Positions 1 through 64,000 of a stretch of 64,000 nt of DNA are shown one piece after another. The stretch covers positions 32,589-96,588 of the forward strand of contig JAUYHP010000008.1 in NCBI GenBank assembly GCA_030689595.1. Reading direction: 5' to 3'. The position numbers and the translations under genes were made by a program. Source of the DNA: a bacterium (GTDB lineage: Bacteria > Patescibacteriota > Minisyncoccia > UBA6257 > WO2-44-18). Each line of letters opens with the position of its first letter. Within the stretch, counting starts at the first letter, position 1. The notes beneath the pieces were generated by a model. The model searched no databases and was not told the origin of the DNA. It saw only the letters and a program-made list of their open reading frames with translations.

Positions 1-1323
1 GAAGGTCTGCACGTTCCCACTGATATAGAGGATCCAAATCAACCAGAAAATCTTATCTGCAATGTTAGAAAATATACCAGCGGGACTTTGGCTCGCTCAC
101 CAGCTACGACCTATTTTTTAGAAAACTTCGAATATTACGAAAAGCGCGCCAATGTATATGGGTATAACGACGACTCTGTTCGATGGGCGCTCTTGTGCCG
201 TGGTGTTTTAGAATTTTTGCGTCGATCTAAGTGGGTGCCTGATGTGATTGTTTCTGCCGATTGGCAAATTGGCATACTTCCAAATTACTTAAAGACGATT
301 TATAAAGAGGACCAAGTCTTAAGTAAAATTGCTACGGTATTTTCCATACACAATCTTTTTTATCAAGGCCTATTTGATCATCACTTTGTGAACGAAATGG
401 ATGATGACGATGGCAAGTCATCGGTGCCATCATTTTTCGACCCGCGTCTCTTAAAAATTAATGGCATGCGCCGCGGTATAATGTATGCGGATATAATTAA
501 TACTGTTTCGCCAACTTACGCCCGTGAAATTATGACCAAGGAATACGGCGAACTACTTGATGGTCTTTTGCGCGAGCGGAGATCCCGTGTTTACGGAGTT
601 ATTAATGGCATTGACTACGAGGTGTTTAACCCGGAAACCAACCCCCATCTTGCCAAGAGTTTCGATGCCAATTCTTTAAAAAAACGCTCAGCCAACAAGC
701 TGGAGTTGCAAGCTCGTTTTGGTTTGCCGAAAGATGAAAAGGCTTTCGTTGTTAGTATTGTGGCGCGGCTAACTGAACAAAAAGGGCTCGATCTTTTGTT
801 GCCAGTAGCGGAGGCACTGCTTAAAGAAACTCCCATGCAATTGGTTGTTTTGGGGTCCGGTGAAGCAAAGTATATGAGCTTTTTTCAGGATTTGGAGAAG
901 AAACATCCAAAAAGAGTGGCTGCCCATCTTTCTTTCGACTTTGACCTGCCGCATTTGGTTTATGCTGGAGCAGACGTCGTCTTAATACCTTCAAGGTTTG
1001 AGCCATCTGGATTAAGCCAGATGGAGGCGATGCGGTATGGATGCATCCCCATCGCTAGAAAAACCGGTGGGCTAGCCGATACGGTAGAGGACTATGACCC
1101 ACAGAATAAAACAGGTTTGGGGTTTGTGTTTAATTCATTTGATTCTATATCATTGGTTGTCGCTATGATGCGAGCCTATGAGATTTATCGTAATCCGGAG
1201 GTCTGGCAAAAGATTCAGCAACGAGCAATGAATAGAGATTTTTCTTGGAAGCAATCTGCTGCTGATTACGGAAAATTATTTGAAACTGCGAAAGCGATTC
1301 ATGGGCGTGAGGTAAAAGAATGA
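1..1323 (+). CDS. glgA: Glycogen/starch synthase (GT5), 5'-truncated by the window edge
   Basis: The frame is open from position 1, and the first M at 88 is internal. The C-terminal KTGGLADTV and SRFEPSGLSQMEAMRYG motifs are typical of GlgA. A full-length paralog lies 1.4 kb downstream. Confidence 0.7.
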   Translation, partial: EGLHVPTDIEDPNQPENLICNVRKYTSGTLARSPATTYFLENFEYYEKRANVYGYNDDSVRWALLCRGVLEFLRRSKWVPDVIVSADWQIGILPNYLKTIYKEDQVLSKIATVFSIHNLFYQGLFDHHFVNEMDDDDGKSSVPSFFDPRLLKINGMRRGIMYADIINTVSPTYAREIMTKEYGELLDGLLRERRSRVYGVINGIDYEVFNPETNPHLAKSFDANSLKKRSANKLELQARFGLPKDEKAFVVSIVARLTEQKGLDLLLPVAEALLKETPMQLVVLGSGEAKYMSFFQDLEKKHPKRVAAHLSFDFDLPHLVYAGADVVLIPSRFEPSGLSQMEAMRYGCIPIARKTGGLADTVEDYDPQNKTGLGFVFNSFDSISLVVAMMRAYEIYRNPEVWQKIQQRAMNRDFSWKQSAADYGKLFETAKAIHGREVKE

Positions 1324-1324
1324 C

Positions 1325-2728
1325 ATGTATTGGGCGAACTTTTTACATATTTACCAGCCGCCGACACAGAAGCCATTTTGGATACATAAAATTGCTAACG
1401 AGTCATATCGACCGATATTTAAACAACTAAAAGAATTTCCTAATGCCAAGTTGACGCTGAACGTTAACGGGATTCTTTTAGAACATTTTGATAAATATGG
1501 CGAAGACGATATTTTACTATCGATAAAAGAATTGCTGGCCAATGGTCAATTAGAGCTAACCGGTAGCGCCAAGTATCATCCCTTGCTCCCATTTTTGCCG
1601 GAGAAAGAAATAGTTAGACAGGTTAAGCTTAATGAAGAAACACATAGAAAATATTTCGGCGACCTATATAAGCCTAAGGGCTTTTTTCCTCCAGAAATGG
1701 GGTTTTCAAAAGATGTGGCTAAAATTATCAAGAAACTCGGCTATGAGTGGGTTATTGTCGATGAATTGTCTTTCCCTAAGGAAAAATGGCCAGTCGATTA
1801 TTCAAAAATATACACCGTAGAAGGCCTGGGAGACTTCAAAATATTTTTTAGAGAAAGGCGTATGAGTTGGATTATTCTATCTGGCCAAGTGGGCACGGGC
1901 AATTTGTTAGTACAAGGATTGGGCGATCGGTTAAACCGGCAAGAATATCTTTTAACGGCTATGGATGGCGAAACATTTGGCCACCACCGGCCTGGCTTGG
2001 ACCATCTTTTATTCGAGATATACAAGAGCCAAGATTTGCAGACAATTTTAATTTCTGATTTGCTCAACAATTTTTCCGATACTGAGGCAGTTGACCCAAC
2101 TCCATCTACTTGGGCTTTGATGGCTAAGGACTTGGAAGAAAATAAGCCATTTTCTCGGTGGAAAGATGAAAATAATGCGATACATAAGATGCAGTGGGAG
2201 CTGACAGATTTAGCCGTCGATGTAATAGAGAAAACTCCAGAAAATAGTCCAGGCTATGAAGCGGCGCGCATTAAGCTAGACGGCGCATTACACTCCGATC
2301 AATATTGGTGGGCATCCGCCAAGCCTTGGTGGAGCATAGAAATGATCGAGAGAGGAGCCAAAGAGCTCCAGGACTCTATTTTGACTGCGCCGAATGCTAC
2401 CAGCGAAGCTAAGGAAAAAGCTGAAAAACTATATCAAAAAATTATTTTTACTGCCTTTGATTGGCAGCGCGAGGGGGTGGTTGATGCTCTATCTCACTCC
2501 GAAGACGAAGAGATTAGGCAGCGTACTGATACTGGCGTACCACAATTGCCCAAGAAGGAAGTAAATAAGATGATTGTTAATCTGCAAAAAGAAATGACTT
2601 TGCTAGTAGAGCGTCAGGAATTTGAGCGGGCTGCGCAACTTAGGAATCGTATAGCAGAGCTTAAGCAATATAGTGAGCGAGTCGATGCCCCACAATTTTC
2701 GACGGAAGGAGAGCAAGAATGGCAATGA
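1325..2728 (+). CDS. GH57-family glycoside hydrolase (glycogen branching enzyme or amylase-like) with a C-terminal UVR domain
   Basis: All five GH57 signature regions are present: HIYQP, GQLELTGS, FFPPEMGFS (nucleophile Glu), AMDGETFGHH (acid/base Asp), and a downstream W-rich region. The C-terminal QEFERAAQLRNRIAELKQ matches a UvrB/UvrC-type UVR motif. Confidence 0.7.
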   Translation: MYWANFLHIYQPPTQKPFWIHKIANESYRPIFKQLKEFPNAKLTLNVNGILLEHFDKYGEDDILLSIKELLANGQLELTGSAKYHPLLPFLPEKEIVRQVKLNEETHRKYFGDLYKPKGFFPPEMGFSKDVAKIIKKLGYEWVIVDELSFPKEKWPVDYSKIYTVEGLGDFKIFFRERRMSWIILSGQVGTGNLLVQGLGDRLNRQEYLLTAMDGETFGHHRPGLDHLLFEIYKSQDLQTILISDLLNNFSDTEAVDPTPSTWALMAKDLEENKPFSRWKDENNAIHKMQWELTDLAVDVIEKTPENSPGYEAARIKLDGALHSDQYWWASAKPWWSIEMIERGAKELQDSILTAPNATSEAKEKAEKLYQKIIFTAFDWQREGVVDALSHSEDEEIRQRTDTGVPQLPKKEVNKMIVNLQKEMTLLVERQEFERAAQLRNRIAELKQYSERVDAPQFSTEGEQEWQ

Positions 2729-4068
2729 AGATATTATTTGTCGCTTCGGAATTAACACCGTTAGCCAAGGTTGGGGGGTTGGGCGATGTAATCGGGAGCT
2801 TGCCCAAGGCGCTTAATAAAACTGGCCTCAAATTAGCCGTCATCATGCCAAAGTACGCGGCTATTGATAATAAAAAATGGCGGCTTAAAAAGATTCTCGA
2901 ATTTGTAGAAAGTGGCGAAAAGCTCACGGTTTATAAAACAACCATTCCTAAAAGTTTGGTGCCAGTTTATCTAGTTGAAAATAAAAAATATATAAGTCGC
3001 GGACCAATATATTTCCAAAAAACAGCTTTTGCCGGATCGAAAAGAGAGATAGACCGATTTGTATTTTTTTCAAAGGCTGTTTATAAAATGTTAAAAGAGC
3101 GCTTTATCGATGCCGATATCGTCCATTGTCACGATTGGCACACCGGGGCACTAGTTAGATCATTGAGATTTTCTGACGTGGGGCCACAAACTATATTTAC
3201 AATTCATAATTTGGCCAACCAGGGCAAATCAGGCAGATTTAATGGAATGAGGGAGGGTATAAATAATGCCGATATGGTAACTACGGTAAGCCCAACTTAT
3301 GCCAAAGAAATTACAACCAAAAAATATAGCGTTGGGTTGGAGCAGATTTTGAGGAAAAGAGCGCGACAGGGCAAGCTCGTTGGCATTATTAACGGCATAG
3401 ACATAGGATTTTTTGACCCACAAAAGGATAATATGATAGATCACAAATATTCTTCTTCAACACTTGCTAGAAAAAACAAAAATAAAATCACTCTACAAAA
3501 GATCAGCAAATTAAAAGTAGACCATAAGGCCCCGATTTTTGGGTTGGTATCCCGCCTAACAGCACAAAAGGGCATCATGCTAATCCCGCCGATTGTTAGC
3601 GAGCACGTCGAAAAGCATAATGCTCAGTTTGTGTTTTTAGGAACCGGTTCGAAATCCCATGAGGAAAAATTACTAGAGTTGGCCAAAAGATATCCTCAAA
3701 ATGTATCGACGAATATTCTGTTTGATGAGGTCATGGCACATAAAATTTATGCTGGCTGCGATTTTTTTCTTATGCCTTCACGTTTTGAGCCAAGCGGCTT
3801 AGGCCAGATGATTTCAATGCGTTATGGTACTCCGCCAATAGTTCGAGTTACTGGTGGCTTGAAAGATACTGTCAGACATTTGGAGACGGGCTTTATGTTC
3901 CAAAAGGAATCAGCAGCAGCGCTAAAAAAAGCGACCGAAGCTGCGATTGCTATTTTAAGAGACGAGAAACTGTATCGGCAGATGCAGCGGCGTTGCATGA
4001 AGGAAGATTTTAGTTGGGACAAATCAGCAGCTAAATATAAAGAGATTTATCAAAAGATGTTAAAATGA
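2719..4068 (+). CDS. glgA: Glycogen synthase
   Basis: Canonical N-terminus MKILFVASELTPLAKVGGLGDV, with C-terminal FLMPSRFEPSGLGQM and VTGGLKDTV. The start overlaps the previous gene by 10 nt. Confidence 0.8.
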   Translation: MAMKILFVASELTPLAKVGGLGDVIGSLPKALNKTGLKLAVIMPKYAAIDNKKWRLKKILEFVESGEKLTVYKTTIPKSLVPVYLVENKKYISRGPIYFQKTAFAGSKREIDRFVFFSKAVYKMLKERFIDADIVHCHDWHTGALVRSLRFSDVGPQTIFTIHNLANQGKSGRFNGMREGINNADMVTTVSPTYAKEITTKKYSVGLEQILRKRARQGKLVGIINGIDIGFFDPQKDNMIDHKYSSSTLARKNKNKITLQKISKLKVDHKAPIFGLVSRLTAQKGIMLIPPIVSEHVEKHNAQFVFLGTGSKSHEEKLLELAKRYPQNVSTNILFDEVMAHKIYAGCDFFLMPSRFEPSGLGQMISMRYGTPPIVRVTGGLKDTVRHLETGFMFQKESAAALKKATEAAIAILRDEKLYRQMQRRCMKEDFSWDKSAAKYKEIYQKMLK

Positions 4069-4074
4069 TTAATA

Positions 4075-5112
4075 ATGAAGCTTAAAGATCAAAAATCCGA
4101 ATTGCGCAAAGACATAGTTTCTGGCGAATGGGTTCTTGTGGCCGCTGGTAGAGCCAAGAGGCCTCAGGTCAAAAAAGGTGTCGTAGTAAAGGAATCTAAA
4201 AAGGGGTGCCCTTTTGAAAACCCGCAAGCTAAAGGCCAAAATGGGGATCCTTTATTTTGGTTGCCACGACCAAGTGGAGCGAAGACACAAGCCAAAAAAA
4301 CTCTTAAAGATTGGTTTGTGCAAGCTATCCCCAATAAATACCCGGCCGTATTTAATCACCCCACCGAGAGTTGCCCAGAGATATCACCCCAGCACATGGC
4401 GTCGTCAATTGATGGCTATGGGTCTCATGAGGTTGTGATTACCCGAGATCACGATCGCAGTATTGGCAAAATGAATACAGCTGAAGCCCAGTTAGTTATC
4501 GAAACTTATGTGGCCAGATATAGAGCAATCAGCCAAGATACCTGTACTCGTTATGTACATATTTTTCATAATCATAAACGTGAAGCGGGGGCGTCCATTA
4601 TGCATCCACATTCACAAATTATTTCATTTCCCATAGTGCCGCCCGATATCAACCACAGCATAGAGGGATCGAGGCAGTATTTCAAAAAACATAAATCTTG
4701 CGTGCATTGCGCCATGATGGCCTGGGAGAGATCACAAAAAAAACGAATTGTGGCTGAAAACAGAGATTTTATTGCTGTAGCGCCCTATGCGTCTCGTGTT
4801 TCTTTTGAAGTGCGCATATATCCCAGAAAACACGGAGCTCATTTTGAGCGCATATCTAATGCGCAGAAATTTTCTTTGGCAGAGATGATGTCTTGGGTTT
4901 TTGGGTCGCTCCTTAAAGAGCTAAATGATCCAGCCTATAACTTTTTTATTCACACCACACCGGTAGCTGATGGGGCTTCCGATCACTATCATTGGCACAT
5001 TGAGATTTTGCCGGCGATTGGTCACTTAGCTGGGCTGGAATTAGGTACTGGGATTGATGTTGCCACCTTCCCGCCAGAAGAAGTAGCCTCACTGCTTAAG
5101 AAGAGAATATAA
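4075..5112 (+). CDS. GalT-family (HIT superfamily) hexose-1-phosphate nucleotidyltransferase
   Basis: A CPF..Q zinc knuckle near the N-terminus, the HPHSQI (HxHxQ) active-site motif and a second HYHWHIE half-site. Its position beside glgA suggests a sugar-nucleotide salvage or phosphorylase role. Confidence 0.6.
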   Translation: MKLKDQKSELRKDIVSGEWVLVAAGRAKRPQVKKGVVVKESKKGCPFENPQAKGQNGDPLFWLPRPSGAKTQAKKTLKDWFVQAIPNKYPAVFNHPTESCPEISPQHMASSIDGYGSHEVVITRDHDRSIGKMNTAEAQLVIETYVARYRAISQDTCTRYVHIFHNHKREAGASIMHPHSQIISFPIVPPDINHSIEGSRQYFKKHKSCVHCAMMAWERSQKKRIVAENRDFIAVAPYASRVSFEVRIYPRKHGAHFERISNAQKFSLAEMMSWVFGSLLKELNDPAYNFFIHTTPVADGASDHYHWHIEILPAIGHLAGLELGTGIDVATFPPEEVASLLKKRI

Positions 5113-5131
5113 GACTTATTGTTGAATAATA

Positions 5132-5743
5132 ATGACCAGAAACATAAATTTACCAAAGATGCTTTTAACAGTATTTGTTATTGCATTTGTGATTTTGGCC
5201 ATAAGCCCAGCTGATTACGGCGTGTGGTGGCTAGAGAATTTACCAGTTATATTAGTTTTGCCGATACTTATTTGGGGCTATTACAAACATCGATTGTCGA
5301 ATCTGGCCTATCTTTCAATCTTTGTTTACGCCACGTTATGCATATTCGCCGCGCACTATACTTTCAGTGAAGCTCCGCTAGGTGAATGGCTAAGTCAATT
5401 ATTTGGTTGGGAGCGCAACCACTATGATCGACTCGTTCATTTATCATACGGACTCTTGATGACGCCGGTGATTTGGGAAATTTTTAGAAACTATTTACCG
5501 AAAAAAAATTGGGCGAAAGCAATTTTTGTTTTTAGCATAGTAGTAGCTTTGGGGTCGCTATATGAATTAGCTGAATTGGCCGCGGCTGTTATTTTTAATC
5601 CCGAGCTCGGCTTAGATTTCGTGGGTGCACAAGGAGACGTTTGGGACGCGCAAAAAGATATGGCGTTGCAGACAGCTGGATCTATTATGAGCCTGATGTT
5701 GCTTGGAGTATTTAAGGCGAGGCGACTTGTAAAAGCGAGTTAG
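5132..5743 (+). CDS. Integral membrane protein (DUF2238/YjdF-like)
   Basis: Multiple hydrophobic helices. The HYTFSE...ERNHYDRLVHL pattern resembles the YjdF family. Confidence 0.4.
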   Translation: MTRNINLPKMLLTVFVIAFVILAISPADYGVWWLENLPVILVLPILIWGYYKHRLSNLAYLSIFVYATLCIFAAHYTFSEAPLGEWLSQLFGWERNHYDRLVHLSYGLLMTPVIWEIFRNYLPKKNWAKAIFVFSIVVALGSLYELAELAAAVIFNPELGLDFVGAQGDVWDAQKDMALQTAGSIMSLMLLGVFKARRLVKAS

Positions 5744-5784
5744 GGGCGCTGGCGCGCGTTTATTTATCATGCTAGTCTCACAAT

Positions 5785-6024
5785 ATGGAGAAGATGCCAT
5801 TGGAAAATTCGTCGGAAAAAATAGAAAAACAGATCGAGGCACTATTAGAAGCCTTAAGTGGTTTTGGACAAGAGACGCACGATGAGTTAACTCCAGAAAT
5901 GCAAGAAGATTGGTATTTCATTGAAGCCGAAGCTAGATCTGGCCAAGACAGGGCCCAGGCTGAAGGCAGGTTGCGGGAATTTGTTGAATACTTGCAGGAG
6001 CATTTTCCAGCACAAACAGATTAA
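5785..6024 (+). CDS. Small acidic hypothetical protein
   Basis: 79-aa ORF with plausible spacing, rich in Glu and Asp. Confidence 0.3.
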   Translation: MEKMPLENSSEKIEKQIEALLEALSGFGQETHDELTPEMQEDWYFIEAEARSGQDRAQAEGRLREFVEYLQEHFPAQTD

Positions 6025-6036
6025 AACTACCAGCAG

Positions 6037-6558
6037 CTAAACTTGATCCTCTGGCGGCGAATTGTTGGTGCCGCCACTTTTATTTCTATAAAATAGCTTG
6101 GTGGAATATTCGTCTAAGATCCCAGGATTAAATAGTGAGCGGTGCTGGTAAAGATAGGCGAGGATAGCGGCAGGGATTATGGCTAAAAGGGTATTAGCTA
6201 GCAAGGCTATAAAGATAACAAAGCCATAAAGCCAAAGGGACCACCTTTGTTTTTTAACTATGCCATAGGCTATGGCTATGGAGGATAGTCCTATGAGAAT
6301 TCTTAAGACATAGAAAGACAGGGATACAGGTATGGGGTTTATTATGTCGGCGAAGGTGCTACCGATAATACTTAAGCCGCCTATCAACATGAAGGCAGCG
6401 ATTAACTGTATAGCTAGCGGCAAGTCGTGACCAGGCAAATTAAAGCGCAATTCTTTGACCACCTTTTCAGCCTCTTGGGTAACTTTAGTTTCGGTTTCGT
6501 TTGGTTCTATTTTAGGATCCATGATTATATTATATAATAATAGATGATCTATGAACAA
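6037..6558 (-). CDS. Membrane protein, hypothetical
   Basis: Three to four predicted TM helices. The real start is possibly the internal M (MDPKIEP). Confidence 0.4.
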   Translation of the reverse strand: MFIDHLLLYNIIMDPKIEPNETETKVTQEAEKVVKELRFNLPGHDLPLAIQLIAAFMLIGGLSIIGSTFADIINPIPVSLSFYVLRILIGLSSIAIAYGIVKKQRWSLWLYGFVIFIALLANTLLAIIPAAILAYLYQHRSLFNPGILDEYSTKLFYRNKSGGTNNSPPEDQV

Positions 6559-6841
6559 TATCGATTTAATGAAAGAAAAGTTAACGAGTGGGGCTAAGGC
6601 TGTTAGGCGTGAGATTCGTAAAAAAGTATTGACCTACATTGTCGCGGGGTTGGGGTTTGTGGCCGGTCTTGCGTGGAATGACGCCATTAGGTCGCTGATA
6701 AGCTTCTTGCTCCCTGATTTAGGGGATACCGTCAGCGCCAAAATAATATATGCGCTAGCGCTAACTTTGGTAGTGGCAGTAATCTTAATTTATTTGGATA
6801 GGCTGTTACGTAGCGGTGATTCTTCGCAGGATAAAAAATGA
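6551..6841 (+). CDS. Small membrane protein
   Basis: Two TM helices. Its stop overlaps the start of the next gene (ATGA). Confidence 0.4.
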   Translation: MNNIDLMKEKLTSGAKAVRREIRKKVLTYIVAGLGFVAGLAWNDAIRSLISFLLPDLGDTVSAKIIYALALTLVVAVILIYLDRLLRSGDSSQDKK

Positions 6842-7245
6842 TGGTTATCAAAAAATCAGCGCGTATTTTCTTATTGGCATTTGTTGCCAATCTAATTTGG
6901 GAAAACCTACATTCTTTACTGTACGCTCATTATCGTGATGGCGAGATAACACAATTTATTTTATTGCGAGCAACTTTATTTGATGCCGTTTTTATAACTC
7001 TATTGGGGCTATTCTTCTTGGGCGTGCCCTATCTAAGAAAAAATTTATGGTGGTCAATAGTGATTGGCCTAGCTGCGGCCATGCTTATAGAAATTTATGC
7101 CCTGAGCACGGGACGATGGGCTTATAACGATTTAATGCCAATCATCCCGCTATTAGGTATCGGATTGACGCCAACTATACAATTGGGGCTGTTGTCATAT
7201 TTCAGCTATAAGTTGGTTATAAAAAACTCACCGATTTCTCGGTGA
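6838..7245 (+). CDS. Membrane protein
   Basis: Four TM helices. The stop codon sits inside the terminator hairpin. Confidence 0.4.
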   Translation: MMVIKKSARIFLLAFVANLIWENLHSLLYAHYRDGEITQFILLRATLFDAVFITLLGLFFLGVPYLRKNLWWSIVIGLAAAMLIEIYALSTGRWAYNDLMPIIPLLGIGLTPTIQLGLLSYFSYKLVIKNSPISR

Positions 7246-7258
7246 GTGGTTTTCTGTT
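7226..7258 (+). terminator. Rho-independent terminator
   Basis: CTCACCGA-TTTC-TCGGTGAG stem-loop followed by TGGTTTTCTGTT. Confidence 0.6.
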
Positions 7259-8073
7259 CAAGAGATCCTAGCCTGACACGAAGGAAAGCCCCAGTGGGGG
7301 AATCCACAGTCAAGAAAGTTCCCACGAAGCTGTGGCCTACCTTCGTCTAAACATAGCGCGAAGACAGCGCGCAAATTGTGATGACGTTCTCTTTCTCTCG
7401 GGCATGAGCCGATAGCATTGTCAGAGCTTCGTTTGCGTGGTTGCACTCTAAAGCATGAGCCGATAGCATTTATGCCACGATGTTGGAGTACGTCGCTGTG
7501 CGTGCCTAATGCGATAGTTTCAACCTCTGTTAGGCCACGACGACCGCTGCATTTTTTGATCATATCTATTACATCCTCTGGCCGCTCACCAAGCATCTCT
7601 CTACCGTCTTCAACGTCAAAAATATAATAAGGTCTTTGAGGCGTTCTGATTATATGAGCAACATTGTCGGGCGTGAAGCGATCCTTACTATTATTTCCCA
7701 TTTCAGTCCGTCCTTTCGTCTTTGGACAACGAACCATTGTAACTTGGCTATTGGCGTCGCAATATGTTCTGGGAATAACGGGGATGACAATATGAATCCC
7801 GCGCTCAGCCAGAGACAGCAAATTCAAATTATCGCCAGCATATTTTGTTTTCAAAATATTCAATGCCTTCTTAAGCGTTGCGCTCCTTTTGTCTTGAAGC
7901 GCATCTACGATTGATGTGTCGCGTCCGGTAAGCTTTAGAGCTGCGATTTGATCATCAAGTAATTGAGCCAACTCCGAACCAATGGACCGCCTAGACGGAA
8001 GCTCGAGCCTGGTCACGCTCCACCTCTTTGGTGATGTCTGGCCAAAACAAGGTCGCTTTCCGCAGCCACACAC
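7258..8073 (-). CDS. Hypothetical protein with atypically high GC; C-terminal part of doubtful authenticity
   Basis: 271-aa ORF at about 50% GC in a roughly 42% GC background, with no recognisable motifs. The last 60 codons run through two 18-bp direct repeats (GCATGAGCCGATAGCATT at 7402-7419 and 7453-7470) and end at the neighbouring gene's terminator. Confidence 0.35.
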   Translation of the reverse strand: MCGCGKRPCFGQTSPKRWSVTRLELPSRRSIGSELAQLLDDQIAALKLTGRDTSIVDALQDKRSATLKKALNILKTKYAGDNLNLLSLAERGIHIVIPVIPRTYCDANSQVTMVRCPKTKGRTEMGNNSKDRFTPDNVAHIIRTPQRPYYIFDVEDGREMLGERPEDVIDMIKKCSGRRGLTEVETIALGTHSDVLQHRGINAIGSCFRVQPRKRSSDNAIGSCPRERERHHNLRAVFALCLDEGRPQLRGNFLDCGFPHWGFPSCQARIS

Positions 8074-8210
8074 TGCGTAAAGCTTCCAGGGATTGAAATT
8101 AATTTACTAGCGCCACTATAGCATATCCACATTGATTGTCAATGTATTGGGGCACCAGGCGGGCCAGCTAATAAAGAAACGTTTGCAATCATAAAATAGT
8201 TTTAATATAT

Positions 8211-9110
8211 ATGCAAGCATTGATTACCGGTGGTACCGGATTTATAGGATCCAATTTGGCTCTAAAAATGCTGTCTGATGGCCATGACGTCACGATAACT
8301 GGTACAGATAATGAATATAAATTTACCGATGAGCGACTAAAGATTTTGCCGCCTGATTTTGCCAATATTAATTGGGCAAAATTAGGTAGCGTCGATGTCG
8401 TTTTCCACCAAGCTGCTATCAATGACACAACCATTATGGACCGTAACGAGATGTTTCGTGTTAATGTCGAGGCGTCCGAAAAGCTTTTTAATGATGCCAT
8501 TATTCATGGGTGCCGGAAAATAGTCTACGCCTCTTCTACTGCCATCTACGGAGATCTGCCGGCTCCCCATAAAGAAGAAGGGCCATTCAAGCCGCTTAAC
8601 CCTTATGCCGAATCAAAATTGGCCCTGGATGAATTTGCTACAGAATTTGCCAAACAACATCCTGATGTCGTCGTTGTTGGTTTAAGGTATTGCAATGTTT
8701 ACGGACCAGGCGAAACCAAGAAGGGTAAGCGAGCCACCATGATTTATCAACTAGCTCAACAGATGAAAACCGGAAATCCTAAATTGTTTAAATATGGCGA
8801 ACAAAAAAGAGACTACATTTATATCAAAGACTTGGTCCAAGCAAATATTCTAGCCGCCGGTGCCCAAGAAAGTTGTATTGTGAACTGTGGCTTCGGTGAG
8901 GCAGTCGAATTTAACGAACTGGTTAATATATTAAACGACAATTTGGGCGCCAGCCGCACGCCAGAATATATAGACAATCCTTATATTGATAAATATCAAG
9001 CACATACAGAGTGTGATATGTCGTTAGCTAAAGAAAAAATAGGCTTTATCCCAAAGTTTGATATCAAAAAGGGGATAGCAGATTATCGTAATAGCGGTTT
9101 TTTGGTGTAG
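8211..9110 (+). CDS. hldD: ADP-L-glycero-D-manno-heptose 6-epimerase
   Basis: N-terminal ITGGTGFIGSNL Rossmann motif. LRYCNVYGPGE...KLFKYGEQKRDYIYIKDLV closely matches the HldD signature (FRYFNVYGPRE...KLFEGSENFKRDFVYVGDV). Confidence 0.75.
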   Translation: MQALITGGTGFIGSNLALKMLSDGHDVTITGTDNEYKFTDERLKILPPDFANINWAKLGSVDVVFHQAAINDTTIMDRNEMFRVNVEASEKLFNDAIIHGCRKIVYASSTAIYGDLPAPHKEEGPFKPLNPYAESKLALDEFATEFAKQHPDVVVVGLRYCNVYGPGETKKGKRATMIYQLAQQMKTGNPKLFKYGEQKRDYIYIKDLVQANILAAGAQESCIVNCGFGEAVEFNELVNILNDNLGASRTPEYIDNPYIDKYQAHTECDMSLAKEKIGFIPKFDIKKGIADYRNSGFLV

Positions 9111-9119
9111 AATTTAAAT

Positions 9120-10082
9120 ATGAGCGGCCTTAATATAAAACCTGAATCCATAAGCGCCCTAGCCGGAAAAACAGCGCTTGTTGTCGGCGATATAATGTTA
9201 GATCGGTATACGTTTGGTGAAATTACCAGAGTTTCGCCGGAGTCGGCTGCGGCCCCAGTAGTCAAGAAAATAAAAGAAAAGTTTGTTTTGGGTGGGGCTG
9301 CCAACGTAGCAAGTAACATAGTCGGTTTGGGTGCCCAGGTATATTTATGCGGCGTCATAGGCCAAGATCAATACAAAGAGATCGTCATATCATTATTAAA
9401 TGAGCGCGGGATAAATAGCGATAGCATATTATTAAGCCAGGAAAAGCCTACTACTGTTAAGCAGAGGCTTATAGTTAATAATCGTCAAATAGCGCGCATA
9501 GATGATGAGAGCACGGCACCACTGGATAAAGAAGAGGATAGAAAATTATTGGTTTACATAATCAAGGCATTGGAAAAAAGCGATGTGATTATATTTTCTG
9601 ACTATGCCAAGGGAGTTATATCTAAAAATCTTGCCAGCAACATTATCAATCTAGCTAAAAAGAAAAACAAAAAAATTATTGGCGATATAAAGCCGATAAA
9701 CAAATCACTATTTCGTGATATCGATGTCATAACGCCGAATATAAAAGAAGCCGAGGAGTTATCGGGTGAAAAAGATCTATCTAAAATTGGCCCCAAGTTG
9801 GTAAGCGATTTTAATGCTGATGTAATAATTACTCGTGGCGCAGATGGCGCTAGTTTGTTTTGCAAAAATGGCGACATACATCATTTACCCGCTCACGGCG
9901 CCCAGGCTTTCGATGTTACGGGGGCGGGGGATACGTTTGTAGCTACATTGTCGCTAGCCTTAGCTACCGGGCAATCTTTGCCGCAATCAACATTTTTGGC
10001 CAATTGCGCCAGCAGTATAGTAGTCCGCAAAATTGGCACTGATATTGTTTCTTTGGCGGAAATAAAAAAGGAGCTACTTTAG
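9120..10082 (+). CDS. hldE: D-glycero-beta-D-manno-heptose-7-phosphate kinase (RfaE domain I only)
   Basis: TALVVGDIMLDRY...RVSPESAAAPVV...GGAANVASN matches the HldE kinase domain, and the C-terminal GAGDTF is a PfkB-family motif. No adenylyltransferase domain is present. Confidence 0.75.
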   Translation: MSGLNIKPESISALAGKTALVVGDIMLDRYTFGEITRVSPESAAAPVVKKIKEKFVLGGAANVASNIVGLGAQVYLCGVIGQDQYKEIVISLLNERGINSDSILLSQEKPTTVKQRLIVNNRQIARIDDESTAPLDKEEDRKLLVYIIKALEKSDVIIFSDYAKGVISKNLASNIINLAKKKNKKIIGDIKPINKSLFRDIDVITPNIKEAEELSGEKDLSKIGPKLVSDFNADVIITRGADGASLFCKNGDIHHLPAHGAQAFDVTGAGDTFVATLSLALATGQSLPQSTFLANCASSIVVRKIGTDIVSLAEIKKELL

Positions 10083-10086
10083 CTCC

Positions 10087-10407
10087 TCAGTCTGGCTGGA
10101 GGCCGCTGATTTTAGTGAACCAATCATCATAGATTTTCTGGGCTTGAGGCGAAAGGTCGCCTTTGACTTTATACACCTTGACGTCCACGTCCATTATTCT
10201 GATGCGCGGGATATCAAAATTGCTGACCTCGAACTTAATTAAGAATGACACTGGGAATCCGTACGACTGGATTTCATCGCGTAAACGTTTGGCTCTCTCT
10301 ATAGCTGGTGCGGCAGCTTGGCGATCTTTGTGTATATTTGCTTTAAGTATCTTTCGTAACTCAGCGACCAACTTTCTGATCTTGAGCAGTATATCCCGAT
10401 TGGTCAT
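10087..10407 (-). CDS. Hypothetical protein
   Basis: 106-aa ORF, convergent with hldE. Confidence 0.3.
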   Translation of the reverse strand: MTNRDILLKIRKLVAELRKILKANIHKDRQAAAPAIERAKRLRDEIQSYGFPVSFLIKFEVSNFDIPRIRIMDVDVKVYKVKGDLSPQAQKIYDDWFTKISGLQPD

Positions 10408-10456
10408 ACCCCCTCCCTTTCTATGAGCTACTCTTATTTTACCTCTGATTAGATTA

Positions 10457-12124
10457 ATGCGTCAAAGTTGTGCAATAATAAAGACAATGGATTTGGCTGC
10501 TGAAATTAAAAAAATAATTGCTGGTGATGTTTTTGCCGATGAGGCGACTCTTAAAAAATATAGCCGCGACGCCAGCTTGTTTTCGGTTAAGCCGCAAATC
10601 GTTGTCTTCCCTAAAAACATCGACGACATCAAGTCCGTCGTTAAGTTTGTTAACAAAAATAAGACACAATATCCCGGACTTTCGATTACCGCTCGTTCAG
10701 CTGGCACCGATATGACCGGCGGCCCATTAAACGAATCCATCATTTTAGACTTCACCAAATATTTTAATAAACTCAAAAAGCTGGAGGGCGAATACGCCGT
10801 GGTAGAGCCGGGCATGTTCTATAGAGATTTTGAAGAAGAGACGCTCAAGCAAGGCACGATTATGCCTTCATACCCAGCATCTAAAAGCCTTTGCGCCTTG
10901 GGCGGCATGGTGGCTAATAATGCTGGTGGCGAGAAATCTTTGATTTATGGGAAAACGATAGATTATGTCGAGGAATTAAAAGTAATATTGAGTGATGGCG
11001 AGGAATATCGGCTGCAAGATCTTTCAGGCCCTGAATTAAAAGCCAAAATACAACAATCTAATTTTGAGGGTCAACTATACAATCGAGTTCATGCTTTGTT
11101 GGATAAAAATTATGATTTAATTCAAAAAGCTAAGCCGAACGTCTCCAAAAACTCTAGTGGTTATTATCTTTGGGAGGCGGGGGACAGGCAAAGTCTCAAT
11201 CTGGCTAAATTAATGATTGGCGCTCAAGGCACCTTGGGTATTATTACAGAAATAAAAATGCGCCTTGTTAAGACCAAGCAATCCAGTGGCATGGGCGTGG
11301 TTTTCGTGAAAAATCTGTCGCAACTTTCCGGACTAATACAAAAAGTTTTACCACTTAAACCGTCCAGCTTCGAATCTTTCGATTACAAAACACTCAAATT
11401 AGCTATTAGATTTTTCCCACGCCTACTCAAATCTATTGGAGCAAAAAATTTATTTAGTTTAGGGTTAAGCTTTCTACCAGATCTATGGACTATTCTCACT
11501 TTCGGCATGCCCAAGTTGGTTTTGCTGGTTGAATTTGAAGAGAACAGCCAAGAAGAGGTTGCCTCAAAGCTATCCTCGCTTAGCGAAGCCTTGAAAGGAG
11601 CGGGGGTCAAGTTACTTTTAGCCAAAAACAAACAGCAGACTAATAAATATTGGACCATGCGTCGGGAAAGCTTTAACTTGCTACGCCAGAAAGTCAAAGA
11701 CAAAAGCACAGCGCCGTTTATTGACGATGTTATTGTTCTGCCTGAAAAGCTGCCAGAATTTTTGCCTAAATTATATGAAATTCTTAACAAATATAAGTTG
11801 AATTACACCATCGCTGGGCATATGGGCAATGGTAATTTTCATGTTATCCCTCTTATGAATCTTGAAGACGACGAGGAGCTTCAAAAGATACCAGCTGCCG
11901 CCGACGAAGTTTATAAATTGGTTTTGGATTTTAACGGCTCTATTTCAGCTGAGCACAACGATGGGCTCATCCGCTCACCTTATTTGTTAAAGATGTTTGG
12001 CGCTGAAGTATATGAGCTATTTAAACAGACCAAAAATATTTTTGACCCAAATAATATTTTTAATCCCGGCAAGAAGGTGGGGGCTACAATGAAATATGCG
12101 CTGGAACATATTCAACCCAAGTAA
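10457..12124 (+). CDS. FAD-linked oxidase (GlcD/D-lactate dehydrogenase-like)
   Basis: The N-terminal FAD_binding_4-like region (VVFPKNIDDIKSVVKF...ITARSAGTDMTGG) and C-terminal HNDGLIRS are typical of FAD-oxidase C domains. The start may be the internal MDLAAEIKK at 10487. Confidence 0.7.
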   Translation: MRQSCAIIKTMDLAAEIKKIIAGDVFADEATLKKYSRDASLFSVKPQIVVFPKNIDDIKSVVKFVNKNKTQYPGLSITARSAGTDMTGGPLNESIILDFTKYFNKLKKLEGEYAVVEPGMFYRDFEEETLKQGTIMPSYPASKSLCALGGMVANNAGGEKSLIYGKTIDYVEELKVILSDGEEYRLQDLSGPELKAKIQQSNFEGQLYNRVHALLDKNYDLIQKAKPNVSKNSSGYYLWEAGDRQSLNLAKLMIGAQGTLGIITEIKMRLVKTKQSSGMGVVFVKNLSQLSGLIQKVLPLKPSSFESFDYKTLKLAIRFFPRLLKSIGAKNLFSLGLSFLPDLWTILTFGMPKLVLLVEFEENSQEEVASKLSSLSEALKGAGVKLLLAKNKQQTNKYWTMRRESFNLLRQKVKDKSTAPFIDDVIVLPEKLPEFLPKLYEILNKYKLNYTIAGHMGNGNFHVIPLMNLEDDEELQKIPAAADEVYKLVLDFNGSISAEHNDGLIRSPYLLKMFGAEVYELFKQTKNIFDPNNIFNPGKKVGATMKYALEHIQPK

Positions 12125-12129
12125 TAGCC

Positions 12130-12771
12130 ATGGAAGATCTCAAAAAGCGAGCCGCCAAGATAATAGTCATTCTTAAAAAGCTTTTTCCCAAATCCAAAAT
12201 AGCACTTAATTATTCTAATAATTGGGAGCTATTAGTGGCAGTGATTTTGTCGGCTCAATGTACCGACAAAAAAGTTAATGAGGTTACGGCTAGATTATTT
12301 AATAAATATCGCAAGCTAGACGATTATGTAGCAGCTTTCATCAGTCACAAGAAGATCGAAGAATTTGAACAAGACATCCGGTCTACTGGCTTTTATCGTA
12401 GCAAAGCTAAAAATATTTTAGCTGCGGCAAAAATCGTCAAAAATAAATACAAAGGCAAATTGCCACGTACTATGGAGGAGATGCTGGAATTGCCGGGCGT
12501 GGCTCGCAAAACTGCCAATGTAGTTTTGGGTAATGCTTATGGTGTGGTTGAGGGGGTAGCCGTTGATACACACGTTATCCGCCTATCGCAAAAATTGGGG
12601 TTAACTAAATATAAGGATCCGGTTAAAATAGAAAAAGACTTGATGGCAATCCTTCCAAAAAAAGAATGGTTTAATTTTACTTATCGCCTTATTGATTATG
12701 GGCGTAAATATTGCCCAGCAAAGCAAAAAGACCATTCTAAATGTCCGTTAAAGAAATTTTATATTAATTAA
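12130..12771 (+). CDS. nth: Endonuclease III-family DNA glycosylase (HhH-GPD) lacking the full 4Cys cluster
   Basis: Contains LVAVILSAQCTDKKVN, LPGVARKTANVVL and the catalytic Asp region. The C-terminus has only two Cys (CPAKQKDHSKC), not the C-x6-C-x2-C-x5-C cluster. Confidence 0.75.
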   Translation: MEDLKKRAAKIIVILKKLFPKSKIALNYSNNWELLVAVILSAQCTDKKVNEVTARLFNKYRKLDDYVAAFISHKKIEEFEQDIRSTGFYRSKAKNILAAAKIVKNKYKGKLPRTMEEMLELPGVARKTANVVLGNAYGVVEGVAVDTHVIRLSQKLGLTKYKDPVKIEKDLMAILPKKEWFNFTYRLIDYGRKYCPAKQKDHSKCPLKKFYIN

Positions 12772-12780
12772 TAACTTATA

Positions 12781-13101
12781 ATGATCAATTACGAAGAATT
12801 TAAAAAAGTAGAGTTAAAAGTGGCCAAGGTTTTATCAGCCGAGCGTATTGAGGGTTCGGAGAAATTATTGAAGTTGCAGGTTGATATTGGTGCGGAGCAG
12901 CGTCAAATAATTGCTGGCGTCGGCAAGGTGTATGAGCCGGAGGCGTTAGTTGGTAGAAAAATCGTGATAGTTGCCAATTTAGAGCCGCGTTCATTAATGG
13001 GCCTAGAAAGCCAAGGGATGTTGTTGGCGGCTGATAGTGCGGGTGGGCCTGTCTTGTTAATGCCTGACAAGGAAATATCTCCAGGGGCGGGCATTGAATA
13101 G
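12781..13101 (+). CDS. tRNA-binding domain protein (CsaA/Trbp111-like)
   Basis: ELKVAKVLSAERIEGSEKLLKLQVDIG matches the EMAP/tRNA-binding OB fold. Confidence 0.7.
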   Translation: MINYEEFKKVELKVAKVLSAERIEGSEKLLKLQVDIGAEQRQIIAGVGKVYEPEALVGRKIVIVANLEPRSLMGLESQGMLLAADSAGGPVLLMPDKEISPGAGIE

Positions 13102-13205
13102 TATCTCGACAATCATCCTAGCGTTATGTTATATATGTGTTCATATTAGGCACAAGCCCAACATCAATTTACCAATGCAGACTGGGTTTAGTGAATGATC
13201 AATAT

Positions 13206-13238
13206 AAAAACCCCCGACTAAGGTCGGGGGTTATTTTT
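13206..13238. terminator. Bidirectional rho-independent terminator
   Basis: AAAAACCCCCGAC-TAAG-GTCGGGGGTTATTTTT between convergent genes. Confidence 0.75.
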
Positions 13239-13745
13239 AAATCTTTGTTGGCGGCGCTGATCGGCTTCTTGAAAGCGCCTATTTTCGGATTTAGTTTCTG
13301 GAATGACAGGCCTAATCTTTATTGGTCGGTTGTGGCTATCTATTGCCACAAACGTCAGATATGCCGAAACAACATGCCGAACAAAGTCATTGTAAATATT
13401 TTCAGCAAAAACCTTAACGCCGATTTCCATGGATGTATTCCAGACTCTATTTACAGCCACCTTGAAAACCAACACTTCACCAGACTTGGCTGGCTCTAAA
13501 AATCTTAGAGAGTCTAGGCTTAGGGTTACGCAAACCTCTCCGCTATGACGACGAGCCACTGCCCCGGCTAAGCGATCTACTTCCAGCATTATAGCCCCAC
13601 CGAAGACAGTGTTGTGAGCATTCAAATCGTTAGGGAAAACCTCGTAAATATGATCGTTAACAGCTGATTCGCCCACCTTTCTGCCAGTCATATAGCGCCT
13701 CCTAAAGTGCTGCTCGTATGATATCATTAAATGGTATATACTCAA
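13218..13745 (-). CDS. Acyl-CoA thioesterase (hotdog fold, YciA-like)
   Basis: PNDLNAHNTVFGGAIM and VAVNRVWNTSMEIGVKV are hotdog thioesterase motifs. The start is possibly the internal MTGRK. Confidence 0.65.
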   Translation of the reverse strand: MSIYHLMISYEQHFRRRYMTGRKVGESAVNDHIYEVFPNDLNAHNTVFGGAIMLEVDRLAGAVARRHSGEVCVTLSLDSLRFLEPAKSGEVLVFKVAVNRVWNTSMEIGVKVFAENIYNDFVRHVVSAYLTFVAIDSHNRPIKIRPVIPETKSENRRFQEADQRRQQRFKNNPRP

Positions 13746-14534
13746 GCCATGAGCAAAGAATCATTGGTAACCGGCTCTGCCGAAAACCAAGAACATAAAG
13801 AAATAATCGAGCACCATCATGAATCTCTCAAAGTGGCACTGAAAGAACAGGCTGATAAATTGAGGAAGGATGGGTTTGATGTAGATGACGATGCTAGAAT
13901 CTCTGTGCAGAAATTCAAGGATTTTTTTAGCGCTAACACCTTTGATGATGATGTTGAGGCAGTTAGGAAATTGGATGCCTCAATTGATGCCGGGGCTAAG
14001 ACCGAAGAAGGCGCTAGGGTGAGGGGAGAGGTTTTAGAAATGGCCAAAACAATTATTTTTAATAGCGAGATCTTTGGCGGTAGGTTGGTAGCACTTCGAA
14101 CGACAAAGTATGATGATTACAAAAACGGAGTTGACGAGATGATAATTGATCGACAAACAGGCGAAGCCATGGCTGCCCTCGACACTACTACCGATCTAAG
14201 CTCCAAGATGCAAGCTCCAGCGATTATGAAAAGGGTTGCTGGTGGCTGTAGGGTAAAATATGGATTAAAATTAGATGTAGACACAAATCAAATAAGCAGA
14301 TATACTCATAATCGATTGCCGCTATTTATTATATCTGTATCTATTGAGAACTTAGCTAAAGCGGCGCAGAGTATTGTTACTGGCGTCAGCAACGAATATC
14401 GTAAAGAGCTAGAAGAATATTTTAAGAGCTCTTTTGTCGGACAAGCGAAAGCGGCTAGTGATGTCGAGGCGATCAATGTTAATGTCCGTGCTGCCTATAG
14501 CCGAGTAGCCCAAATATTTGATAGTATTAAGTAA
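13731..14534 (+). CDS. Hypothetical cytoplasmic protein
   Basis: 267-aa ORF with no TM helices and no recognisable motifs. Confidence 0.4.
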   Translation: MVYTQAMSKESLVTGSAENQEHKEIIEHHHESLKVALKEQADKLRKDGFDVDDDARISVQKFKDFFSANTFDDDVEAVRKLDASIDAGAKTEEGARVRGEVLEMAKTIIFNSEIFGGRLVALRTTKYDDYKNGVDEMIIDRQTGEAMAALDTTTDLSSKMQAPAIMKRVAGGCRVKYGLKLDVDTNQISRYTHNRLPLFIISVSIENLAKAAQSIVTGVSNEYRKELEEYFKSSFVGQAKAASDVEAINVNVRAAYSRVAQIFDSIK

Positions 14535-14544
14535 TATATAAAAA

Positions 14545-15264
14545 ATGAGAAATCGATTTATGTTAGACAGTAGAGGGTTCCTGACAGTGCCGATGGCTAT
14601 TATTCTGGCCGCACTCATTATTGCGGGGGCGGTAATCTATGCTACGGGTCCTTCGGATAGAGCTAATAATGACCAGCCCGCAAACACGGCCAATGTTTTA
14701 GACAATTTAGCCCCCGTAGACGCCAATGATCACATTTGGGGTAGTCGGGATGCTGCAGTTAAAGTAGTTGAGTTTTCTGATACCGAATGTCCGTTTTGCA
14801 AAAGATTTCATTATACGATGAAGAATATAATGGCCGAATATGCCGAAAGTGGTCAAGTGGCTTGGGTTTATCGGCATTTCCCGATAGATAGTTTACACCC
14901 CAAGGCACGAAAAGAATCTCAGGCATTAGAATGTGCGGCTGATCTAGGCGGAAATGAAAAGTTCTGGCTTTATTTAGATCGCTTATTCGAGGTCACGCCA
15001 TCAAATAATGGGTTAGATTTGAACGAGCTTCCAAACATAGCTAGCTATGTTGGTCTGGATAGATCTAAATTTGAAGCCTGTCTTGGTAGCTCAAAGTTTT
15101 TAGATGTCATACAAGCCGATTATGATGAGGCCGTTAAGTCAGGTGCTCGTGGCACGCCATTTAGCGTTGTTGTCGCGGCCGATGGTCAAAAATTTAGCTT
15201 AGATGGAGCCCAGCCTTATTCGGCCGTTAAGCAGATAATTGATGCGGCACTAAGTGCTAAATAA
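14545..15264 (+). CDS. DsbA-like thiol:disulfide oxidoreductase, membrane-anchored
   Basis: N-terminal TM helix plus a CPFC thioredoxin-fold active site (TECPFCKRF). Confidence 0.65.
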   Translation: MRNRFMLDSRGFLTVPMAIILAALIIAGAVIYATGPSDRANNDQPANTANVLDNLAPVDANDHIWGSRDAAVKVVEFSDTECPFCKRFHYTMKNIMAEYAESGQVAWVYRHFPIDSLHPKARKESQALECAADLGGNEKFWLYLDRLFEVTPSNNGLDLNELPNIASYVGLDRSKFEACLGSSKFLDVIQADYDEAVKSGARGTPFSVVVAADGQKFSLDGAQPYSAVKQIIDAALSAK

Positions 15265-15754
15265 TATCCCAATGAAAGAAACTCTAATAGCTTCACCAAA
15301 GGACATCTTTTTGCACTTACTAGTTATAATAACCCTTTATTTTAGTGCCGGTAGTTTTATGGCTCTTATTTTTCAATATATAAACATCGGCTTCCCGGAT
15401 GCGGTATCGCCAGATGGTTATTACGGCTCACAATCATCTTACAGCACCATACGCTGGTCTATTGCCTCGCTTATAGTAATATTCCCAATATATTTATTCA
15501 CGAGTCGATTTCTTAACAAAAGCTACGAAATAACCCCTGATAAGCGTAATTTGCGAATTCGTAAATGGTTAATATATTTCACTTTATTCATAGCGGCTCT
15601 GATAATTATCGGTGATTTAGTAACATTAATATTCAATTTCCTAGATGGTGAATTAACCACACGCTTTTTGCTTAAAGTCACGACAGTGTTCTTCGTAGCC
15701 GGATCGGCGTTCTGGTACTATTTCTATGACCTAAGAAAATATAAGACCGAATAA
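15254..15754 (+). CDS. Membrane protein
   Basis: Four predicted TM helices. Confidence 0.4.
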   Translation: MLNNIPMKETLIASPKDIFLHLLVIITLYFSAGSFMALIFQYINIGFPDAVSPDGYYGSQSSYSTIRWSIASLIVIFPIYLFTSRFLNKSYEITPDKRNLRIRKWLIYFTLFIAALIIIGDLVTLIFNFLDGELTTRFLLKVTTVFFVAGSAFWYYFYDLRKYKTE

Positions 15755-16240
15755 ATGAAATATTTTGTTTACACCATCATAGGCATTGTGAGCGCCGCTG
15801 TAATAGCCGGGTTCTTTATAGTCGGCTCTCCTGCAGAAGGCAGGTTGCACAAGCTCGATGATCGTAGGGTGCAAGATCTTCAATTTATTCAAAACGAGAT
15901 CGTCAACTATTGGTCAAACAAAGAACGCCTTCCACAAAGTTTTTATGACCTGGAAGCCGATACTTTGCGCGGCGTGGTTGTGCCAAGCGACCCAGAAACT
16001 GGCGAGTTATATATTTATGAAATAAAAGATGCAGATAAATTAGAATTTTCCCTGTGTGCCGTATTTGCTCGACCCAGTCTGGATGCTGATCCATTAGTTA
16101 AACCCACCCACCAACGTGGAGATTATTATTCTAGCCAACAAAATTGGCAGCACGATGTTGGGGCTGTCTGTTTTGACAGGTCTATCGATAAGGACGTCTA
16201 TGGCCAAGATAGGCTCGCCCCAGCTAAGCCCATCTATTGA
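15755..16240 (+). CDS. Membrane-anchored hypothetical protein
   Basis: One N-terminal TM helix. Its start abuts the previous stop codon. Confidence 0.4.
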   Translation: MKYFVYTIIGIVSAAVIAGFFIVGSPAEGRLHKLDDRRVQDLQFIQNEIVNYWSNKERLPQSFYDLEADTLRGVVVPSDPETGELYIYEIKDADKLEFSLCAVFARPSLDADPLVKPTHQRGDYYSSQQNWQHDVGAVCFDRSIDKDVYGQDRLAPAKPIY

Positions 16241-16307
16241 TGGCGTCGCTCGTGTGTGCTATGCTATTTGGATAGGTCGCAGTAATTAAATATTAATTAA
16301 GCTAATT

Positions 16308-17030
16308 ATGATCAAGAATATTTTATCAACCGCGCTTTCTTTGGCCCTAGTTTTGCCAACTGGTGCTAATGTTGTTTTGGCGCAAGAGGTTGACGCTCAA
16401 GCTCACAGCGCTGATCGACAAGCCGCCGCACAGGAAAGGCGAGAGGCTGCGAAAGTCGCCACTACAGAAAAGCGTGAAATGGCTCGCGAAAATATGGAGG
16501 CCGTTAGAGCAGAAGCCAAGGAGAGAGTCGAAGCCAAGAAGGCGGAACTTAAAGAAAGATTACAGAATATTAAAGACGAAAGGAAAAGGCAGGCAGTTGA
16601 AAGAATAAATGATGGCCTAGCCAAATTAAATGATCGCTTCACCCAACATTTATCTAGCTTTTTAGATAAACTAGTCAGCGTTTTGGATAGAATCGGAGAG
16701 CGCGTGCAGAAGGCTTCTGATCGTGGCTTAGATGTAGTTGCTGCTAATACAGCGATTGCCAGTGCTGAAGCTGCCATAGATGCCGCTAAACAAACCGTCG
16801 CCAACCAGGCCGCCATGGTTTATGAGTTGGTGATCAATACTGAAGATACTTTGCGATCCGATATTGGTATGGCTCGTCAGGCGCTTCATGATGACTTGAT
16901 GGCCGCCAGAGAGGCTGTTAAGGCTGCCAAGCAGAGCGTACACGATGCAGCAGTAGCCTTCGGACAATTACATAACCAGGAGCAAGAGGAACAAAGCGAT
17001 AACGGCGAGGCTTCGGAGCCAGCTGAATAA
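16308..17030 (+). CDS. Secreted coiled-coil protein rich in Ala, Glu, Lys and Arg
   Basis: Signal peptide (LALVLPTGANVVLAQE), then low-complexity heptad-like repeats. Confidence 0.5.
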   Translation: MIKNILSTALSLALVLPTGANVVLAQEVDAQAHSADRQAAAQERREAAKVATTEKREMARENMEAVRAEAKERVEAKKAELKERLQNIKDERKRQAVERINDGLAKLNDRFTQHLSSFLDKLVSVLDRIGERVQKASDRGLDVVAANTAIASAEAAIDAAKQTVANQAAMVYELVINTEDTLRSDIGMARQALHDDLMAAREAVKAAKQSVHDAAVAFGQLHNQEQEEQSDNGEASEPAE

Positions 17031-17051
17031 TATAATTAATTAAGTAAAGAA

Positions 17052-17240
17052 ATGAAGAAATCATTAATCCTTTTATTAGTTGTTGCAGTAATAGTAGTAA
17101 TAGTGGTCTGGACATCTAGCTCAGCTCCGACCGATGACCAGGGAGCTCTGGAAGAGATCAGCCAAGACTTAGATAGCCTTGAGTTAAATGATCTTGAGCA
17201 AGAGCTTGAATCCATCGATCAAGAATTAGAGAATCTCTAG
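17052..17240 (+). CDS. Small TM protein with an acidic Leu-Glu-rich tail
   Basis: 62 aa; an N-terminal TM helix followed by LDSLELNDLEQELESIDQELENL. Confidence 0.35.
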   Translation: MKKSLILLLVVAVIVVIVVWTSSSAPTDDQGALEEISQDLDSLELNDLEQELESIDQELENL

Positions 17241-17253
17241 ACTACCATGAAAT

Positions 17254-17282
17254 AGCCCCGCACTGCGGGGTTATTTCCTTTT
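17254..17282 (+). terminator. Rho-independent terminator
   Basis: CCCCGC-ACT-GCGGGG then TTATTTCCTTTT. Confidence 0.6.
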
Positions 17283-17295
17283 CGCGGGACTATAC

Positions 17296-17868
17296 ATGTT
17301 AACAACAAAATATATTCTAATATCACTGCTGATCCCTGCGTTATTATCGGGGGTGGCTTTTGCCAGTGGGAACGATTTTGACCCGGCAATCACGCCAACT
17401 AATCCGCTATATTTTTTAAAAGAGTGGGGTCGTAGTATAAAACTATTTTTCACATTTAGTCCCACTGCTAAAGCAGAATTAGAATTAAAAATTTTGAACC
17501 AAAAAGCAGCCGAGATTATAAAGGTTAAAAAACTCCGTCCGGATGATCTGGAGGCGATTGAAGATGCTTTTGCAAGCTATCAAGAGTCTCAAAAGGCGGT
17601 GGTCGCTAGAATCAATAAGCTGAAAGGCTCGTCTGCCACTTCGGCATTTTTGAATGATTTCATTAGCCAAGCGGCCGATGTATCTACCAAACACTTCAAA
17701 AATTTTAAAAGCGCACTGGTTGATTTAGACAATCTAGTGGGCGCTTCGCAGTTGGTTCGCTCCTCCTTAGAGGGGGCTAGTGACTTAGTTGTATCGGCTT
17801 ACCAAAAACTGCCGGAAGTTTTTGAAGAGTTTGATAAACTGTCAGACAAGCTCAATATACTTGAATAG
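17296..17868 (+). CDS. Secreted hypothetical protein
   Basis: Signal peptide (LLSGVAFASG). Confidence 0.45.
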   Translation: MLTTKYILISLLIPALLSGVAFASGNDFDPAITPTNPLYFLKEWGRSIKLFFTFSPTAKAELELKILNQKAAEIIKVKKLRPDDLEAIEDAFASYQESQKAVVARINKLKGSSATSAFLNDFISQAADVSTKHFKNFKSALVDLDNLVGASQLVRSSLEGASDLVVSAYQKLPEVFEEFDKLSDKLNILE

Positions 17869-17871
17869 CAC

Positions 17872-18315
17872 CTAGGCGGGCGTTGGGCAGTCAACGTCTT
17901 TATTTCCTGAAATAGCATCCTTGATCTCCTCTTTTATCTCCTCGACAATTTTAGCGGTCGCTGTATTAATTGGCCCAGGATCAGTGTTTATGGCCTTAAT
18001 CTTTTCTAATATATTAGTGGATTCTTGTACGCTTGCCCGTAAAGCTTCTCGAAGGGGAGCTGGCAATGATTCTTGCATTTCTGGAGTTAACTCATCGAGC
18101 AACCCCGCCAAGGCACCATCTAGTTTATTAATTAATTTCTCACGTCGTTGAGCCGGCGTCAGTAGGATGTTTTCTGCTTTATCCTTTATGTCCTGTGGCA
18201 AAAACTCCAGATCTGTTATTGAGTCAGAGATTTTTAATTTAGTATCAGGAGGCACTAGATAAACAAAGGCTAGCACCACTAGCACCAGTCCTATGATAGA
18301 GGTCAATAGTCTCAT
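17872..18315 (-). CDS. Secreted or membrane-anchored hypothetical protein
   Basis: N-terminal hydrophobic segment. Convergent with the previous gene. Confidence 0.45.
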   Translation of the reverse strand: MRLLTSIIGLVLVVLAFVYLVPPDTKLKISDSITDLEFLPQDIKDKAENILLTPAQRREKLINKLDGALAGLLDELTPEMQESLPAPLREALRASVQESTNILEKIKAINTDPGPINTATAKIVEEIKEEIKDAISGNKDVDCPTPA

Positions 18316-18378
18316 ATACTAATTATATTATATATTGCAACGGAAATCTAAAAGCTATAAGCTAAAAACTAAAGGATT

Positions 18379-19569
18379 ATGAAAAAAATCTTATTTATCG
18401 GCACTATCGGCATAGTATTAATAGTTTTGGGGTTCGCCTCGGATGATTTGATAACCCCTAAATCTGCCGACGAAAACATCGTCAGCGTTAATATCCCGGA
18501 GGGAATAACTTTTAGTAAGCTTATGGAACAGCTAAATATTCCAACCAGCGTCGCTGCGGCGATACTGGAGAGCGCCAAGCCAGTATACGATCTCTCAACT
18601 ATTGTTAGCGGGCATAAGCTTGCCTTAGTCTTAGCCAACGCCGACTCCTCATTAAGGCGGCTGGTTTATAACATAGACAGCGATCGACAATTGGTCGTTG
18701 TCCAAGAATCGTTGGGCGAAGGAGTAGCTGCCGCCACGACCACGTACAAAGCCGAGGTCCGTCCAATCGATTATGAGGTTGAGATAAACCAGCTCAGCGG
18801 TACAGTCAATACATCGCTTTATGAATATTTCACTGCCAATGGCGAAGACGTTCGTTTGGCATTAAGTTTAGCTGAAATGTTTGCGTGGCAAGTTGATTTT
18901 GCGGCTGATATTCGCACCGGAGACAGCTTTAAGGTCTTATATGAAAAAAGGTTTTTAGATGATAATTACATTATGCCCGGCAGGGTTTTGGCGGCTGAAT
19001 TTATCAACGACAACCAAAGATATCAGGCGTTTTATTTTGAATCCGAAAAAACTAAGGCAAATTATTATGATGAGAATGGCAATTCTTTGCAAAAGCAGTT
19101 TTTAAAATCGCCTCTGCAATATAAATATATTAGCTCCGGCTTTAGTTACGCTCGAGTAAATCCTATAACCAAAAAAACGTCGGCCCATCGTGGTATAGAT
19201 TATGCCGCCAACCATGGCACGCCGGCTGTGACAGTGGGGGACGGAACTGTCACTCAAGCGGGCTGGAATGGTTATTATGGCATTTCGGTTACCATTCGCC
19301 ATAATGATACCTACAGAACAGTTTATGGCCATTTTTCTAGTCTAGCAAAGGGCATAAGAACTGGCGCCAAAGTTAAGCAGGGGCAAGTCATAGGTTATGT
19401 TGGCTCAACGGGTCAATCTACTGGGCCGCATCTTCATTATGAAATGCATAAATTTAACAGTTATGTTAATCCATTTACAGTTGAAATCCCACCAGGCGAC
19501 CCCATTGCTGAGATAGATGGGGCAGCATTTAACGAAGCCAGAGCCGAATTCTTAGATAAGCTGGAATAA
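18379..19569 (+). CDS. M23-family (LytM) metallopeptidase, membrane-anchored
   Basis: HRGIDYAANHGTPAVTVGDG...HLHYEMH matches the HxxxD...HxH zinc signature. An N-terminal TM helix is present. Confidence 0.75.
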   Translation: MKKILFIGTIGIVLIVLGFASDDLITPKSADENIVSVNIPEGITFSKLMEQLNIPTSVAAAILESAKPVYDLSTIVSGHKLALVLANADSSLRRLVYNIDSDRQLVVVQESLGEGVAAATTTYKAEVRPIDYEVEINQLSGTVNTSLYEYFTANGEDVRLALSLAEMFAWQVDFAADIRTGDSFKVLYEKRFLDDNYIMPGRVLAAEFINDNQRYQAFYFESEKTKANYYDENGNSLQKQFLKSPLQYKYISSGFSYARVNPITKKTSAHRGIDYAANHGTPAVTVGDGTVTQAGWNGYYGISVTIRHNDTYRTVYGHFSSLAKGIRTGAKVKQGQVIGYVGSTGQSTGPHLHYEMHKFNSYVNPFTVEIPPGDPIAEIDGAAFNEARAEFLDKLE

Positions 19570-19575
19570 CATCAA

Positions 19576-19911
19576 ATGATCCTATTAAAAGACATCCACA
19601 TAGTTGCGAGCATGGCATTGGCTATAATTGCGCTAATAATAGCGGCGGGGCTCGTCTACGTCAATTTCGCAGACGTTAACCATTTATTGGTAATTCATTT
19701 TGATGCCCATCGTGGCATAGATCTATTTGGTCAAAAAATCAGCGTCTATAATATTTTATGGTCTAATCTGCTCCTTATAATCATAAATTTTTTCCTAGTT
19801 ACGGTTTTTTATAGCCGGGCGCGTTTTATGGCCTATTTATTAGCTTACTCCACCACCAGCTTATCCCTATTGATTTTAGCAGCCATCATGGTTATAATTT
19901 CAGTTAACTAA
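19576..19911 (+). CDS. Membrane protein
   Basis: Three TM helices. Confidence 0.4.
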
Positions 19912-19912
19912 T

Positions 19913-20221
19913 ATGTTGGCAATTATAGAGACCGGTGGCAAGCAGTACAAAGTCGCCGCTGGGCAAAAACTTAAAATAGAGAAGTTGCCTCCCGGAGAAG
20001 GGGAGCCGGTGGTTTTTGATAAGGTCTTATTAACGGCTGATGGCGATAGCGTCAAAGTGGGCGCTCCTTATGTTGGCGGATCTAAGGTAGAGGGCAAGGT
20101 TTTAAAGCAGGGCCGTGGCCGTAAAATCATTGTTTTTAAATATCACTCCAAAACTAGATATCGAAAGAAAAAGGGTCACAGGCAAGAATACACGGAGGTG
20201 GAGATAACTAAGGTGAAATAA
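19913..20221 (+). CDS. rplU: Ribosomal protein bL21
   Basis: [25 protein letters not shown]. Confidence 0.85.
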
Positions 20222-20250
20222 AAAAGAAGCGCGCTGCGCTTCTTTTGTTG
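20222..20250. terminator. Bidirectional terminator
   Basis: AAAAAGAAGCGC-GCT-GCGCTTCTTTTGTTG between rplU and the convergent recR. Confidence 0.7.
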
Positions 20251-20318
20251 TGTCCAAGTGGTATTTTTATATATTTTCTATCTAGGGAAATTAAAAAACT
20301 GTACCCAGAATATGACAA

Positions 20319-20918
20319 CTATCTTCTATTGTCAATGGCGCCGCTCAAAGTATCTTCGTCGGCAAATTCAATTTCGCCACCGGTTGGTAGGCCGCGCCCT
20401 AAGCGGCTTATTTTTTTAGTACAATCTTTAAGCTCCTGCATAATTATTGAAGCATTCAAATCTCCATAGCTGGTTGGGCTCATGGCTAGAATGATTTCTT
20501 CCGCCTGTCCTCCCAGCTCTTTTTTAATAAAACTTTTTAAGCTTGTTAGCCTAAGTTTTTGTAGATTGTCTATGGCGCCGTCTTTTTTTAACTCCCCAAG
20601 TACCAGGTATCGTCCGCTAAACTTTTTAGTCTTTTCTAAGGACATCAAATCGGTTTCTTTCTCAACTAAAGCAATTACGTCCTTGCGTCTTTTGGTGTTT
20701 GAGCAAATATCACAAAATTGGTTAGCGCCCAAATAACTAAAAAAGCACTGCGGGCATACTTTAATTGATTGCAGGCCCTCCACGGTCTTAGCTAAATCTG
20801 CGATATTGGCATCCCCCAAGCTTTTAATATAAAAAGCTAGCCGAGTAGCTTGGCGAGGCCCGATAGATGGAAGCTTGGCAAATAAATCAACAAATTTTCT
20901 TATTGGGTCGGGCAACAT
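20319..20918 (-). CDS. recR: Recombination protein RecR
   Basis: C4 zinc finger (CPQCFFS...CDIC), then Toprim-domain motifs. Confidence 0.85.
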   Translation of the reverse strand: MLPDPIRKFVDLFAKLPSIGPRQATRLAFYIKSLGDANIADLAKTVEGLQSIKVCPQCFFSYLGANQFCDICSNTKRRKDVIALVEKETDLMSLEKTKKFSGRYLVLGELKKDGAIDNLQKLRLTSLKSFIKKELGGQAEEIILAMSPTSYGDLNASIIMQELKDCTKKISRLGRGLPTGGEIEFADEDTLSGAIDNRR

Positions 20919-20924
20919 AATAAT

Positions 20925-22259
20925 TTAGTGGGCCGTATCGATGTTGCGGAAGCTAGCTTTTTCAGGATCGAATTTCAACTTAACAACGCCCAATGGTCCG
21001 TTACGATGTTTGGCCACAATGATTTCAGCGGTGTTTTCCTCTTCTGGAGAAATATTAGTTTTATCTCTATCTTTGCGATAAATAAACATAACTACATCAG
21101 CATCCTGCTCTAAGCTGCCACTCTCGCGCAAATCAGCAAGGCGGGGGACTCTGTTCTCGCGTTGATCAACTGCGCGTGACAGCTGTGATAGGGCTAGTAC
21201 GGGCACGTTCAATTCACGCCCCAACCCCTTCAGGCCGCGTGATATCTCGGTAACTTGGTGAACCATATTATCAGAATGGGTGCGTGGCTGAATAAGCTGT
21301 AGGTAATCGATGACTATTAAGCTTAAGCCATGCTCCATCTGAAGGCGGCGGGCCATAGAGCGAATTTGTAAAATATTGGGAGAGGGAGTGTCATCTATAA
21401 ATAATGGGGCCTGTGATAGTGTGTCGAGAGAATTTTGGATAAGAGCGAAGTCAGATTCATTAGATAATTTACCGGTACGCAATTTCCAAAGTGGTACCTG
21501 GGCTTCAGCCGAAATCAAACGGTCAACGACTTGTTCCCGCGACATTTCTAGTGAAAAGATTCCTACTGGCAACTTTTCCCTAACGGCTATATGCCTAGCA
21601 ATATCCAACATCAAAGATGTTTTACCGAGAGATGGCCGAGCACCAAGCATTACTAAGTCTGATTTTTGTAGACCAGATAGTATATTGTCTAATTGATGAA
21701 ACCCAGTTGGTACGCCGCGAAAATTTGCATCACCGGAGTGAAGCTTCTCGATGCGCTCATAGGCACTCTGTAATTCATCTTTAATTTTTACAAATTTTTG
21801 CAGTTGCGAGTTTTGTGAAATAGCAAAGATTTTTTGCTCAATATCATCAAGCACGTTTTCTATATTGCTGCCTGGCTCAAAAGCTCTTTCGGTTATATGG
21901 GCAGATGCATTGATCAAATCGCGCAATACCCTTTTTTCCCTGACGATTTTAGCATAATGCGCAACGTGAGATGAGGTTGGGACACTATTAATCAGCTTTG
22001 ATAGATAAGTAGAGCCACCAGCCTCTTGGAGCTTTTTGCTTTCTTTCAGCTCAGTTGTAACGCTCAAAATATCAACTGGTTGGTGTTTCTCGTAGAGCCT
22101 TATGATGGCAGCATATATAAGACCATGGGCAGAACTATAAAAATCTTCGGCCGTTAAAAGATCGGCCGCTTTAATAATTGCGTCTTTATCCATCATCAAG
22201 GCGCCCAAAACAGACTCCTCGGCTTCTATGTTTTGTGGTGTGAGTTTAATTACGGACAT
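20925..22259 (-). CDS. dnaB: Replicative DNA helicase
   Basis: N-terminal QNIEAEESVLGALMMD, Walker A GARPSLGKTS, and a RecA-like C-terminus. Confidence 0.9.
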   Translation of the reverse strand: MSVIKLTPQNIEAEESVLGALMMDKDAIIKAADLLTAEDFYSSAHGLIYAAIIRLYEKHQPVDILSVTTELKESKKLQEAGGSTYLSKLINSVPTSSHVAHYAKIVREKRVLRDLINASAHITERAFEPGSNIENVLDDIEQKIFAISQNSQLQKFVKIKDELQSAYERIEKLHSGDANFRGVPTGFHQLDNILSGLQKSDLVMLGARPSLGKTSLMLDIARHIAVREKLPVGIFSLEMSREQVVDRLISAEAQVPLWKLRTGKLSNESDFALIQNSLDTLSQAPLFIDDTPSPNILQIRSMARRLQMEHGLSLIVIDYLQLIQPRTHSDNMVHQVTEISRGLKGLGRELNVPVLALSQLSRAVDQRENRVPRLADLRESGSLEQDADVVMFIYRKDRDKTNISPEEENTAEIIVAKHRNGPLGVVKLKFDPEKASFRNIDTAH

Positions 22260-22275
22260 GATTTAAAATTAAGAT

Positions 22276-23658
22276 TTAATCCTTGGGCACAGCTAGCAAT
22301 ACCAATTGCCCCAGCGGAGTGTCTTCTACTGTATATCCTAACTGTTCTATCTGCTTGCGCAAGAGGTCTGACTGGACAAACTGTTCATTATGTCTGAATA
22401 ACTCACGCTTTTTGGCTAGACGCCTTATTTTAAACGGTATTTTGGCCACATTGAGGCTCAACTTTAACATTGCTGCCTTATCAAAAACCCATTTACCTAT
22501 ATTCTCAGCAGAGCCTCTGTCAAATCGCCATATATTTTGGTTGGCATCATTTATCAGGATAAAGATGGCCGCCAATGCTTCGGGAGTATTAAAATCATCG
22601 TTCATAGCCGAAACGAATTTTTCCTCGTAGGGCTTAACATCAAACCTCACATCACCAGAATTTTTAATAACCAGACTTATCTTGGCTAAAAATTCTTCTA
22701 TGCGCGCCAATGATTTAATTGCTTCAACGACAAGGCCTTTTGAATAATTTAATGGAGAGCGATAGTGATGTGACAAGACGATATAGCGCAATATTCTAGC
22801 GTCGTGCTTTTCTAAAAAGTCATGCGCCATAATGATATTGCCCAAGCTTTTTGACATTTTTTTGCCGTCAACTACTAATGATCCAACATGTGTCCACAAT
22901 CGAACCAGCGGCTTTTTCCCCGAGGCAGACTCTTGTTGAGTTATTTCCGCTTCATGATGTGGAAATTTAATATCCACGCCACCACCATGCCAATCATATT
23001 GCGGGCCAAAATGATGCTCGGTAATAGCTGTATCTTCTATATGCCAGCCTGGTCTGCCATCACCCAGGTGAGTCTTCCACGATGGTTCGCCAGATTTAGA
23101 AAACTTCCATAATACAAAATCACCCTTGTTGCGCTTGGCAACGTGGTCATCTATATGAGAAACTCCGTCCTCGGCCTGTAAAGCCGTACGTTTAGCTAGC
23201 TTTCCATATTCTTTGAACTTAGAAATGTCGAAGTAATAACCATCATCAAGTTTATAGGCATAACCCTTATCAATCAGGTTTTTAACCTGGTTAATTATTT
23301 GTTTAATATACTCAGTGGCCGGCGCATATTTGGTTACCATATTTATACCTAGTTTTTTTTCATCTCGGTGATAGATTCTGGTATATTTTTTAGCCAACGC
23401 CTTAGGAGTTAAGCCAGCTTCTTTAGAGCGGTTGATAATTTTATCATCAATATCGGTGATGTTTTGCAAATAAAAAATTTTGTGGCCGGTGGCGCGCAAA
23501 TAATGCACCAACGTATCAAAAACTAAGTAGGTCCTAGCGTTGCCTATATGAATATCCCCATAAACAGTCGGCCCACACACAAATAGCTTGATATCGCCGC
23601 TTGGCGGCTTTGGTAGCTCTTTCTTTTGTTCGCTTAAGGTGTCGTAAAGCAACATAGT
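22276..23658 (-). CDS. cysS: Cysteinyl-tRNA synthetase
   Basis: HIGNARTYLVFD (HIGH) and KMSKSLGN motifs. The true start is taken at MLLYDTL, because the upstream in-frame extension is non-homologous. Confidence 0.9.
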   Translation of the reverse strand, partial: TMLLYDTLSEQKKELPKPPSGDIKLFVCGPTVYGDIHIGNARTYLVFDTLVHYLRATGHKIFYLQNITDIDDKIINRSKEAGLTPKALAKKYTRIYHRDEKKLGINMVTKYAPATEYIKQIINQVKNLIDKGYAYKLDDGYYFDISKFKEYGKLAKRTALQAEDGVSHIDDHVAKRNKGDFVLWKFSKSGEPSWKTHLGDGRPGWHIEDTAITEHHFGPQYDWHGGGVDIKFPHHEAEITQQESASGKKPLVRLWTHVGSLVVDGKKMSKSLGNIIMAHDFLEKHDARILRYIVLSHHYRSPLNYSKGLVVEAIKSLARIEEFLAKISLVIKNSGDVRFDVKPYEEKFVSAMNDDFNTPEALAAIFILINDANQNIWRFDRGSAENIGKWVFDKAAMLKLSLNVAKIPFKIRRLAKKRELFRHNEQFVQSDLLRKQIEQLGYTVEDTPLGQLVLLAVPKD

Positions 23659-23752
23659 GAGATCTCTTCTGCCTATCGGCAGGAATAATACGAATAATAA
23701 CAAAAAACACCGACCAACTCAAAGCCTCCAGCGACATTATTTGTTTGCTACT

Positions 23753-24694
23753 CTATAGCCAGCCCTTTTTCTTAAAGACGATAATTAACGCGATGACCAC
23801 GATTACAGACCCAATCGATATAGACCAAAAGCTGAATGGCAGCGAAGACATCAAATTATTAACATAGTCTATCTGTAGAACTGATACTACCAGAAAAACT
23901 GGGAACGTAAGAAAGGCAAAGATGGTAAATCGTTGCATAACCCGATTAGTCTTAGCGCTAAGTAGCTGGCCATTAGTTTCTTCTAGAGACTCTATTACTT
24001 GGCGATAATTTTCTAGATTTTGCGCAGTTTTAAGATGATCGCCAACCAAGTCATTAAGATATATTTCTGCGCCGTGACTCCAAAATTTATTACCAACGTC
24101 TACTAACGAACTTAATAATATTTCTTGCGGTCGGTTAATAATGCTGTAATCCATGACATCGCGCTTAACATACGATATGCGCTGAAGCATTTCTTCTTCG
24201 CGACCTTTAAAAATTTCTTGAGTGATATAGCTAAGGCTTTCTTGGACGTGATGCAGTTGCCTCATCGAAAAGGCAATCATTTCTTGGATAATGTAATAGA
24301 TTAAGCGACTAGTGTCGTGTTTGAGAGCTAGCTCCTTTACGTGAACGTTGTTGCTGAGTGATCGAAAGAAAATATCTAATGGCTCCAGGTCTTCATAGTG
24401 TACCGTGATGACATGGGTCTTAGTTATCAAAAAATCCACCTCGGCCCGGCGAGAGGTCTTCATAGATTCGTCATATACTGGCAAATGATAGGTTAAAAAT
24501 AGGTAGCTAGAATGCGCCTCTACTCTAGAGCGAGTAGAGAAGTGGAGTAGCTCATCCAGGATAATGGGGTGAAATTTATGGAGCTTTTTTAAAAAGTCCA
24601 AGTCGTCTCTGGTAGGCCGCCTTATATCGATCCAGGTGACTTTACCCTTAACAGTTCTCACATCTTTATTATAGCTCTTTTGATGGTTTGACAA
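23753..24694 (-). CDS. CorA-family divalent cation transporter with a non-canonical selectivity motif
   Basis: CorA N-domain and two C-terminal TM helices ending KKKGWL. The position of the universal GMN motif reads QID(YVNN). Confidence 0.65.
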   Translation of the reverse strand: MSNHQKSYNKDVRTVKGKVTWIDIRRPTRDDLDFLKKLHKFHPIILDELLHFSTRSRVEAHSSYLFLTYHLPVYDESMKTSRRAEVDFLITKTHVITVHYEDLEPLDIFFRSLSNNVHVKELALKHDTSRLIYYIIQEMIAFSMRQLHHVQESLSYITQEIFKGREEEMLQRISYVKRDVMDYSIINRPQEILLSSLVDVGNKFWSHGAEIYLNDLVGDHLKTAQNLENYRQVIESLEETNGQLLSAKTNRVMQRFTIFAFLTFPVFLVVSVLQIDYVNNLMSSLPFSFWSISIGSVIVVIALIIVFKKKGWL

Positions 24695-24737
24695 AAGCTA
24701 GAAAAATAGCCCCCGACATAGTCGAGGGCCAATAAAT

Positions 24738-25862
24738 TTATCCAGGAATTTCTTCTCTAATATATTTTACACCGCGCTCCCACAGATAATCCATAATAGA
24801 CTTGAAGCATTCATGGCTGGTGCCAATATATTCAGGTGGACAAATTCCTCTGTGTTGAATTTCGTCTCGCAGAATAAGATTAGCCATGGCAGTTGCCGCA
24901 TAGCCCGTGACCCTAGCCATAGAAGTGATCCCACTGTCATGATCGTATTCGTCATAAAGGCTATACGTGACTACCGATTCATCCTTGCGCACAATTGTGA
25001 TACGCATAACAGTAAATTCTTCCTCACCTGGCTCGAGTCGCCAATTTCTCAAAAGCACACCAGAAGTAAAATCGATCGGCTTCATCATTTTAGAACCAAT
25101 TTTAGTTGGGCTCTTATCAAAAAAGCCGAGTGCTTGTAGGGCTTTAATCAAATCAATGTGTCCTGGATAGCGAAGCGTTTGCTCGCGCATATTTGGTACA
25201 CTGCCCATGGTTTTAAGAAGAGTGCGCAAACCATCAGTATTGAATGCCTCCAAGGTTCCGATGCCATCAAATTCTATCATCGCAGAATCCGAAAGAGCCG
25301 GCTTAGTAACAATTCTACCGCCCTCCATCAATCGCGCTGGACGCGTGTATTCCTCGATTACATCAATGGGGGAGAATGGCGCCTTATATTGAAGTGGCCA
25401 TTGTCTATTTTTAGGCAAACCACCAACCAGGCATTCAAATGATTCAACCTCGCCCTGTATATTCTCAAACCCCAAAATTAGATTGCTCATCCCAGGAGCC
25501 ACGCCACAATCAACGCCGGCCACGACCTTATTTTTTTCCGCCAAATCCTGTAGAGAAAATGGGTCCTGGCCGAAAAAAGAAATATCCACTACATTTTTGC
25601 CAGCTTCGATAACGGCACGCAAGGTCGCATAGCCCATAAACCCAGGCACAGCACTGATTACCAAATCGGCGTTTCTAACAGCAATTTTAATGGCATCCTC
25701 TCTTGAGAGATCGGCTTCAATCGTTGTCGCTCCGGCTATATCTTTCAAAGCGGCGCGGCTTCTGTCAATAGCTATTACCTTATGTTGGACGCAAAGGTCG
25801 GCTATAATTGCTTTGCCAACCATCCCAGCCCCAAGGACAACAATCTTTTTCTGTGTTTTCAA
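24738..25862 (-). CDS. Saccharopine dehydrogenase-family NAD(P) oxidoreductase
   Basis: N-terminal KIVVLGAGMVGKAI Rossmann motif and Sacchrp_dh-like architecture. Confidence 0.6.
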   Translation of the reverse strand: MKTQKKIVVLGAGMVGKAIIADLCVQHKVIAIDRSRAALKDIAGATTIEADLSREDAIKIAVRNADLVISAVPGFMGYATLRAVIEAGKNVVDISFFGQDPFSLQDLAEKNKVVAGVDCGVAPGMSNLILGFENIQGEVESFECLVGGLPKNRQWPLQYKAPFSPIDVIEEYTRPARLMEGGRIVTKPALSDSAMIEFDGIGTLEAFNTDGLRTLLKTMGSVPNMREQTLRYPGHIDLIKALQALGFFDKSPTKIGSKMMKPIDFTSGVLLRNWRLEPGEEEFTVMRITIVRKDESVVTYSLYDEYDHDSGITSMARVTGYAATAMANLILRDEIQHRGICPPEYIGTSHECFKSIMDYLWERGVKYIREEIPG

Positions 25863-26016
25863 AGTGCACTCTCCCTATCGGGTTATTAAAATCTCATGAC
25901 TATATTCACACAAAAACTATTAATTGGCAACTGCTTGAGCATCAATATTGTTTTTGCTAATATCGTAGCGTTCGTTTAAAATTAACTTTTGCCTCAATGA
26001 AGTTTTTGACTTTATT

Positions 26017-26835
26017 GTGGCAAACCCTTTTAAGGAGGTGTCAGCTATGAGCTTTAAATTGGATTGTGCTATAGGAGCTGAGATTGAAAGGGTGTTGGCG
26101 GCGGCGGGATGGACCAAAAACGATATTAAGTTGTTTTGCTGTAGCGATCGGCTCGATAGCTTTATTGATGTTTTGCGTGGCTATTCTGTAGTAACGTCAG
26201 CCACGAATGGAACTCCGGCGCGCAGGAATAAGAAGACTACGGGCGGGAGACAGCCGTTGGTCATGAGAATGCAAGATGGCATTCTATTGGAATCAGCATT
26301 TAACAAGTTCGGTTGGGGCGTGCCCAATATTAATCTTTTGCTCCGAGCCAACCCGCGTAGATTAAGACTCGTTAGAGATATTATGAGAGGGGAATCGGTA
26401 ATTAGTAAGACTGATGTGATTAGCTCTTTAGCAAAACCATGCGTGCATAATCCTAGCATGAGCCCCTGGGCCTCCCCCTGGCAAATTATTAGGCACGATA
26501 AACATCGCACATTTCAGTGGGACGAAAGACTGGTAGAAGTTGTCCCAATAACAAACGTTGATGAAATCAAGGGCTTACCCCATCTTAATGCTTGTGTGTT
26601 TGATTTTCTGTGGGACCATCAAAAAACGATTCCTCCTAGCTGGTCTGAGAAGCTTGATGAGCGAGATCGGCACAGTGCTCCGAAAATCGCATTTTTTGGC
26701 ACCGTACTTCATGATCATTTCAGTTTTGTTCGCAGTCTGCATTTTGATGGCCATTCCTGGTGGAATAGTGAAGTACGGCTAGACTATGGTCTTAAGTATA
26801 GAAACATATTTGCAGCCGTCTTCAAAGATGGCTAG
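26017..26835 (+). CDS. Hypothetical protein (orphan)
   Basis: 272-aa ORF, rich in Trp and His, with no recognisable motifs. Confidence 0.35.
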   Translation: MANPFKEVSAMSFKLDCAIGAEIERVLAAAGWTKNDIKLFCCSDRLDSFIDVLRGYSVVTSATNGTPARRNKKTTGGRQPLVMRMQDGILLESAFNKFGWGVPNINLLLRANPRRLRLVRDIMRGESVISKTDVISSLAKPCVHNPSMSPWASPWQIIRHDKHRTFQWDERLVEVVPITNVDEIKGLPHLNACVFDFLWDHQKTIPPSWSEKLDERDRHSAPKIAFFGTVLHDHFSFVRSLHFDGHSWWNSEVRLDYGLKYRNIFAAVFKDG

Positions 26836-26842
26836 TTTAAGC

Positions 26843-26873
26843 AAAAACCCGTCATTATGACGGGTTTTATTTA
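26843..26873 (+). terminator. Rho-independent terminator
   Basis: ACCCGTCAT-TA-TGACGGGTTTTATTT. Confidence 0.7.
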
Positions 26874-26880
26874 TAATTGT

Positions 26881-27177
26881 TTATAATAATGCGCTGATAA
26901 GCGCCCTTCCTAGGCTGGTAGCCAAGAATGTTATCAGAGCCATAAACCACATGAGAGATAGGGCAGAAATAACTGGTGCCCAAATTTCAAATTTGGATAT
27001 TTCTTGAAATTTAGCTTTCGTACGTCGAGATGTGTATATGGCAATCGAAATAATCGCCACAACAGTAATTAATAGCAGATCTGGCCACTGCCAAAAATAA
27101 CCAGCTACTAGCCCAAGAGCTGACAGCAACATCAACCAAGCAACTTGTGCAGCGCCACGCATAGCATCCCTCCTCAA
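26881..27177 (-). CDS. Small membrane protein
   Basis: Three TM helices; 98 aa. Confidence 0.4.
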   Translation of the reverse strand: MRRDAMRGAAQVAWLMLLSALGLVAGYFWQWPDLLLITVVAIISIAIYTSRRTKAKFQEISKFEIWAPVISALSLMWFMALITFLATSLGRALISALL

Positions 27178-27332
27178 GGATCTAGTTTAAGTATAGCAAA
27201 TTGAGATATTCAAAACAGCGCTAATAATTATGTTGTTGACAAAAAATATATAACATGATAAGGTGTCTGGGTTCTTTGTAATCAAATATCGGGCGCTTTT
27301 TACCTGCCCATCTACCGCACAAGGAGGAGCAC

Positions 27333-27884
27333 ATGTGTAGAGCTCGAGGTGGACGCAAATCCAAGCCCACTGGCTATACTGGCAAACTACTAGAAGCCGA
27401 CATATTCGGCGTATGCCGCGCAGAATGTACTGGTGGCCAAAATGAATATGTCGAATTCTGGCCCGCCGTAATAGAGGTCGAACGCAACCAGCCAGGAGAC
27501 CCTACCAGTCCGCACTCACGGCCCATCAACGCGCTGCGAGTCTTAATAGCAGACGAGCTTGGAGTTGAAGAACGGGAAGTCGGCTTTTTCACCGCAGTTG
27601 GTAGCGCGCTGGATCTGTTTCACAAGGTTGATGGCTTTTTCAAGTGGGGGCGGGTTGTTGCCTTCATCGATATCACCCTTGATCTCGAGGGCAAGAAACC
27701 ACACGGCACCAAATTCTTTGTGACAGAAAGCGATTTCTACACAGAGGATCACGAGATCAATGCGAAGCGGCTCCGTGAGCTTGCCTACGGCATCGCCACC
27801 TTTCTGCAACAAAGGCGGCCAGACAAACAATCCGAAACTGAGATTCACCCCAATCGTTTGCGCATGCAGAGCGCAATCAAGTAG
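27333..27884 (+). CDS. Hypothetical protein, GC-rich orphan
   Basis: AAGGAGG RBS 7 nt upstream of the ATG; about 52% GC; no motif recognised. Confidence 0.4.
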   Translation: MCRARGGRKSKPTGYTGKLLEADIFGVCRAECTGGQNEYVEFWPAVIEVERNQPGDPTSPHSRPINALRVLIADELGVEEREVGFFTAVGSALDLFHKVDGFFKWGRVVAFIDITLDLEGKKPHGTKFFVTESDFYTEDHEINAKRLRELAYGIATFLQQRRPDKQSETEIHPNRLRMQSAIK

Positions 27885-27890
27885 TACAAT

Positions 27891-27930
27891 GCCCCCACCG
27901 AGATAATTTCGGCTGGGGGCGTTTTTATTT
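27891..27930 (+). terminator. Rho-independent terminator
   Basis: GCCCCCA...TGGGGGC stem then GTTTTTATTT. Confidence 0.6.
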
Positions 27931-28362
27931 AAACCTTATCGAAATTTCTAAGGCGTTATCATGCTCGGTCAAACCGGATGGGTTATCCTTTTGCAAAATT
28001 AACGAACCGCGCTCACCATAAATGGGTTGCTCAAATTCTAATATCGCCTCAAATGGGACAAAGTCTTCAGTCATCCATGTTGAATTTTCATCGTTAGGAT
28101 CAAGTTGGGCCTCTGCATAATGTTGGGCTATGATTTTTCCGTCCCAATCTGTGAGCACGACAGGAAAAGTTGCTTCAAAAAACCAATAACCCCTAGCTTC
28201 GCCGGTAATTTTTAACGGGCTTTTAATGGCCTCATTTGGCAAAGGAGATGTGAGTCGTATTAAGTTCGGTAGCTCGGCAGACATAGTTGAATCATCTAGA
28301 TTTAAATAATATACAACACCAACTAGCAAAGCCAACACAATTAATATATATAAATATTTCAT
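27925..28362 (-). CDS. Secreted Gmad2 Ig-like domain protein
   Basis: Signal peptide, then ITGEARGYWFFEATFPVVL...WMTEDFVPFEAILEF...LILQKDNPSGL, which matches the Gmad2 pattern. Confidence 0.5.
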   Translation of the reverse strand: MKYLYILIVLALLVGVVYYLNLDDSTMSAELPNLIRLTSPLPNEAIKSPLKITGEARGYWFFEATFPVVLTDWDGKIIAQHYAEAQLDPNDENSTWMTEDFVPFEAILEFEQPIYGERGSLILQKDNPSGLTEHDNALEISIRFK

Positions 28363-28385
28363 CAGTTTAATTATACAGCAACACC

Positions 28386-29042
28386 TTACGGCCTAACCAC
28401 AACCAATCTTTTTTTCCAGACCTTCATAAAGTCATCAATAGATATTTTGCCGCCATCAGATGATCCAGCTGGGTCATTGTAATAAACAGTGCCGTCGTCT
28501 ATCCCAGTAATGACTGCCAAATGGGGGATAGGATTAGCTGGATCAAAAGTATAATGAACTGACGCAATAACCGGCCCCTCATTAATTATTGCCACAAAGC
28601 GCTCAAGAGCATCTTGATCGCTTAAGCCAGAAAAATCATAAGTATTGCCCTCAAGGCCATGGTTTTTTGCCAGTAAAGCCAGACCGTTATGAGACCAGCC
28701 TGCGTTATAAATATAAGCTCCGGCCTTGATGCCTTCATCAAGCAAACTATTTACCGATACAGTATTTAGATCATAAAAATCTATAATCATAGCCAAGCTA
28801 GCTATACCACAGCTGAGTTTTTTCCATTCCGGATCGCTGATATCATTAAATTGCGAATAAAAGGGGACATCTGGGATGTTGATTGCCGGCCTAGTAGCTA
28901 TGGCCGCCTCGGACGCGCTAGTATTCAAAATGAAGCCCGAAACAGCAATTAGCGCTATCATAAACAGCCATATCAAAAAAAGCATATATTGTTTCATCGG
29001 GCCAAATATGCCAGATGTTGTGGGTGATTGCAAACCCGTCAA
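28386..29042 (-). CDS. Peptidase C39-like (papain-fold cysteine peptidase) secreted protein
   Basis: TM/signal segment and a CGIASLAMIIDFY catalytic-Cys context, with a His further downstream. Confidence 0.5.
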   Translation of the reverse strand: MTGLQSPTTSGIFGPMKQYMLFLIWLFMIALIAVSGFILNTSASEAAIATRPAINIPDVPFYSQFNDISDPEWKKLSCGIASLAMIIDFYDLNTVSVNSLLDEGIKAGAYIYNAGWSHNGLALLAKNHGLEGNTYDFSGLSDQDALERFVAIINEGPVIASVHYTFDPANPIPHLAVITGIDDGTVYYNDPAGSSDGGKISIDDFMKVWKKRLVVVRP

Positions 29043-29084
29043 CCCACGCTATTTTGGTCCGGGGCTTTTTCTTTATATATATTG

Positions 29085-29969
29085 TCAATCCTGCACAATA
29101 ACTTTGGTGCCGACATCAGCCCAGGCATAAAGCTCCTTAGCTTTTGATGGAATAAGATTTACGCAGCCATTGGAGGAGGGCTTACCAAAATTTTGGTGCC
29201 AATATGTGCCGTGTATTACCGCGCCTTGACTAGTGAAATATAAATTCCAAGGCACGCCCGGAAGATCGTAATATTTTTCACTTATACCAGGTATCGGACC
29301 TTGCATATAACGACTGGGTGTTTTTTTAAAAACTGTAAAAATACCTCGTGGCGTAGGCGTGAGCTCTAGTCCCGTCGAGATGGATTCCTCTATAAATAGC
29401 TCATCACCATCATAAGCATAAAGTTTTTGCTCCAATCGGCTCACTATTATTTTTTTATTAGTTTTATCTGATCTAGCCGTTAAATTTTGCACACCTTCAT
29501 CAAGTAGAGCGATGACATAATCAGCTGCCACATACCAATCATCTTCTATGCGTTCAGGGTAGCGAATCCATTCATCAAAAACTATTTTATACCAAACTCG
29601 ACCGTCTCGCTCAACTTGGCCGCCAACTTTCAAGACAGCACCGATTCTCAATCGGGCTATTTTTTCATAATCTTCTCCCGGCCCAGATCTTACATTCAAA
29701 CAAGTGCCCACAAAATAAGCATCGCAACTATCAACCACCTCGATATATTCAAAAAGGACTTTTTCAATCGGAAGGATAATTTCCTCTCCACCACTTTCGG
29801 AGGCAATAACCACCGCCTCCTTACTCTGTAAATATGGATTAGTAATTGGTGAATTGGCTATAAACCAATTGGCTTGCAATATCACTATCGCCAACACTAT
29901 CACTAGCGCAATAAGTGCTCCAACCAATATCCCTACAACTTTTTTATGATACCCCAACGGCACGTGCAT
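29085..29969 (-). CDS. L,D-transpeptidase (YkuD) with N-terminal TM helix and SH3-like region
   Basis: HGTYWHQNFGKPSSNGCVNL matches the catalytic His/Cys signature. Confidence 0.75.
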   Translation of the reverse strand: MHVPLGYHKKVVGILVGALIALVIVLAIVILQANWFIANSPITNPYLQSKEAVVIASESGGEEIILPIEKVLFEYIEVVDSCDAYFVGTCLNVRSGPGEDYEKIARLRIGAVLKVGGQVERDGRVWYKIVFDEWIRYPERIEDDWYVAADYVIALLDEGVQNLTARSDKTNKKIIVSRLEQKLYAYDGDELFIEESISTGLELTPTPRGIFTVFKKTPSRYMQGPIPGISEKYYDLPGVPWNLYFTSQGAVIHGTYWHQNFGKPSSNGCVNLIPSKAKELYAWADVGTKVIVQD

Positions 29970-30005
29970 AATTTGATTATATCAGAAAAGCCTACCCCAT
30001 ACTCA

Positions 30006-30041
30006 CAACATTCTCACATTCTCGAGAATATGAGGTTGAGA
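30006..30041. repeat. Degenerate copy of the 36-bp palindromic element, followed by a second 18-bp palindrome (GTTGAGAGATCTCTCAAC)
   Basis: CAACATTCTCACATTCTCGAGAATaTGAGgtTGaG; the left arm is intact, and the right arm has about four mismatches relative to the copies at 60843 and 62971. Confidence 0.7.
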
Positions 30042-30056
30042 GATCTCTCAACAACA

Positions 30057-30093
30057 AAGCCCCCAAGTAGCTTTGGGGGCTTTGTTTATTTTA
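30057..30093 (+). terminator. Rho-independent terminator with no ORF upstream
   Basis: AGCCCCCAAG-TAGC-TTTGGGGGCT then TTGTTTATTTTA. Confidence 0.6.
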
Positions 30094-30301
30094 TGACTTA
30101 AGTTTTTCAAAAAACGTTCTTAGCTGTCTAAATGCTTTAGCTCGGTGACTGATGGCGTTTTCTTCCTCGAGTGTCATTTCGGCCAAAGATTTGTCGTAGC
30201 CATCTGGTCGAAATATGTCGCGGTGAAAATACAGAAGAGCTAGTCGCACAGCTAAAACAAGAGGGCTACCCGATTACGTAGTACGAGCCACAAAGAAGCC
30301 G

Positions 30302-30335
30302 ACCACCTTAACAATCGTTGAGGTGGTTTTTTATT
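30302..30335 (+). terminator. Rho-independent terminator with no ORF upstream
   Basis: ACCACCTTAAC-AATC-GTTGAGGTGGT then TTTTTATTT. Confidence 0.6.
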
Positions 30336-30400
30336 TAGACAACGCCAAAAAGGTTTGACTATCTAGTATTTTATTGGGTTATGTGCTACAATGATGCCTT

Positions 30401-31666
30401 ATGACAGAAAGTAAAAAAGGTTTTTATGGCTTGGGTATTGCCCCAGGGATTCTAGAGGTTTTGGCAAAGCTTCGCTTTGAGATACCCACGCCGATTCAAG
30501 AGCAAGCAATTCCAATTGGAATCGAAGGCAAAGACGTCATGGGCATCGCCCAAACGGGAACTGGCAAAACGTTAGCCTATGGCATACCGCTTATTCAGCG
30601 TATCCTTGGAAGCGGCAATCTTGGTTTTGTGATTGCTCCCACTCGCGAACTAGCATTACAGATAAATGAAGCTTTAGTAAAAATTGGAGCACCGCTAGGG
30701 CTCAAAACAGCAACCCTAATAGGTGGCGAAGCTATATCACGCCAACTTTATGATCTTCGCCGTCATCCTCAAATCATCATCGGAACTCCAGGCAGAATTC
30801 TTGATCACTTAAAGCAAAAAACTGTTTCGCTGGGTAAGGTTGGCGTCTTGGTATTAGACGAAGCCGATAGAATGTTAGACATGGGTTTTGCGCCGCAACT
30901 TAAGCAAATCTTGGCCGTTATCCCACACAATCGGCAAACTATGCTTTTCTCGGCAACTATGCCAGAACAAATTATTAAAATAGCGCGCGATTATCTTAAA
31001 CTTCCCATAAGGGTAGAAATCGCCAGATCAGGTACGGCGGCTAAAAACGTTTCTCAAGAAGTTTTCTTTGTAGCCCAAGAGGATAAAGCCAGATTACTAG
31101 AAAAGGTATTACAACAATATCCGGGATCCGTTTTGATATTTTCGCGAACCAAACACGGTGCCAGAAAGATAGCCTCGTTAGCTAGAAATTTGGGGCATGC
31201 TGCTGCTGAAATTCATTCAAACCGCTCGTTGAACCAAAGGCGAGAAGCGCTTGGAGGTTTCAAAACTGGGAAATATAGAATACTAGTCGCCACTGATATT
31301 GCTTCTCGTGGTATCGACGTGAACAACATTGAGTTGGTAATAAATTACGACCTGCCCGAAAACGTAGAAGATTACGTTCATCGCATCGGACGCACAGGCA
31401 GAGCCGGAAGTAGCGGCCACGCCATTTCCTTCGCACGGCCAAACCAAAAAAGAGACATCCGCACCATCGAGGGATTGATTCGAGCTACTTTGCCAGTTTC
31501 TAAGTTGCCAATTTTACCAGCTCCTCACGGTCTTCACTCCATTACCAACACTCCCAGAAAATCAGAAAGATTTTCTTCGAGAGCTGGCGACCGTCCTCAT
31601 GGTCGATTTGAAAGAGGTCGATCTAGATTTAAATCACGAGGTAAGCGCCAAAGATTTTCAAGATAA
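30401..31666 (+). CDS. DEAD-box ATP-dependent RNA helicase with an RG-rich C-terminal tail
   Basis: Q-motif, AQTGTGKT, DEAD, SAT and HRIGRTGRAG motifs, with a C-terminal RGRSRFKSRGKRQRFSR tail. Confidence 0.85.
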   Translation: MTESKKGFYGLGIAPGILEVLAKLRFEIPTPIQEQAIPIGIEGKDVMGIAQTGTGKTLAYGIPLIQRILGSGNLGFVIAPTRELALQINEALVKIGAPLGLKTATLIGGEAISRQLYDLRRHPQIIIGTPGRILDHLKQKTVSLGKVGVLVLDEADRMLDMGFAPQLKQILAVIPHNRQTMLFSATMPEQIIKIARDYLKLPIRVEIARSGTAAKNVSQEVFFVAQEDKARLLEKVLQQYPGSVLIFSRTKHGARKIASLARNLGHAAAEIHSNRSLNQRREALGGFKTGKYRILVATDIASRGIDVNNIELVINYDLPENVEDYVHRIGRTGRAGSSGHAISFARPNQKRDIRTIEGLIRATLPVSKLPILPAPHGLHSITNTPRKSERFSSRAGDRPHGRFERGRSRFKSRGKRQRFSR

Positions 31667-31711
31667 AAAACGTTGGGTCAAAAGCCCTCGTCAGAGGGCA
31701 TTTTATTTATT

Positions 31712-33556
31712 ATGCAATTACGAAATATAGCAATTATCGCGCACGTAGATCACGGCAAGACAACGCTAGTTGATTCGCTGTTAAAACAGTCTATTAGCTT
31801 TTCTGCTAAAGCTGGTGGCAACGACCATGCGGCAAGCACCAAATATCAATTTGAAGAATTGATTATGGATTCCAACGAGCTTGAGAGAGAGCGCGGCATT
31901 ACAATTTTTTCTAAAAATGCTTCTGTAAAATATGGCGATGTTAAAATTAATATCGTTGATACTCCAGGTCACGCTGATTTTGGCGGTGAAGTAGAGCGTA
32001 TCATGCGCATGGTTGATGGCGTGCTTTTATTGGTAGACGCCAAAGAGGGCCCCATGCCTCAAACCAAATTCGTTTTGCGAAAAGCCATACAGGCAGGACA
32101 TAAAATAATTGTTGTTATTAATAAGATTGACAAACCAGATACGCGCGCTAAATGGGTTCTAAATGCTGTTTATGATTTATTTTTCGAGCTTGATGCGAGC
32201 GCAGAGCAAATTGAATTTCCAGTTATTTATGCTTCAGCGGCACAAGGCAAGGCTGGTTTAGATGATAATTTAGCAGCTATGCAGAACGTTCAGCCAATCT
32301 TCGAAACTATTTTAAAATACATACCGACGCCAACAATCGACAAGTCCAAGCCGCTTCAAGCCCTAACGGTTAATTTGGCTTACGACAACTATAAAGGCAA
32401 AATTGCCATTGGCCGTCTTTATTCTGGCATATTAAAAAAGGGCATGGCGGTTGCTCATATTAATCGCGCTGGCGAAATAAAGCGCGCCGCCTTAAGTTCT
32501 GTAATGCTTTTTGATGGGCTTAGCAGAATTGATGTTGATGAAGCGCACCCAGGGGATATAGTGGCAGTCGCTGGCATCCCAGATATTTCCATCGGTGAAA
32601 CCATCGCTGATTTAGAAAATCCAATCGCACTGCCAACTATTCAAATTGATGAGCCAACCATAAAAATGACTTTTGGAGTTAATACTTCAACCTTCAAGGG
32701 TAAAGAAGGGGAGTACACCACTTCAAGAAACATCAAGGAGCGCCTCATGCACGAGCTAGAAACCGACGTCGCCCTCTCCGTGGCTGATACTTCGTCGGCT
32801 GATCGCTGGGTGGTAGCTGGACGAGGCGAATTGCACTTGGCGATTTTGATTGAAAAAATGCGTCGCGAAGGATTTGAGCTAGAGGTTTCCAAGCCACAAG
32901 TAATTTTTAAAGAAGTGGCTGGCAAAAAAATGGAACCCATGGAGCTAGCCTCAATTGAGGTTCCTGAAATATATGCCGGTGTCGTTATCGAGATGATGGG
33001 GAAGTGCTCTGGCATTATGAAAGACATGCACGTTGATAATGGAACCAGTTATATGGATTTTGCCGTCCCAACGCGAGGCCTAATAGGCACACGTGGAGCT
33101 TTCGCAACTAATACCAAAGGCACTGGTATTATCAATACAATATTTTTAGGATACGAAGAATATAAAGGCGAAATTCGGCCAGAAACTAGGGGATCAATTG
33201 TATCTACTGAAACTGGGATATCCAACAACTTCGGCCTAGTAGCGGCACAGGGGCGTGGTAAATTATTTATCGGAGCCGGCGTTGCGGTCTATGAGGGCAT
33301 GGTGGTGGGTCAAAACGCCAAGGCTGGAGACATCCCAGTTAATGTCTGCAAAACAAAAGAATTGACCAATTTTAGAGCCAAGAATGATGGGCTACAAGAA
33401 CAACTTGAAGTGCCACTAGCACTCACACTCGAAGACGCCCTTAGTTATATTAGCGATGATGAAATGGTGGAAATTACACCTAAAAACCTTCGCATCAGAA
33501 AAACCTTACTTACAGATAACGAACGCCGCAAGGTCAAGAAACAGGAAAAGAATTAA
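31712..33556 (+). CDS. typA: Translational GTPase TypA/BipA
   Basis: [17 protein letters not shown] and DTPGHADFGGEVER. The start is taken at MQLRN; a terminator-like hairpin lies just upstream. Confidence 0.85.
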   Translation: MQLRNIAIIAHVDHGKTTLVDSLLKQSISFSAKAGGNDHAASTKYQFEELIMDSNELERERGITIFSKNASVKYGDVKINIVDTPGHADFGGEVERIMRMVDGVLLLVDAKEGPMPQTKFVLRKAIQAGHKIIVVINKIDKPDTRAKWVLNAVYDLFFELDASAEQIEFPVIYASAAQGKAGLDDNLAAMQNVQPIFETILKYIPTPTIDKSKPLQALTVNLAYDNYKGKIAIGRLYSGILKKGMAVAHINRAGEIKRAALSSVMLFDGLSRIDVDEAHPGDIVAVAGIPDISIGETIADLENPIALPTIQIDEPTIKMTFGVNTSTFKGKEGEYTTSRNIKERLMHELETDVALSVADTSSADRWVVAGRGELHLAILIEKMRREGFELEVSKPQVIFKEVAGKKMEPMELASIEVPEIYAGVVIEMMGKCSGIMKDMHVDNGTSYMDFAVPTRGLIGTRGAFATNTKGTGIINTIFLGYEEYKGEIRPETRGSIVSTETGISNNFGLVAAQGRGKLFIGAGVAVYEGMVVGQNAKAGDIPVNVCKTKELTNFRAKNDGLQEQLEVPLALTLEDALSYISDDEMVEITPKNLRIRKTLLTDNERRKVKKQEKN

Positions 33557-33559
33557 AAG

Positions 33560-34537
33560 CTATTCGGCTGACGCGATTTTTTCAGATTTGATCTTATCTA
33601 AAATCTTTCTTACCGACTTTAAGCTTTCGTCGTCATATATGGAAATCGCTATTGCGCTCGGGTTAATCTTTTTCAAAGTTTTCAAAGCGTTTTTTGATTG
33701 CTCTTCCGATACCGCGTCGCTTTTTGAAAGGAAAAGATATTCCGGCTTGGCCAGCAGCGGCTTTTTATAATCGCCTAATTCTTTGCGGATTGTTTTATAG
33801 TCTTTTTCGGGGTCGGGGGATTCGGCTGAAATAAAATGAAACAACATTTTAGTTCTTTCAATGTGTCGTAAAAATTTTATACCCAATCCTTTGCCAGTAG
33901 CCGAGCCCTCGATAAGCCCAGGTATGTCGGCAATGATCAATTCGTAATAAACGCCAAGGTTCGGCTCTAGTGTGGTAAAAGAGTAATTCGCCACCTTGCT
34001 ATTCGCGTTGGTCAATTCATTTAAAAGGCTGGACTTGCCAACGTTGGGGAGCCCAACAAAGCCTACGTCGGCTAGAAATTTAAGCTCTAATCTCAACTCA
34101 AAAGATTGGCCCGGCAAGCCGAATTGAAATTTTTTGGGGCTGGTGTTAGTGGGGGATCGGAAATGAAAATTGCCCTTGCCGCCCCTGCCGCCACTGGCCA
34201 AAAGTATCTGTTCGCCGATTTTAATAATCTCTGACTCGTCTTCTGTCGTTAGATTATGAATCACAGTTCCAACAGGTAGTTTTAGTAATAAATCTTTACC
34301 GTCGTGACCGTCTCTAAATTGACCACGGCCATCTAGGCCGTTTTCAGCCAAAATTTCTTTTTTGAAACGAAACTGATTGAGTGCGCTAAGGTCTGATACG
34401 CCTTCGGCATAAATACTGCCGCCTTGGCCGCCACTGCCACCAACAGGACCTAAGCTCATCATGTTTTTATTAAAAGACACGGCGCCTTTACCGCCGTCTC
34501 CTGCCGAAATTTTAATTTTTACGTCATCAATAAGCAT
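33560..34537 (-). CDS. obg: GTPase Obg/CgtA (no C-terminal OCT/TGS extension)
   Basis: The Gly-rich Obg fold (GDGGKGAVSF...GGSGGQGGS) and a [12 protein letters not shown]-domain. The start is taken at MLIDDVKI. Confidence 0.8.
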   Translation of the reverse strand: MLIDDVKIKISAGDGGKGAVSFNKNMMSLGPVGGSGGQGGSIYAEGVSDLSALNQFRFKKEILAENGLDGRGQFRDGHDGKDLLLKLPVGTVIHNLTTEDESEIIKIGEQILLASGGRGGKGNFHFRSPTNTSPKKFQFGLPGQSFELRLELKFLADVGFVGLPNVGKSSLLNELTNANSKVANYSFTTLEPNLGVYYELIIADIPGLIEGSATGKGLGIKFLRHIERTKMLFHFISAESPDPEKDYKTIRKELGDYKKPLLAKPEYLFLSKSDAVSEEQSKNALKTLKKINPSAIAISIYDDESLKSVRKILDKIKSEKIASAE

Positions 34538-34565
34538 AAGTTTTAGAACCACAATAATACCATGT

Positions 34566-34871
34566 ATGTTTGAGCTTGACAAATCTAATAGGTTTGATAA
34601 TGATGCGCTCGCTCATCTCTTAACACGTTTATATACAAATACCGTCATTACCTGTATTGATTCGTACAGTGTGGAGGTCCAACTTCCGGATCCGTTATCC
34701 TCGCGGATAATGTACAATGGAGAATATGAGCGTATGTGGCTGCTTGTAAAGCTTGGCAAGCTTTACATCCTAGCGCATCCTAAGCTTCACGGCGATAAGG
34801 TCATGAAGTTCGCCGACACCGAAGCTGGTGTACGACATTTCAGTGCCGATGGAATCGAGTTGGAGCAGTAA
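34566..34871 (+). CDS. Small hypothetical protein
   Basis: About 101 aa from MFELDK. It is divergent from obg and followed by a strong terminator. Confidence 0.35.
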   Translation: MFELDKSNRFDNDALAHLLTRLYTNTVITCIDSYSVEVQLPDPLSSRIMYNGEYERMWLLVKLGKLYILAHPKLHGDKVMKFADTEAGVRHFSADGIELEQ

Positions 34872-34879
34872 TCCACCAA

Positions 34880-34922
34880 GGCCCGTTCAAAGTTTTTATC
34901 CTGAACGGGTCTTTTTTATTTT
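34880..34922 (+). terminator. Rho-independent terminator
   Basis: CCCGTTCA-loop-TGAACGGG then TCTTTTTTATTTT. Confidence 0.7.
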
Positions 34923-35013
34923 AACTTTGCTTCTACACTGTTGCTTGAAAATCATGTTTTGACAATGTGGGGGGTATATAGTAGAGTGCATCTTTGGCGG
35001 AGGAATCAATAAT

Positions 35014-35520
35014 ATGACTAATTGGTTAAAACAAAATTGGTTTAAAATAGGCATGATAGTTGCCGTTTTATTGGCGGCATATATTATTTCTATCGCCGTT
35101 TATTTAATTGATCCGCAGTCAGTATCTGGTAAAAACCAAAAATGCGCCAACGGAGTATCAAGAATCCAAAGAGAAATGAGAAAAACGGCTACGCCAACCT
35201 GGAACGAACAGTTGCAGGAAATCTTCTATTCACCAGATTATGGCACTTGTTTATATGTTAGTGATGTTGATAATAGGACCAACTACGGTATATCTTGGCG
35301 GATATTAAAACGATTGGTTGACTATCGTTCAGGAATTCCTGGGAGTCCATTGGAAAGCTGCCAATATCCAGTTGAATCTTTGATGGTTATTGCCGAAACT
35401 AGAGCTATAGAAATGAACAACGAAGATGTGTTAAATCTTATCGCAGAAGATAGAAGTAAGCCATACGAGATGTGGTGCGGATCATTTGAGGCAGAGCTTT
35501 ATAGACTTAAATATCATTAA
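35014..35520 (+). CDS. Membrane-anchored hypothetical protein
   Basis: One N-terminal TM helix. Confidence 0.4.
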   Translation: MTNWLKQNWFKIGMIVAVLLAAYIISIAVYLIDPQSVSGKNQKCANGVSRIQREMRKTATPTWNEQLQEIFYSPDYGTCLYVSDVDNRTNYGISWRILKRLVDYRSGIPGSPLESCQYPVESLMVIAETRAIEMNNEDVLNLIAEDRSKPYEMWCGSFEAELYRLKYH

Positions 35521-35815
35521 ACTTATTAATAGAGAAGTATTCGAAAAATCAGTAAGCAGAGACGCAGTTATTTGGCACATTTCAGATGCCGTAGGCGTAG
35601 TATATTCAATTTGGGCCTTATTTTTGTTTATAGACGGTGGAAGAATTGTTACTTCGATAATCGTGATTATTATAGGCATTACCATGCCCGTAGTTGCTTC
35701 ATGGGGAATGCCGTCAGGGATGCGCTCAGTTGGCCTTCAACGATTTATGATAGTTAGCGGTTTAATCATCTTATATCTACCAACTGTTTTATTGTTATTA
35801 CTGATAAAAAAATAA
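35486..35815 (+). CDS. Small membrane protein
   Basis: Three TM helices. Overlaps the end of the previous ORF. Confidence 0.35.
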   Translation: MRQSFIDLNIIKLINREVFEKSVSRDAVIWHISDAVGVVYSIWALFLFIDGGRIVTSIIVIIIGITMPVVASWGMPSGMRSVGLQRFMIVSGLIILYLPTVLLLLLIKK

Positions 35816-35889
35816 TTTCAAAAGTTTGCTAAGTAGGGGACTTGTTCTCTTTCGGGTCTTTTCCATTGTATCCGAATTTTAATTTTCCA

Positions 35890-35934
35890 CCAGAGAAATA
35901 AAAAGCCCTCGGCGCGATGTTGCCACGCCGAGGG
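35890..35934 (-). terminator. Rho-independent terminator of the tRNA-Gln transcript
   Basis: Read on the minus strand: GCCCTCGGCG-11 nt loop-CGCCGAGGGC then TTTTTATTTCT. Confidence 0.7.
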
Positions 35935-36090
35935 CGAACGATTCCAAGGAGCAAAGGTTCCCAAAGGATTCAGAAACCAAGGTCCTAAGGATCGAAGCTA
36001 CTTGCGGACGGCCGCGAACCGTTCGCCTTCCACCCAGTCGCGTCGCGTTGCGACGCTCCGAAATTTGGCGAAAACGGCGATTATATTTTT

Positions 36091-36164
36091 TGGCTGCCGG
36101 GCAGGGACTCGAACCCCGATACCACGCTCCAGAGGCGTGTGTCCTACCGTTAGACGACCCGGCA
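36091..36164 (-). tRNA. tRNA-Gln (anticodon CUG)
   Basis: The minus-strand sequence TGCCGGGTCGTCTAACGGTAGGACACACGCCTCTGGAGCGTGGTATCGGGGTTCGAGTCCCTGCCCGGCAGCCA folds into a 7-bp acceptor stem, a GGTTCGAGTCC T-arm and a CUCUGGA anticodon loop. CCA is encoded. Confidence 0.8.
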
Positions 36165-36226
36165 TCATTAGACTCAATCTTAATGTTATAATACAATTAT
36201 GGCTAGAAGCAAAAGCAAATAATTTT

Positions 36227-36841
36227 ATGCAAAAAGACTATCAACCAGAAAAATTAAAAATTGATAAAGATCTTCCAGGCTTCAGCCTTAAGGGCATCAA
36301 GGAGCATTTTAAACTTTATGAGGGTTATGTCAAAAAAACTAACGAGATCCAAAAGAAAATTGAAGATGCCGATAAGTCAGAGGCCAATGCTGTTTACAGT
36401 TATATCGGCGAATTGAAGCGCGAAGAAGTCTTTGCCATAAACGGCATTAAACTTCATGAAATTTATTTTGATCACCTTGGCGGCGATGGAAAGCCAAGTG
36501 GTGAGCTAGTAAAAATGATCGAAAGAGATTTTGGCTCGGTTGATAAATGGCGCGAAGATATGATCGCCACCGGCTTAAGTGCTCGTGGTTGGGCTATAAT
36601 GGCCTACGACCTTAAAGATAGCCAGCTCCATAATTATGGAGCTGATGCCCAAAACATTGGCGCAGTCTGGGGCGCTATTCCTATTATAGCCCTGGATGTT
36701 TATGAGCACGCTTATTTTATGGATTATGGAACCGATCGAAAATCTTATGTTAATGCCTTTTTTGAAAATCTGGATTGGAGCGTCGCCAATGCCATGATGA
36801 CTAAATATGTCACGCCATGGGAAAAGACAAAGAACCAGTAA
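36227..36841 (+). CDS. sodA: Fe/Mn superoxide dismutase
   Basis: LDVYEHAYFMDYG (the D-x-W/Y-E-H-A-Y motif) and the conserved His ligands (EHF..., LHEIYF). The start is taken at MQKDY; the longer upstream frame overlaps the tRNA. Confidence 0.8.
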   Translation: MQKDYQPEKLKIDKDLPGFSLKGIKEHFKLYEGYVKKTNEIQKKIEDADKSEANAVYSYIGELKREEVFAINGIKLHEIYFDHLGGDGKPSGELVKMIERDFGSVDKWREDMIATGLSARGWAIMAYDLKDSQLHNYGADAQNIGAVWGAIPIIALDVYEHAYFMDYGTDRKSYVNAFFENLDWSVANAMMTKYVTPWEKTKNQ

Positions 36842-38070
36842 AAAATTCGGAGCGAGAGGATGTTGAAACCGAAAAGGATCTACTACAGGGCGGTGAAGCT
36901 TCGATAATAAAATTGATAGATGCCTTAATCGAAAGCGCCTATACGGCTCGCGCTTCTGATATTCATATCGATCCGGAACAGGACCAAGTCCGAGTGCGCT
37001 TCAGAGTTGACGGAACCTTGCATGACACTTTTGTCTTTTCAAAAGACTCCCATTCAGAAATCATCACTCGCCTGAAAGTACTTTCTGGCTTACGCACTGA
37101 CGAACATCAAATGGCCCAAGATGGACGTTTTAAAATTTCCGTCAGTGACGGTCTTTTTGTAGATGTACGCCTTTCCATAGCTCCAACCTATTACGGGGAA
37201 AATGCCGTGATGAGATTATTGGCACAAAAATCTGAAACAGAATTTACTTTAGAGGCCTTGGCATTTTCCGAAAAAAATCAAAAAATAATTCAAAAATCAA
37301 TTAAAAAACCTTATGGCATGATTTTGGCCACTGGGCCCACCGGCTCTGGCAAAACCACCACTCTGTACACGATCATAAAAATGTTGAACAAGCCAGAAAC
37401 TTCCATCATCACCATAGAAGATCCCATTGAATATTCGGTTGATGGCGTTGAGCAAATTCAAGTTAACACACAAACAGGGCTGACCTTCGTCAGCGGTCTA
37501 CGCTCGATCTTGCGACAAGATCCTAATATCATCATGGTCGGTGAAATACGCGATCAAGAAACAGCTGGCATTGCCATTAATGCCGCTTTGACAGGTCATC
37601 TTTTGCTTTCAACCCTACACACCAACGACGCCGCCACAACATTGCCGCGGTTGGTAGATATGAAGGTAGAGCCGTTTTTAATTGCATCCACCGTAAATAT
37701 TGCCATGGGCCAGAGATTGCTACGCCGTGTTTGCCAAGATTGTAAAATCGAAAAAAAGATTACAGCCACCGACATTAAGAGTTTGTCCACAGCGTTACGC
37801 CCAGGAGCAATAAATGAAGGTGCTATTTTCTATGCTGGCGAAGGTTGTGATGTGTGTGACCACACCGGCTACAAAGGACGCATTGGAGTACATGAGGTTA
37901 TGGAGGTTACGGATGCTATCAGAGAAGCTATAATGAAAAGAGCCGACGCCGCCATGATTCAAGAATTAGCAATCAAAGAAGGCATGGTGCCTATGCTTGA
38001 AGACGCGCTTCAAAAAGCATTGGCCGGGCTAACCACGATCGAAGAAATTTTACGCATTATACATGAATAA
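36817..38070 (+). CDS. pilB: Type IV pilus/T2SS assembly ATPase (GspE/PilB family), minimal form
   Basis: Walker A ATGPTGSGKTTTLY, Asp/His boxes and a C-terminal tetracysteine (CQDC...CDVC). Only about 417 aa. Confidence 0.85.
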   Translation: MGKDKEPVKNSEREDVETEKDLLQGGEASIIKLIDALIESAYTARASDIHIDPEQDQVRVRFRVDGTLHDTFVFSKDSHSEIITRLKVLSGLRTDEHQMAQDGRFKISVSDGLFVDVRLSIAPTYYGENAVMRLLAQKSETEFTLEALAFSEKNQKIIQKSIKKPYGMILATGPTGSGKTTTLYTIIKMLNKPETSIITIEDPIEYSVDGVEQIQVNTQTGLTFVSGLRSILRQDPNIIMVGEIRDQETAGIAINAALTGHLLLSTLHTNDAATTLPRLVDMKVEPFLIASTVNIAMGQRLLRRVCQDCKIEKKITATDIKSLSTALRPGAINEGAIFYAGEGCDVCDHTGYKGRIGVHEVMEVTDAIREAIMKRADAAMIQELAIKEGMVPMLEDALQKALAGLTTIEEILRIIHE

Positions 38071-39133
38071 TTTTTTAAAGAACTTATCTCTTAGCGTTTC
38101 TTTGCAAGAGAAAATCATTTTTGCTAAACATCTGGCTATCATGATAAAAGCTGGCATGCCACTCTTGGATGCAATAAACATGTTGCAACAACAAACTAGG
38201 TCGCGCTCCATGTCTAAAATTTTAGAATCAGTAGTCAAAGATGTCAGCAACGGCCAATTTCTTTCAAAAAGTCTAGAAAAATATCAATCGGTTTTCGGCG
38301 ATTTGTTTATTCAACTTATCAAAGTTGGCGAAACCGGTGGCATACTGTCAGAAAATTTAGTTTATTTGGCTGACGAGCTTAAAAAGAAAGCCGAACTTCG
38401 TCGCAAGGTGGTGGGCGCATTAATTTATCCATCAATTATTTTATTAGCCACCCTGGGTATAGCCGGTTTTTTGACCATATATATATTCCCCAAAATAATC
38501 CCGGTATTTTCTAGTCTTAAGGCGGAATTACCGATCACCACCAAAATATTGATAAGCATCAGCAATCTGTTAACCCAACATGGTGGGCTCGCTATGCTGG
38601 CCTTGTTAATAATAGTAATTGTCATATGGTTTTTGCTCAAAGTTCGTACCATTCGTTTTTATTGGCATCGAGTATTGCTGTCGCTACCAATTGTTGGCAA
38701 AATAGCTCGGAGTGTTAATATGGCCAACTTTTCCAGAGCCTTAGGATTGCTGTTAAAAAGTGATGTAAAAATCGTTAACGCTATTAATATCACTGCTGGC
38801 ACATTGTCTAATCTGGTTTATCGCGATGAACTAGCTAAATCAAGCTCAAATATAGAGAAGGGTGAATATATATCCAAATATTTAATGACTCGCGGAGACC
38901 TTTTCCCAATTATGTTTGCTAACATGATTGCGGTAGGGGAGCGCACAGGAAATTTAAGTGAAACGCTGTTATATTTGGCCGAATTTTATGAAAACAGCGT
39001 GGACGATCTCACTAAAAACTTATCAAACGTTTTAGAGCCAGTGCTAATGGTTGCTATGGGTGTCATCGTCGGATTCGTCGCGATTTCTATCATTACCCCG
39101 ATCTATGGTGTCACCCAAACCCTTAGCCGCTAA
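38063..39133 (+). CDS. pilC: Type IV pilus platform protein (GspF/PilC family)
   Basis: Two T2SSF repeats and three TM segments. Confidence 0.85.
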   Translation: MNNFLKNLSLSVSLQEKIIFAKHLAIMIKAGMPLLDAINMLQQQTRSRSMSKILESVVKDVSNGQFLSKSLEKYQSVFGDLFIQLIKVGETGGILSENLVYLADELKKKAELRRKVVGALIYPSIILLATLGIAGFLTIYIFPKIIPVFSSLKAELPITTKILISISNLLTQHGGLAMLALLIIVIVIWFLLKVRTIRFYWHRVLLSLPIVGKIARSVNMANFSRALGLLLKSDVKIVNAINITAGTLSNLVYRDELAKSSSNIEKGEYISKYLMTRGDLFPIMFANMIAVGERTGNLSETLLYLAEFYENSVDDLTKNLSNVLEPVLMVAMGVIVGFVAISIITPIYGVTQTLSR

Positions 39134-39560
39134 AAAAGCCCTCGGCTTCACGATGGTGGAGTTGGCAGTTGTGATTGGAGTGCTAGCATTATTAGCTGCT
39201 ATTTTTTTACCCATAGGTATTGATTTTTATATTAGCTATCAGTTTCGAGCAGAATCCAATATGTTGGTGTCGCTACTAGAACAATCACGCAGTTTGGCCA
39301 TGACTAACAACGGCGAATCTTATTGGGGTCTTTATGTCGATGCCAATGATTTTGTTGTTTTTCAGGGGTTAAACTATGCTAGCCGCGATCAATCAGCTGA
39401 CAAAATCTTTGCGCGAACTGAAAATATAGGCATAAGCGGCCCGTCTGAATTAGTATTCGCCAATTTGTCTGGCACAACGACGCCTGCAACTTTCGACATC
39501 GTCTCAGATGAAAAATCGGCCACGGTCGGAGTGAACAGCCAGGGCGTTATAAGTTATTAA
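39105..39560 (+). CDS. Type IV prepilin / pseudopilin
   Basis: Class III signal KKALG|FTMVELAVVIGVLALLAAIF (G-F-T-x-x-E). The start, chosen at MVSPKP, is uncertain and overlaps the end of pilC. Confidence 0.6.
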   Translation: MVSPKPLAAKKALGFTMVELAVVIGVLALLAAIFLPIGIDFYISYQFRAESNMLVSLLEQSRSLAMTNNGESYWGLYVDANDFVVFQGLNYASRDQSADKIFARTENIGISGPSELVFANLSGTTTPATFDIVSDEKSATVGVNSQGVISY

Positions 39561-39564
39561 ATAT

Positions 39565-40971
39565 ATGAGTAGCAAATCCGGGCAGTCGATAATTGAATTA
39601 TTAATAGCCATCGGTGTTTTTGTGTTGATGGCCTCGGCGGCTTTGTTGTTATTCTTTGGCGGGCAATCGCTTTCGATCGATAGCAGCAACGCACAACAGG
39701 CGCTAGATTATGCGTCCGAGGGTCAAGAAGCGGTACGTTCAATTGCTCACCGTGATTGGGACGGATTGGTTAACGGCGAATATGGATTAATTTATCAAAA
39801 TGGCCAATGGGAATTCTCAGGCTCGTCTAACATCAAAGAGCTCTTTACGCGCACCATCTTTATAGATGACGTTGACCCAAACACTAAGCGCGCCAGCACT
39901 ACTGTGACTTGGCAGCTTAGTCCAGCGCACATACAAAACATTGAATTAGTACAATATCTAACTCAATGGGAAAATCCATTGGTGGGTGGTTGTAAAACCG
40001 ACCCAATTTCTGGGGACTGGTATAATCCGGTAGTCTTGGGCTCAATCAATCTAGGCCCAGGCAATGAAGGGACCGATGTAGTCGCCGACCTGCCCTATGT
40101 ATATATGAGCGCCGAAGCTTCGGCGGCGAATAAGCCAGATGTTTTTGTTGTTGACGTTAGTGACGTATCTAATCCTCAAGTTATACGATCGGTTGATATA
40201 GGAGCCAGTGGAGTTAATTCCATTTATCTTAATGGAGATTTTTTGTACGCCGCTTCCGGTAATAATGGTCGTGAGTTTATTGTTTTTGATGTTAGTAATC
40301 CACCCAACATGATTGATGTCGCCAGCATTAATCTATCTGGGCAAGAAGATGCTATTTCTATACGAGGCGTGGAAGATACTGTATATGTTGGCAGAGTAAG
40401 TGGCTCTGATAAAGAGTTGGCAGTTATTGATGTTTCGGATCCGCTTAACCCATCTGTGGCAACCTCATTTGAAATCGGCGGCGATGTTAATAGCTTGATG
40501 ACTACCAGCCATAAACTGTATGTTACGACCGATATTCCCGATAAAGACGTGTGGATTTATGATATTGAAAATCCCAATGCGCCCGTATTGTTGGATATAT
40601 ATGATTTGCCCGTGGGTGGCGAAATTATTGGCATTGGCTTGCGATTGCCGGGCGATATACTAGCTGGCGGCACTAATGAGCTTTGGGTTTTGGGGGCGAC
40701 CACCACTGACCAAATTTATGTTCGTAGTTCGCTCGAAATCGGTGGCGCTAGCAATGACGTGGCTTGCGTGGCCGACAACTTGGCGTTTTTGGCCACCAAT
40801 AATAGCACTAAGGAGTTTTTAATCGTTGATATTTCTAATCCTGATGATATTAAAGAGGTGGCTTCGTTTAATTTCCCGCAGATCGGCACCGGTATGGATT
40901 TTGCCGAAAATAAAGTGTTTTTATCGGTACGCAGTAATGACGCCTTGAGAATTATCGGCCCGGGGCCATAG
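39565..40971 (+). CDS. Prepilin N-terminus fused to a large LVIVD-repeat beta-propeller domain (candidate pilus-associated adhesin)
   Basis: N-terminal SGQSIIELLIAIGVFVLMA prepilin-like helix. After it come repeated blocks (VVDVSDVSNPQV, IVFDVSNPPNM, AVIDVSDPLNPSV, WIYDIENPNAPV, LIVDISNPDDI) that match the LVIVD repeat. Confidence 0.6.
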   Translation: MSSKSGQSIIELLIAIGVFVLMASAALLLFFGGQSLSIDSSNAQQALDYASEGQEAVRSIAHRDWDGLVNGEYGLIYQNGQWEFSGSSNIKELFTRTIFIDDVDPNTKRASTTVTWQLSPAHIQNIELVQYLTQWENPLVGGCKTDPISGDWYNPVVLGSINLGPGNEGTDVVADLPYVYMSAEASAANKPDVFVVDVSDVSNPQVIRSVDIGASGVNSIYLNGDFLYAASGNNGREFIVFDVSNPPNMIDVASINLSGQEDAISIRGVEDTVYVGRVSGSDKELAVIDVSDPLNPSVATSFEIGGDVNSLMTTSHKLYVTTDIPDKDVWIYDIENPNAPVLLDIYDLPVGGEIIGIGLRLPGDILAGGTNELWVLGATTTDQIYVRSSLEIGGASNDVACVADNLAFLATNNSTKEFLIVDISNPDDIKEVASFNFPQIGTGMDFAENKVFLSVRSNDALRIIGPGP

Positions 40972-41110
40972 GGCTTATATATGCCTGACAAGCCGTGGCT
41001 ATCCATGCTACAATAGTTCGCAGTTGTTTGAAAGTGTTTTCCCCAAATCTTCAAGGAGGGGATTTTTTTATTAGGAGTTGGTGCGCCGAAAAAGCTTATC
41101 CACAGAGGTG

Positions 41111-41139
41111 TTGACAAAAACTGGCCAACTAGTATAAAA
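41111..41139 (+). promoter_or_regulatory. Sigma70-like promoter upstream of tuf
   Basis: TTGACA, then a 17-bp spacer, then ATAAAA(T). A second candidate (TGACAA-17-TACAAT) lies at about 40986-41014. Confidence 0.5.
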
Positions 41140-41209
41140 TCTGATATATTGTCTTTACGACGAAAGGTTCGAAAAAACAAAAATAATAATAAATAATTTT
41201 TAAATAAAC

Positions 41210-42409
41210 ATGGCAGAAAAAGAAAAATTTGAACGCAGTAAGCCACACGTTAATGTTGGTACTATCGGTCACGTTGACCACGGCAAAACCACTTTGACCG
41301 CCGCTATTACTCACGTTCTACACCTAAAAGGTCTAGCTAAGAAGTCAGAAGAGGTTTCCGACATTGATAATGCCCCAGAAGAAAAGGCTCGTGGCATTAC
41401 CATTGCTATTCATCACTCTGAATACGAGTCAGAAAACAGGCATTATGCTCACATCGATGCCCCTGGTCACGCAGATTATATCAAGAACATGATCACTGGT
41501 GCTGCTCAGATGGACGGCGCTGTGTTGGTAGTTTCCGCCGCCGATGGCCCCATGCCTCAAACCAGAGAGCACATTCTATTGGCTCGTCAAGTCGGCGTGC
41601 CAGCTATCGTGGTGTTCTTAAATAAAGTTGACCAAGTTAGCGACCCAGAATTAATTGATCTAGTTGAGTCCGAAGTTCGCGAGTTATTAAAGAAATATGA
41701 ATATCCAGGAGACCAAACCCCAGTTATTCGTGGTTCAGCACTAAAAGCCTTGGAAGCCGCTTCCGGAGATGACGAAGTCGCCAAGCCAATCCTAGAATTA
41801 GTTAAGGCTTTGGATGAATTTATCCCAGAGCCAGTTCGTGACATTGATAAGCCATTTTTGATGCCTATTGAAGACATCTTCTCTATTGAGGGCCGCGGCA
41901 CAGTAGTAACTGGCCGAGCTGAAAGAGGCATCGTTAAAGTAAACGAGGAAATTGAAATCGTTGGCTTAAAGCCGACACAGAAGACCGTAGTTACCGGTAT
42001 CGAAATGTTTAACAAGCTTTTGGACGAAGGCCGAGCTGGTGATAACGTAGGCATCTTGCTGCGTGGTCTTAAAAAGGAGGACGTAGAGCGCGGTCAGGTT
42101 ATCTCTAAAACAGGTAGCGTCAGCCCGCACACTGAATTCGAGTGTGAAGTTTATATCTTAAGCAAAGAAGAAGGTGGCCGACATACGCCATTCTTCAAGG
42201 GGTATAAGCCACAATTTTATATCCGCACTACCGACGTTACTGGCGAAGTTATATTGCCGGAAGGAACCGAAATGGTTATGCCAGGCGATACAATTAAATT
42301 GAATGTTAAATTAATTGCTCCCGTAGCCTTGGAAGAAAAACAGCGCTTCGCTATTCGCGAAGGTGGTAAAACCGTAGGCGCCGGAGCAGTAACCAAAATT
42401 ACCAAATAA
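41210..42409 (+). CDS. tuf: Elongation factor Tu
   Basis: [10 protein letters not shown] and DAPGHADY motifs; full-length at 399 aa. Confidence 0.95.
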
Positions 42410-42440
42410 ATTTGGTTGCTAACTTCGCATAAGTAATTCT

Positions 42441-42770
42441 ATGCCGAAAAAAAAGGAAGTTGAAAAAGAAAAATTAAGACTACGCATTAAGGCTTATGAT
42501 AATAAGCTGATTGATAATTCCGCTAAACAAATAGTGGAGATAGCCAAAAGGCAGGACGCCGAGGTTGTCGGCCCAGTGCCATTGCCTACTGAAGTTCACA
42601 AATACACTGTGAACCGATCAACTTTTATCGATAAAAATTCTCGAGAGCAGTTTGAGTTGCGGGTTCACAAAAGATTAATAGACATTTTGAACCCCAACCA
42701 AGCGCTAATCGAAGCTTTGTCCCGCCTTAATCTACCAGCAGGTGTAGACATCGAAATAAAGATGGTGTAG
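42441..42770 (+). CDS. rpsJ: Ribosomal protein uS10
   Basis: [20 protein letters not shown]...VGPVPLPT. Confidence 0.9.
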
Positions 42771-42841
42771 AATACTCGAGAGGATTAAGCCAATATATTA
42801 AAAAATAACCGTGGCTATCCCGGTTATTTTTTAAAATCAAA

Positions 42842-43270
42842 ATGGAAAAAATTATCGGCAAAAAAATGAAAATGGATCAGATTTGGAAAGACGATGAGGC
42901 CATGGGCATTACTCCAATTCAGTTGGATGCTAAGGCCGATTTATCAACCCTAAAAGTAGGGGACATCGTAAAGATCAGTGGTATCACCAAGGGACATGGT
43001 TTCCAGGGCGTGGTCAAAAGACACGGCTTTAGAGGCGGGCCCAAATCTCATGGCCAAAAAAATCGTCTACGCGCACCTGGTTCTATTGGTAGCACGGCCC
43101 CACAACGAGTAGTGCCAGGCCGACGTATGGCTGGACATATGGGCGTAGATAGAGTCACGGTTAAAAATCTAAAAATAGCCGATCTTAATAATGACAACAA
43201 AGTTGTTTTTTTGAGGGGCTCTGTTCCGGGCACTATTGGAAGTCCAATAGAAATTGTAGCTCCCAAATAA
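42842..43270 (+). CDS. rplC: Ribosomal protein uL3, shortened (142 aa)
   Basis: GKKMKMDQIW N-terminus plus the KGHGFQGVVKRHGF and GSVPGTIGS blocks. It lacks about 60 aa of the usual N-domain. A hairpin lies in the S10-L3 spacer. Confidence 0.8.
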   Translation: MEKIIGKKMKMDQIWKDDEAMGITPIQLDAKADLSTLKVGDIVKISGITKGHGFQGVVKRHGFRGGPKSHGQKNRLRAPGSIGSTAPQRVVPGRRMAGHMGVDRVTVKNLKIADLNNDNKVVFLRGSVPGTIGSPIEIVAPK

Positions 43271-43279
43271 AAAATCTAT

Positions 43280-43897
43280 ATGAAAACGGATGTGCACAAT
43301 TTGGATGGTAAAGTTGTTGGGTCGGTTGATCTTCCCGACCGTGTTTTTGCATATCCATGGAATTCCGACTTGGTTCATCAGGCGCTCCAGACACAGGCGG
43401 CTAATAAACGCCTACCTTGGGCTCATGCCAAGGATCGCTCTGAAGTAAGGGGCGGTGGTAGAAAACCGTGGAAACAGAAAGGCACCGGCCGAGCTAGGCA
43501 TGGATCCATCCGATCACCAATTTGGATTGGTGGTGGCACAACTCACGGACCGCTTAAATCTCGAGACTATACTAAAAAGATAAACAAGAAAATGTTGCGA
43601 GCTGCTATTTATAGTTCTATTTCCAAAAAGCTCAGCGACCAAGAAATAACAGTCATCGATTCATTGGATTTTAAAACTCCCAAGACTAAAGAAGTGGTTA
43701 AATCACTTAAAAGTTTATTCAAAAAGCCTTTCGGCAGCGTTTTGATAATCCCTGCCAAAGACAACAAATTAGTTTATCGCATCTCGCGAAACATCCCCAA
43801 AGTAAAAAGCCTCCACCCAGAATCTCTAAATGTTAGAGAGATTTTGCAATATAAAAATATATTAATAGATCAAAAAGCTGTAACAGAGATCAAATAG
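43280..43897 (+). CDS. rplD: Ribosomal protein uL4
   Basis: GGGRKPWKQKGTGRARHGS. Confidence 0.9.
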   Translation: MKTDVHNLDGKVVGSVDLPDRVFAYPWNSDLVHQALQTQAANKRLPWAHAKDRSEVRGGGRKPWKQKGTGRARHGSIRSPIWIGGGTTHGPLKSRDYTKKINKKMLRAAIYSSISKKLSDQEITVIDSLDFKTPKTKEVVKSLKSLFKKPFGSVLIIPAKDNKLVYRISRNIPKVKSLHPESLNVREILQYKNILIDQKAVTEIK

Positions 43898-43899
43898 AT

Positions 43900-44181
43900 A
43901 TGATAAATAAATTTCTAGTAAAACATCCGCTGATTACCGAAAAAGTTACCGAGATTAGCAAGCAGGGTAAGTATGCTTTTCTGGTAGATAAGAAGGCCAC
44001 CAGCCCTGAGATTAAGAAAATTATACACAGTATATACAAAGTGGATGTCACCAAGGTCAACATAATTAACGTCAAGTCCAAAACTAGACGCCTCGGGCGG
44101 ACCGTCGGCACAAAGCCGGGATATAAAAAGGCTATAGTTACCCTAGCCTCAGGCCAAAAATTGGACGTATTACCACAATAG
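43900..44181 (+). CDS. rplW: Ribosomal protein uL23
   Basis: Position and KYAFLVDKKATSPEIKK. Confidence 0.85.
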   Translation: MINKFLVKHPLITEKVTEISKQGKYAFLVDKKATSPEIKKIIHSIYKVDVTKVNIINVKSKTRRLGRTVGTKPGYKKAIVTLASGQKLDVLPQ

Positions 44182-44208
44182 TTCGGCCAAGCTCACTAAA
44201 TTAAATGT

Positions 44209-45039
44209 ATGAAAAAATATAAACCAACATCACCATCGCGTAGACAGATGACCACCGTTGATTATTCGGTGCTGACTACTGATAAGCCATATAAGCCACT
44301 AACCACTAGGCTTAAAACTCATGCTGCTAGAAATAATCGTGGCGTTATTACGGTCCGTCACCACGGCGGTGGCAATAAAAAGCTATATCGCTTAGTTGAT
44401 TTTAAACAGAACAAGCTCGATGTATCGGCTAGAATAGAAACCATCGAATACGACCCATATCGTTCTGCTTTTATTTCTAGAATAGTTTATGTTGATGGGC
44501 AGAGGAGTTACGTTTTGGCTGTCGACGGCCTAAAAGCTGGCGATAAAATAGTCACCTCAGAAAAAGCGCCGCTAAAGCCAGGCAATCGACTACCGTTAAA
44601 TAAAATCCCTATCGGATATCATGTCCACAACGTAGAGCTAAGGCCTGGTGCTGGTGGCAGAGTCGCTCGCTCAGCTGGCTCTTATGTTGAAGTCTTGGGG
44701 CACGACAGTGGCTACACTGATATAAAAATGGCGTCTAAAGAAGTGAGAAAGATCCTTTCAAAAGGGCTAGCGACGATTGGACAAGTTTCTAATACTGATT
44801 ATAATCTAGTAAATCTAGGTAAGGCTGGCCGATCGCGTTGGTTGGGTATCAGACCAACCGTTCGAGGCACGGCCATGAACCCAGTTGACCACCCACATGG
44901 AGGCGGTGAAGGTAGGCAACCTAGGGGCACGCGAAGACCGAAGACAAAGTGGGGCAAGGTGACCGGTGGGCGCAAGACTCGCAACAAGAAGAAGTGGTCA
45001 ACTAAGCTTATTACCAAAAGACGACCAACTAAAAGATAA
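44209..45039 (+). CDS. rplB: Ribosomal protein uL2
   Basis: [13 protein letters not shown]. Confidence 0.95.
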
Positions 45040-45044
45040 ACCAT

Positions 45045-45380
45045 ATGTCTAGAAGCTCTAAAAAAGGCCCATACGTATATGAAAAGCTATTAAAGAAAAT
45101 AGCTAAGTTAAAGCCGGCTGATGGAGTAGTTATAAAAACCTGGGCGCGCCACTCATCAATAGCCCCCGAAATGGTTGGTTTCACCTTCGGTGTACATAAC
45201 GGAAAAAGCTTCATAGAGGTAAATGTTAAAGAAGACATGGTAGGTCATAAATTGGGAGAATTTTCACTTACTCGTAAATTTACAAAGCACGGTGGCAAAA
45301 TGCAGCGCGAGTTAGAGGCTTCACAAAAAGCCTCTGAGATAGCCAAAGCCCAAGCTTCTTCAACTGACAAAAAGAAATAA
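45045..45380 (+). CDS. rpsS: Ribosomal protein uS19
   Basis: [18 protein letters not shown]. Confidence 0.9.
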
Positions 45381-45382
45381 TT

Positions 45383-45892
45383 ATGAGCAATACGCAAATA
45401 GCCAAAGTTAAATATCTGCATATAGCGCCACGCAAAGTGAGGCTAGTTGCTAATACGCTCAAGGGACTATCGGCACATGAGGCTGAAGCCCAGCTATTAC
45501 TTAGGCCACATCGAGCGGCCAAGGCACTTTTGACATTGTTAAGATCTGGAGTGGCCAATGCTAAAAATAATAAAAAACTAAACGCTGAAAAACTAGTGGT
45601 CAGTAACTTAATGGTAGACCCAGGCCCCATGATGAAAAGATTCATGCCACGAGCTATGGGACGAGCCACTCCTATACAAAAAAAGATGAGTCACGTTACT
45701 TTAGTGTTGGAGGAATCAAATAAAATTACTACAAGACGCTTTACTATTAACCCACCGGTTAAGAAAGACAAAAAGCCCGCTAAGGCTACCAAGGCAAAAA
45801 CCACGCCAAAACCACAAGCAGACATAAAAGAAATTCCAAAAAAAGAAAGGCCGGGATTCTTTAAGAAAATTTTCCAACGTAAAAGCGTATAA
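45383..45892 (+). CDS. rplV: Ribosomal protein uL22 with a Lys/Ala/Pro-rich C-terminal extension
   Basis: An L22 core followed by a roughly 50-aa basic tail. Confidence 0.85.
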   Translation: MSNTQIAKVKYLHIAPRKVRLVANTLKGLSAHEAEAQLLLRPHRAAKALLTLLRSGVANAKNNKKLNAEKLVVSNLMVDPGPMMKRFMPRAMGRATPIQKKMSHVTLVLEESNKITTRRFTINPPVKKDKKPAKATKAKTTPKPQADIKEIPKKERPGFFKKIFQRKSV

Positions 45893-45894
45893 CT

Positions 45895-46575
45895 ATGGGA
45901 CAAAAGATAAGACCAGATTCATATAGACTAGGCATCATCCGAGATTGGCGCTCTCGCTGGTTTCCTAAAAAACTAAGCTACGGAGCACAGCTCGAGGAAG
46001 ATGCTTTAATTCGCAAGCTAGTGCAAGAAAAGCTAAATCAAGCTGGCTTAGTTGATATACAAATTGAGAGAAGCGCCAACGATGCCTATATAGTCTTCAT
46101 CAAAGCTGCTCGGCCAGGATTAATAATCGGACGTGGCGGCAAGGGAGTAGAGGATATGTCTAAAACCATTGAGTCCTCTTTAAAGAAATTGTTGCGCAAA
46201 AGAGGCATAGATAGCCCAAGCATAAATCTTAGACTGAACATTGAGGAGTTAAAGCGCTCAGAGATCGCTGCTCAATACTTAGCCCAAAGCATTGCTTGGG
46301 ATCTAGAGAGGCGTCTTCGGTTCAGAAGAATCGTCAAGAAGGCCATAGAAAACACATCTCAAAATAAAGAAGTTAAAGGTGTAAAAATAAAGCTATCTGG
46401 TAGACTAGATGGTTCAGAAATTGCCCGCAAAGAATGGTTGTTCAAAGGGCGCATGCCTCTGCAGACATTGAGGGCCAATATCGATTACGGCCAAGCTACT
46501 GCTTTTTGTACCTATGGAGCCGTTGGCATAAAGGTTTGGATATACAAAGGCGACGTGTTTACTAAAAAAGCCTAA
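45895..46575 (+). CDS. rpsC: Ribosomal protein uS3
   Basis: KH domain ([13 protein letters not shown]) and an S3 C-terminus. Confidence 0.9.
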
Positions 46576-46577
46576 TC

Positions 46578-46988
46578 ATGCTAGCTCCAAAGAAAGTAAA
46601 ACATAGAAAATGGCACAAAGGACGATCACGAGGTCGTCTAGTTGAAACACGTGGCACGAAGTTATCTTATGGTAACTATGGCCTCAAGGCTGAGACTGCC
46701 GCTTGGGTAAACTCTAGGCAAATCGAAGCGGCCAGAAGGGCCATCACCAATTCACTTAACCGAGCCGGCAAGGTTTGGATTAGGATTTTTCCAGACAAGC
46801 CGATCACTAAAAGACCACCTGAAATAACCATGGGTGGCGGTAAGGGTGCTGTTGACCACTATGTTTTTCCCGTAAAACCTGGTAGAATTCTTTTCGAAAT
46901 CGATGGCGTAACTATCGATCAAGCTAAGCGCGCCTTGGTCTTGGCTGGGCATAAGCTACCAGTTAAAGGCAAGTTCGTATCAAGATAA
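46578..46988 (+). CDS. rplP: Ribosomal protein uL16
   Basis: [15 protein letters not shown]. Confidence 0.9.
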
Positions 46989-46989
46989 T

Positions 46990-47199
46990 ATGAAACATAA
47001 AGAATTTTTAGAACTGAAAACTGGACCCATCGAAGAGCTAGAGCAAAAAGCTGGCGATCTTCGCGACCGCCTGCATGCTCTGAAAATGGATCTAGCTGCT
47101 GGCAAAGTAAAAAACGTTAGAGAAATCAAAGGCACCAAGAAGGATATTGCTAGAATATTAACGATTCTAAGCGAAAGAGCAAATAGCCCAAATAATTAA
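46990..47199 (+). CDS. rpmC: Ribosomal protein uL29
   Basis: Position and a coiled-coil L29 pattern. Confidence 0.8.
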   Translation: MKHKEFLELKTGPIEELEQKAGDLRDRLHALKMDLAAGKVKNVREIKGTKKDIARILTILSERANSPNN

Positions 47200-47201
47200 T
47201 T

Positions 47202-47450
47202 ATGGAAACCAAAGAAAAAATCACTAGACGCTTAGAAGGCATAGTTGTCTCTGATAAAATGACCAAAACACGAGTTGTGGCTATTACACGCATGCGCAAG
47301 CATCCTAAGTACCTTAAGTATTACAAACAGACCCAAAGGCTGAAAGCTCACGATGAAAAAAACGAGTATAAGTCTGGAGATAAGGTAGTTGTCGAAGCAT
47401 CGAGGCCATTATCAAAGGGCAAACGCTGGACAATAACTGCTAAATTATAA
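47202..47450 (+). CDS. rpsQ: Ribosomal protein uS17
   Basis: GIVVSDKMTKTRVVAITR. Confidence 0.85.
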   Translation: METKEKITRRLEGIVVSDKMTKTRVVAITRMRKHPKYLKYYKQTQRLKAHDEKNEYKSGDKVVVEASRPLSKGKRWTITAKL

Positions 47451-47454
47451 ATTC

Positions 47455-47823
47455 ATGATTCAAGCAAGATCCATATTAAAAGTAGCCGACAACAGTGGCG
47501 CCAAAATAGTGCGTTGCTTTAAGGTGCTGGGTGGGAGCAAGAGGCGATACGCTGGGATTGGCGATATTGTAGTGGCCTCGGTAAGATCAGCTGAGCCGCG
47601 CAAGTCGGTTAAGAAAAAAGACATCGTTAGGGTCCTAATTGTTAGGCAGCGCAAGGCCTTGCGAAGGCCAGACAATTCTTTTGTAAGATTTGATGAAAAT
47701 GCCGTGGTATTAGTGAACGAAAAGAAGGAACCCTTGGCCACTCGAGTTTTCGGCCCCTTGCCAAGAGAGATAAAAGAAATGGGATTTGAGGCAGTTATGT
47801 CGTTAGCGGAAGAAATCGTATAG
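47455..47823 (+). CDS. rplN: Ribosomal protein uL14
   Basis: MIQARSILKVADNSGAK. Confidence 0.9.
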   Translation: MIQARSILKVADNSGAKIVRCFKVLGGSKRRYAGIGDIVVASVRSAEPRKSVKKKDIVRVLIVRQRKALRRPDNSFVRFDENAVVLVNEKKEPLATRVFGPLPREIKEMGFEAVMSLAEEIV

Positions 47824-47837
47824 AATAATCACCAATT

Positions 47838-48143
47838 ATGAATATCAAAAAGGGGGACACAGTTAAAATAATGTCTGGCAAAGATCGGACTAAAACCGGC
47901 AAGGTTATTTCCGTTTACGCCGAACGAAATGCTGTTTTGATAGACGGCCTTAATTTGTTTAAAAAACATCGCCGACCACAGAAACAAGGAGAGAAAGGCG
48001 AAATAATCACAGTGCCCAGGCCCCTGTCTGCATCAAAGGTTATGATAGTATGCAGTAATTGCGGCGAAGCATCTAGGATGGGTCATAAATTTGAAGGCGA
48101 TGTTAAATTGAGGTATTGCAAAAAATGCCAAGGCACAATTTAA
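47838..48143 (+). CDS. rplX: Ribosomal protein uL24 with a C-terminal Cys4 extension
   Basis: KOW N-terminus (KKGDTVKIMSGKDRTKTGKV), then CSNCGE...CKKCQ. Confidence 0.85.
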   Translation: MNIKKGDTVKIMSGKDRTKTGKVISVYAERNAVLIDGLNLFKKHRRPQKQGEKGEIITVPRPLSASKVMIVCSNCGEASRMGHKFEGDVKLRYCKKCQGTI

Positions 48144-48144
48144 A

Positions 48145-48630
48145 ATGGAAAATTTATTTAAACAAATAGATAAAGCGGTTGTAAATGTTGGCGTTGGTAA
48201 GTTGTCTAGCCAAGCAAATTTTGCTGAAAAAATATTACCAGAAATCGCTAAAGAATTAGCCTCGATCACTGGACAAAAACCATCTGAAAGACCAGCTAAA
48301 AAATCTATCGCCAGCTTTAAGCTCAGGCAGGGGACTATTGTGGGCCTTCAAGTTACGCTTCGCGGTCAACGCATGGAACATTTTATACAAAAAGTTAATA
48401 ATGTAGTTTTGCCGCGCGTAAGAGACTTTCGTGGAATAAGTTTGAAAAAAATCGATGAAAATGGTAATCTAAGCATCGGCATCAAAGAGCATGTTGTATT
48501 CCCAGAAGTTAAAGCCGACGCCACTAATGTAAATTTTGGTTTACAAATAACAATTGCACTGAAACAAAGAAAAGACCAAGACCAGGCTATCGAGTTTTAT
48601 AGAAAAATAGGTGCGCCTCTTAAAAAATAA
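48145..48630 (+). CDS. rplE: Ribosomal protein uL5
   Basis: L5 blocks (GQKPSERPAKKSIASFKLRQG). Confidence 0.9.
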   Translation: MENLFKQIDKAVVNVGVGKLSSQANFAEKILPEIAKELASITGQKPSERPAKKSIASFKLRQGTIVGLQVTLRGQRMEHFIQKVNNVVLPRVRDFRGISLKKIDENGNLSIGIKEHVVFPEVKADATNVNFGLQITIALKQRKDQDQAIEFYRKIGAPLKK

Positions 48631-48656
48631 ATTTGTAAATCATTCTTTAAATTACC

Positions 48657-48842
48657 ATGGCAAAAACATCAGTCATAGCAAGAGCAAAAAAGAAGCCGAA
48701 ATTCTCAACCCGAAAAGTCCGACGTTGTTTTCGCTGTGGCAGAAAGCACGGCTATATGAGGGCCTTTAATATTTGCCGCATTTGCTTCCGCGAATTAGCC
48801 AGTCGGGGCGAAATACCAGGTGTTAAAAAATCGTCATGGTAG
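48657..48842 (+). CDS. rpsZ: Ribosomal protein uS14, Zn-binding type Z
   Basis: 61 aa; [20 protein letters not shown]. Confidence 0.9.
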
Positions 48843-48872
48843 CTCAGCTATGCTCACTATAAAGAACTCATT

Positions 48873-49253
48873 ATGTACACAGACCTATTAACTAAAATTA
48901 AAAACGCCCAGCAAGCCGAAAAAGAAAAGCTGAAAGTTCCATATAATAAAATGGACTCTTTTATCGCCGATATTTTGGTCAAAGAAGGCTACATAGAATC
49001 CGCATCTAAAAAGGGTAGGTTGCCTAAGCGTATTTTAGATATTAAGTTAAAATATCAAGACGGCAAGGGGGTCATAAATGGCGTAAAGTTTGTTAGCAAG
49101 CCGTCACGCCGCATCTATGCTGGCTATCATGACCTTAGAGCGGTAAAGCAGGGCTATGGCTCTGGATTGATATCTACCTCCAAAGGAATAATGACCATAG
49201 CTGAAGCTCGCAAAGCTAAGTTAGGCGGCGAATTATTATTTCAAATCTGGTAA
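48873..49253 (+). CDS. rpsH: Ribosomal protein uS8
   Basis: DLLTKIKNAQQ...LFQIW C-terminus. Confidence 0.9.
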   Translation: MYTDLLTKIKNAQQAEKEKLKVPYNKMDSFIADILVKEGYIESASKKGRLPKRILDIKLKYQDGKGVINGVKFVSKPSRRIYAGYHDLRAVKQGYGSGLISTSKGIMTIAEARKAKLGGELLFQIW

Positions 49254-49269
49254 ATTTTAAACCTTATTT

Positions 49270-49821
49270 ATGAGCAAGATTGGCAAAAAACCTATAATCA
49301 TCACAACCGGCATCGAAATGTCTCTTAAAGACGGTTTTTTTGAAATTAAAGGAAAGCTTGGCACTATTAAACTAAAAGCCCTTCCATATATTAAAGCCGA
49401 TATTCAGGATGGGACTATCACCTTAACTCCACAAGCAAAACACAAACAAGCTAGAGCTAATTGGGGGACTATGGCTGCATTATTGAAAAATGCCATTCTT
49501 GGAGTGAGCGAAGGATTTACTAAAGAACTCGAAATAAAAGGCATCGGTTTTAGCGCCGTTATGGAGGGCGATACCTTGGTCTTAAAGGTAGGATTTTCTC
49601 ATCCAGTAAAATTCAGACCAGCTGATGGCGTCAAGGTCACTTCTGAAAAAGGATTAATAACTGTAACCGGCATTGATCGTGCTGTGGTTGGGGAAGTGGC
49701 TGCGCAAATAAGGCGCATAAAGAAGCCTGAGCCATATAAGGGCAAAGGCATAAAATATAAAGATGAGATCATTAGACGTAAGGCCGGTAAAAAAGTAGCT
49801 GGCGCTACAGCTGGATCATAA
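49270..49821 (+). CDS. rplF: Ribosomal protein uL6
   Basis: Two-repeat L6 architecture (SKIGKKPI...). Confidence 0.9.
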
Positions 49822-49825
49822 AATT

Positions 49826-50167
49826 ATGAGATCACAAGCATTAAAAACAAAACTTAGGAAACGACGAACCCGAGCTAAACTATCAGGCACAGCCAAGCGC
49901 CCTAGGCTTTCGGTATTTCGTAGCAATAAGTTTACTTATGCACAATTGATAGATGACGAAAGCATGAAAACCGTAGTATCGGTTTCAACTCGATCGATTG
50001 ATGGAAAAGGAAAGACCGAAAAAGCTAAGTCAGTGGGCGAGGCTCTAGCCGCTGAGGCCAAAAAAGCCGGCATAAGCACGGTCCTATTCGACAGGGGCCA
50101 CTATAAATATCATGGTCGCGTTAAAGCCGTAGCCGAGGGCGCAAGAGCCAGCGGATTAAAATTCTAA
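49826..50167 (+). CDS. rplR: Ribosomal protein uL18
   Basis: [20 protein letters not shown]. Confidence 0.9.
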
Positions 50168-50176
50168 ATTAAATTT

Positions 50177-50668
50177 ATGATCAGAAGACCAATTCACAAG
50201 AAAGTGGACGACTTTAAAGATAAGGTACTAGATATCAGGAGAGTTACTAGAGTTGTTAAGGGTGGTAAGCGCATGCGCTTTAGGACGGCCATAGTTGTTG
50301 GTGACGGGCGTGGGCGAGTCGGCGTTGGCTTAGGCAAAGGGGCTGATGTCGCTCAATCTATCGCGAAAGCCAAGCTAGATGCCAAAAAACACGTTCTTTT
50401 TATAGATCTAAAAGATCAAACCATCCCTCACGAAGTAGAAGCCAAATTTAGTGCTGCCAGAGTACTGCTTAAACCGGCCAAGCCCGGCCATGGCCTAAGA
50501 GCCGGTGGGCCCGTTCGTGTTATTTTGTCGCTACTCGGTGTTAGTGATGCTACTGCTAAAATATTGGGCCGCACACCTAACAAGCTAACCAATGCATTGG
50601 CGACCATCGAAGCCTTGAAGAAGTTAAAAACGCGCAATATCACTAAAACCAATCAGGCAACCAAGTAA
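50177..50668 (+). CDS. rpsE: Ribosomal protein uS5
   Basis: VTRVVKGGKRMRFRTAIVVGDGRGRVGVGLGKG. Confidence 0.9.
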   Translation: MIRRPIHKKVDDFKDKVLDIRRVTRVVKGGKRMRFRTAIVVGDGRGRVGVGLGKGADVAQSIAKAKLDAKKHVLFIDLKDQTIPHEVEAKFSAARVLLKPAKPGHGLRAGGPVRVILSLLGVSDATAKILGRTPNKLTNALATIEALKKLKTRNITKTNQATK

Positions 50669-50673
50669 CTAAT

Positions 50674-51075
50674 ATGCAATTACATCAACTTAGACCAAAA
50701 CATGCCCCGACCCGCAAAAAGACTCGCGTTGGACGAGGTGGCAAGCGCGGCACTAGCTCTGGACACGGCACCAAAGGGCAAAAATCAAGAGCCGGTCATC
50801 GTATTAGGCCTGCTGAGCGCGATTATATCCAAAGGCTCCCTAAATTAAGGGGTCATAGAAATAATCCTAAAAGCCCAAAGTTAGCTGTTGTTAATGTTAG
50901 TGATCTGGAAAAATTGATTGACGGTAATGTCGTTGACGCTTCTGCGTTGCCTAAGACAAAGATATTGGGGAATGGTAACGTCAAGAAAGCTTTTGAGATA
51001 AAAGGTGTGCCACTATCAGAGTCGGCCAAGAAAAAGATAGAAGCGGCCGGCGGTAAAGTTCATGAATCCCGCTAA
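50674..51075 (+). CDS. rplO: Ribosomal protein uL15 (directly after S5, so no L30 gene)
   Basis: LRPKHAPTRKKTRVGRGGKRGTSSGHGTKGQKSRAG. Confidence 0.9.
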   Translation: MQLHQLRPKHAPTRKKTRVGRGGKRGTSSGHGTKGQKSRAGHRIRPAERDYIQRLPKLRGHRNNPKSPKLAVVNVSDLEKLIDGNVVDASALPKTKILGNGNVKKAFEIKGVPLSESAKKKIEAAGGKVHESR

Positions 51076-51210
51076 AAATAATCTATCAAGGCATCTTACT
51101 AAACCTTAAATATACGGAAGCGCTACCAAATTATATGGAAAAGAATAAAACAATAATTAATCTACTAGACAGCATCCCAGATCACCTGGGCGCTTCCTAT
51201 TTCTAACGGG

Positions 51211-52482
51211 ATGAATAAATTCTTACAAATTTTTAAAATTCCTGATCTGCGCAAAAAGATATTTATAGTTGTCTTTTTGCTTTTGGTTTTCAGATTATTG
51301 GCCGCCATACCAACTCCGGGCATCGATGCAGATAGATTAAAGGGCTTGCTAGACTCCAGTCAATTGTTGGGATTTTTTAATATATTTTCCGGTGGCTCCT
51401 TGGCAAATCTTTCCATAATGATGTTGGGTGTATCGCCCTATATCACCGCTACCATCATCATGCAGCTATTGACCATGATTTTCCCGAAATTAAAGACTCT
51501 TTATTATGAAGAGGGGAATGCCGGCCGAGCTAAATTCAATAGATATTCGCGCTATATAACGGTGCCCTTGGCTGCCCTGCAGGGTTATGGCTTTCTAAAT
51601 CTTCTGATCAGCCAACAAGTTTTACCGCCTCTACCCGGGCTGGATATGTTGCGTAACGTTTTAGTAATAACCGCCGGCTCCATGATTCTAATGTGGCTTG
51701 GCGAACTTATGAGTGAACAAAAAATCGGCAATGGCATTTCTTTAATCATCTTTGCCGGTATCGTCAGCGGCCTACCTCAAATAGTGAGATCATTAGTTGT
51801 GTCCTATGACCCAACTAATGTGCCGGTGTATGTTGCCTTCGCTATATTGAGCGTCATCATTACTGCTTGCGTGGTATTCATAAACGAGGGTGAACGAAAA
51901 ATACCAGTTTCTTATGCCAAAAGAATCAGAGGTAGTCGCATGTACGGCGGATCGTCTAGCTACTTGCCGCTGAAAGTAAACCAAGCCGGCGTTATCCCAA
52001 TCATCTTCGCTATTTCAATTTTGTTATTCCCACAGTTTTTTGCCCAAATTGCCTCAGCCGTATCGCCTGGTTTTGGAGCCACTTTGAATGATTGGGTCAA
52101 TAGAATATTTAGCAACCAAGTTATTTATGGTCTGATATATTTCGTATTAGTTGTTGTCTTCACTTATTTTTATACGGCCGTTACCTTCGACCCCAAAGAA
52201 ATAGCCAAAAACCTCCAGCGCAGTGGGGGGTTCGTCCCGGGCATTAGGCCGGGTGATCCAACTGGAGAATTTTTACAAAAAGTTATTTATCGTATCACTT
52301 TGTTCGGCGCCCTCTTCTTGGGTGTAGTTGCGGTTTTGCCTAACATTACACAAATATTAACCGGCATACAAACTTTATCCATCGGTGGTACAGCCTTGCT
52401 GATTGTTATTGCTGTGGCCCTAGAAGTTATGCGCCAAATTGACTCTCAATTGGTTATTCGAGAATACGAGGGGATACAGTAA
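51211..52482 (+). CDS. secY: Preprotein translocase SecY
   Basis: Ten TM helices and the GGSLANLSIMMLGVSPYITATII and QAGVIPIIFA blocks. Confidence 0.95.
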   Translation: MNKFLQIFKIPDLRKKIFIVVFLLLVFRLLAAIPTPGIDADRLKGLLDSSQLLGFFNIFSGGSLANLSIMMLGVSPYITATIIMQLLTMIFPKLKTLYYEEGNAGRAKFNRYSRYITVPLAALQGYGFLNLLISQQVLPPLPGLDMLRNVLVITAGSMILMWLGELMSEQKIGNGISLIIFAGIVSGLPQIVRSLVVSYDPTNVPVYVAFAILSVIITACVVFINEGERKIPVSYAKRIRGSRMYGGSSSYLPLKVNQAGVIPIIFAISILLFPQFFAQIASAVSPGFGATLNDWVNRIFSNQVIYGLIYFVLVVVFTYFYTAVTFDPKEIAKNLQRSGGFVPGIRPGDPTGEFLQKVIYRITLFGALFLGVVAVLPNITQILTGIQTLSIGGTALLIVIAVALEVMRQIDSQLVIREYEGIQ

Positions 52483-52496
52483 AAATTCTAAACAAA

Positions 52497-52530
52497 GTCC
52501 TCTGGCGCCCCGCCTCGGAGGACTTTTTTA
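52497..52530 (+). terminator. Rho-independent terminator after secY, the first of four GC-rich hairpins
   Basis: AGTCCTC...GAGGACT stem then TTTTTT. Further hairpins lie at about 52600-52625, 52668-52692 and 52710-52740. Confidence 0.6.
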
Positions 52531-52754
52531 CTAGACGTCTTAATTTTAATTACGACTAATATAATATCGCCGGTGGGCGATTCTTATCTAGCAAAAAAGC
52601 CAGGTTCCTCCGATGACTATCGGAGGGGTTTTTACTACGTTGTCCAAATTCTATTTGGACGCATAATAATCGCCCCGCGGTGGCGGGGCACATATCGGAG
52701 CAAAACCCCTGGTGTCCCGCTTCGGCGGGACGGTTTTATGTTACAATTATAATT

Positions 52755-53147
52755 ATGGAACCAGTAAAAAGTTTTGAATTTAGCCACGAATCCCTAGAAA
52801 AGGACATGGAGCGTCTGGCTGGCGAGGTTCAAGAAAGGGCAGCAGCCGAGTCGCCAACAGCTCACAAGGAAGCTATTAAATCCACCGTAGGAGAGCAGAT
52901 AAAGAAAATGGCACCCGTCGCTCCAGACCCCAACGAGCACCAATCTTCGACCGTGCCAAATTATCTCCAAGCAGCCGACAACTCGACTAAGTTACAAGTT
53001 GAACAGCTGATAGAATTAGCTTGGCACAAGGGGTTGCCTGCGGCGATTAAGGAGGCTAAAAAGGCTGGGCCTTTATATGTGGACGCCCTACACGACGCTT
53101 TAACCGATAAACTTTACGACGAATTCAAAAGACGTAAGTTGTTATGA
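52755..53147 (+). CDS. Hypothetical soluble protein, first gene of a three-gene operon
   Basis: About 130 aa from MEPVKSF. Its stop overlaps the next start (ATGA). Confidence 0.45.
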   Translation: MEPVKSFEFSHESLEKDMERLAGEVQERAAAESPTAHKEAIKSTVGEQIKKMAPVAPDPNEHQSSTVPNYLQAADNSTKLQVEQLIELAWHKGLPAAIKEAKKAGPLYVDALHDALTDKLYDEFKRRKLL

Positions 53148-55477
53148 AAATAGCGCTAGTAGTTATTTTTGCTGTAATATTTGTGGCAATCGTAATAGCT
53201 ATTATTTTGTATGCTAAGAAATCATCGTTGCGCAATCTTTTAAAAAAATCTTTAAATCTTAAGCTGCTATCTATCAGGCTGCCTCAGCCCGTTGAGAAAG
53301 AGCAACAAAAATTTCAAGATGAAATTAATACTTCTGGTCAATTAATAAGCATTTTAGCCGGGCTTAAGCAGCCATTTACCTTTGAAGTTGCTAAACCAAA
53401 CAACAGCGAAGAAATCCATTTTTACATTGCAGTCCCACAAGATTCTGTAGAGTTTACCTCTAGGCAAATACAAGGCCTCTGGAGCGATGCTCAGATAGAC
53501 CATATAGATGATTATACGATTTTTAATACGACTGGCGCCGCCGGAGTGGCCTATCTTAAGCAAAAGAGTCACAGCGCTATTCCAATTAGAACTTTTGCCG
53601 AGGCTGAAAACGATACCTTTTTACCAATCATCAGCAACCTAACTAAAGTTGAGGGGATAGGTGAGGGGGCCGCCATCCAAATAGTTGTTAAGCCAGCGCC
53701 AGATTCGATAAAAAACAATGTTGATAAAGTTATTAATAAATTGCGCCAAGGAATGTCTCTTAAAGACGCACTAGCTGGCAAAGTCATCAAAACCAACAAA
53801 GACAAAAACGCCCCAGTCCAACCAAGGGTTGTTGATGAAGAGTCGGTTAAAATATTGAGTAGCAAGATAGCTAAGCCGATATTTTCAGTTAATGTTCGCC
53901 TGGCAACTTCAGCGTCCAGCCCAGAAAAAGCAGATGCACTATTAAATGGTTTAGCGGGTTCTTATAATCAATTTTCAGCCCCAGGCAGAAATGAATTTAA
54001 AATAGTCAGCCCCAAAGATAGCAGAGAATTAATATATCAATTCGTTTTCAGGCAACATGATAATCGCCAGAATATGATATTGGGCGCCGATGAATTGGCG
54101 AGTATTTTTCATTTACCAACCAGTGCTACCAGAATTCCTAAAATTCATTGGCTGAAATCTAAAGAAGCCGCACCGCCGCCGAATTTACCAGATGCAGGCG
54201 TAACGATAGGAAAAAGCACTTTTAGAAATGATGACAAATTGGTGAAAATCACCGACGATGATCGTCGACGACATTTATATGTTATCGGCCAAACTGGCAC
54301 TGGTAAATCTAGTCTATTAATTAATATGGCCGTTGACGACATCCGCCAAGGCAAGGGCGTCGCCATAATAGACCCTCACGGCGACTTAATCGACGCGGTA
54401 TCTGGCCTTATTCCAGCTGAAAGACAAAAAGATGTTATCGTTTTCGACCCTGGCGATATCTCTAAACCATTGGGCCTTAACATGCTTGAATATGACGTTA
54501 ATCGTCCCGAAGAAAAGACCTTTATTGTCAACGAAATGCAGAGCATTTTTAATAAGTTATTTACGGCCGAAACTATGGGGCCTATGTTCGAACAATATAT
54601 GCGCAATGCCTTGTTGCTATTGATGGAAGATATGCCACACTCTCCTTCGACGCTAACGGAAGTGCCTCGTATTTTTACTGATGCAGATTTCCGCCGAGAA
54701 AAAACTAGTCGCGCCCTCAACCCGACAGTCGTAGATTTTTGGGAAAAAGAGGCCGCGAAAGCAGGCGGCGAAGCATCTCTAGCCAACATCACCCCCTATA
54801 TAACTTCTAAATTTAACAATTTCTTGGCTAACGATTATGTGCGGCCGATTATTGGCCAAGTGCGGTCGTCGTTTAATTTCCGCAAGGTGATGGATGATGG
54901 CAAAATATTGTTGGTCAATCTTTCCAAGGGGCGCATCGGTGATATAAATGCTGGACTTTTAGGTATGATTGTCGTCGGTAAATTGTTGATGGCGGCTTTA
55001 TCGCGAGTAGATCTAGCCCAAGAACAGCGTCGCGATTTTAATTTATACATCGATGAGTTCCAAAACTTCACTACCGATTCTATCGCCACGATTTTATCAG
55101 AAGCTCGTAAGTATAAATTAAATCTTGTCATTGCTCACCAATTTATTGGTCAGCTAACTGAAAAAATTCGTGATGCTGTTTTTGGCAATGTGGGCTCGAT
55201 GGCTGTGTTTAGGGTCGGCGCTGACGACGCTGAGTTTCTAGCTAAACAATTTGATCCAGTATTTTCTAAAACCGACCTCATCAACATTGACAACTTCAAC
55301 GCCTACCTTAAATTATTGATTGCCGGTCAAACATCCAGGCCATTTAATATGATAACTATTCCACCGGAGCAGGGTGACGAAAAAATTAAAGAAGCTTTAA
55401 AAGAATATTCACGCAACACCTACGGCCGTGATAGGGGAGAGGTAGAAGCCGAAATACTTAAGAGATTAAGGGCCTAA
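53144..55477 (+). CDS. Membrane-anchored TraG/VirD4/TrwB-like (type IV coupling protein / FtsK-HerA superfamily) ATPase
   Basis: N-terminal TM helix and a roughly 400-aa unique middle region. Walker A YVIGQTGTGKSSLL is followed by IIDPHGD. The C-terminal YIDEFQNF...ARKYKLNLVIAHQFIGQL...GNVGSMAVFRVGADDAEFL follows the TraD/TraG Walker B-to-C-terminus pattern. Confidence 0.65.
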   Translation: MKIALVVIFAVIFVAIVIAIILYAKKSSLRNLLKKSLNLKLLSIRLPQPVEKEQQKFQDEINTSGQLISILAGLKQPFTFEVAKPNNSEEIHFYIAVPQDSVEFTSRQIQGLWSDAQIDHIDDYTIFNTTGAAGVAYLKQKSHSAIPIRTFAEAENDTFLPIISNLTKVEGIGEGAAIQIVVKPAPDSIKNNVDKVINKLRQGMSLKDALAGKVIKTNKDKNAPVQPRVVDEESVKILSSKIAKPIFSVNVRLATSASSPEKADALLNGLAGSYNQFSAPGRNEFKIVSPKDSRELIYQFVFRQHDNRQNMILGADELASIFHLPTSATRIPKIHWLKSKEAAPPPNLPDAGVTIGKSTFRNDDKLVKITDDDRRRHLYVIGQTGTGKSSLLINMAVDDIRQGKGVAIIDPHGDLIDAVSGLIPAERQKDVIVFDPGDISKPLGLNMLEYDVNRPEEKTFIVNEMQSIFNKLFTAETMGPMFEQYMRNALLLLMEDMPHSPSTLTEVPRIFTDADFRREKTSRALNPTVVDFWEKEAAKAGGEASLANITPYITSKFNNFLANDYVRPIIGQVRSSFNFRKVMDDGKILLVNLSKGRIGDINAGLLGMIVVGKLLMAALSRVDLAQEQRRDFNLYIDEFQNFTTDSIATILSEARKYKLNLVIAHQFIGQLTEKIRDAVFGNVGSMAVFRVGADDAEFLAKQFDPVFSKTDLINIDNFNAYLKLLIAGQTSRPFNMITIPPEQGDEKIKEALKEYSRNTYGRDRGEVEAEILKRLRA

Positions 55478-55536
55478 TATTGACGCCTTATATAAAATTT
55501 GCTAATCTGTTAGAAGCTCATTTCAAGGAGGTTATT

Positions 55537-55791
55537 ATGAGCCGAGAAAAGCTACGCAGAGCATTGTGCGGCCGTAAGATTATTTTTGTTAATGTTAATG
55601 ACGACGGGAATGATTTTATGACCTTAACCCTTGATGACGGCTCTAAAATTGTTTTCACTCATGGGGCAGATCCTGGTCAGCCAGTTTGGACCAAGATTGT
55701 TAAACGTAACCTCGATGAGCATGATGATTATGTTTGTACTGATGAGTTGTGGTCTACCAGCGGTGGCAGTGGGCGCGTAGGGATGCTTTGA
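55537..55791 (+). CDS. Small hypothetical protein, third gene of the operon
   Basis: AAGGAGG RBS before the ATG at 55537; 84 aa. Confidence 0.4.
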   Translation: MSREKLRRALCGRKIIFVNVNDDGNDFMTLTLDDGSKIVFTHGADPGQPVWTKIVKRNLDEHDDYVCTDELWSTSGGSGRVGML

Positions 55792-55835
55792 GAGGACAGC
55801 TCTGACCCGTGTTTCCGGTTCGGGATTTTAAAATA

Positions 55836-55873
55836 AAATTAATGGCGTGACTTAGGTCACGCCATTTTTATTA
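55836..55873. terminator. Bidirectional terminator
   Basis: AAAATAAAATTA-ATGGCGTGAC-TTAG-GTCACGCCAT-TTTTATTA. Confidence 0.7.
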
Positions 55874-55876
55874 AGA

Positions 55877-56659
55877 TTATTTTAAATAGCCAATTTTCTT
55901 CAGCCAATATTCATTGTCCCACTCCCACAATTTCTTGGCCGCCAAAAAAGCTTCAAAATCTTCTTTCCAATAGGGATCTTCTTTTATAGCTGTTACGCCA
56001 GTTAATGGGCCCCATTCATGTTGATCTTCTGGACAAACCTTTAGCCCACGAATTGAGGGATATGGTTTGCGAATTTTTTCTCGCCCGCCCTTAGGGCGCA
56101 AGGTTGATTTACATTTTGGACAAGTTTTAATCTGATCAACTCTCAATATCCATCTTGTTTGTGGATCAACTACCGAAGGATCTTTAGTCAGAGCATCCAT
56201 ATAAGCCGCTGTTTGCAAATTATAATCTCGATAAAAATCCATCGAAGTTTTAATATCCATAACGCCAAATTTACCGCCAATCAGAGCCATAGCATCAATC
56301 GTGCCGGCATAGCTATGATCTAGATTCATAATTCGCTTTTCAATTGATTGCGGATCAACTTGAATATTATTCCGATCAATAAACTCTATACACGAATTAA
56401 CTGCCGGCGCTATGCTTTCATCAATATCTCTCTGTTTTCCCAAAAGAATATCTTGAACGGTTTCGTGTACTAGCGTGCCTTCTTCGGCCGATTTTTTTGT
56501 TTGCGCTTCTGCCGCCGCAAAACTAGTAGCGGAAGCATAATATCTATATAAAGCCGGTTTAGATTTTACGCCAATGATCTTAGTAACACGCGGATACCAA
56601 AAACCGTTGATATCATAACCGCATTGTTCTTTAAATTGTTCGGGCGTGGAGTAGTACAT
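55877..56659 (-). CDS. PD-(D/E)xK nuclease-family protein (Cas4/RecB-like fold) with a Cys-rich C-terminus
   Basis: HETVQD..., then D-x13-MDIKT (the D...D/E-x-K arrangement: GTIDAMALIGGKFGVMDIKTS). CPKCK...C...C may be a zinc ribbon. Confidence 0.5.
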   Translation of the reverse strand: MYYSTPEQFKEQCGYDINGFWYPRVTKIIGVKSKPALYRYYASATSFAAAEAQTKKSAEEGTLVHETVQDILLGKQRDIDESIAPAVNSCIEFIDRNNIQVDPQSIEKRIMNLDHSYAGTIDAMALIGGKFGVMDIKTSMDFYRDYNLQTAAYMDALTKDPSVVDPQTRWILRVDQIKTCPKCKSTLRPKGGREKIRKPYPSIRGLKVCPEDQHEWGPLTGVTAIKEDPYWKEDFEAFLAAKKLWEWDNEYWLKKIGYLK

Positions 56660-56842
56660 TAAAAAATTATTAAGAAATTAATCTATTTAGCCATTAAGTA
56701 ATAAATAAATTGTAGTACGTAGCAGTCGTTAAGTACAGGATGTTGTTGTGCGTGATGCTAAAATTTTAGAAGACGCTAACACGGCCTTAAAGGATGTGTC
56801 TATTAAAGGAGTCGTTTATTATATACTCCGCGGACACAGATT

Positions 56843-56903
56843 AGCGCTGCTTTCACATGTGAAAGCAGCGCTGCTTGACGTATTGATGGGTTATTGTTAT
56901 CAT
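56843..56903 (+). promoter_or_regulatory. 30-bp perfect palindrome abutting a promoter-like -35/-10 pair
   Basis: AGCGCTGCTTTCACATGTGAAAGCAGCGCT (56843-56872), immediately followed by TTGACG, a 17-bp spacer, and TATCAT. Confidence 0.45.
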
Positions 56904-56947
56904 ATTCAGAAGTTCTTTGACGTTCACCTGATAAGGAGCATAGAGCG

Positions 56948-57106
56948 ATGAACAGAAAAACGCTGGACATGATTACCATTCTCGTTGCCTCTCTTGGCGT
57001 GTGTGTGGCACTTTTCATTATTGCCACCATGCCCGGCAATGAGACTGTAGGACTGTGTCTTATTGGGGGAGCCCTAACCGCGGCACTTCTCACGATACTG
57101 ATTTAG
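56948..57106 (+). CDS. Unannotated 52-aa two-TM hydrophobic peptide (toxin- or holin-like small protein)
   Basis: AGGAGC RBS and the ATG at 56948. The sequence is MNRKTLDMITILVASLGVCVALFIIATMPGNETVGLCLIGGALTAALLTILI. It falls below the 60-aa cutoff of the ORF track. Confidence 0.4.
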   Translation: MNRKTLDMITILVASLGVCVALFIIATMPGNETVGLCLIGGALTAALLTILI

Positions 57107-57436
57107 ACGCGCAACACCAGAAAAAAGTTTTAAGGCGGCTGGCCATCTTCCCGATGGCAGCTAATGTCTAGTATTTAGGTGATTTTGACGATATTCAGAA
57201 GGCCAAGCTGGTTGCCGCTAAAAAAGGCACTGGTTGTACCGGAAGCGCTATTTTTGCCGCAGGTGTATATGACCATGCGGGTAAACAGATCCATTTCTTT
57301 CGCCGTAGACCGTCTACAATTGCTAAGGATTAAGCTTGATAAATATAGCCGCCATCTTTATTAATAAAGTTGGCGGTTTTTTCTTTTTACGCATTTATCA
57401 ACAGGGTAGGGCTACCAAATATTTGCTCGATATAAT

Positions 57437-57468
57437 AAAGTGAGTGTAAGGGATATTATACTCACTTT
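57437..57468. other. 12-6-12 inverted repeat, candidate tyrosine-recombinase core site
   Basis: AAGTGAGTGTAA-GGGATA-TTATACTCACTT, with 11 of 12 positions matching between arms, 75 bp upstream of the recombinase gene. Confidence 0.4.
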
Positions 57469-57542
57469 GGTATATGTGAGAAAATAATGGTAAAATTGGT
57501 AAAAAGCACTCCCCTAACACTATTTTGTAGAAATTATCAATT

Positions 57543-58514
57543 ATGACAAAAGCTGACAGCGATAATAAAAAAGTTACAATTCTTCCTCATCTAGATGACT
57601 TTTTATTACACCTACAGAGTAATAACTATTCACCCAAAACCGTATATAATTACGAACGCGACCTAATAGTATTTGATGGCTTCCTACAGGATGACCTAGG
57701 CCTAAAAGACTTCCAAGATGCCTCAAAACAGGCTCTAGAACGGTATAAGGCGTATCTGATGTCTACTGACCGTAAAACAGCCCGTAAAACGCAAAATAAG
57801 GCCAATTTAGGGGCCTATTCACGCAACCGACACCTATCAGCCCTCAGGAGCTATCTTAAGTACTTAATTGACGGGGACTATAAGACCCCGATCGTCCCAG
57901 AGAACATAAAGCTAATCAAAACTGACAAAAAGATAGCCAAAGTGGCCGAGCTGCAAGACTTAATCAAATTGATTGAATCCCCCACCAAATTTGAAAAAAA
58001 TCCAATCATAGCTAAGCGCAATCGCGCCATGTTAGAAGTTTTATTTGCTACCGGTTTACGTATTTCCGAATTAGTTAATCTCAAAAAAAATCAGATCGAT
58101 AGGGAAGGCAAGATTTTTGTTTTGGGCAAAGGCAAAAAAGAAAGATTTGTTTATTTGACCCCTAGAGCCATAAAATATTTAAAAATATATTTAACCGAAC
58201 GCAACGATGACTCCCCTCACCTATTCATTTCTTATCGCGGCAAAAGAGCGCCAACGCAAGATCATCATGTGTCGCCAAATTATTTACAAGAAAAAATAAA
58301 AAAATACCGAGAGATTCTTGGCATCAATGTGCCAACTAGCGCCCACTCACTCCGCCACGGCTTTGCCACCTATCTGGCCGAAAAAGGCGCCAGCCCTGCC
58401 GCCATTCAAATACTTTTGGGTCACGAGTCTTTAGACACTACCACTCGCTATGTCCACGCCTCGCATCGCTTCGCCAAAAAAACTCACCAGAAATTTCATC
58501 CACTGAAAGATTAA
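57543..58514 (+). CDS. Tyrosine site-specific recombinase (XerC/XerD/integrase family)
   Basis: C-terminal HSLRHGFAT...LLGHESLDTTTRYVH (R-H-R-Y catalytic set), and N-terminal SAM-like core-binding domain. Confidence 0.85.
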   Translation: MTKADSDNKKVTILPHLDDFLLHLQSNNYSPKTVYNYERDLIVFDGFLQDDLGLKDFQDASKQALERYKAYLMSTDRKTARKTQNKANLGAYSRNRHLSALRSYLKYLIDGDYKTPIVPENIKLIKTDKKIAKVAELQDLIKLIESPTKFEKNPIIAKRNRAMLEVLFATGLRISELVNLKKNQIDREGKIFVLGKGKKERFVYLTPRAIKYLKIYLTERNDDSPHLFISYRGKRAPTQDHHVSPNYLQEKIKKYREILGINVPTSAHSLRHGFATYLAEKGASPAAIQILLGHESLDTTTRYVHASHRFAKKTHQKFHPLKD

Positions 58515-58550
58515 AATAAAAATCCCATAGTAGTGTGAATAATGGTATAT

Positions 58551-58580
58551 AAAAAAAAACCCGAACCACTTGGTTCGGGG
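58551..58580 (-). terminator. Rho-independent terminator for the minus-strand gdh-ychF-adk-map transcript
   Basis: On the minus strand: CCCGAACCA-AG-TGGTTCGGG then TTTTTTTTT. Confidence 0.65.
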
Positions 58581-58690
58581 TTGATGCTACTTGGCCGAGG
58601 TTGTCATCAGAAACAAGCTCAACCAGTGCCGTTTCTGGTGCCCCTTCTGGAGCACGACGACACCTGCCCACTGCTCCACCGCCTTTCCTG

Positions 58691-58795
58691 TCTGCCAGGC
58701 AAGGCCGAGGAACTGAACGACATCCCCGCCAGCTTTCTGCCAGGCAAGGCCGAGGCCCTGCACGGCATCCGCACTAGCACTCTGCCAGGCCATGA
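58691..58795. repeat. GC-rich 45-bp tandem repeat (about 2.3 copies)
   Basis: CTGCCAGGCAAGGCCGAGG recurs at 58691 and 58736, and a partial copy at 58781. Local GC is about 60%, against a roughly 42% background. Confidence 0.6.
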
Positions 58796-58901
58796 CTACC
58801 TCCAATACAACGGTGGACAGTGAAGTGATTAAACTTTGTTTAGGTACTGGGGCTAGTATATCATAAATATGTGAGGTTTGTCAAGGGGGACAAGTATTAA
58901 C

Positions 58902-59660
58902 TCACTTAGTTAATATCTCGACACCATTTTTAGTTATGGCTACTGTATGTTCAAAATGAGCCGATAAGCTACCATCGGCAGTAGCATAACTGTCGTCGTC
59001 TAGTTGGATAACTTCAGAGGTGCCAATGGCTACCATGGGTTCTATGGCAATCACCAAGCCAGGCTCAATTTTAAAACCACTCCCCTTTTGGCCCTCATTG
59101 AAAACTGATGGCTCCTCGTGCAGTTCTTTGCCAATTCCATGACCAGTTAACCCCTCCGATATATGCAATCCTTGAGCTTTAACATAACTACTTATGGCAT
59201 AGCCAATATCGCCCAACTTATTACCTACTTTTGCGGCGGCCACTCCCCTGTTCAATGCTTCGCGGGTAGTGTCAATTAATTTTTGTGCCTCAATAGAGAT
59301 TTCACCTATCGGTACAGTCCAGGCGGCATCGGCATTATAGCCATCGTAATTAACGCCAAAATCTAATTTCAAGATATCACCTGGCTTCAATAAATGCTCT
59401 CGCGGCACACCATGAACAATAACCTCATTGACTGAAGCGCAGATAGAACAGGGGTACGGCTTGATGGCGCCATAAGGCTGATAATTTAAGAATGACGGTT
59501 TGGCGCCGGCTTTTTCTATAAGATTTCTGGCGATAGTATCTAGATATTTTAATTTCACACCCGGCTTAGCCAATTCCAATATCTGCTTGGCGGTTGCGGC
59601 CAGAATCCTCCCGGCCTTTCTCATAATTTCAATCTCTTCTGGGGTTTTAATATGAATCAT
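58902..59660 (-). CDS. map: Methionine aminopeptidase type I
   Basis: Metal ligands are in the expected context (D...D...H...E...E; HGIGKELHEEP). Confidence 0.9.
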   Translation of the reverse strand: MIHIKTPEEIEIMRKAGRILAATAKQILELAKPGVKLKYLDTIARNLIEKAGAKPSFLNYQPYGAIKPYPCSICASVNEVIVHGVPREHLLKPGDILKLDFGVNYDGYNADAAWTVPIGEISIEAQKLIDTTREALNRGVAAAKVGNKLGDIGYAISSYVKAQGLHISEGLTGHGIGKELHEEPSVFNEGQKGSGFKIEPGLVIAIEPMVAIGTSEVIQLDDDSYATADGSLSAHFEHTVAITKNGVEILTK

Positions 59661-59679
59661 ATATTTTTATAATCCCACT

Positions 59680-60369
59680 CTAAAGTTTTAGTTTCTTGGC
59701 AACAGAAGCATGCACCTTAAACGGCAATGGCATGCCATTAACTTTTGTGATTTTGTAGCCACGCTTTTTTAATCCAGCCAAAATAGGAAAAGTGCGCTCT
59801 TGATACTCTTTTATCCTTGTCTTGAAAACTGATGGATTGTCCACTGTACGCTTGATCAACTTACCACCACATAACGGACAAGTTTTGTGTTTATGTAATG
59901 CATCGCTATATAAAACTGCCGTAGCACACACCGAACAAACCATCCGATATTTATTTCTTTTGATAGAGGCGTTGGGGTCAATATCTAAGAAAACTGGATA
60001 AATGTTCTGCTTGCCATAAGCTTTCTCCAAAACGCGCACTAGGCCAGTATGTTTATTATCGCCAAAGGCCTCAAACATTGTTCGTGGAGAACCACTAAAT
60101 ACAATATTAAATCCGGCCCTAGCTATCTCCTTAGCTTTGTTGGCCGTAACTTTTAATACAAAACTTGGCGTCATTAAAGCGCCGGAGTCAAATAGCTTGC
60201 CCTCACGTTGAATAATTCTATTTTTTTTATTACTCGGGTCGTGGACTAACTGCTCCAAATAGCGGCCAGTATCAAAATGGGTAAAGCCTTTTCGCCCAGT
60301 CAAAAGATTGGCTTGAGTGCCTTTCCCTGCCCCCGGTGGGCCATAAAATATAACTGCTATCTTCGCCAT
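59680..60369 (-). CDS. adk: Adenylate kinase with Zn-lid
   Basis: GPPGAGKGTQA P-loop; lid CSVCATA...CPLCGG. Confidence 0.9.
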   Translation of the reverse strand: MAKIAVIFYGPPGAGKGTQANLLTGRKGFTHFDTGRYLEQLVHDPSNKKNRIIQREGKLFDSGALMTPSFVLKVTANKAKEIARAGFNIVFSGSPRTMFEAFGDNKHTGLVRVLEKAYGKQNIYPVFLDIDPNASIKRNKYRMVCSVCATAVLYSDALHKHKTCPLCGGKLIKRTVDNPSVFKTRIKEYQERTFPILAGLKKRGYKITKVNGMPLPFKVHASVAKKLKL

Positions 60370-60409
60370 GTTCTATTTATTATATCTCTAATTGGATGAT
60401 TAACCAATT

Positions 60410-61417
60410 TTATCCGTGTCGGATCTCCATCACGTCCCCATCCTCAGCGACATATTCTTTGCCTTCGATTCTTAAAAAGCCCTTTTGGCGCGCTTGTGCC
60501 CAAGAACCGACTTCTAATAATTTTTGCCAATTTACAACCTCGGCTCGGATAAACTTCTTTTCAAAATCAGTATGGATAACTCCGGCGGCTTGCGGCGCTT
60601 TACTCCCCTGTCTGATTGTCCAGGCCCTGGTCTCATCTTTGCCAGTAGTGAAGAAGCTTATGAGCCCCAAGATCTCATACGACTTTTTGATTAGGGCCGA
60701 AAGATCTACGGATTGTGATAGGTCAGCAACTATATAATCGGCTCCAGAAGTTTTAATTTTTTCTATTAATTCTGGTGGCACATCGCCTTCTTGGCCATTT
60801 AATAAATACAGCTGTTTTTTAGTGGTCAAAAGGCTAAGACCCAACATTCTCACATTCTCGAGAATGTGAGAATGTTGCCACAAAGGTTCGCCCTTTTCTA
60901 AAAGCGACCTGGTCTCCCGTATGGTCTCTAAATCTTTCTTGGCTTGTTTATCGCCCGTCTTGGCCTCGCCCTCAACTCGCTTTAAAACTTTTTCAACGGT
61001 ATCCAAGTCTTTAAGAGCCAGCTCGGTATTGATTATTTCCATGTCCCTAATTGGATCAACTGAATTTTCTACATGAATAATCTCGCCGCTTTGAAAACAG
61101 CGCAAGACCATGATTATGGCATCAACCTCTCTAATGTGTGATAAAAACTGGTTGCCCAAACCTTCGCCTTTATTGGCCCCCCTAACTAAACCCGCAATGT
61201 CATAGAATTCTACAACCGCAGGGATTTTTTTGGCCGATTGGCTAAGCTCTGCCAATTTATCCACTCGCTCATCAGGCACAGGCACTATGCCGATATTGGG
61301 GTCAATGGTGGCAAATGGATAATTGGCAATATTAATCTCCAAATCTGTTATAGCCTTAAAAAGCGTCGATTTCCCGACGTTTGGCAGCCCGACTATACCG
61401 ATTGAAATATTAGCCAT
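60410..61417 (-). CDS. ychF: Ribosome-binding ATPase YchF, carrying an in-frame 36-bp palindromic insert
   Basis: [15 protein letters not shown]1 motif and a TGS-like C-terminus. Codons [13 protein letters not shown] are encoded exactly by the palindrome at 60843-60878. Confidence 0.85.
60843..60878. repeat. 36-bp perfect palindrome, intragenic copy
   Basis: CAACATTCTCACATTCTCGAGAATGTGAGAATGTTG. Confidence 0.9.
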
Positions 61418-61525
61418 AGATTATGATACTTTAGCAGAAAATATTGAATAAAAAAACTCCCATCCGCGCTTATGGATGGGAGTTGGGGTGCTACTTGTCA
61501 TATGGGAACCCGCTTACATGATTTG

Positions 61526-62893
61526 TCAAGCTAAATGCTTCGCTTCGAAATGCGGCTTAGCGCGTTCGATAGACACAACGTAAGCAGCTTTGCGAAGATT
61601 TGTATCGAGTTGTTCGGCGCGACTAGTTACTTGCGTGGTAGCCTTATGCAACATATCACTCATAGCTGCCAATACTGCATCTTTGTCGGCCATTGGAACT
61701 CGGTCATCACGAATATTAACATTATGCGCCCATTCGAAATATGACACCACTACGCCACCGGCATTGGCCAAAATATCTGGCACAACAATGACGTTGTGTC
61801 TTTCTAAAATATCGTCAGCACGATTAGTCGTCGGCCCGTTAGCGCCTTCCAAGACAAATTCACAATTATCACCGATCACATCGGCATTGTTCTTATCAAT
61901 CACATTTTCTAAAGCCGCTGGTACAAAAACGTTGCACTTCAATGACATAAACTCCTCATGATTGATGCCAGAGGCATCAGCATAGCCATTAACACTGCGT
62001 AGTGTATTGTTGGGATTGTCATAAACGTATTGCCAAAGCTTATCAACATCAATTCCGCTCGGGCTATGGATAGCTCCATGCTCGTCGGAAATAGCAATAA
62101 CTTTATAACCGGCTTCTACAGCAAACTTGGCAAAATGCGCGCCAACATTGCCGAAGCCCATTACTTTAACCTCGCAACCATTTCTATCTTTGCCATAGAC
62201 ATCCAAAATCTTATTAAGCACTTGCACCAAGCCATAGCCAGTAGCTTCGGTTCGGCCCGGGATGCCGTCCAAATCTTCGCCAATTGGCTTACCAGTAACA
62301 ACTCCGGCAAAGCGAGCATCTTCGCGAGAACGACGCAGCCTAGCATAATACTGGCGGATCCAGTTCATAACCGTAGCATTAGTGCCAATATCAGGTGCTG
62401 GCACATCACGAAATGGCCCCAGAATATTTCTTTCATTCATAGCCTCAACTAAGGCCTCGGTAACCTTTTTGAGTTCTTGCGCGGAAAGTTCACGCGGATT
62501 GACGGCTACGCCGCCCTTGGCGCCACCCCATTTAATACCTAATAGCCAACACTTCAAGCTCATTTCCATAGCGTGGCCTTTCATCATCTCAACATTTACA
62601 GCCGGATGATACCTTAAACCGCCTTTGTGTGGCTTATCAGTGTGCGGCGATCTATGCCAAACTCGCACAGCTCGAAACTCTCTCAAGCTACCATCGTCCA
62701 TACGAACTTCAATATCGGACGCCCATTCCATTTTCACGCTACACAACTTATGTACCAGCCAATCATCTAAGTCTAAGATATTGGCCGCATCTTTAATGCG
62801 ATCAATGATATGATAGACATCGTTGTTTTCTTGAGCCATAGCAGACTCCCATTGCCGCGCCGTAGCCATGCCTGCCGGTAGGTAGTATGGCAT
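61526..62893 (-). CDS. gdhA: NAD(P)-specific glutamate dehydrogenase
   Basis: KWGGAKGGV (the GGxKGG lysine motif) and the GFGNVGAHFA Rossmann motif. The start is possibly an internal M. Confidence 0.85.
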   Translation of the reverse strand: MPYYLPAGMATARQWESAMAQENNDVYHIIDRIKDAANILDLDDWLVHKLCSVKMEWASDIEVRMDDGSLREFRAVRVWHRSPHTDKPHKGGLRYHPAVNVEMMKGHAMEMSLKCWLLGIKWGGAKGGVAVNPRELSAQELKKVTEALVEAMNERNILGPFRDVPAPDIGTNATVMNWIRQYYARLRRSREDARFAGVVTGKPIGEDLDGIPGRTEATGYGLVQVLNKILDVYGKDRNGCEVKVMGFGNVGAHFAKFAVEAGYKVIAISDEHGAIHSPSGIDVDKLWQYVYDNPNNTLRSVNGYADASGINHEEFMSLKCNVFVPAALENVIDKNNADVIGDNCEFVLEGANGPTTNRADDILERHNVIVVPDILANAGGVVVSYFEWAHNVNIRDDRVPMADKDAVLAAMSDMLHKATTQVTSRAEQLDTNLRKAAYVVSIERAKPHFEAKHLA

Positions 62894-62970
62894 AGGCGGG
62901 ACACAATTGAGTTATTTAAATATCAAGCTTCTGCCCTCATTCAATAAAATTAATGGGGGTGCGTCAACCC

Positions 62971-63018
62971 CCCACACAACATTCTCACATTCTCGAGAAT
63001 GTGAGAATGTTGTGTGGG
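62971..63018. repeat. 48-bp perfect palindrome (the 36-bp element extended by 6 bp on each side), preceded by a GGGGGT...ACCCCC hairpin
   Basis: CCCACACAACATTCTCACATTCTCGAGAATGTGAGAATGTTGTGTGGG, in the gdh upstream region. Confidence 0.9.
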
Positions 63019-63133
63019 AAGGCCGACTTGCTCCGTCACCTTAGCTTCGTGAAAGTTCATGGCAGGCCTCTAAGCAAAAATATCGGGGAAATAAAAAGGC
63101 CCCTCCGATGTTAATCAGAGGGGCCTACTCGGT

Positions 63134-63322
63134 ATGTATATAGGCGACCAATTGGGAGACGTAGTTGCTGCCAATAACGCCGGCTGGGTATCAGTCGCCT
63201 TTACCAAGGGCCTACACACTCGCGATAAGCTGGCCGAAGGACAACCCGATCATTGGATCAAAAAGCCTTCTAATATTTTGGGCCTACCGATTTTGAAAAA
63301 AGAAACTACGGATGACAAGTAA
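63134..63322 (+). pseudogene. C-terminal fragment of a HAD-superfamily hydrolase
   Basis: Only HAD motif IV (MYIGDQLGDVVAANNAGW) is present; the 62-aa ORF has no N-terminal catalytic motifs. Confidence 0.4.
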
Positions 63323-63335
63323 TTAACCATAAAAA

Positions 63336-63371
63336 TAACACCCGCGCTCTTAAAAGCGCGGGTGTTTTCTT
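63336..63371 (+). terminator. Rho-independent terminator
   Basis: ACACCCGCGC-TCTTAAAA-GCGCGGGTGT then TTTCTTG. Confidence 0.65.
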
Positions 63372-63434
63372 GATAAAATAATGTATTTGGGGTAGTCTAT
63401 GTTACGTACTTTAACAAAACTTTTAGGAGGTTCG

Positions 63435-64000
63435 CCATGCCCAAGCGTATTGTTTTGACCGGTGGCCCATGTGCAGGCAAAACTACTGCTAGAGCTTTCC
63501 TGTCTCGTAAGCTGGCTGATATGGACTGGAAGCCTATACTTGTTCCCGAGGTGGCAACTTTTATTATTGGAGCTGGCCTAAAGCCATGGGAATTAGAAAA
63601 TCATAAGATGCCCAGGTTTCAAGAATTGCTTTTGAATACACAGCTTATTTTTGAAAACTCAATTTTCAAAGACGTGACTGATATTTGGAATAATGACAAA
63701 AGAACGGTTGTTGTCTGTGATCGAGGCTGTATGGACGGTAAGGCATATATGGATAATGAAAATTTTGTAGCGATGTTGAGACACATGAAATTGGATGAAG
63801 TGGCTTTGCGAGATAGACGTTATGATGGCATCTTTCATCTAATCACCGCCGCCGATGGCGCAGAGAAGTTTTATAATCTTGATAACCCAGCTAGAACTGA
63901 TACGCCTGAACAAGCTCGCGAATTAGATAAAAAGACTCAAGCCGCTTGGACCGGAGCACCTCATTTGGTGGTAATCGATAACTCCACAGATTTTGATAAA
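63435..64000 (+). CDS. P-loop NTPase (AAA_28/NadR-kinase-like), 3'-truncated by the window edge
   Basis: AGGAGG RBS, then MPKRIVLTGGPCAGKTT Walker A. The frame is open to the end of the window. Confidence 0.55.

Follow-up and report, generated by a model that had tools for sequence, protein, structure and literature searches.

Within the window (the whole stretch of DNA analysed, 64,000 nt in length), we identified a tRNA-Gln gene with the anticodon CUG on the minus strand (36091-36164), which was called by ARAGORN and scored 56.1 bits against the Rfam tRNA model RF00005 (threshold 29) and 89.9 bits against R1, a clade-specific covariance model based on 21 tRNA-Gln genes. The CCA of this tRNA is encoded in the genome (36091-36093). 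On the same strand, 155 nt (35936-36090; hereafter, the tail) separate the tRNA from the stem of an intrinsic terminator, which consists of a G+C-rich stem-loop at 35905-35935 (13 pairs, 10 of these G-C, with a loop of 5 nt) directly followed by the U-tract UUUUUAUUUC (T-run TTTTTATTTC at 35895-35904). The scan of 35400-36600 returned this one terminator-like site only, on the minus strand, and none between tRNA-Gln and 35905-35935, so that tRNA-Gln and the tail would naturally be read as co-transcribed. The features of the locus are the following:

36091-36164, minus strand: tRNA-Gln, anticodon CUG, CCA encoded (ARAGORN; RF00005; R1)
36057-36090, minus strand: A/U-rich linker AAAAAUAUAAUCGCCGUUUUCGCCAAAUUUCGGA directly after the CCA (sequence; MFE folds)
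36040-36056, minus strand: perfect 7-bp hairpin GCGUCGC-AAC-GCGACGC (MFE folds; sequence)
36014-36026, minus strand: short palindrome GCGAACGGUUCGC, realistically 5 bp with a 3-nt loop, used inconsistently by the two MFE predictions
35939-35994, minus strand: 3' domain, an imperfect hairpin with the base CGAUCC/GGAAUCG (folds)
35895-35935, minus strand: intrinsic terminator, 13-bp stem with 10 G-C pairs, 5-nt loop, then the U-tract (terminator scan)
35014-35815, plus strand: two ORFans of 168 and 109 amino acids, convergent, with no match in Pfam, PHROGs or NCBIfam

Compositionally, the tail is anomalous: the GC content of 35936-36079 is 56.9%, compared with a mean of 42.5% for the window and with 24% and 37% in the adjacent spacers, and only 0.66% of the 144-nt windows in the 64 kb reach this value. 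An earlier note on this DNA, made by inspection of the letters, had described a tRNA-Gln(CUG) on the minus strand that is followed, all on the same strand, by a tail of 55-60% GC and one strong terminator, and this layout proved correct. The terminator, for which the note gave a 10-bp stem at 35890-35934, is near enough to the 13-bp stem found here, and the stated tail length of about 170 nt becomes about 155 nt when counted to the terminator stem and about 195 nt when counted to the end of the T-run.

As read on the tRNA strand, the linker starts with AAAAAUAUAAU, and both MFE folds (with and without the terminator) leave the initial 10-12 nt unpaired. Inside the linker lies a perfect TATAAT (36080-36085), which is absent from the output of the promoter scan and has no -35 match. 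The linker is a possible entry site for an endonuclease or a possible weak internal -10 box. The best sigma-70-like match of the region is found elsewhere (TTGACA-16-TAAAAT, 11/12, at 36306-36333 on the minus strand), antisense within the coding region of a superoxide dismutase (SOD) gene and about 140 nt upstream of the tRNA; if a promoter were active here, transcripts of the tRNA would carry a long 5' leader, antisense to the beginning of the SOD mRNA.

The two ORFans (35014-35520 and 35486-35815, both on the plus strand) overlap each other, and the 109-aa product of the second looks like a membrane protein. Beyond them, obg lies on the minus strand, and the ORFans and the tail together fill a lineage-specific gap between obg and tRNA-Gln. 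A search of 5.8 billion proteins with the 168-aa ORFan returned no homologue other than itself, so that this gene, tried as a lead for an island hypothesis, pointed to no related loci. On the other side of the tRNA, the Fe/Mn SOD gene starts at 36227, divergent from tRNA-Gln, and is followed by pilB and pilC.

Most of the tail was recovered in an independent assembly. Logan contig SRR13727534_15179 (locus L294) matches positions 32514-36066 of the window at 99.94% and ends inside the tail, 25 nt short of the tRNA, so that the sequence of the tail is reproduced up to 36066 and the last 25 nt of the tail-tRNA junction come from the MAG contig alone. Two differences occur in the last 20 nt of the Logan contig, one of which changes the loop of the 7-bp hairpin from AAC to AAA and the other AAAUUU to AAAAUU on the tRNA strand (AAATTT vs. 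AATTTT on the plus strand); these point to micro-heterogeneity in the population or to an artefact at the contig end.

Folding, RNA families and coding potential of the tail

When the terminator was included, the predicted fold of the region was more stable than those of shuffled sequences (z = -3.22). The tail alone (35938-36090) folded at -52.7 kcal/mol, compared with -47.5 +/- 4.1 kcal/mol in dinucleotide shuffles (z = -1.27); equally stable folds were obtained from 22 of 200 shuffles, and the opposite strand of the tail gave z = -1.18. The z-score of the complete region is owed mostly to the terminator, and the folding energy of the tail without the terminator is not clearly below that of the shuffles, as a structured non-coding RNA would require. 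The description of the tail as structured, given in the earlier note, accordingly does not hold beyond chance once the terminator is removed. With respect to the hairpins that the note called perfect, GCGTCGC-AAC-GCGACGC is present (36040-36056), whereas GCGAAC-G-GTTCGC would need an impossible loop of 1 nt. A perfect stem of at least 7 bp appeared in 183 of 2000 shuffles (9%), so the hairpin at 36040-36056 is not rarer than expected by chance. The tip of the 3' domain is a G-U-rich stem, GGUUUCUGAA-UCC-UUUGGGAACC (35956-35978), and the G-U pairs of the central hairpin are possible on the tRNA strand only.

Comparison of the whole 64-kb window to Rfam 15 at the gathering score yielded the tRNA only, leaving the tail without a match. 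At E <= 10 with permissive filters, the 601 nt around the tail contained nothing credible, and no 6S RNA, SRP RNA, RNase P, tmRNA or riboswitch was among the matches; the tail or the terminator was overlapped only by chance-level matches, to a U4 snRNA at 12.3 bits and to an archaeal snoRNA at 9.7 bits. The suggestion that the tail could be a 6S- or SRP-like RNA thus found no Rfam match at either level.

Open frames cross the tail on both strands. These ORFs are mechanical only: they start with TTG, those in the upper tail run through the tRNA, and they have no homologues. No match to Pfam was found in the ORFs of the tail, and comparison of the minus-frame peptide with 1.84 billion representative proteins returned only four tandem-repeat proteins, each matched in several weak stretches. 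With no homologue and no family match, the tail does not qualify as a small protein gene or a pseudogene. A pseudogene of SOD was considered separately, because a similarity to SOD came up on each of the two strands: blastn aligned tail positions 99-142 with the antisense of the 5' coding region of SOD in two related loci (L010 and L086), and tblastn weakly aligned the 105-aa minus-strand ORF of the tail with SOD residues 44-125; a profile of 120 SODs was negative in all six frames, so that both alignments are attributable to chance. Repeats of the tail within the window were sought as well, and none was found.

A second GC-rich stretch of the window was noticed in passing. Positions 58545-58870 (minus strand) are unannotated and contain about 310 nt of 60-66% GC between two ORFs, with a tandem duplication of 45 nt at 58688-58777 and, at its end, a clean terminator, CCCGAACC-AAGU-GGUUCGGG, followed by U9. 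Its fold gave z = -3.93, a stability that none of 100 shuffles attained, and Rfam yielded no match to it at the gathering score or at E <= 1. This stretch is a better candidate for a non-coding RNA than the tail.

The 3' flank of tRNA-Gln in related loci

The SOD gene places the organism among the Patescibacteria/Parcubacteria, with no close relative in the databases: the exact SOD was found in one MAG contig, and the next best SOD is 77-78% identical. Mostly through the conserved tRNA-Gln/SOD neighbourhood, we recovered about 40 related loci from genome, metagenome and assembly collections in which the 1.6 kb or so upstream of the SOD gene include a tRNA-Gln gene, divergent from SOD in nearly all cases and co-oriented in a few. 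The sequence 3' of tRNA-Gln is dissimilar in nearly every one of these loci, that is, hypervariable; in the closest relative (L001, SOD 78% identical), AT-rich, coding-like sequence follows right after tRNA-Gln. Searches with blastn and nhmmer detected no homologue of the tail in the approximately 40 loci, R3 (a single-sequence covariance model made from the tail and its predicted fold) returned only the self-match over 596 kb of related loci and window, and BLAST of the tail against phage and plasmid collections gave nothing meaningful. Homologues with compensatory changes, the mark of a conserved non-coding RNA, were thus lacking for the tail among these relatives, all of them distant. The tail is not kept in relatives, being absent from all related tRNA-Gln loci recovered; this absence is the weaker as evidence because even the nearest relative is distant (SOD 77-78%). 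By the rule set out in the earlier note, an empty covariance scan combined with non-conservation in relatives leaves a simple long 3' trailer, and both were observed. The tail is probably not a conserved RNA gene.

A viral origin was considered and dropped. The pattern GGAATCGAAN{70,95}CGATTCC retrieved 120 unrelated viral contigs, none of which belongs to the 105-nt family described below, and the 17-mer hairpin GCGTCGCAACGCGACGC occurred in 8 GC-rich viral contigs in unrelated contexts, a count that we estimated to be about that expected by chance. A second 19-mer had no match, and an apparent extended likeness to an intergenic repeat of locus L286 was not supported by BLAST.

In many of the related loci, partial copies of tRNA-Gln lie a few tens to 170 nt beyond the intact gene. 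Duplicates reaching from the T-loop to the 3' end were found in L002, L003, L006, L008, L009, L023 and L095, and longer fragments starting in the D arm or the anticodon stem in L101/L102 and L120, where an insert of 23-30 nt, made up of GC-rich hairpins, sits exactly in the anticodon loop of the fragment. L095 and L023 share another type of insert (GGAAUUAYUCAAACCGAGKGGUUUGA...). In further loci, this site is occupied by accessory genes, among them GIY-YIG genes and one that is methyltransferase-like. An integrase beside the inserts was looked for and not found, the neighbours being prfB, ftsE, ftsX and assorted accessory genes. Positions of some of the partial copies are these:

L101, about 620-728, minus strand: partial tRNA-Gln copy (L102 has the same arrangement)
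L120, about 2380-2491, minus strand: partial tRNA-Gln copy
L095, about 1760-1936, minus strand: partial tRNA-Gln copy
L023, about 3550-3749, minus strand: partial tRNA-Gln copy
L006, about 3170-3323, minus strand: partial tRNA-Gln copy

These arrangements mark the DNA 3' of tRNA-Gln as a hotspot of recombination throughout this clade of Parcubacteria.

Two further observations concern the neighbourhoods of these genes. Small genes for GIY-YIG nucleases lie beside tRNA-Gln in L010 (about 3050-3279, minus strand), L085 (about 1-123, minus strand) and L293 (1195-1434, minus strand). In L010 and L085, the nuclease gene comes right after the tRNA, with a conserved hairpin in front of it, whereas in L293 it immediately precedes the tRNA and shares its strand. 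In the SOD neighbourhood of L046 (1988-2123, plus strand), Rfam identified a LOOT RNA (RF03000, 68.9 bits), which is unrelated to the tail.

Sequence comparison revealed a GC-rich element of 105 nt with four helices that is common to four loci:

L003, 3271-3382, minus strand: 105-nt element, after tRNA-Gln
L009, 3295-3400, minus strand: 105-nt element, after tRNA-Gln
L004, 183-292, plus strand: 105-nt element, between tRNA-Gly(CCC) and tRNA-Thr
L046, 3805-3911, plus strand: 105-nt element, upstream of SOD

Its helices are a closing helix GGAAUCG/CGAUUCC, an internal helix, a hairpin with the loop CAGCAG and a hairpin with the loop UGCG or GACG. Across the four sequences, 88.5% of the cells are paired, compared with 30-51% when the partners are slid, and 8 pairs are altered on both sides, as compensatory changes; Rfam has no match to the element. 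In L003, L009 and L004, the 3' strand of the element (CGAUUCC...) leads directly into a second copy of the upstream tRNA's 3' end (Gln or Gly), which suggests that a miniature element is inserted at the T-loop and restores the end of the tRNA. The covariance model R2, built on the four helices, gives its four members 87-111 bits; the tail is not a member, with a best minus-strand score of 2.8 bits (E ~1.5) in 35500-36500, and nhmmer with the members of the 105-nt family found nothing in the window. Like the element, the tail is GC-rich and hairpin-rich and directly adjoins the 3' end of a tRNA within this clade, and the two have a few short words in common; unlike the element, it has neither a GGAAUCG...CGAUUCC closing helix in the right order nor a terminal duplicate of the tRNA 3' end.

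We further compared the tail with the tRNA itself. Within the 3' domain of the tail (35939-35994), 23 nt bear a marginal likeness to two arms of tRNA-Gln, the D arm and the anticodon arm, with a CUG 'anticodon' among them (3.1 bits by nhmmer, E = 0.015 in 420 nt), and a gapped profile Smith-Waterman alignment of the tail with tRNA-Gln scored 19.2, a value reached by 15 of 300 shuffles (p ~0.05). R1 detected no second piece of tRNA-Gln above 3.6 bits, and with R1 empty and nhmmer and the profile alignment marginal, we rejected a second or partial tRNA-Gln in the tail; ARAGORN at a threshold of 70% added only spurious calls that overlap the real tRNA. The tRNA of the window was not found to have its 3' end repeated directly, as an att repeat would require, and neither was there a recombinase or mobile-element gene among the neighbours of the tail (obg, the two ORFans, SOD and pilB/pilC).

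Nature and origin of the tail

We consider it somewhat more probable than otherwise (roughly 0.55) that the tail represents a 3' trailer, i.e., an external transcribed spacer, of a one-gene tRNA-Gln transcription unit, specific to this lineage and not conserved. RNA polymerase would then start upstream of the tRNA, transcribe the tRNA and about 155 nt of GC-rich DNA, and stop at the intrinsic terminator (35905-35935); the trailer would be cut at the unpaired A/U-rich linker just past the CCA, and the 3' end of the tRNA would subsequently be trimmed. The GC-rich DNA itself would probably be a decaying leftover of the insertion and recombination traffic that is seen 3' of tRNA-Gln in related Parcubacteria. 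By analogy with these relatives, it is plausible that the tail and its two ORFan neighbours are products of such traffic, because the 3' flank of tRNA-Gln is a recombination hotspot there; this origin as a scar is opposed by the lack, at this locus, of a tRNA 3' duplicate, of a fragment detected by covariance models and of a nearby integrase. In surveys of GC-rich intergenic regions, most unknown regions end up low-ranking, unnamed or classified as mobile or repeat DNA (PMC11109978, Table 1). Two observations speak against a mere trailer: a GC content of 57% is a classic signature of structured RNA and should be eroded by neutral decay, which implies that the DNA is young or maintained, and the G-U pairs of the central hairpin are, in the predicted folds, specific to the tRNA strand.

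The main rival, which we regard as a good deal less likely, takes the tail for a lineage-specific small RNA that acts in trans, is stabilised by the terminator, and is either cleaved from the tRNA-Gln precursor at the linker or transcribed from the TATAAT at 36080-36085. It would account for a GC content in the top 0.7% of the window, for the strong terminator at the end of the tail on its own strand, for the strand-specific G-U pairs and for the perfect -10 hexamer right after the tRNA, and a product acting in trans suits the absence of a same-strand downstream gene better than a leader does. Set against this are the lack of a family match, of homologues in the approximately 40 related loci or elsewhere in the window and of an identifiable target, a fold that without the terminator is no better than those of shuffles, and the TATAAT itself, which lacks a -35 element and went uncalled in the promoter scan. 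We find it improbable that the tail derives, in degenerate form, from a small GC-rich insert of the kind present at tRNA 3' ends in related Parcubacteria (e.g., the 105-nt element); it would then be the scar of a miniature mobile or integrative element that targets tRNAs and whose terminal tRNA repeat has decayed. Relatives do have such inserts at the same place, the tail shows short likenesses by eye (GUAGC(UU)CGAUCC vs. GUAGCCGAUUCC and GGAAUCG(UU)CGCC vs. GGAAUCGAACGCC), and it includes the marginal tRNA-Gln-like stretch (E = 0.015), with a score reached by 15 of 300 shuffles; but R2 scores no more than 2.8 bits for the strand of the tail, nhmmer searches of the window with members of this family were empty, R1 finds no tRNA-Gln fragment, and the 3' end of the window's tRNA is not directly repeated. 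A wider form of this idea, and in our estimate an equally doubtful one, is that the tail is a diverged member of an undescribed and heterogeneous class of small elements, rich in GC and in hairpins, which would enter Parcubacteria tRNA genes at the T-loop or the 3' end and regenerate the tRNA end, with the RNA of the tail being released from the tRNA precursor as a stable product; the covarying 105-nt element of L003, L009, L004 and L046 would be the clearest member of the proposed class.

That the tail is coding, as a small ORF, or the remnant of a protein gene, as a pseudogene fragment, is very unlikely. Frames are open across it on both strands and weak SOD-like alignments were obtained by tblastn, but the SOD profile was negative in all six frames, Pfam had no match, the 1.84 billion representatives yielded only multi-stretch matches to tandem-repeat proteins, and the ORFs start with TTG, run through the tRNA in the upper tail and lack homologues. 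We give still less credence, next to none, to a very divergent universal RNA (6S, SRP, a fragment of RNase P or a piece of tmRNA) that Rfam would have missed in Patescibacteria. Patescibacterial RNAs are indeed often divergent, and Rfam matched only the tRNA in the 64 kb; against this, nothing credible was found at E <= 10 with permissive filters in the 601 nt, the predicted fold consists of two or three short domains as opposed to the single long helix of 6S or SRP RNA, and the tail is absent from relatives, in which universal RNAs would be kept.

The tail itself matters little: it amounts to an unusually long trailer, rich in GC and closed by a clean terminator, on the tRNA gene of an uncultured bacterium that has no close relative sequenced. 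It has value for calibration, as an example of a GC-rich intergenic stretch in an AT-rich genome that can fail every test for structured RNA. The follow-up of the tail also exposed the hotspot at the 3' flank of tRNA-Gln, and the covarying 105-nt element may merit a study of its own; the element that duplicates tRNA ends in relatives and the stretch at 58545-58870 are more promising leads than the tail.

Comparison with known systems

Screens for GC-rich intergenic candidates for non-coding RNAs have been developed in the GC-IGR pipeline of the Breaker laboratory and in DIMPL (PMC11109978, PMC8723152). The tail resembles such candidates in being a long GC-rich intergenic region of an AT-rich genome, and differs from them in having a single representative, whereas several representatives and covariation are required; it would rank in the 'unnamed' class.

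The tail may also be set beside the scars of integration. Site-specific integration at tRNA genes leaves attL and attR as direct repeats of the 3' part of the tRNA, and Williams is said to have distinguished, in 2002, the anticodon loop, the T-loop and the 3' end as classes of sublocation for integration. The relatives have just such an arrangement at the same tRNA-Gln, with duplicates from the T-loop or anticodon loop to the 3' end and short foreign DNA in between. In the window, no repeat of the resident tRNA's 3' end is detectable and no integrase lies nearby, unlike in att scars; the tail does occupy the equivalent position, beside ORFan genes, an assignment made by analogy only.

The closest parallel to a trailer concerns 3'ETS-leuZ of Escherichia coli, the spacer RNA of the glyW-cysT-leuZ operon, which was reportedly presented by Lalaouna et al. 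in 2015 as a functional 3' external transcribed spacer of a tRNA. The tail is about three times longer than 3'ETS-leuZ, is much GC-richer than its surroundings and has no sequence homology to it. Like 3'ETS-leuZ, the tail fills a gene-free interval that separates the mature 3' end of a tRNA from an intrinsic terminator of the same strand, and a single-stranded A/U-rich stretch follows the tRNA. The anatomy of the locus thus has the placement of a 3'ETS, between the 3' end of the tRNA and the terminator of what would be the same transcript.

Follow-up and report, generated by a model that had tools for sequence, protein, structure and literature searches.

A Patescibacteria gene behind pilB and pilC encodes a candidate modular minor pilin with a predicted LVIVD propeller

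Does a protein that begins like a prepilin, continues in LVIVD-type repeats and is encoded among pilus assembly genes of a Patescibacterium display a binding module on a type IV pilus? The open reading frame that raises this question occupies positions 39565-40971 on the + strand of the 64,000-nucleotide stretch of DNA analysed here (the window), starts with ATG and encodes 468 amino acids. A sequence-only reading of the window, which cited residues 5-33 (SGQSIIELLIAIGVFVLMASAALLLFFGG), had described its product as a prepilin-like N-terminus fused to a LVIVD-repeat β-propeller and had proposed it as a pilus-displayed adhesin.

The N-terminus, MSSKSG|QSIIE, presents Gly at -1, Gln at +1 and Glu at +5. 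The leader MSSKSG (6 residues, 39565..39582, + strand) is short and basic, a prepilin peptidase site is predicted after its final Gly, and the mature N-terminus QSIIE opens the α1 helix (residues 7-63, 39583..39753, + strand; placed from the sequence, the model and the homologues). QSIIE is followed by LLIAIGVFVLMASAALLLFF, and hence E+5 precedes a run of about 20 hydrophobic residues. Of the 120 best homologues, 100 show the G-x4-E arrangement with its hydrophobic run, and the remaining 20 are mostly N-terminally truncated gene calls or proteins with Ala at -1. In the species-representative genomes, the family had G-1 in 70/77 sequences and Ala there in 7/77, E+5 in 72/77 and Asp in 4/77, and Q+1 in 67/77. 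Strom and Lory are said to have found in 1991 that the prepilin peptidase requires G-1, with Ala partly tolerated, and that many residues are tolerated at +1; the seven Ala sequences are consistent with this tolerance. The class-III-signal-like N-terminus recognized in the sequence-only reading was thus borne out with a predicted cleavage site after Gly6, and the loss of a conserved G-1/E+5 signature, which that reading had named as evidence against itself, was not observed, since the signature is kept in about 90% of the homologues. The Pfam N_methyl model (PF07963) scored 15.7-17.7 bits on the protein, below its cut-off of 21.2, so that the prepilin assignment rests on the motif, on its conservation and on the gene context. 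TIGR02532 did not match the protein in an NCBIfam search. N_methyl was matched at E <= 1 by 18 of 24 homologous N-terminal modules (best E 1.1e-5), and a PDB sequence search with the N-terminal profile of the family returned a Geobacter pilin N-terminus as its top match.

The structure predicted with AlphaFold2 from a 102-sequence alignment had a pLDDT of 91.9, against only 34 in a single-sequence run. In this model the pilin helix spans residues 9-63 (55 residues, pLDDT 82-96) and is followed by a β-sheet head (residues 64-133, 39754..39963, + strand; strands 71-133, pLDDT 88-97), which amounts to a predicted pilin fold with an α1 helix of about 53 residues and a β-sheet packed on its C-terminal half. 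Among the homologues, one residue of the head, W116, never varies, and K108 hardly does. A linker of 17 residues (134-150, 39964..40014, + strand), the stretch of lowest confidence (pLDDT 65-78), leads into the LVIVD domain (residues 151-468 and the stop codon, 40015..40971, + strand), which the model folds into a closed β-propeller of 28 strands and seven blades (residues 151-467, about 320 aa). The predicted blade count, the pilin module and the Pfam matches described below agree with the architecture proposed from the sequence; the tandem LVIVD-type repeats stood, and the length of more than 400 aa ascribed to them did not, the repeat region being about 320 aa in the model. Structure searches matched only generic WD40-like propellers, so that the fold gives no clue to a ligand, and a PDB sequence search with the full-length profile returned only weak WD40 matches.

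As for the repeats themselves, Pfam LVIVD (PF08309) scored 45.1 bits over three stretches (gathering cut-off 20.2, E 6e-12) and Pfam Beta_propel 22.0 bits against a cut-off of 22.4. The junction motif D[VI][SE]..NP occurs five times, at residues 197, 242, 289, 333 and 422, with a spacing of about 45 aa, and five copies were reached in 0 of 2000 shuffles of the protein. The choice-of-anchor B model (TIGR04312) was rejected (17.7 bits; cut-off 100). In the family, blades 6, 7 and 1, which lie beside the linker, form a conserved sector, and blades 3-5 vary and show indels and changes of loop length; the faces of the blades were assigned from topology. The invariant polar residues of the family are K190, D192, E417 and R456-S457-N458-D459, and the C-terminal motif VRSNDALRII is specific to this pilin family. 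Furthermore, Cys143 in the linker (39991-39993, + strand) and Cys401 in blade 6 (40765-40767, + strand) covary perfectly among the homologues: both are present in 57 sequences, neither in 45, and a single one in 0. This co-occurrence implies an extracytoplasmic disulfide, a reading supported by the membrane-anchored DsbA-like protein encoded at 14545-15264, and the linkers of the homologues that do not have the pair are Gly-rich. With a pI of 4.05 and a charge of -30 the propeller is strongly acidic, as it is in every family member (median pI 4.13, maximum 4.84). Comparison with a 72% relative gave a dN/dS of about 0.08, which indicates that the gene is under purifying selection, although the operon ends after it in this lineage.

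The gene lies directly 3′ of three genes for type IV filament machinery. A PilB/GspE-type pilus assembly ATPase (417 aa, 36817..38070, + strand) was identified with 401.8 bits to Pfam T2SSE; it is N-terminally short, covering positions 159-562 of the PilB model, and its NCBIfam scores for GspE (494 bits) and PilB (478 bits) are both under the equivalog cut-offs. The PilC/GspF platform protein (356 aa, 38063..39133, + strand), whose gene shares its first 8 nt with the end of pilB, had 174.7 bits to Pfam T2SSF in two stretches and NCBIfam scores of 276 bits for GspF and 252 bits for PilC. A six-frame scan for the class III motif then located minor pilin 1 (mp1; 151 aa, 39105..39560, + strand), a GspH/FimU-like protein with the leader MVSPKPLAAKKALG (...KKALG; G-1 at 39144-39146) and the mature end FTMVE. 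Its Pfam scores (N_methyl 19.1 bits, GspH 16.5 bits) are under the cut-offs; the gene call is identical in an independent assembly, and in the mp1 family G-1 and E+5 are each kept in 74/75. The four genes are tightly coupled by overlaps or 4-nt gaps, and the position claimed for the propeller gene in the sequence-only reading, directly after pilB-pilC and a conventional minor pilin, is therefore confirmed. In the window lineage the operon ends here and tuf comes next. The third and fourth minor pilins and the major pilin known from relatives (mp3, mp4 and major, see below) were not found in the window by tblastn and do not adjoin the propeller gene in this lineage; a search for mp3 homologues gave 26 matches, none on the 183,932-bp contig that holds the window, and a saturated search for major pilin homologues gave 5,746, of which the best 120 were compared. 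Neither a second ATPase or PilT nor PilM/N/O was detected in the 64-kb window, and none of the 10 membrane or unassigned window ORFs scanned against Pfam matched Peptidase_A24, the prepilin peptidase family.

The same gene slot is constant in 82 Patescibacteria species genomes, in the order PilB, PilC, minor pilin, propeller pilin, minor pilin, PilX-like pilin without E5, and major pilin. The full order was seen in 40 of the 82 loci and a partial version of it in nearly all the others; PilB lies upstream of the propeller gene in 72/83 related loci, and PilC is present in 76/83. The PilX-like mp4 carries T, I, V or L at +5 and scored 25.0 bits to PilX_N (cut-off 25.5), and the major pilin reads G|FTLIE in 74/74. 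Gln at +1 is near-universal in the propeller pilin family, whereas the four other operon pilins have Phe there. No prepilin peptidase, PilT or PilM/N/O was found within 10 kb of the operon in the relatives, and a multi-TM ORF with GxGDxK, a motif that may be too strict, was found within 10 kb in 0/83 loci. At least 107 species genomes contain a member of the family, and two of the homologues have been named PilV by JGI.

The succession of four small pilin genes resembles that of GspH-I-J-K and FimU-PilV-PilW-PilX: the first operon pilin has a weak likeness to GspH, and the last resembles PilX_N and, like GspK/PilX, has no E5. The genes run colinear with fimU-pilV-pilW-pilX, and by this order the propeller protein would fall in the PilV/GspI slot. 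Its pilin head had no significant sequence or profile match to PilV or GspI; those described so far are small proteins with no extra domain, whereas this protein carries a propeller. A seven-bladed β-propeller at the tip together with four core minor pilins, as we propose here, is the arrangement of PilY1/PilC in the T4aP of Pseudomonas, Neisseria and Myxococcus. Membership of the PilY1/PilC family itself (PF05567 / IPR008707) was rejected, because no Neisseria_PilC match was obtained at E <= 1, the protein brings a class III signal of its own, and PilY1 was absent from the top fold matches.

The architecture is already described for the modular type IV pilins, among which N_methyl followed by LVIVD (IPR012902-IPR013211, the latter being the LVIVD repeat) has been recorded (Raynaud et al. 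2021, PNAS, PMC8179133). Their Dataset S1 holds about 30 proteins, one of them a Falkowbacteria protein of 860 aa, with IPR012902 and then 1-13 IPR013211 motifs; the study only counts this architecture, with the motif given as "of unknown function", and has no structure, operon position or family analysis for it (PMC8179133). In common with these pilins the protein has a pilin module (residues 1-133), a short linker (134-150), a non-pilin effector module (the propeller, 151-468) and a predicted exposure at the tip. In S. sanguinis, modular pilins act as adhesins at the tip (PMC8179133), and there the characterised PilB (vWA) and PilC (lectin) bear modules unrelated to the LVIVD propeller. LVIVD-repeat cell-surface proteins (Pfam PF08309) have been described (Adindla et al. 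2004, PMC2447325), and the archaeal and bacterial members, like the choice-of-anchor B proteins, share the repeat type and the predicted propeller; unlike the protein studied here, they have ordinary signal peptides or other anchors, and the giant LVIVD proteins do not have the C-terminal RSND motif.

A parallel in function is PilX2 of the thin T4P-2 pilus of the Saccharibacterium Nanosynbacter lyticus TM7x (Grossman et al., bioRxiv 2024 / ISME J 2025; PMC11623550, PMC12206443), a proposed tip adhesin whose deletion approximately halves host binding while filaments remain. Both are Patescibacteria minor pilins with a C-terminal seven-bladed β-propeller, encoded among minor pilins. The propeller of PilX2 is made of RCC1 repeats, whereas the LVIVD protein had no RCC1 match at E <= 1; PilX2 has no predicted PilD signal, in contrast to the clean and conserved G-1/E+5 signal found here; and the LVIVD family belongs to Parcubacteria-type lineages and to the second minor-pilin slot directly behind PilB-PilC. 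Compared through its published description, PilX2 is a functional analogue only, and the features that define its type are not those of the LVIVD protein.

We favour, as the probable reading, a modular minor type IV pilin that shows a binding propeller, most likely at the pilus tip. A prepilin peptidase would remove the 6-residue leader after Gly6, so that the mature protein would begin with QSIIE, and the hydrophobic α1 helix and the small β-sheet head would let it enter the pilus like other pilins. Together with three other minor pilins, namely the GspH/FimU-like pilin encoded upstream and, in relatives, a third pilin and the PilX-like pilin without E5 encoded downstream, it would form a priming complex that ends up at the tip; the protein keeps E5 and the PilX-like pilin does not, so its place is probably just below the tip-most subunit. 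From there, the 17-residue linker, apparently stapled by the Cys143-Cys401 disulfide in about half of the family, this protein included, would bear the acidic propeller projecting from the tip. We propose that the propeller docks through its conserved sector (blades 6, 7 and 1) against the pilin module or the partner pilins, and that its variable sector (blades 3-5) meets the ligand, for which a structure on the surface of a partner or host cell is the likeliest candidate. Instead of a docking surface, the invariant polar residues (K190, D192, E417, R456-D459) could make up a ligand site. A role as an adhesin in host attachment is suggested by analogy with TM7x PilX2 (PMC12206443) and S. sanguinis PilB (PMC8179133).

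Several other functions would fit parts of these data. The propeller might mainly be a PilY1-like assembly or regulatory element, one that would prime the pilus or keep it stable, prevent its retraction or sense load, and not a specific adhesin. PilY1 with minor pilins reportedly primes T4aP in Myxococcus (the work of Treuner-Lange in 2020), and in favour of this reading are the core minor-pilin slot in a conserved operon and the family-wide conservation of blades 6, 7 and 1 and of the RSND motif, a conservation that an internal machine contact would leave. We regard this as unlikely, however, since deletion of TM7x PilX2 lowered host binding and left the filaments, the variation of blades 3-5 in sequence and loop length fits a diversifying outward face better, and no sequence relation to PilY1 was found. 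The invariant polar residues, specific to the family, would also suit the active or metal site of an enzyme carried on a pilin, such as a hydrolase or lyase acting on the cell wall of a partner; modular pilins with peptidase modules exist (PMC8179133), and the fold matches include the Sphingobium phosphotriesterase (5hrm/5ioj) and virginiamycin B lyase (2z2n). The enzymatic propellers scored no better than the non-enzymatic ones, at identities of about 8-13%, and the protein had no sequence match to any enzyme family, which leaves an enzyme very improbable.

It is also improbable, if a trace less so than an enzyme, that the protein serves a competence-type pilus as its DNA receptor, in the manner of Thermus ComZ, and captures extracellular DNA for these nucleotide-scavenging bacteria: the strong acidity of the propeller throughout the family argues against DNA binding, the score of YncE was not above those of dozens of unrelated WD40 propellers, and the TM7x propeller-pilin system makes no contribution to competence. 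Least probable of all is an ordinary surface protein with an uncleaved signal anchor that never enters a pilus. The sub-threshold N_methyl match, a Gln at +1 in place of the usual Phe or Met, and the failure to find PilD among the 10 scanned window ORFs would be expected of such a protein, but a G-1/E+5 pair at constant spacing before the hydrophobic helix, an invariant gene position among pilin genes and a modelled 55-residue helix with a pilin head, not a simple 20-residue anchor, would not.

The propeller-pilin concept is already known, through the genetics of the unrelated PilX2 of TM7x and through the catalogued N_methyl-LVIVD architecture, and is less new than the sequence-only reading had assumed. 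What the present analysis adds is the constant operon slot, a high-confidence model, a covarying predicted disulfide, the acidic surface, and the division of the propeller into a conserved and a variable sector; together these turn a catalogue entry into testable hypotheses. We know of no Parcubacteria-type Patescibacterium with a known host, and the family offers a well-defined candidate contact module of the pili of these bacteria, with domain boundaries that permit the propeller to be expressed alone. As a tentative generalisation, which we think possible without expecting it to hold, the core minor pilin in the PilV slot of most Parcubacteria-type Patescibacteria may carry the tip propeller, as a one-polypeptide substitute for a minor pilin plus PilY1, with blades 6-7-1 locking into the tip complex and blades 3-5 setting the partner; the family could then serve such lineages as a host-range marker that can be read from sequence. 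In addition, the near-universal Gln at +1 might denote that the N-terminus has a chemistry of its own, with pyroglutamate in place of N-methylation as one example, which would fix the place of this pilin in the assembly order.

The propeller pilin is encoded by a 468-aa ORF (window 39565-40971, + strand; N-terminus MSSKSGQSIIELLIAIGVFVLMASAALLLFFGG), the last of four tightly packed pilus genes. It is preceded by the genes of a PilB-type ATPase (36817-38070), a PilC-type platform protein (38063-39133) and a 151-aa minor pilin, mp1 (39105-39560, …KKALG↓FTMVE), and starts 4 nt past the stop of the latter. A six-frame scan detected only two class III signals in the window, those of the 151-aa pilin and of the propeller pilin. 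With Pfam, the LVIVD repeats scored 45.1 bits (gathering score 20.2), the Beta_propel match was near threshold, and the N_methyl match was sub-threshold (15.7 bits vs 21.2). The junction motif D[VI][SE]..NP was found five times (residues 197, 242, 289, 333 and 422), a number reached by none of 2000 shuffles of the protein. Hence, the LVIVD-repeat ORF proposed in the sequence-only reading is real, and its placement after PilB, PilC and a pilin was confirmed. The PilB-type ATPase has only 417 aa (420-474 aa in relatives), and because its alignments begin at position 159 of the PilB model (159-562) and position 90 of GspE (90-485), it is without the usual N-terminal domain.

The structure was modeled with an alignment of 102 homologues (pLDDT 91.9, pTM 0.72); a single-sequence prediction reached only pLDDT 34. 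In the model, one long helix, the pilin alpha1 (residues 9-63), is followed by a β-sheet head (71-133), a linker of lower confidence (134-150) and a propeller of 28 strands, i.e., seven four-stranded blades (151-467). According to the model, the propeller is thus appended C-terminally to a full pilin module rather than to a simple membrane anchor, and the repeats, earlier said to fill more than 400 aa, are confined to the propeller.

The homologue search yielded 317 proteins, nearly all of them from Patescibacteria MAGs, 450-490 aa long and with full-length query coverage. When the prepilin signature was scored in the best 120 of the 317, G-x4-E followed by a hydrophobic run was present in 100, with Gln at +1 in 95; those without the motif were mostly N-terminally truncated gene calls, or had Ala at -1 or Asp at +5. 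In species-representative genomes the family carries Gly at -1 in 70/77 members (Ala in 7) and Glu at +5 in 72/77 (Asp in 4), so that the signature on which the sequence-only reading had staked its proposal is kept in homologues. Pfam N_methyl was matched by 18 of 24 N-terminal modules of the family, and the best match of the N-terminal profile among PDB sequences was a Geobacter pilin. By a rule attributed to Strom and Lory in 1991, prepilin peptidases reportedly require Gly at -1, partly tolerate Ala and accept many +1 residues, and the family's pattern fits this rule. The predicted first mature residue, Gln7 (window 39583-39585), is Gln in 67/77 members across the related loci (L001-L085); at this position the four remaining pilins carry Phe, except for the PilX-like mp4 with Tyr. 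Some archaeal pilins typically start with Gln, and here it might cyclise to pyroglutamate in place of N-methylation.

Scanning one genome per species revealed relatives in 107 genomes; 80 loci were fetched and their ORFs classified by BLAST. All relatives are Patescibacteria MAGs (names include Harrison-, Uhr-, Jorgensen-, Wolfe-, Brenner-, Lipton-, Falkow- and Colwellbacteria, and Paceibacterota), some with automated taxon labels of Saccharibacteria or Gammaproteobacteria. The order PilB-PilC-mp1-propeller pilin-mp3-mp4-major pilin was observed in 40/82 loci, and partial versions in nearly all others. Gly at -1, Phe at +1 and Glu at +5 occur in mp1 (74/75, 63 and 74/75, respectively), mp3 (58/60, 53 and 60/60) and the major pilin (74/74, 70 and 74/74), and mp4 has Gly at -1 in 61/71, Tyr at +1 in 33, and T, I, V or L, never Glu, at +5. 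The match of mp4 to PilX_N reached 25.0 bits (cut-off 25.5), and mp1 is weakly GspH-like. This set is colinear with fimU-pilV-pilW-pilX and gspH-I-J-K, from which we infer that the propeller pilin occupies the PilV/GspI slot; the assignment relies on gene order because the pilin head gave no significant match in comparisons of the N-terminal module. In established tip-complex models the outermost position belongs to the subunit that lacks E5; since the propeller pilin keeps E5, it would sit just beneath that subunit.

At one related locus (L008, 2767-5384, - strand) two tandem proteins of 426-427 aa carry class III-like N-termini (…ISFTLLELL…) and C-terminally resemble LamG/concanavalin-type lectin domains; if lectin-bearing, they would have the modular-pilin architecture that is most frequent in Dataset S1 of Raynaud et al. 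2021. A Jorgensenbacteria homologue of 604 aa (P0085) has a receiver domain (PF00072) ahead of its pilin-propeller part (residues 136-604), hence its annotation as a response regulator; this may reflect genes joined during gene calling, not a genuine fusion.

Both in the window and in a 72%-identical relative (L005/L006), the propeller pilin gene closes the operon, and tuf and the S10 ribosomal operon come next (window 40972-41209); no mp3, mp4 or major pilin was found within the 64 kb. Neither mp3 nor mp4 was detected downstream in five of the 82 loci: three of these stop at contig ends, L051 retains the major pilin, and in L006 alone enough sequence follows, with tuf in place of the pilins. 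The dN/dS relative to L006 was ~0.08, only an upper-level indication as dS is saturated, and the gene is nonetheless under purifying selection.

Cys143 (linker) and Cys401 (blade 6) occur together or not at all: 57 sequences have both, 45 have neither and none has just one. This strong covariation points to a disulfide, and hence to a probable extracytoplasmic location. Members without the pair have Gly-rich linkers, and the window also encodes a DsbA-like protein with a membrane anchor (14545-15264). Conservation is highest in blades 1, 6 and 7, specifically in the A-B and C-D loops (0.81-0.94), and lowest in blades 3-5, where loop length varies. A C-terminal R[ST]ND motif was found in 41/52 single-propeller pilin representatives, 0/61 giant LVIVD proteins and 1/31 multi-propeller pilins; the conserved sector is therefore family-specific, not a generic LVIVD trait. 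We propose that the conserved sector, which lies beside the linker, serves for docking and that blades 3-5 point outward to the ligand; alternatively, the invariant polar cluster may be a ligand or metal site.

The most likely reading is a modular core minor pilin with a tip-borne binding propeller. The protein would be cleaved after Gly6, join the three other minor pilins in a priming complex on PilC and so reach the pilus tip; there its propeller would bind, most likely, a surface component of a partner cell. The analysis establishes the architecture, its conservation, the operon context, the selection and the cysteine covariation, from which cleavage, tip location and adhesion are predicted; as far as computation reaches, the earlier proposal of a pilin-anchored propeller as a candidate host-attachment factor is supported. 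That the propeller instead serves as an assembly or regulatory element like PilY1 is unlikely; the protein does not belong to the PilY1 family (no Neisseria_PilC match at E ≤ 1).

A role as DNA receptor is distinctly improbable, since the uniformly acidic propeller (pI 4.05 and net charge -30 here; family median pI 4.13, maximum 4.84) argues against direct DNA binding. A pilin-borne enzyme is very unlikely, and an uncleaved anchor protein is hardly to be expected given the conserved signature.

The proposed tip-borne binding pilin has known counterparts. Modular pilins were defined by Raynaud et al. 2021 (PMC8179133), whose Dataset S1 includes ~30 proteins that combine IPR012902 with 1-13 subsequent copies of IPR013211, a motif to which the authors assign no known function. 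A database look-up identified IPR013211 as the LVIVD repeat, and therefore the pilin-LVIVD architecture was already catalogued, though uncharacterised; a literature search found no paper describing this family. The TM7x minor pilin PilX2 bears a seven-bladed RCC1 propeller, and its deletion approximately halves host binding while filaments stay (Grossman et al., PMC11623550; ISME J 2025, PMC12206443). The protein studied here would work like these pilins but is not of the PilX2 family: it has no RCC1 match at E ≤ 1 and a canonical signal, whereas no signal is predicted in PilX2. An LVIVD-propeller profile search of 1.84 billion representatives gave 61,722 matches with E ≤ 1e-3, of which 12,656 pass E ≤ 1e-30, among them (P0121-P0264) giant multi-propeller proteins of 2,000-6,901 aa with 8-20 matched stretches. 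Among the best 150, ~31 proteins of ~650-2,000 aa, long enough for two or more propellers, carry a class III signal. The protein is a new, well-delimited modular propeller-bearing minor pilin, and through it one can approach how partners are recognised by Parcubacteria-type lineages, for which no host is known.

Elsewhere in the window, a tRNA-Gln (CTG; 36091-36164, - strand), followed by a strong terminator-like hairpin (35935-35905, - strand), lies inside a long mechanical ORF (36002-36841); therefore, the Fe/Mn superoxide dismutase gene starts downstream of the tRNA (~203 aa, as in L005). The genes that, from N-terminal sequences, we take to be S5 (50177-50668) and L15 (50674-51075) are separated by 5 nt, and no L30 gene intervenes. 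Members of the Candidate Phyla Radiation are known to lack L30, and the arrangement fits a Patescibacteria origin. Three apparent cell-envelope proteins are also encoded in the window: a membrane-anchored Peptidase_C39-like cysteine protease (28386-29042, - strand) and, adjoining it, a YkuD L,D-transpeptidase with an SH3 domain (29085-29969, - strand) and a Gmad2 Ig-like protein (27925-28362).

Follow-up and report, generated by a model that had tools for sequence, protein, structure and literature searches.

A probable old inversion of native genes beside secY and a chromosomal xer gene with a dif-like site in a Patescibacteria genome

The gene order secY-adk-map is general in bacteria. In the window, which is the whole 64-kb stretch of DNA that was analysed, secY ends at position 52482 and map, adk, ychF and gdh are located on the minus strand at 58902-62893, which raises the question of how secY and adk-map came to be separated. 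A sequence-only reading of the region had proposed an integrated element, or its remnant, that inverted or displaced the distal spc/alpha genes, with a fixed DNA-processing module as the fallback. All of the features that it described were found where it had placed them. The window belongs to a Patescibacteria (Paceibacteria/Parcubacteria) chromosome. Taken together, the evidence makes it likely that this is a native Patescibacteria block with an old ~7.9-kb inversion, later remodelling and a chromosomal Xer recombinase with a dif-like site, that is, an ordinary rearrangement and a dif/Xer module. The features are as follows.

51211-52482, plus strand: secY, last gene of the S10-spc ribosomal-protein operon; left, non-inverted flank
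52483-52754, plus strand: hairpin-rich spacer, left junction of the proposed inversion (RNA fold, terminator-like sites)
52755-53147, plus strand: p130, conserved upstream partner of the ATPase gene (tblastn)
53144-55477, plus strand: ATPase, 777 aa (Pfam, DUF8128, Walker A/B motifs)
55480-55791, plus strand: doubtful ORF, strain-specific, no family match
55841-55866, no strand assigned: bidirectional intrinsic terminator (11-bp stem, T-runs on both strands)
55877-56659, minus strand: putative PD-(D/E)xK nuclease, 260 aa (PHROG phrog_298, motifs)
56843-56872, no strand assigned: perfect 30-bp palindrome, abutting a promoter-like site
56948-57106, plus strand: 52-aa ORF with two TM helices (TM prediction, Shine-Dalgarno sequence)
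57438-57467, no strand assigned: dif-like site, 30 bp (conserved inverted arms and 6-bp centre)
57543-58514, plus strand: Xer-type tyrosine recombinase, 323 aa (NCBIfam, Pfam and PDB matches, catalytic residues)
58552-58884, minus strand: GC-rich strain-specific transcription unit (promoter-like site, SD, ORF, terminator)
58902-60369, minus strand: map (58902-59660) and adk (59680-60369) (Pfam Peptidase_M24 and ADK)
60370-60409, no strand assigned: 40-bp adk/ychF spacer, right junction of the proposed inversion (adjacency swap)
60410-62893, minus strand: ychF (60410-61417) and gdh (61526-62893) (Pfam); right, non-inverted flank

The conserved genes of the block

The proposal of a three-gene operon centred on a TraG/VirD4-like membrane ATPase holds for a conserved pair, p130 and the ATPase gene, but not for the third ORF, which is strain-specific. 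The p130 gene overlaps the ATPase gene by 4 bp (ATGA) and encodes a small acidic helical protein with no family match in Pfam, NCBIfam, PADLOC or PHROG. It is located directly 5' of the ATPase gene in most of the 86 loci searched by tblastn, forming a near-universal pair, and ychF lies upstream of the pair in 17 diverse loci. The ATPase scores above the Pfam cut-offs for both T4SS-DNA_transf (34.1 bits, cut-off 20.1) and TrwB_AAD_bind (23.7 bits, cut-off 20.5). It features one predicted N-terminal TM helix, followed by a DUF8128 domain of ~330 aa and a P-loop domain, with the Walker A motif GQTGTGKS at residues 382-389 and an invariant D637-E638-F639. PDB sequence matches are TrwB and DotL, and Foldseek matches obtained with a poor model are VirB4, DotL and Cag-beta; the full-length alignments of this low-confidence model include VirB4/TrwK in addition to T4CPs. 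There are 5,243 homologues at E <= 1e-10, the best 120 listed being 59-76% identical, and all homologues with a named taxon are from Patescibacteria except P0078 ('Spirochaetia bacterium'). A scan of genome contigs found the gene in at least 585 species-level genomes. Judged by these matches, the protein is a membrane-anchored VirD4/TrwB-type ATPase (VirB4/VirD4 superfamily) and a conserved 'orphan T4CP' of Patescibacteria.

Patescibacteria have 5,713 VirD4-like T4CPs in 2,918 genomes, only 148 of which are near virB4 (PMC12102498), and the ATPase of the window is likewise encoded away from virB4 and relaxase genes. It shares with the Type IV coupling proteins (VirD4/TrwB/TraD) the membrane-anchored P-loop ATPase, both Pfam domains and the Walker A and B motifs, but differs from them in its one predicted TM helix and DUF8128 domain, in its obligate small upstream partner p130 and widely conserved ychF neighbour, and in being without T4SS or relaxase context. 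The third ORF could start at a TTG, giving 103 aa, or at an ATG at 55537, giving 84 aa. Besides the window, only the identical contig L001 has it, L003 leaves no space for it, and searches of Pfam, NCBIfam, PADLOC and PHROG gave no family match; whether it is a real gene is doubtful.

The ATPase operon and the convergent nuclease gene share the terminator at 55841-55866. The nuclease matches the PHROG exonuclease phrog_298 (E = 7.5e-22) and, weakly, MGME1, scores 19.1 against Pfam PDDEXK_1, which is under the cut-off of 22, and features D122, D135-I-K137 and a CxxC element. The product is a putative PD-(D/E)xK (Cas4/RecB-like) exonuclease, in agreement with its earlier description. It is 57-80% identical in L002, L003, L004, L010, L017, L040 and L042, and its gene is convergent to that of the ATPase in inverted and uninverted genomes alike.

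The combination of coupling-protein-like ATPase, nuclease and tyrosine recombinase is also that of ICE/IME and of dif-integrating IMEX, and such an element, or a remnant of one, could have entered behind secY, with inversion or displacement of adk-map. The ATPase matches T4CP families and, over its full length, phrog_5156 (a phage-derived family of unknown function, E = 6e-76), the recombinase matches the 'phage integrase' Pfam family, and strain-specific DNA flanks dif-xer at 56660-57430 and 58552-58884, the latter compositionally foreign; strain-specific DNA likewise adjoins the dif-like site in dif-integrating IMEX. For each of the p130/ATPase pair, the nuclease and the recombinase, however, there are thousands of homologues in Patescibacteria (60-87% identity), and the ATPase-nuclease pair lies beside the same housekeeping genes in uninverted relatives. 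The GC content across the block is genome-typical, 0.36-0.48 compared with ~0.42 for the window, and is atypical only at 58.58-58.83 kb. A search of the window for direct repeats or att sites flanking the block, which the sequence-only reading had suggested, found none, nor was there a second dif-like site; a relaxase, a VirB4 and a tRNA target are likewise missing from the region, and the window holds no VirB4-sized ORFs besides those of the ATPase, an FAD oxidase and BipA. Unlike ICE, IME and IMEX, the block has no att repeats, second dif-like site, relaxase or mating-pore genes, and neither a patchy distribution nor an atypical composition, save for the 0.3-kb orphan unit. An integrated element is contradicted by this evidence, was rejected and is barely credible; the fallback of a fixed DNA-processing module came closer to the truth for the ATPase and the nuclease.

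The adjacency swap and its proposed history

At the left flank, the L15 and S5 genes are located upstream of secY, and SecY is 85%, 71% and 70% identical in L002, L003 and L004, respectively. The spacer after secY, described as hairpin-rich and ~270 bp long, measures 272 bp and folds with -104 kcal/mol (z = -6.55; 0 of 200 shuffles fold as well). It features three plus-strand terminator-like units with a hairpin and T-run, the secY terminator at ~52497-52529 and two further units at ~52606-52635 and ~52713-52740, and a TATAAT box is found immediately 5' of the p130 start codon. The spacer sequence is not conserved in L002 and L003, where the spacers are 122-139 bp.

Synteny maps made by tblastn over the 86 loci show contiguous secY-adk-map in the sister clade (L004, L010, L017), continuing through (Mur) to a nuclease gene convergent with ATPase-p130, upstream of which lies ychF; L019, L039, L040 and L042, the next outgroups, keep ychF-p130-ATPase. 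In the window and four independently assembled relatives, secY-p130-ATPase is followed by nuclease ... map-adk-ychF on the other strand. Two ancestral adjacencies, secY/adk and ychF/p130, are swapped in the window clade only and the outer flanks are collinear; ychF has the same orientation as in the uninverted relatives, and the flank synteny ychF-thiolase-3HCDH-ACAD is present in L004 and L087. An NJ tree of the ATPase groups the window and L002 with L003 as the inverted clade, next to the uninverted sister (L004, L017) and L010. The closest relatives match the window layout and the sister clade differs, which is not the outcome, one arrangement in all relatives, that the sequence-only reading had named as refuting it.

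The window comes from a metagenome-assembled contig, and an inversion could be mimicked if the MAG contig were chimeric or had been wrongly joined within a repeat. The chance of such an artefact is practically nil. The layout of the window is found in separate assemblies (Logan SRR13727534, GCA_030698695.1, ERZ1292623, ERZ27254749 and ERZ5996431), both junction types recur in other samples and assemblers (L002/L007, L003/L171, L087, L088), the p130-to-xer interior is matched base for base by the Logan contig L001, and the junctions are without repeats. It is also very improbable that the layout is ancestral and lineage-wide, without rearrangement, and that Paceibacteria never had secY-adk contiguous here. 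The exact order of the window in four independent relatives is consistent with such a layout, but L004, L010 and L017 combine contiguous secY-adk-map, the established bacterial order, with the same ATPase and nuclease genes downstream, ychF-p130-ATPase is kept in the 17 diverse loci, and both adjacencies are broken and swapped solely in the window clade.

Outgroup parsimony points to the window order as the inverted one of a native block. The block would be vertically inherited DNA at a convergent, terminus-like zone. In the common ancestor of the window clade and its sister, a rightward series of r-protein operon-secY-adk-map-(p148, Mur ligase)-nuclease would have met a leftward ATPase-p130, with ychF upstream of the latter. 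One inversion of ~7.9 kb with breakpoints at secY/adk and p130/ychF would have flipped all between, giving secY-p130-ATPase rightward and then nuclease ... map-adk-ychF leftward. Two convergent transcription units would in this way have traded upstream partners for their 3' modules, which was probably tolerated because no gene's direction changed with respect to the neighbour that it now had upstream. The TATAAT box and the three terminator-like hairpins would insulate p130-ATPase from secY. In later remodelling between nuclease and map, the Mur ligase gene would have been lost from the interval and the dif-xer module gained, and in the window strain small strain-specific units would have appeared left of dif and right of xer.

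The polarity was derived by parsimony from a single-protein NJ tree, that of the ATPase, for which the identities within the clade are close (65% to L003 and 63% to L004). The outgroups have no r-protein operon beside the ATPase gene, so the convergence of secY-adk-map-... on the ATPase gene may go back to a single origin in the common ancestor or to separate ones. The orientation of the p148/p164 gene is 'wrong' if a simple flip is assumed, the Mur ligase gene is missing from the interval, and the loci of the uninverted relatives are without dif-xer; more than one event is therefore required. No inverted repeat common to the left and right junctions was found, nor any repeat or site at the breakpoints. 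The inversion is old, being common to genomes only 65-76% identical in the ATPase. The sequence-only reading was right that adk-map is inverted relative to secY, but not in naming an element as the cause. Likewise, its displacement of the distal spc/alpha genes holds for the inverted adk-map but not for infA..rplQ, which were lost from behind map before the inversion, as the uninverted relatives also lack them there.

From general knowledge of genome evolution, the event resembles terminus- or origin-centred inversions and rearrangements of the S10-spc-alpha cluster in the flip between convergently oriented blocks, with gene directions kept relative to neighbours, and in the break of the very conserved secY-adk-map adjacency. 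It differs from them in being very small (~7.9 kb) and old and in swapping the 3' ends of two operons; infA..rplQ had been parted from map earlier, in another event.

The xer gene and its dif-like site

The tyrosine recombinase with a candidate core site was recovered as described, with a Pfam match to the tyrosine recombinase ('phage integrase') family (E = 9e-34) and an inverted repeat at 57430-57475. The full-length NCBIfam matches are XerC (8e-57), XerD (2e-53) and XerA (1e-51), all under the equivalog cut-offs, the PDB matches are XerD, XerA and XerH, and all catalytic residues are present (R173, K198, H268, R271, H294 and Y303). There are 5,588 Patescibacteria homologues, of which the best 120 listed are 62-100% identical, and some relatives have a second xer-like gene in tandem. 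By homology, the recombinase is the chromosome's own Xer enzyme and not a mobile-element integrase.

The dif-like site at 57438-57467 is AAGTGAGTGTAA-GGGATA-TTATACTCACTT, with 12-bp inverted arms and an asymmetric 6-bp centre. It is present in a single copy within the window, is located 75 bp 5' of the xer ATG and abuts the xer promoter-like site at 57467-57496. The site is kept upstream of xer in L002, L003 and L087, where the remaining intergenic DNA has diverged, and close relatives show a symmetric G/C-to-C/G change in both arms. It overlaps the promoter region of xer, and an operator role is possible.

A consensus was built from 81 distinct sites. In a metagenome scan, 86 of 120 arm matches had a G[GA][GAT][AT][TG]A centre, and xer was adjacent in 79 of these; the remaining 7 are at contig edges, so the linkage holds for 79 of 79 testable sites. 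The xer start is a median of 38 bp off and the gene reads away from the site. The scan found no site with a dif-like centre and room for xer but without xer. The 34 arm matches with other centres look like chance matches, because 31 are without xer. When all sites are set in one orientation, GC skew is higher on the left than on the right in 22 of 24 loci, which are not phylogenetically independent, and 81% of the coding bases in the right flank are minus-strand, irrespective of the side on which xer is located; the orientation tracks the strand polarity of the flanks and not the direction of xer. In L089, L091 and L213, xer is located exactly where gene blocks switch from the plus to the minus strand, and a diverged copy of the site precedes the gene. 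The cumulative GC skew of the window peaks at 55-57 kb, but GC skew here largely follows the coding strand (it is negative, for example, over the minus-strand block at 21-30 kb), so skew alone cannot place the terminus.

The site, linked to xer and oriented with flank polarity, is a candidate chromosome dimer-resolution (dif) site, and the dif-xer module with its flanks suggests a terminus-like convergence zone in which the terminus may be located. Xer most likely binds this near-palindromic 30-bp site directly 5' of its own gene and would resolve chromosome dimers there, like XerS/difSL, XerH/difH and some XerA/dif. XerS/difSL of streptococci and lactococci, XerH/difH of Helicobacter and Campylobacter and some archaeal XerA/dif feature the same module of a single recombinase gene and an adjoining inverted-repeat site, with arms of ~11 bp, a short asymmetric centre and a convergence or terminus-like position (PMC5357621). 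In contrast to XerS and XerH, the Xer of the window is closer in sequence to XerC, XerD and XerA (E = 1e-57 to 1e-52) than to XerS (2e-27) or XerH. With 6 bp, the centre of its site has the length known from classical and archaeal dif, compared with 11 bp in difSL, and the sequence of the site is its own (AACTGAGTGTAA GGGATA TTATACTCAGTT). No description of a dif/Xer module was found for this phylum in the literature.

The dif-like site, a conserved 30-bp palindrome, might instead be an operator or promoter element for autoregulation of xer, or a leader RNA hairpin. It is always 0-150 bp 5' of the xer start, abutting or overlapping promoter-like hexamers, and would fold into a stable hairpin (z = -6.45). 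We consider this unlikely, since the orientation of the site relative to xer is not fixed (70 versus 9, with the GGGATA centre in both orientations) and instead follows flank strand polarity. A conserved asymmetric 6-bp centre is unexpected for a hairpin loop, the architecture is that of dif, with 11-12-bp arms ending ...TAA / TTA... around 6 bp, and known single-recombinase Xer systems keep dif beside the gene (PMC5357621). The recombination-site and operator or hairpin roles are not mutually exclusive.

Strain-specific units beside the module

To the left of the dif-like site, the 770-bp stretch 56660-57430 is strain-specific and matches L001 only. It holds the palindrome and the small hydrophobic peptide noted earlier, which were confirmed as a perfect 30-bp palindrome (56843-56872), abutting a promoter-like TTGACG-17-TATCAT with TG, and the 52-aa ORF (56948-57106). 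For this strain-specific ORF, two TM helices are predicted, an AAGGAG Shine-Dalgarno sequence is present, and Pfam, PADLOC and PHROG gave no family match; a plus-strand terminator-like hairpin is located downstream at 57349-57382. Relatives have a different gene at this position, encoding a 158-165-aa TM protein that the window lacks.

To the right of xer, the feature called a GC-rich remnant does include a GC-rich tandem repeat (58691-58790, 45 bp x 2.2 copies, 66% GC), but reads as a self-contained, strain-specific 68-codon orphan mini-gene on the minus strand and not as an evident remnant. Searched as DNA against the loci, plasmids, phages and viral contigs, the unit at 58552-58884 (59% GC) matched nothing, and Rfam gave nothing above chance. 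Along the minus strand of the unit, a promoter-like site (58884-58855) is followed by a GGAGG Shine-Dalgarno sequence, the 68-codon ORF (58793-58587) and an intrinsic terminator (58579-58552). The sole protein match of the ORF is the identical GenBank hypothetical Q8O87_01420, and its GC content by codon position is 0.65/0.45/0.75.

Gene order between secY and map-adk

The interval that follows secY was described by the sequence-only reading as a hairpin-rich spacer, an operon centred on a coupling-protein-like ATPase, a convergent nuclease, a small hydrophobic peptide next to a palindrome, a tyrosine recombinase and a GC-rich tandem repeat, followed by map and adk on the opposite strand. This anatomy is real, as ORF, Pfam, repeat and folding analyses found all of these features.

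Features of the block and its flanks (window positions)
ends 52482: secY
52483-52754: secY-p130 spacer, 272 bp, with three plus-strand hairpin and T-run units
52755-53147: p130, a 130-aa ORF whose stop codon overlaps the ATPase start as ATGA
53144-55477: ATPase, 777 aa, above the Pfam cut-offs for T4SS-DNA_transf and TrwB_AAD_bind
55480-55791: third ORF, present only in the window and in the identical Logan contig L001
55841-55866: bidirectional terminator between the ATPase operon and the convergent nuclease
55877-56659, minus strand: nuclease, 260 aa, convergent to the ATPase operon
56843-56872: perfect 30-bp palindrome
between this palindrome and the recombinase: 52-aa ORF with two transmembrane (TM) segments
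57438-57467: dif-like site, 30 bp, AAGTGAGTGTAA-GGGATA-TTATACTCACTT
57543-58514, plus strand: tyrosine recombinase (xer)
between the recombinase and map: 59% GC stretch with a tandem repeat (45 bp x 2.2 copies)
58552-58884, minus strand: GC-rich unit with its own promoter-like site, Shine-Dalgarno sequence, ORF and terminator
beyond the GC-rich stretch, minus strand: map, adk, ychF and gdh
52483-52754 and 60370-60409: predicted inversion junctions

Window proteins were mapped by tblastn onto 86 related loci, and gene calls were read for several of them. The order p130 then ATPase is nearly universal among the 86 loci, and ychF lies upstream of the pair on the same strand in 17 diverse loci, which include Harrisonbacteria, Wolfebacteria and other Paceibacterota. 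The loci L004, L010 and L017 feature the order ychF> ... p130> ATPase> <nuclease <Mur ligase (<p148, a 148-aa TM protein) <map <adk <secY <L15 <S5, in which a contiguous secY-adk-map converges on the ATPase operon. The window and the loci L002/L007, L003/L171, L087 and L088 feature the order secY> p130> ATPase> <nuclease ... xer> ... <map <adk <ychF. A neighbour-joining tree of the ATPase places the window-type genomes in one clade and the L004-type genomes as its sister; the next outgroups keep ychF-p130-ATPase, and the convergent nuclease is also found in L040 and L042. The adjacency of secY and adk is generally conserved in bacteria and is thus taken as ancestral, and ychF-p130 is taken as ancestral because the outgroups keep it. 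In the window clade these two adjacencies are replaced by secY-p130 and ychF-adk, while the two outer flanks, the r-protein operon and ychF-thiolase-3HCDH-ACAD, are collinear. Judged from gene order, the adjacency swap between collinear flanks is the signature of a single ~7.9-kb inversion, and the window layout is the derived one. The earlier claim that adk-map is inverted relative to secY was therefore upheld, its polarity being given by the contiguous secY-adk-map of the sister clade and the ychF-p130-ATPase of the outgroups. The layout is not a mis-assembly, since independent assemblies from five samples reproduce it. The inversion would have swapped the 3' modules of two convergent transcription units, and each gene would stay co-oriented with its new upstream neighbour. 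A search for an inverted repeat common to both junctions found none. The rearrangement is an ordinary evolutionary event. At the position that ychF holds in the window, L002/L007 has a distant tyrosine recombinase adjoining adk (8201-9013, 270 aa, 25% identical to xer), so the right flank of the inverted segment is itself variable.

One inversion is not the whole history of the locus. Between map and the nuclease the sister clade has the Mur ligase and the 148-aa TM protein, and the window clade has the dif-xer module instead. A homologue of the 148-aa protein precedes dif-xer in L002, L003 and L087, in the orientation opposite to that expected; the window, which lacks such a homologue, has a strain-specific stretch of 770 bp there instead. 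The neighbours of xer in more distant Paceibacteria are genes for GluRS, M23 peptidase, DnaB and RecR (M23, RecR and DnaB in L089 and L091). The M23 peptidase, RecR and DnaB genes of the window lie at 18379-22259, which suggests that older rearrangements in its lineage have split them from dif-xer by ~36 kb.

The canonical spc-alpha order is broken in the window, where p130-ATPase comes next after secY. A search by motif and tblastn showed that the window has none of the genes from infA to rplQ, and these genes are absent from all related loci except the distant L076. The uninverted relatives also have no infA to rplQ after map, so the break between map and these genes is older than the inversion. 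It had been proposed that an insertion or inversion displaced the distal spc/alpha genes; this holds for adk-map, which was inverted, and fails for infA to rplQ, whose loss from the locus cannot be assigned to the same event because the break is already in the uninverted relatives. L076 carries infA-rpmJ-rpsM-rpsK-rpsD-rpoA-rplQ (19338-22308) ~7 kb downstream of its ATPase with no secY-adk-map between, an arrangement which indicates that separation of the alpha operon from the spc operon also occurs elsewhere in the class.

Origin of the block and affinities of its ATPase and nuclease

A coupling protein, a nuclease and an integrase beside a broken ribosomal operon mimic an integrated conjugative element, and the block had been read as an integrated element or its remnant. 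This tempting annotation (ICE, IME or genomic island) is rejected, as the genes of the block have thousands of Patescibacteria homologues each and the block has typical GC, no att repeats and no relaxase or VirB4, and the trio is native core DNA moved by an old inversion rather than a foreign insert. Searches for direct repeats or att sites flanking 52.5 kb and 58.9 or 60.4 kb, a check that the insertion reading had called for at 52.5 and 58.9 kb, gave short, low-identity chance matches only. The single tRNA in the window is at 36.1 kb, and none is near the block. No ORF that qualifies as a relaxase or VirB4 candidate was found within the 64-kb window, where the ORFs of at least 500 aa are the FAD oxidase, BipA and the ATPase only, and no T4SS or relaxase partner (VirB4, VirB6 or others) is present in the window or in the gene maps read of related loci. 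The GC content of the block is 0.36-0.48, like the remaining window, and deviates only at 58.58-58.83 kb. The distribution of the genes is not patchy: essentially all of the 86 related loci carry p130-ATPase, and the nuclease is found in inverted and uninverted relatives alike.

Database searches found 5,243 ATPase homologues at E <= 1e-10, the best 120 of the 5,243 being 59-76% identical, and the taxon labels of the ATPase matches listed are Patescibacteria, Parcubacteria or Paceibacterota with the sole exception of P0078, a homologue labelled 'Spirochaetia bacterium'. A scan in which each species was represented by one genome found the ATPase gene in at least 585 genomes. For the recombinase there are 5,588 homologues, and among the matches listed the closest are 62-87% identical. 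A published survey counted 5,713 VirD4-like T4CP homologues in 2,918 Patescibacteria genomes (PMC12102498). Only 148 of these 5,713 T4CPs are near virB4, and the authors suggest possible exaptation (PMC12102498).

Two further candidates were tried and rejected. For an IMEX, in which the strain-specific DNA would be integrated at dif, the window was searched for another dif-like site, full or half, and has none, and a defence system is not supported by the weak PADLOC matches (mad8, HerA, Cas4). The ATPase (53144-55477) also matches the phage-derived phrog_5156, of unknown function, over its full length with E = 6e-76, a match suggesting that this collection includes viral or proviral contigs with the gene, or Patescibacteria DNA that was wrongly assigned.

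The conserved unit upstream of the nuclease consists of two genes. Of the "three-gene operon" described earlier, p130 and the ATPase are conserved, and the third ORF drops out, since it is confined to the window and L001 and the relative L003 has no room for such an ORF. A TATAAT box lies a few bases 5' of the p130 start codon in inverted and uninverted layouts alike. The ATPase features one predicted N-terminal TM helix, a DUF8128 region, a Walker A motif (GQTGTGKS) and an invariant DEF. It reaches 34.1 bits for PF02534 (cut-off 20.1) and 23.7 bits for PF10412 (cut-off 20.5), and its sequence matches among solved structures are TrwB and DotL, in the P-loop region only. The AlphaFold model from a 12-sequence alignment is poor (mean pLDDT 64, ATPase core <50). 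Foldseek with this model returned full-length VirB4/TrwK at low TM-score, then DotL and Cag-beta, and because of the quality of the model these matches are a superfamily-level pointer only. Domain scores and the predicted fold support a probable member of the VirB4/VirD4 superfamily, and no more than that.

p130 belongs to no recognisable family, and nothing was found that links the p130-ATPase pair mechanistically to the inversion. It is very improbable that the pair would act as a stand-alone membrane DNA translocase for chromosome handling, as an FtsK-like partner of Xer/dif, or as a DNA-uptake pump. The VirB4/VirD4 superfamily is FtsK/HerA-related and the ATPase lies 2 kb from the dif-like site in the window; in most other Paceibacteria the ATPase is unlinked to xer. 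If the translocase reading were true, a terminus-processing locus not described before would have its core in this block. Taken as a VirB4/VirD4 superfamily member, the orphan T4CP-like ATPase is now documented with a constant small partner, p130, and with ychF as a conserved neighbour, which narrows hypotheses on its role. The type IV pilus / type II secretion genes T2SSE (ATPase, E = 2.7e-120) and T2SSF (platform) are located at 36817-39133, upstream of the EF-Tu/S10 operon, and may have a bearing on DNA uptake by these bacteria.

The nuclease features a D122 / D135-I-K137 motif and matches a PHROG exonuclease with E = 7.5e-22. Its score for Pfam PDDEXK_1 is 19.1 with a cut-off of 22, and its matches to Cas4 and MGME1 are weak.

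The Xer recombinase and its dif-like site

The recombinase contains the Pfam domains Phage_int_SAM_1 (2.8e-11) and Phage_integrase (9e-34) and matches the models for XerC, XerD and XerA over their full length (E = 8e-57 to 1e-51), and its best PDB matches are XerD, XerA and XerH. All six catalytic residues are present: R173 (GLRISE), K198 (GKGKKER), H268 and R271 (HSLRH), H294 (LGH) and Y303 (TTRY). The scores are below every equivalog cut-off (XerC 192.8/335, XerD 181.5/330, XerA 176.1/220, XerS 95.7/267), so the protein is Xer-type and in no single named subfamily.

A "candidate core site" had been proposed for this recombinase. The site proved to be a real 30-bp conserved inverted-repeat site, and it is xer-linked and best explained as native rather than as the site of a mobile element. 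It lies 75 bp upstream of xer and fits the architecture of dif sites, which have two inverted arms of ~11 bp around a 6-8-bp asymmetric centre. In L002, L003 and L087 the site is kept upstream of xer in surrounding intergenic DNA that has completely diverged. A metagenome-contig scan for GAGTGTAA-N6-TTATACTC returned at least 120 loci, and 86 of the scan matches listed have the centre G[GA][GAT][AT][TG]A. Among these matches, 79 of the 86 loci with a dif-like centre have a xer homologue that starts a median of 38 bp from the site and points away from it, and the remaining 7 are at contig edges; the linkage is thus 79/79 for testable sites among the matches listed, none having room for xer without carrying it. 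Unrelated centres occur at 34 loci among the matches listed, and these look like chance matches because 31 of them are without xer. Across 81 distinct sites the consensus reads AACTGAGTGTAA GGGATA TTATACTCAGTT. Symmetry reaches 4 bp past the arms fixed in the scan, and one arm position varies symmetrically between genomes (G...C vs C...G). Diverged versions of the site lie upstream of xer in the distant loci L089, L091 and L213.

The orientation of the site relative to xer is not fixed, being 70 vs 9 among the matches listed with the window in the minority. When the site is held in one orientation, the GC skew of the left flank is greater than that of the right in 22 of 24 loci, which are not independent, and in these same non-independent loci the minus strand carries 81% of the coding bases of the right flank, irrespective of the side on which xer lies. 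In L089, L091 and L213, xer is exactly at the junction of a plus-strand and a minus-strand gene block. The 64-kb window contains one copy of the site and its cumulative GC skew peaks at 55-57 kb, which as a terminus marker is suggestive only, because skew mostly follows the coding strand in this genome.

Single-recombinase systems are known in which xer and dif form one module (PMC5357621). An inverted repeat kept directly upstream of a gene could also be an operator. Three features of the site lead to its reading as dif, as a candidate chromosome dimer-resolution site in a terminus-like convergence zone: the architecture, the close association with xer, and a polarity that follows the chromosome and not the gene. 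The recombinase and its proposed core site are best explained, from sequence comparison, as a native Xer/dif module of the Paceibacteria chromosome. A full-text search of the literature library found no paper with a title or abstract on Xer/dif in Patescibacteria, CPR or Parcubacteria.

The main value of the analysis is this dif-site candidate for a poorly understood phylum, a by-product in the form of a testable Paceibacteria site, AACTGAGTGTAA-GGGATA-TTATACTCAGTT, directly upstream of a conserved xer. If validated, it would provide a replication-terminus landmark in tiny, mostly uncultured genomes that serves MAG closing, assembly checks and origin-to-terminus growth estimates, a further example of a single-recombinase Xer module, and a place to seek Xer-exploiting mobile elements.

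Some Paceibacteria contigs (L146, L168, L191, L192, L197 and L100) have a second xer-like gene in tandem just past the dif-adjacent xer, so the description 'single recombinase' may not hold class-wide. In L089 (6387-6857) and L090 (2274-2744) a LAGLIDADG-type ORF lies between a diverged dif-like site and xer, with a 4-bp overlap with the xer start, and may be a homing-endonuclease-like insertion into the dif-xer module.

Strain-specific DNA, palindromes and the secY-p130 spacer

The 770-bp strain-specific stretch at 56660-57430 takes the place of the relatives' gene for a 158-165-aa TM protein upstream of dif-xer. Within it are the perfect 30-bp palindrome, which abuts a promoter-like site, the 52-aa ORF, which has a good Shine-Dalgarno sequence, and, at 57349-57382, a hairpin resembling a terminator. 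The predicted product of the 52-aa two-TM ORF is possibly a small toxin-like or membrane peptide.

Of the promoter-like matches in the region, the best one (TTGACA-18-TATACT with TG, 58884-58855) belongs to the GC-rich unit, which also features a GGAGG Shine-Dalgarno sequence, an ATG at 58793 that opens 68 codons (GC1/GC2/GC3 0.65/0.45/0.75), and a strong intrinsic terminator at 58579-58552. The 68-codon product is the GenBank hypothetical protein Q8O87_01420, in which a W-rich motif, GLGLAWQ, is repeated because of the 45-bp tandem repeat. This minus-frame ORF has no other homologue among 5.8 billion proteins. The DNA has no match in the 213 related loci, PLSDB plasmids, INPHARED phages or IMG/VR, and the unit is absent from the nearest relative, L002. 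A plus-frame 93-aa ORF of the same piece was set aside, as it gave only two low-complexity matches to giant repeat proteins. The GC-rich piece has the look of an orphan unit that was either acquired recently or newly formed.

The RNA of the secY-p130 spacer folds much more strongly than shuffled sequence (z = -6.55). At 52540-52745 the spacer also contains two units in succession; both have a -10-like box, a hairpin with a GGTG loop on the 5' side and a terminator hairpin, and the pair could be two small RNAs or stacked insulating terminators. Relatives do not conserve these units, and Rfam has no match to them. The idea that the two sRNA-like units are a tandem duplication is unconvincing, the pairwise alignment being weak and gapped. 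Rfam at gathering thresholds gave tRNA-Gln as the sole match, and at E <= 5 gave only sub-threshold terminator-like matches in 52.4-59 kb, so neither the spacer nor the GC-rich piece is accounted for by a known RNA family.

A perfect 36-48-bp palindrome (halves CAACATTCTCACATTCTC and GAGAATGTGAGAATGTTG) has three copies in the window vs none expected by chance.

Copies of the palindrome
60839-60877: within the most variable segment of the ychF coding sequence, encoding 13 residues
62971-63018: ~80 bp upstream of gdh
30009-30038: copy with 3 mismatches, ~40 bp upstream of the YkuD L,D-transpeptidase gene

None of the 213 related loci contains the palindrome. An operator is one possible reading; another is a small palindromic repeat that can insert into a gene without breaking its reading frame, a behaviour known from Rickettsia palindromic elements. 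Just past gdh, a 62-aa ORF (63134-63322) resembles, judged by eye, only the C-terminal end of a HAD-type hydrolase (GDxxxD...NAG) and may be a truncated gene remnant.
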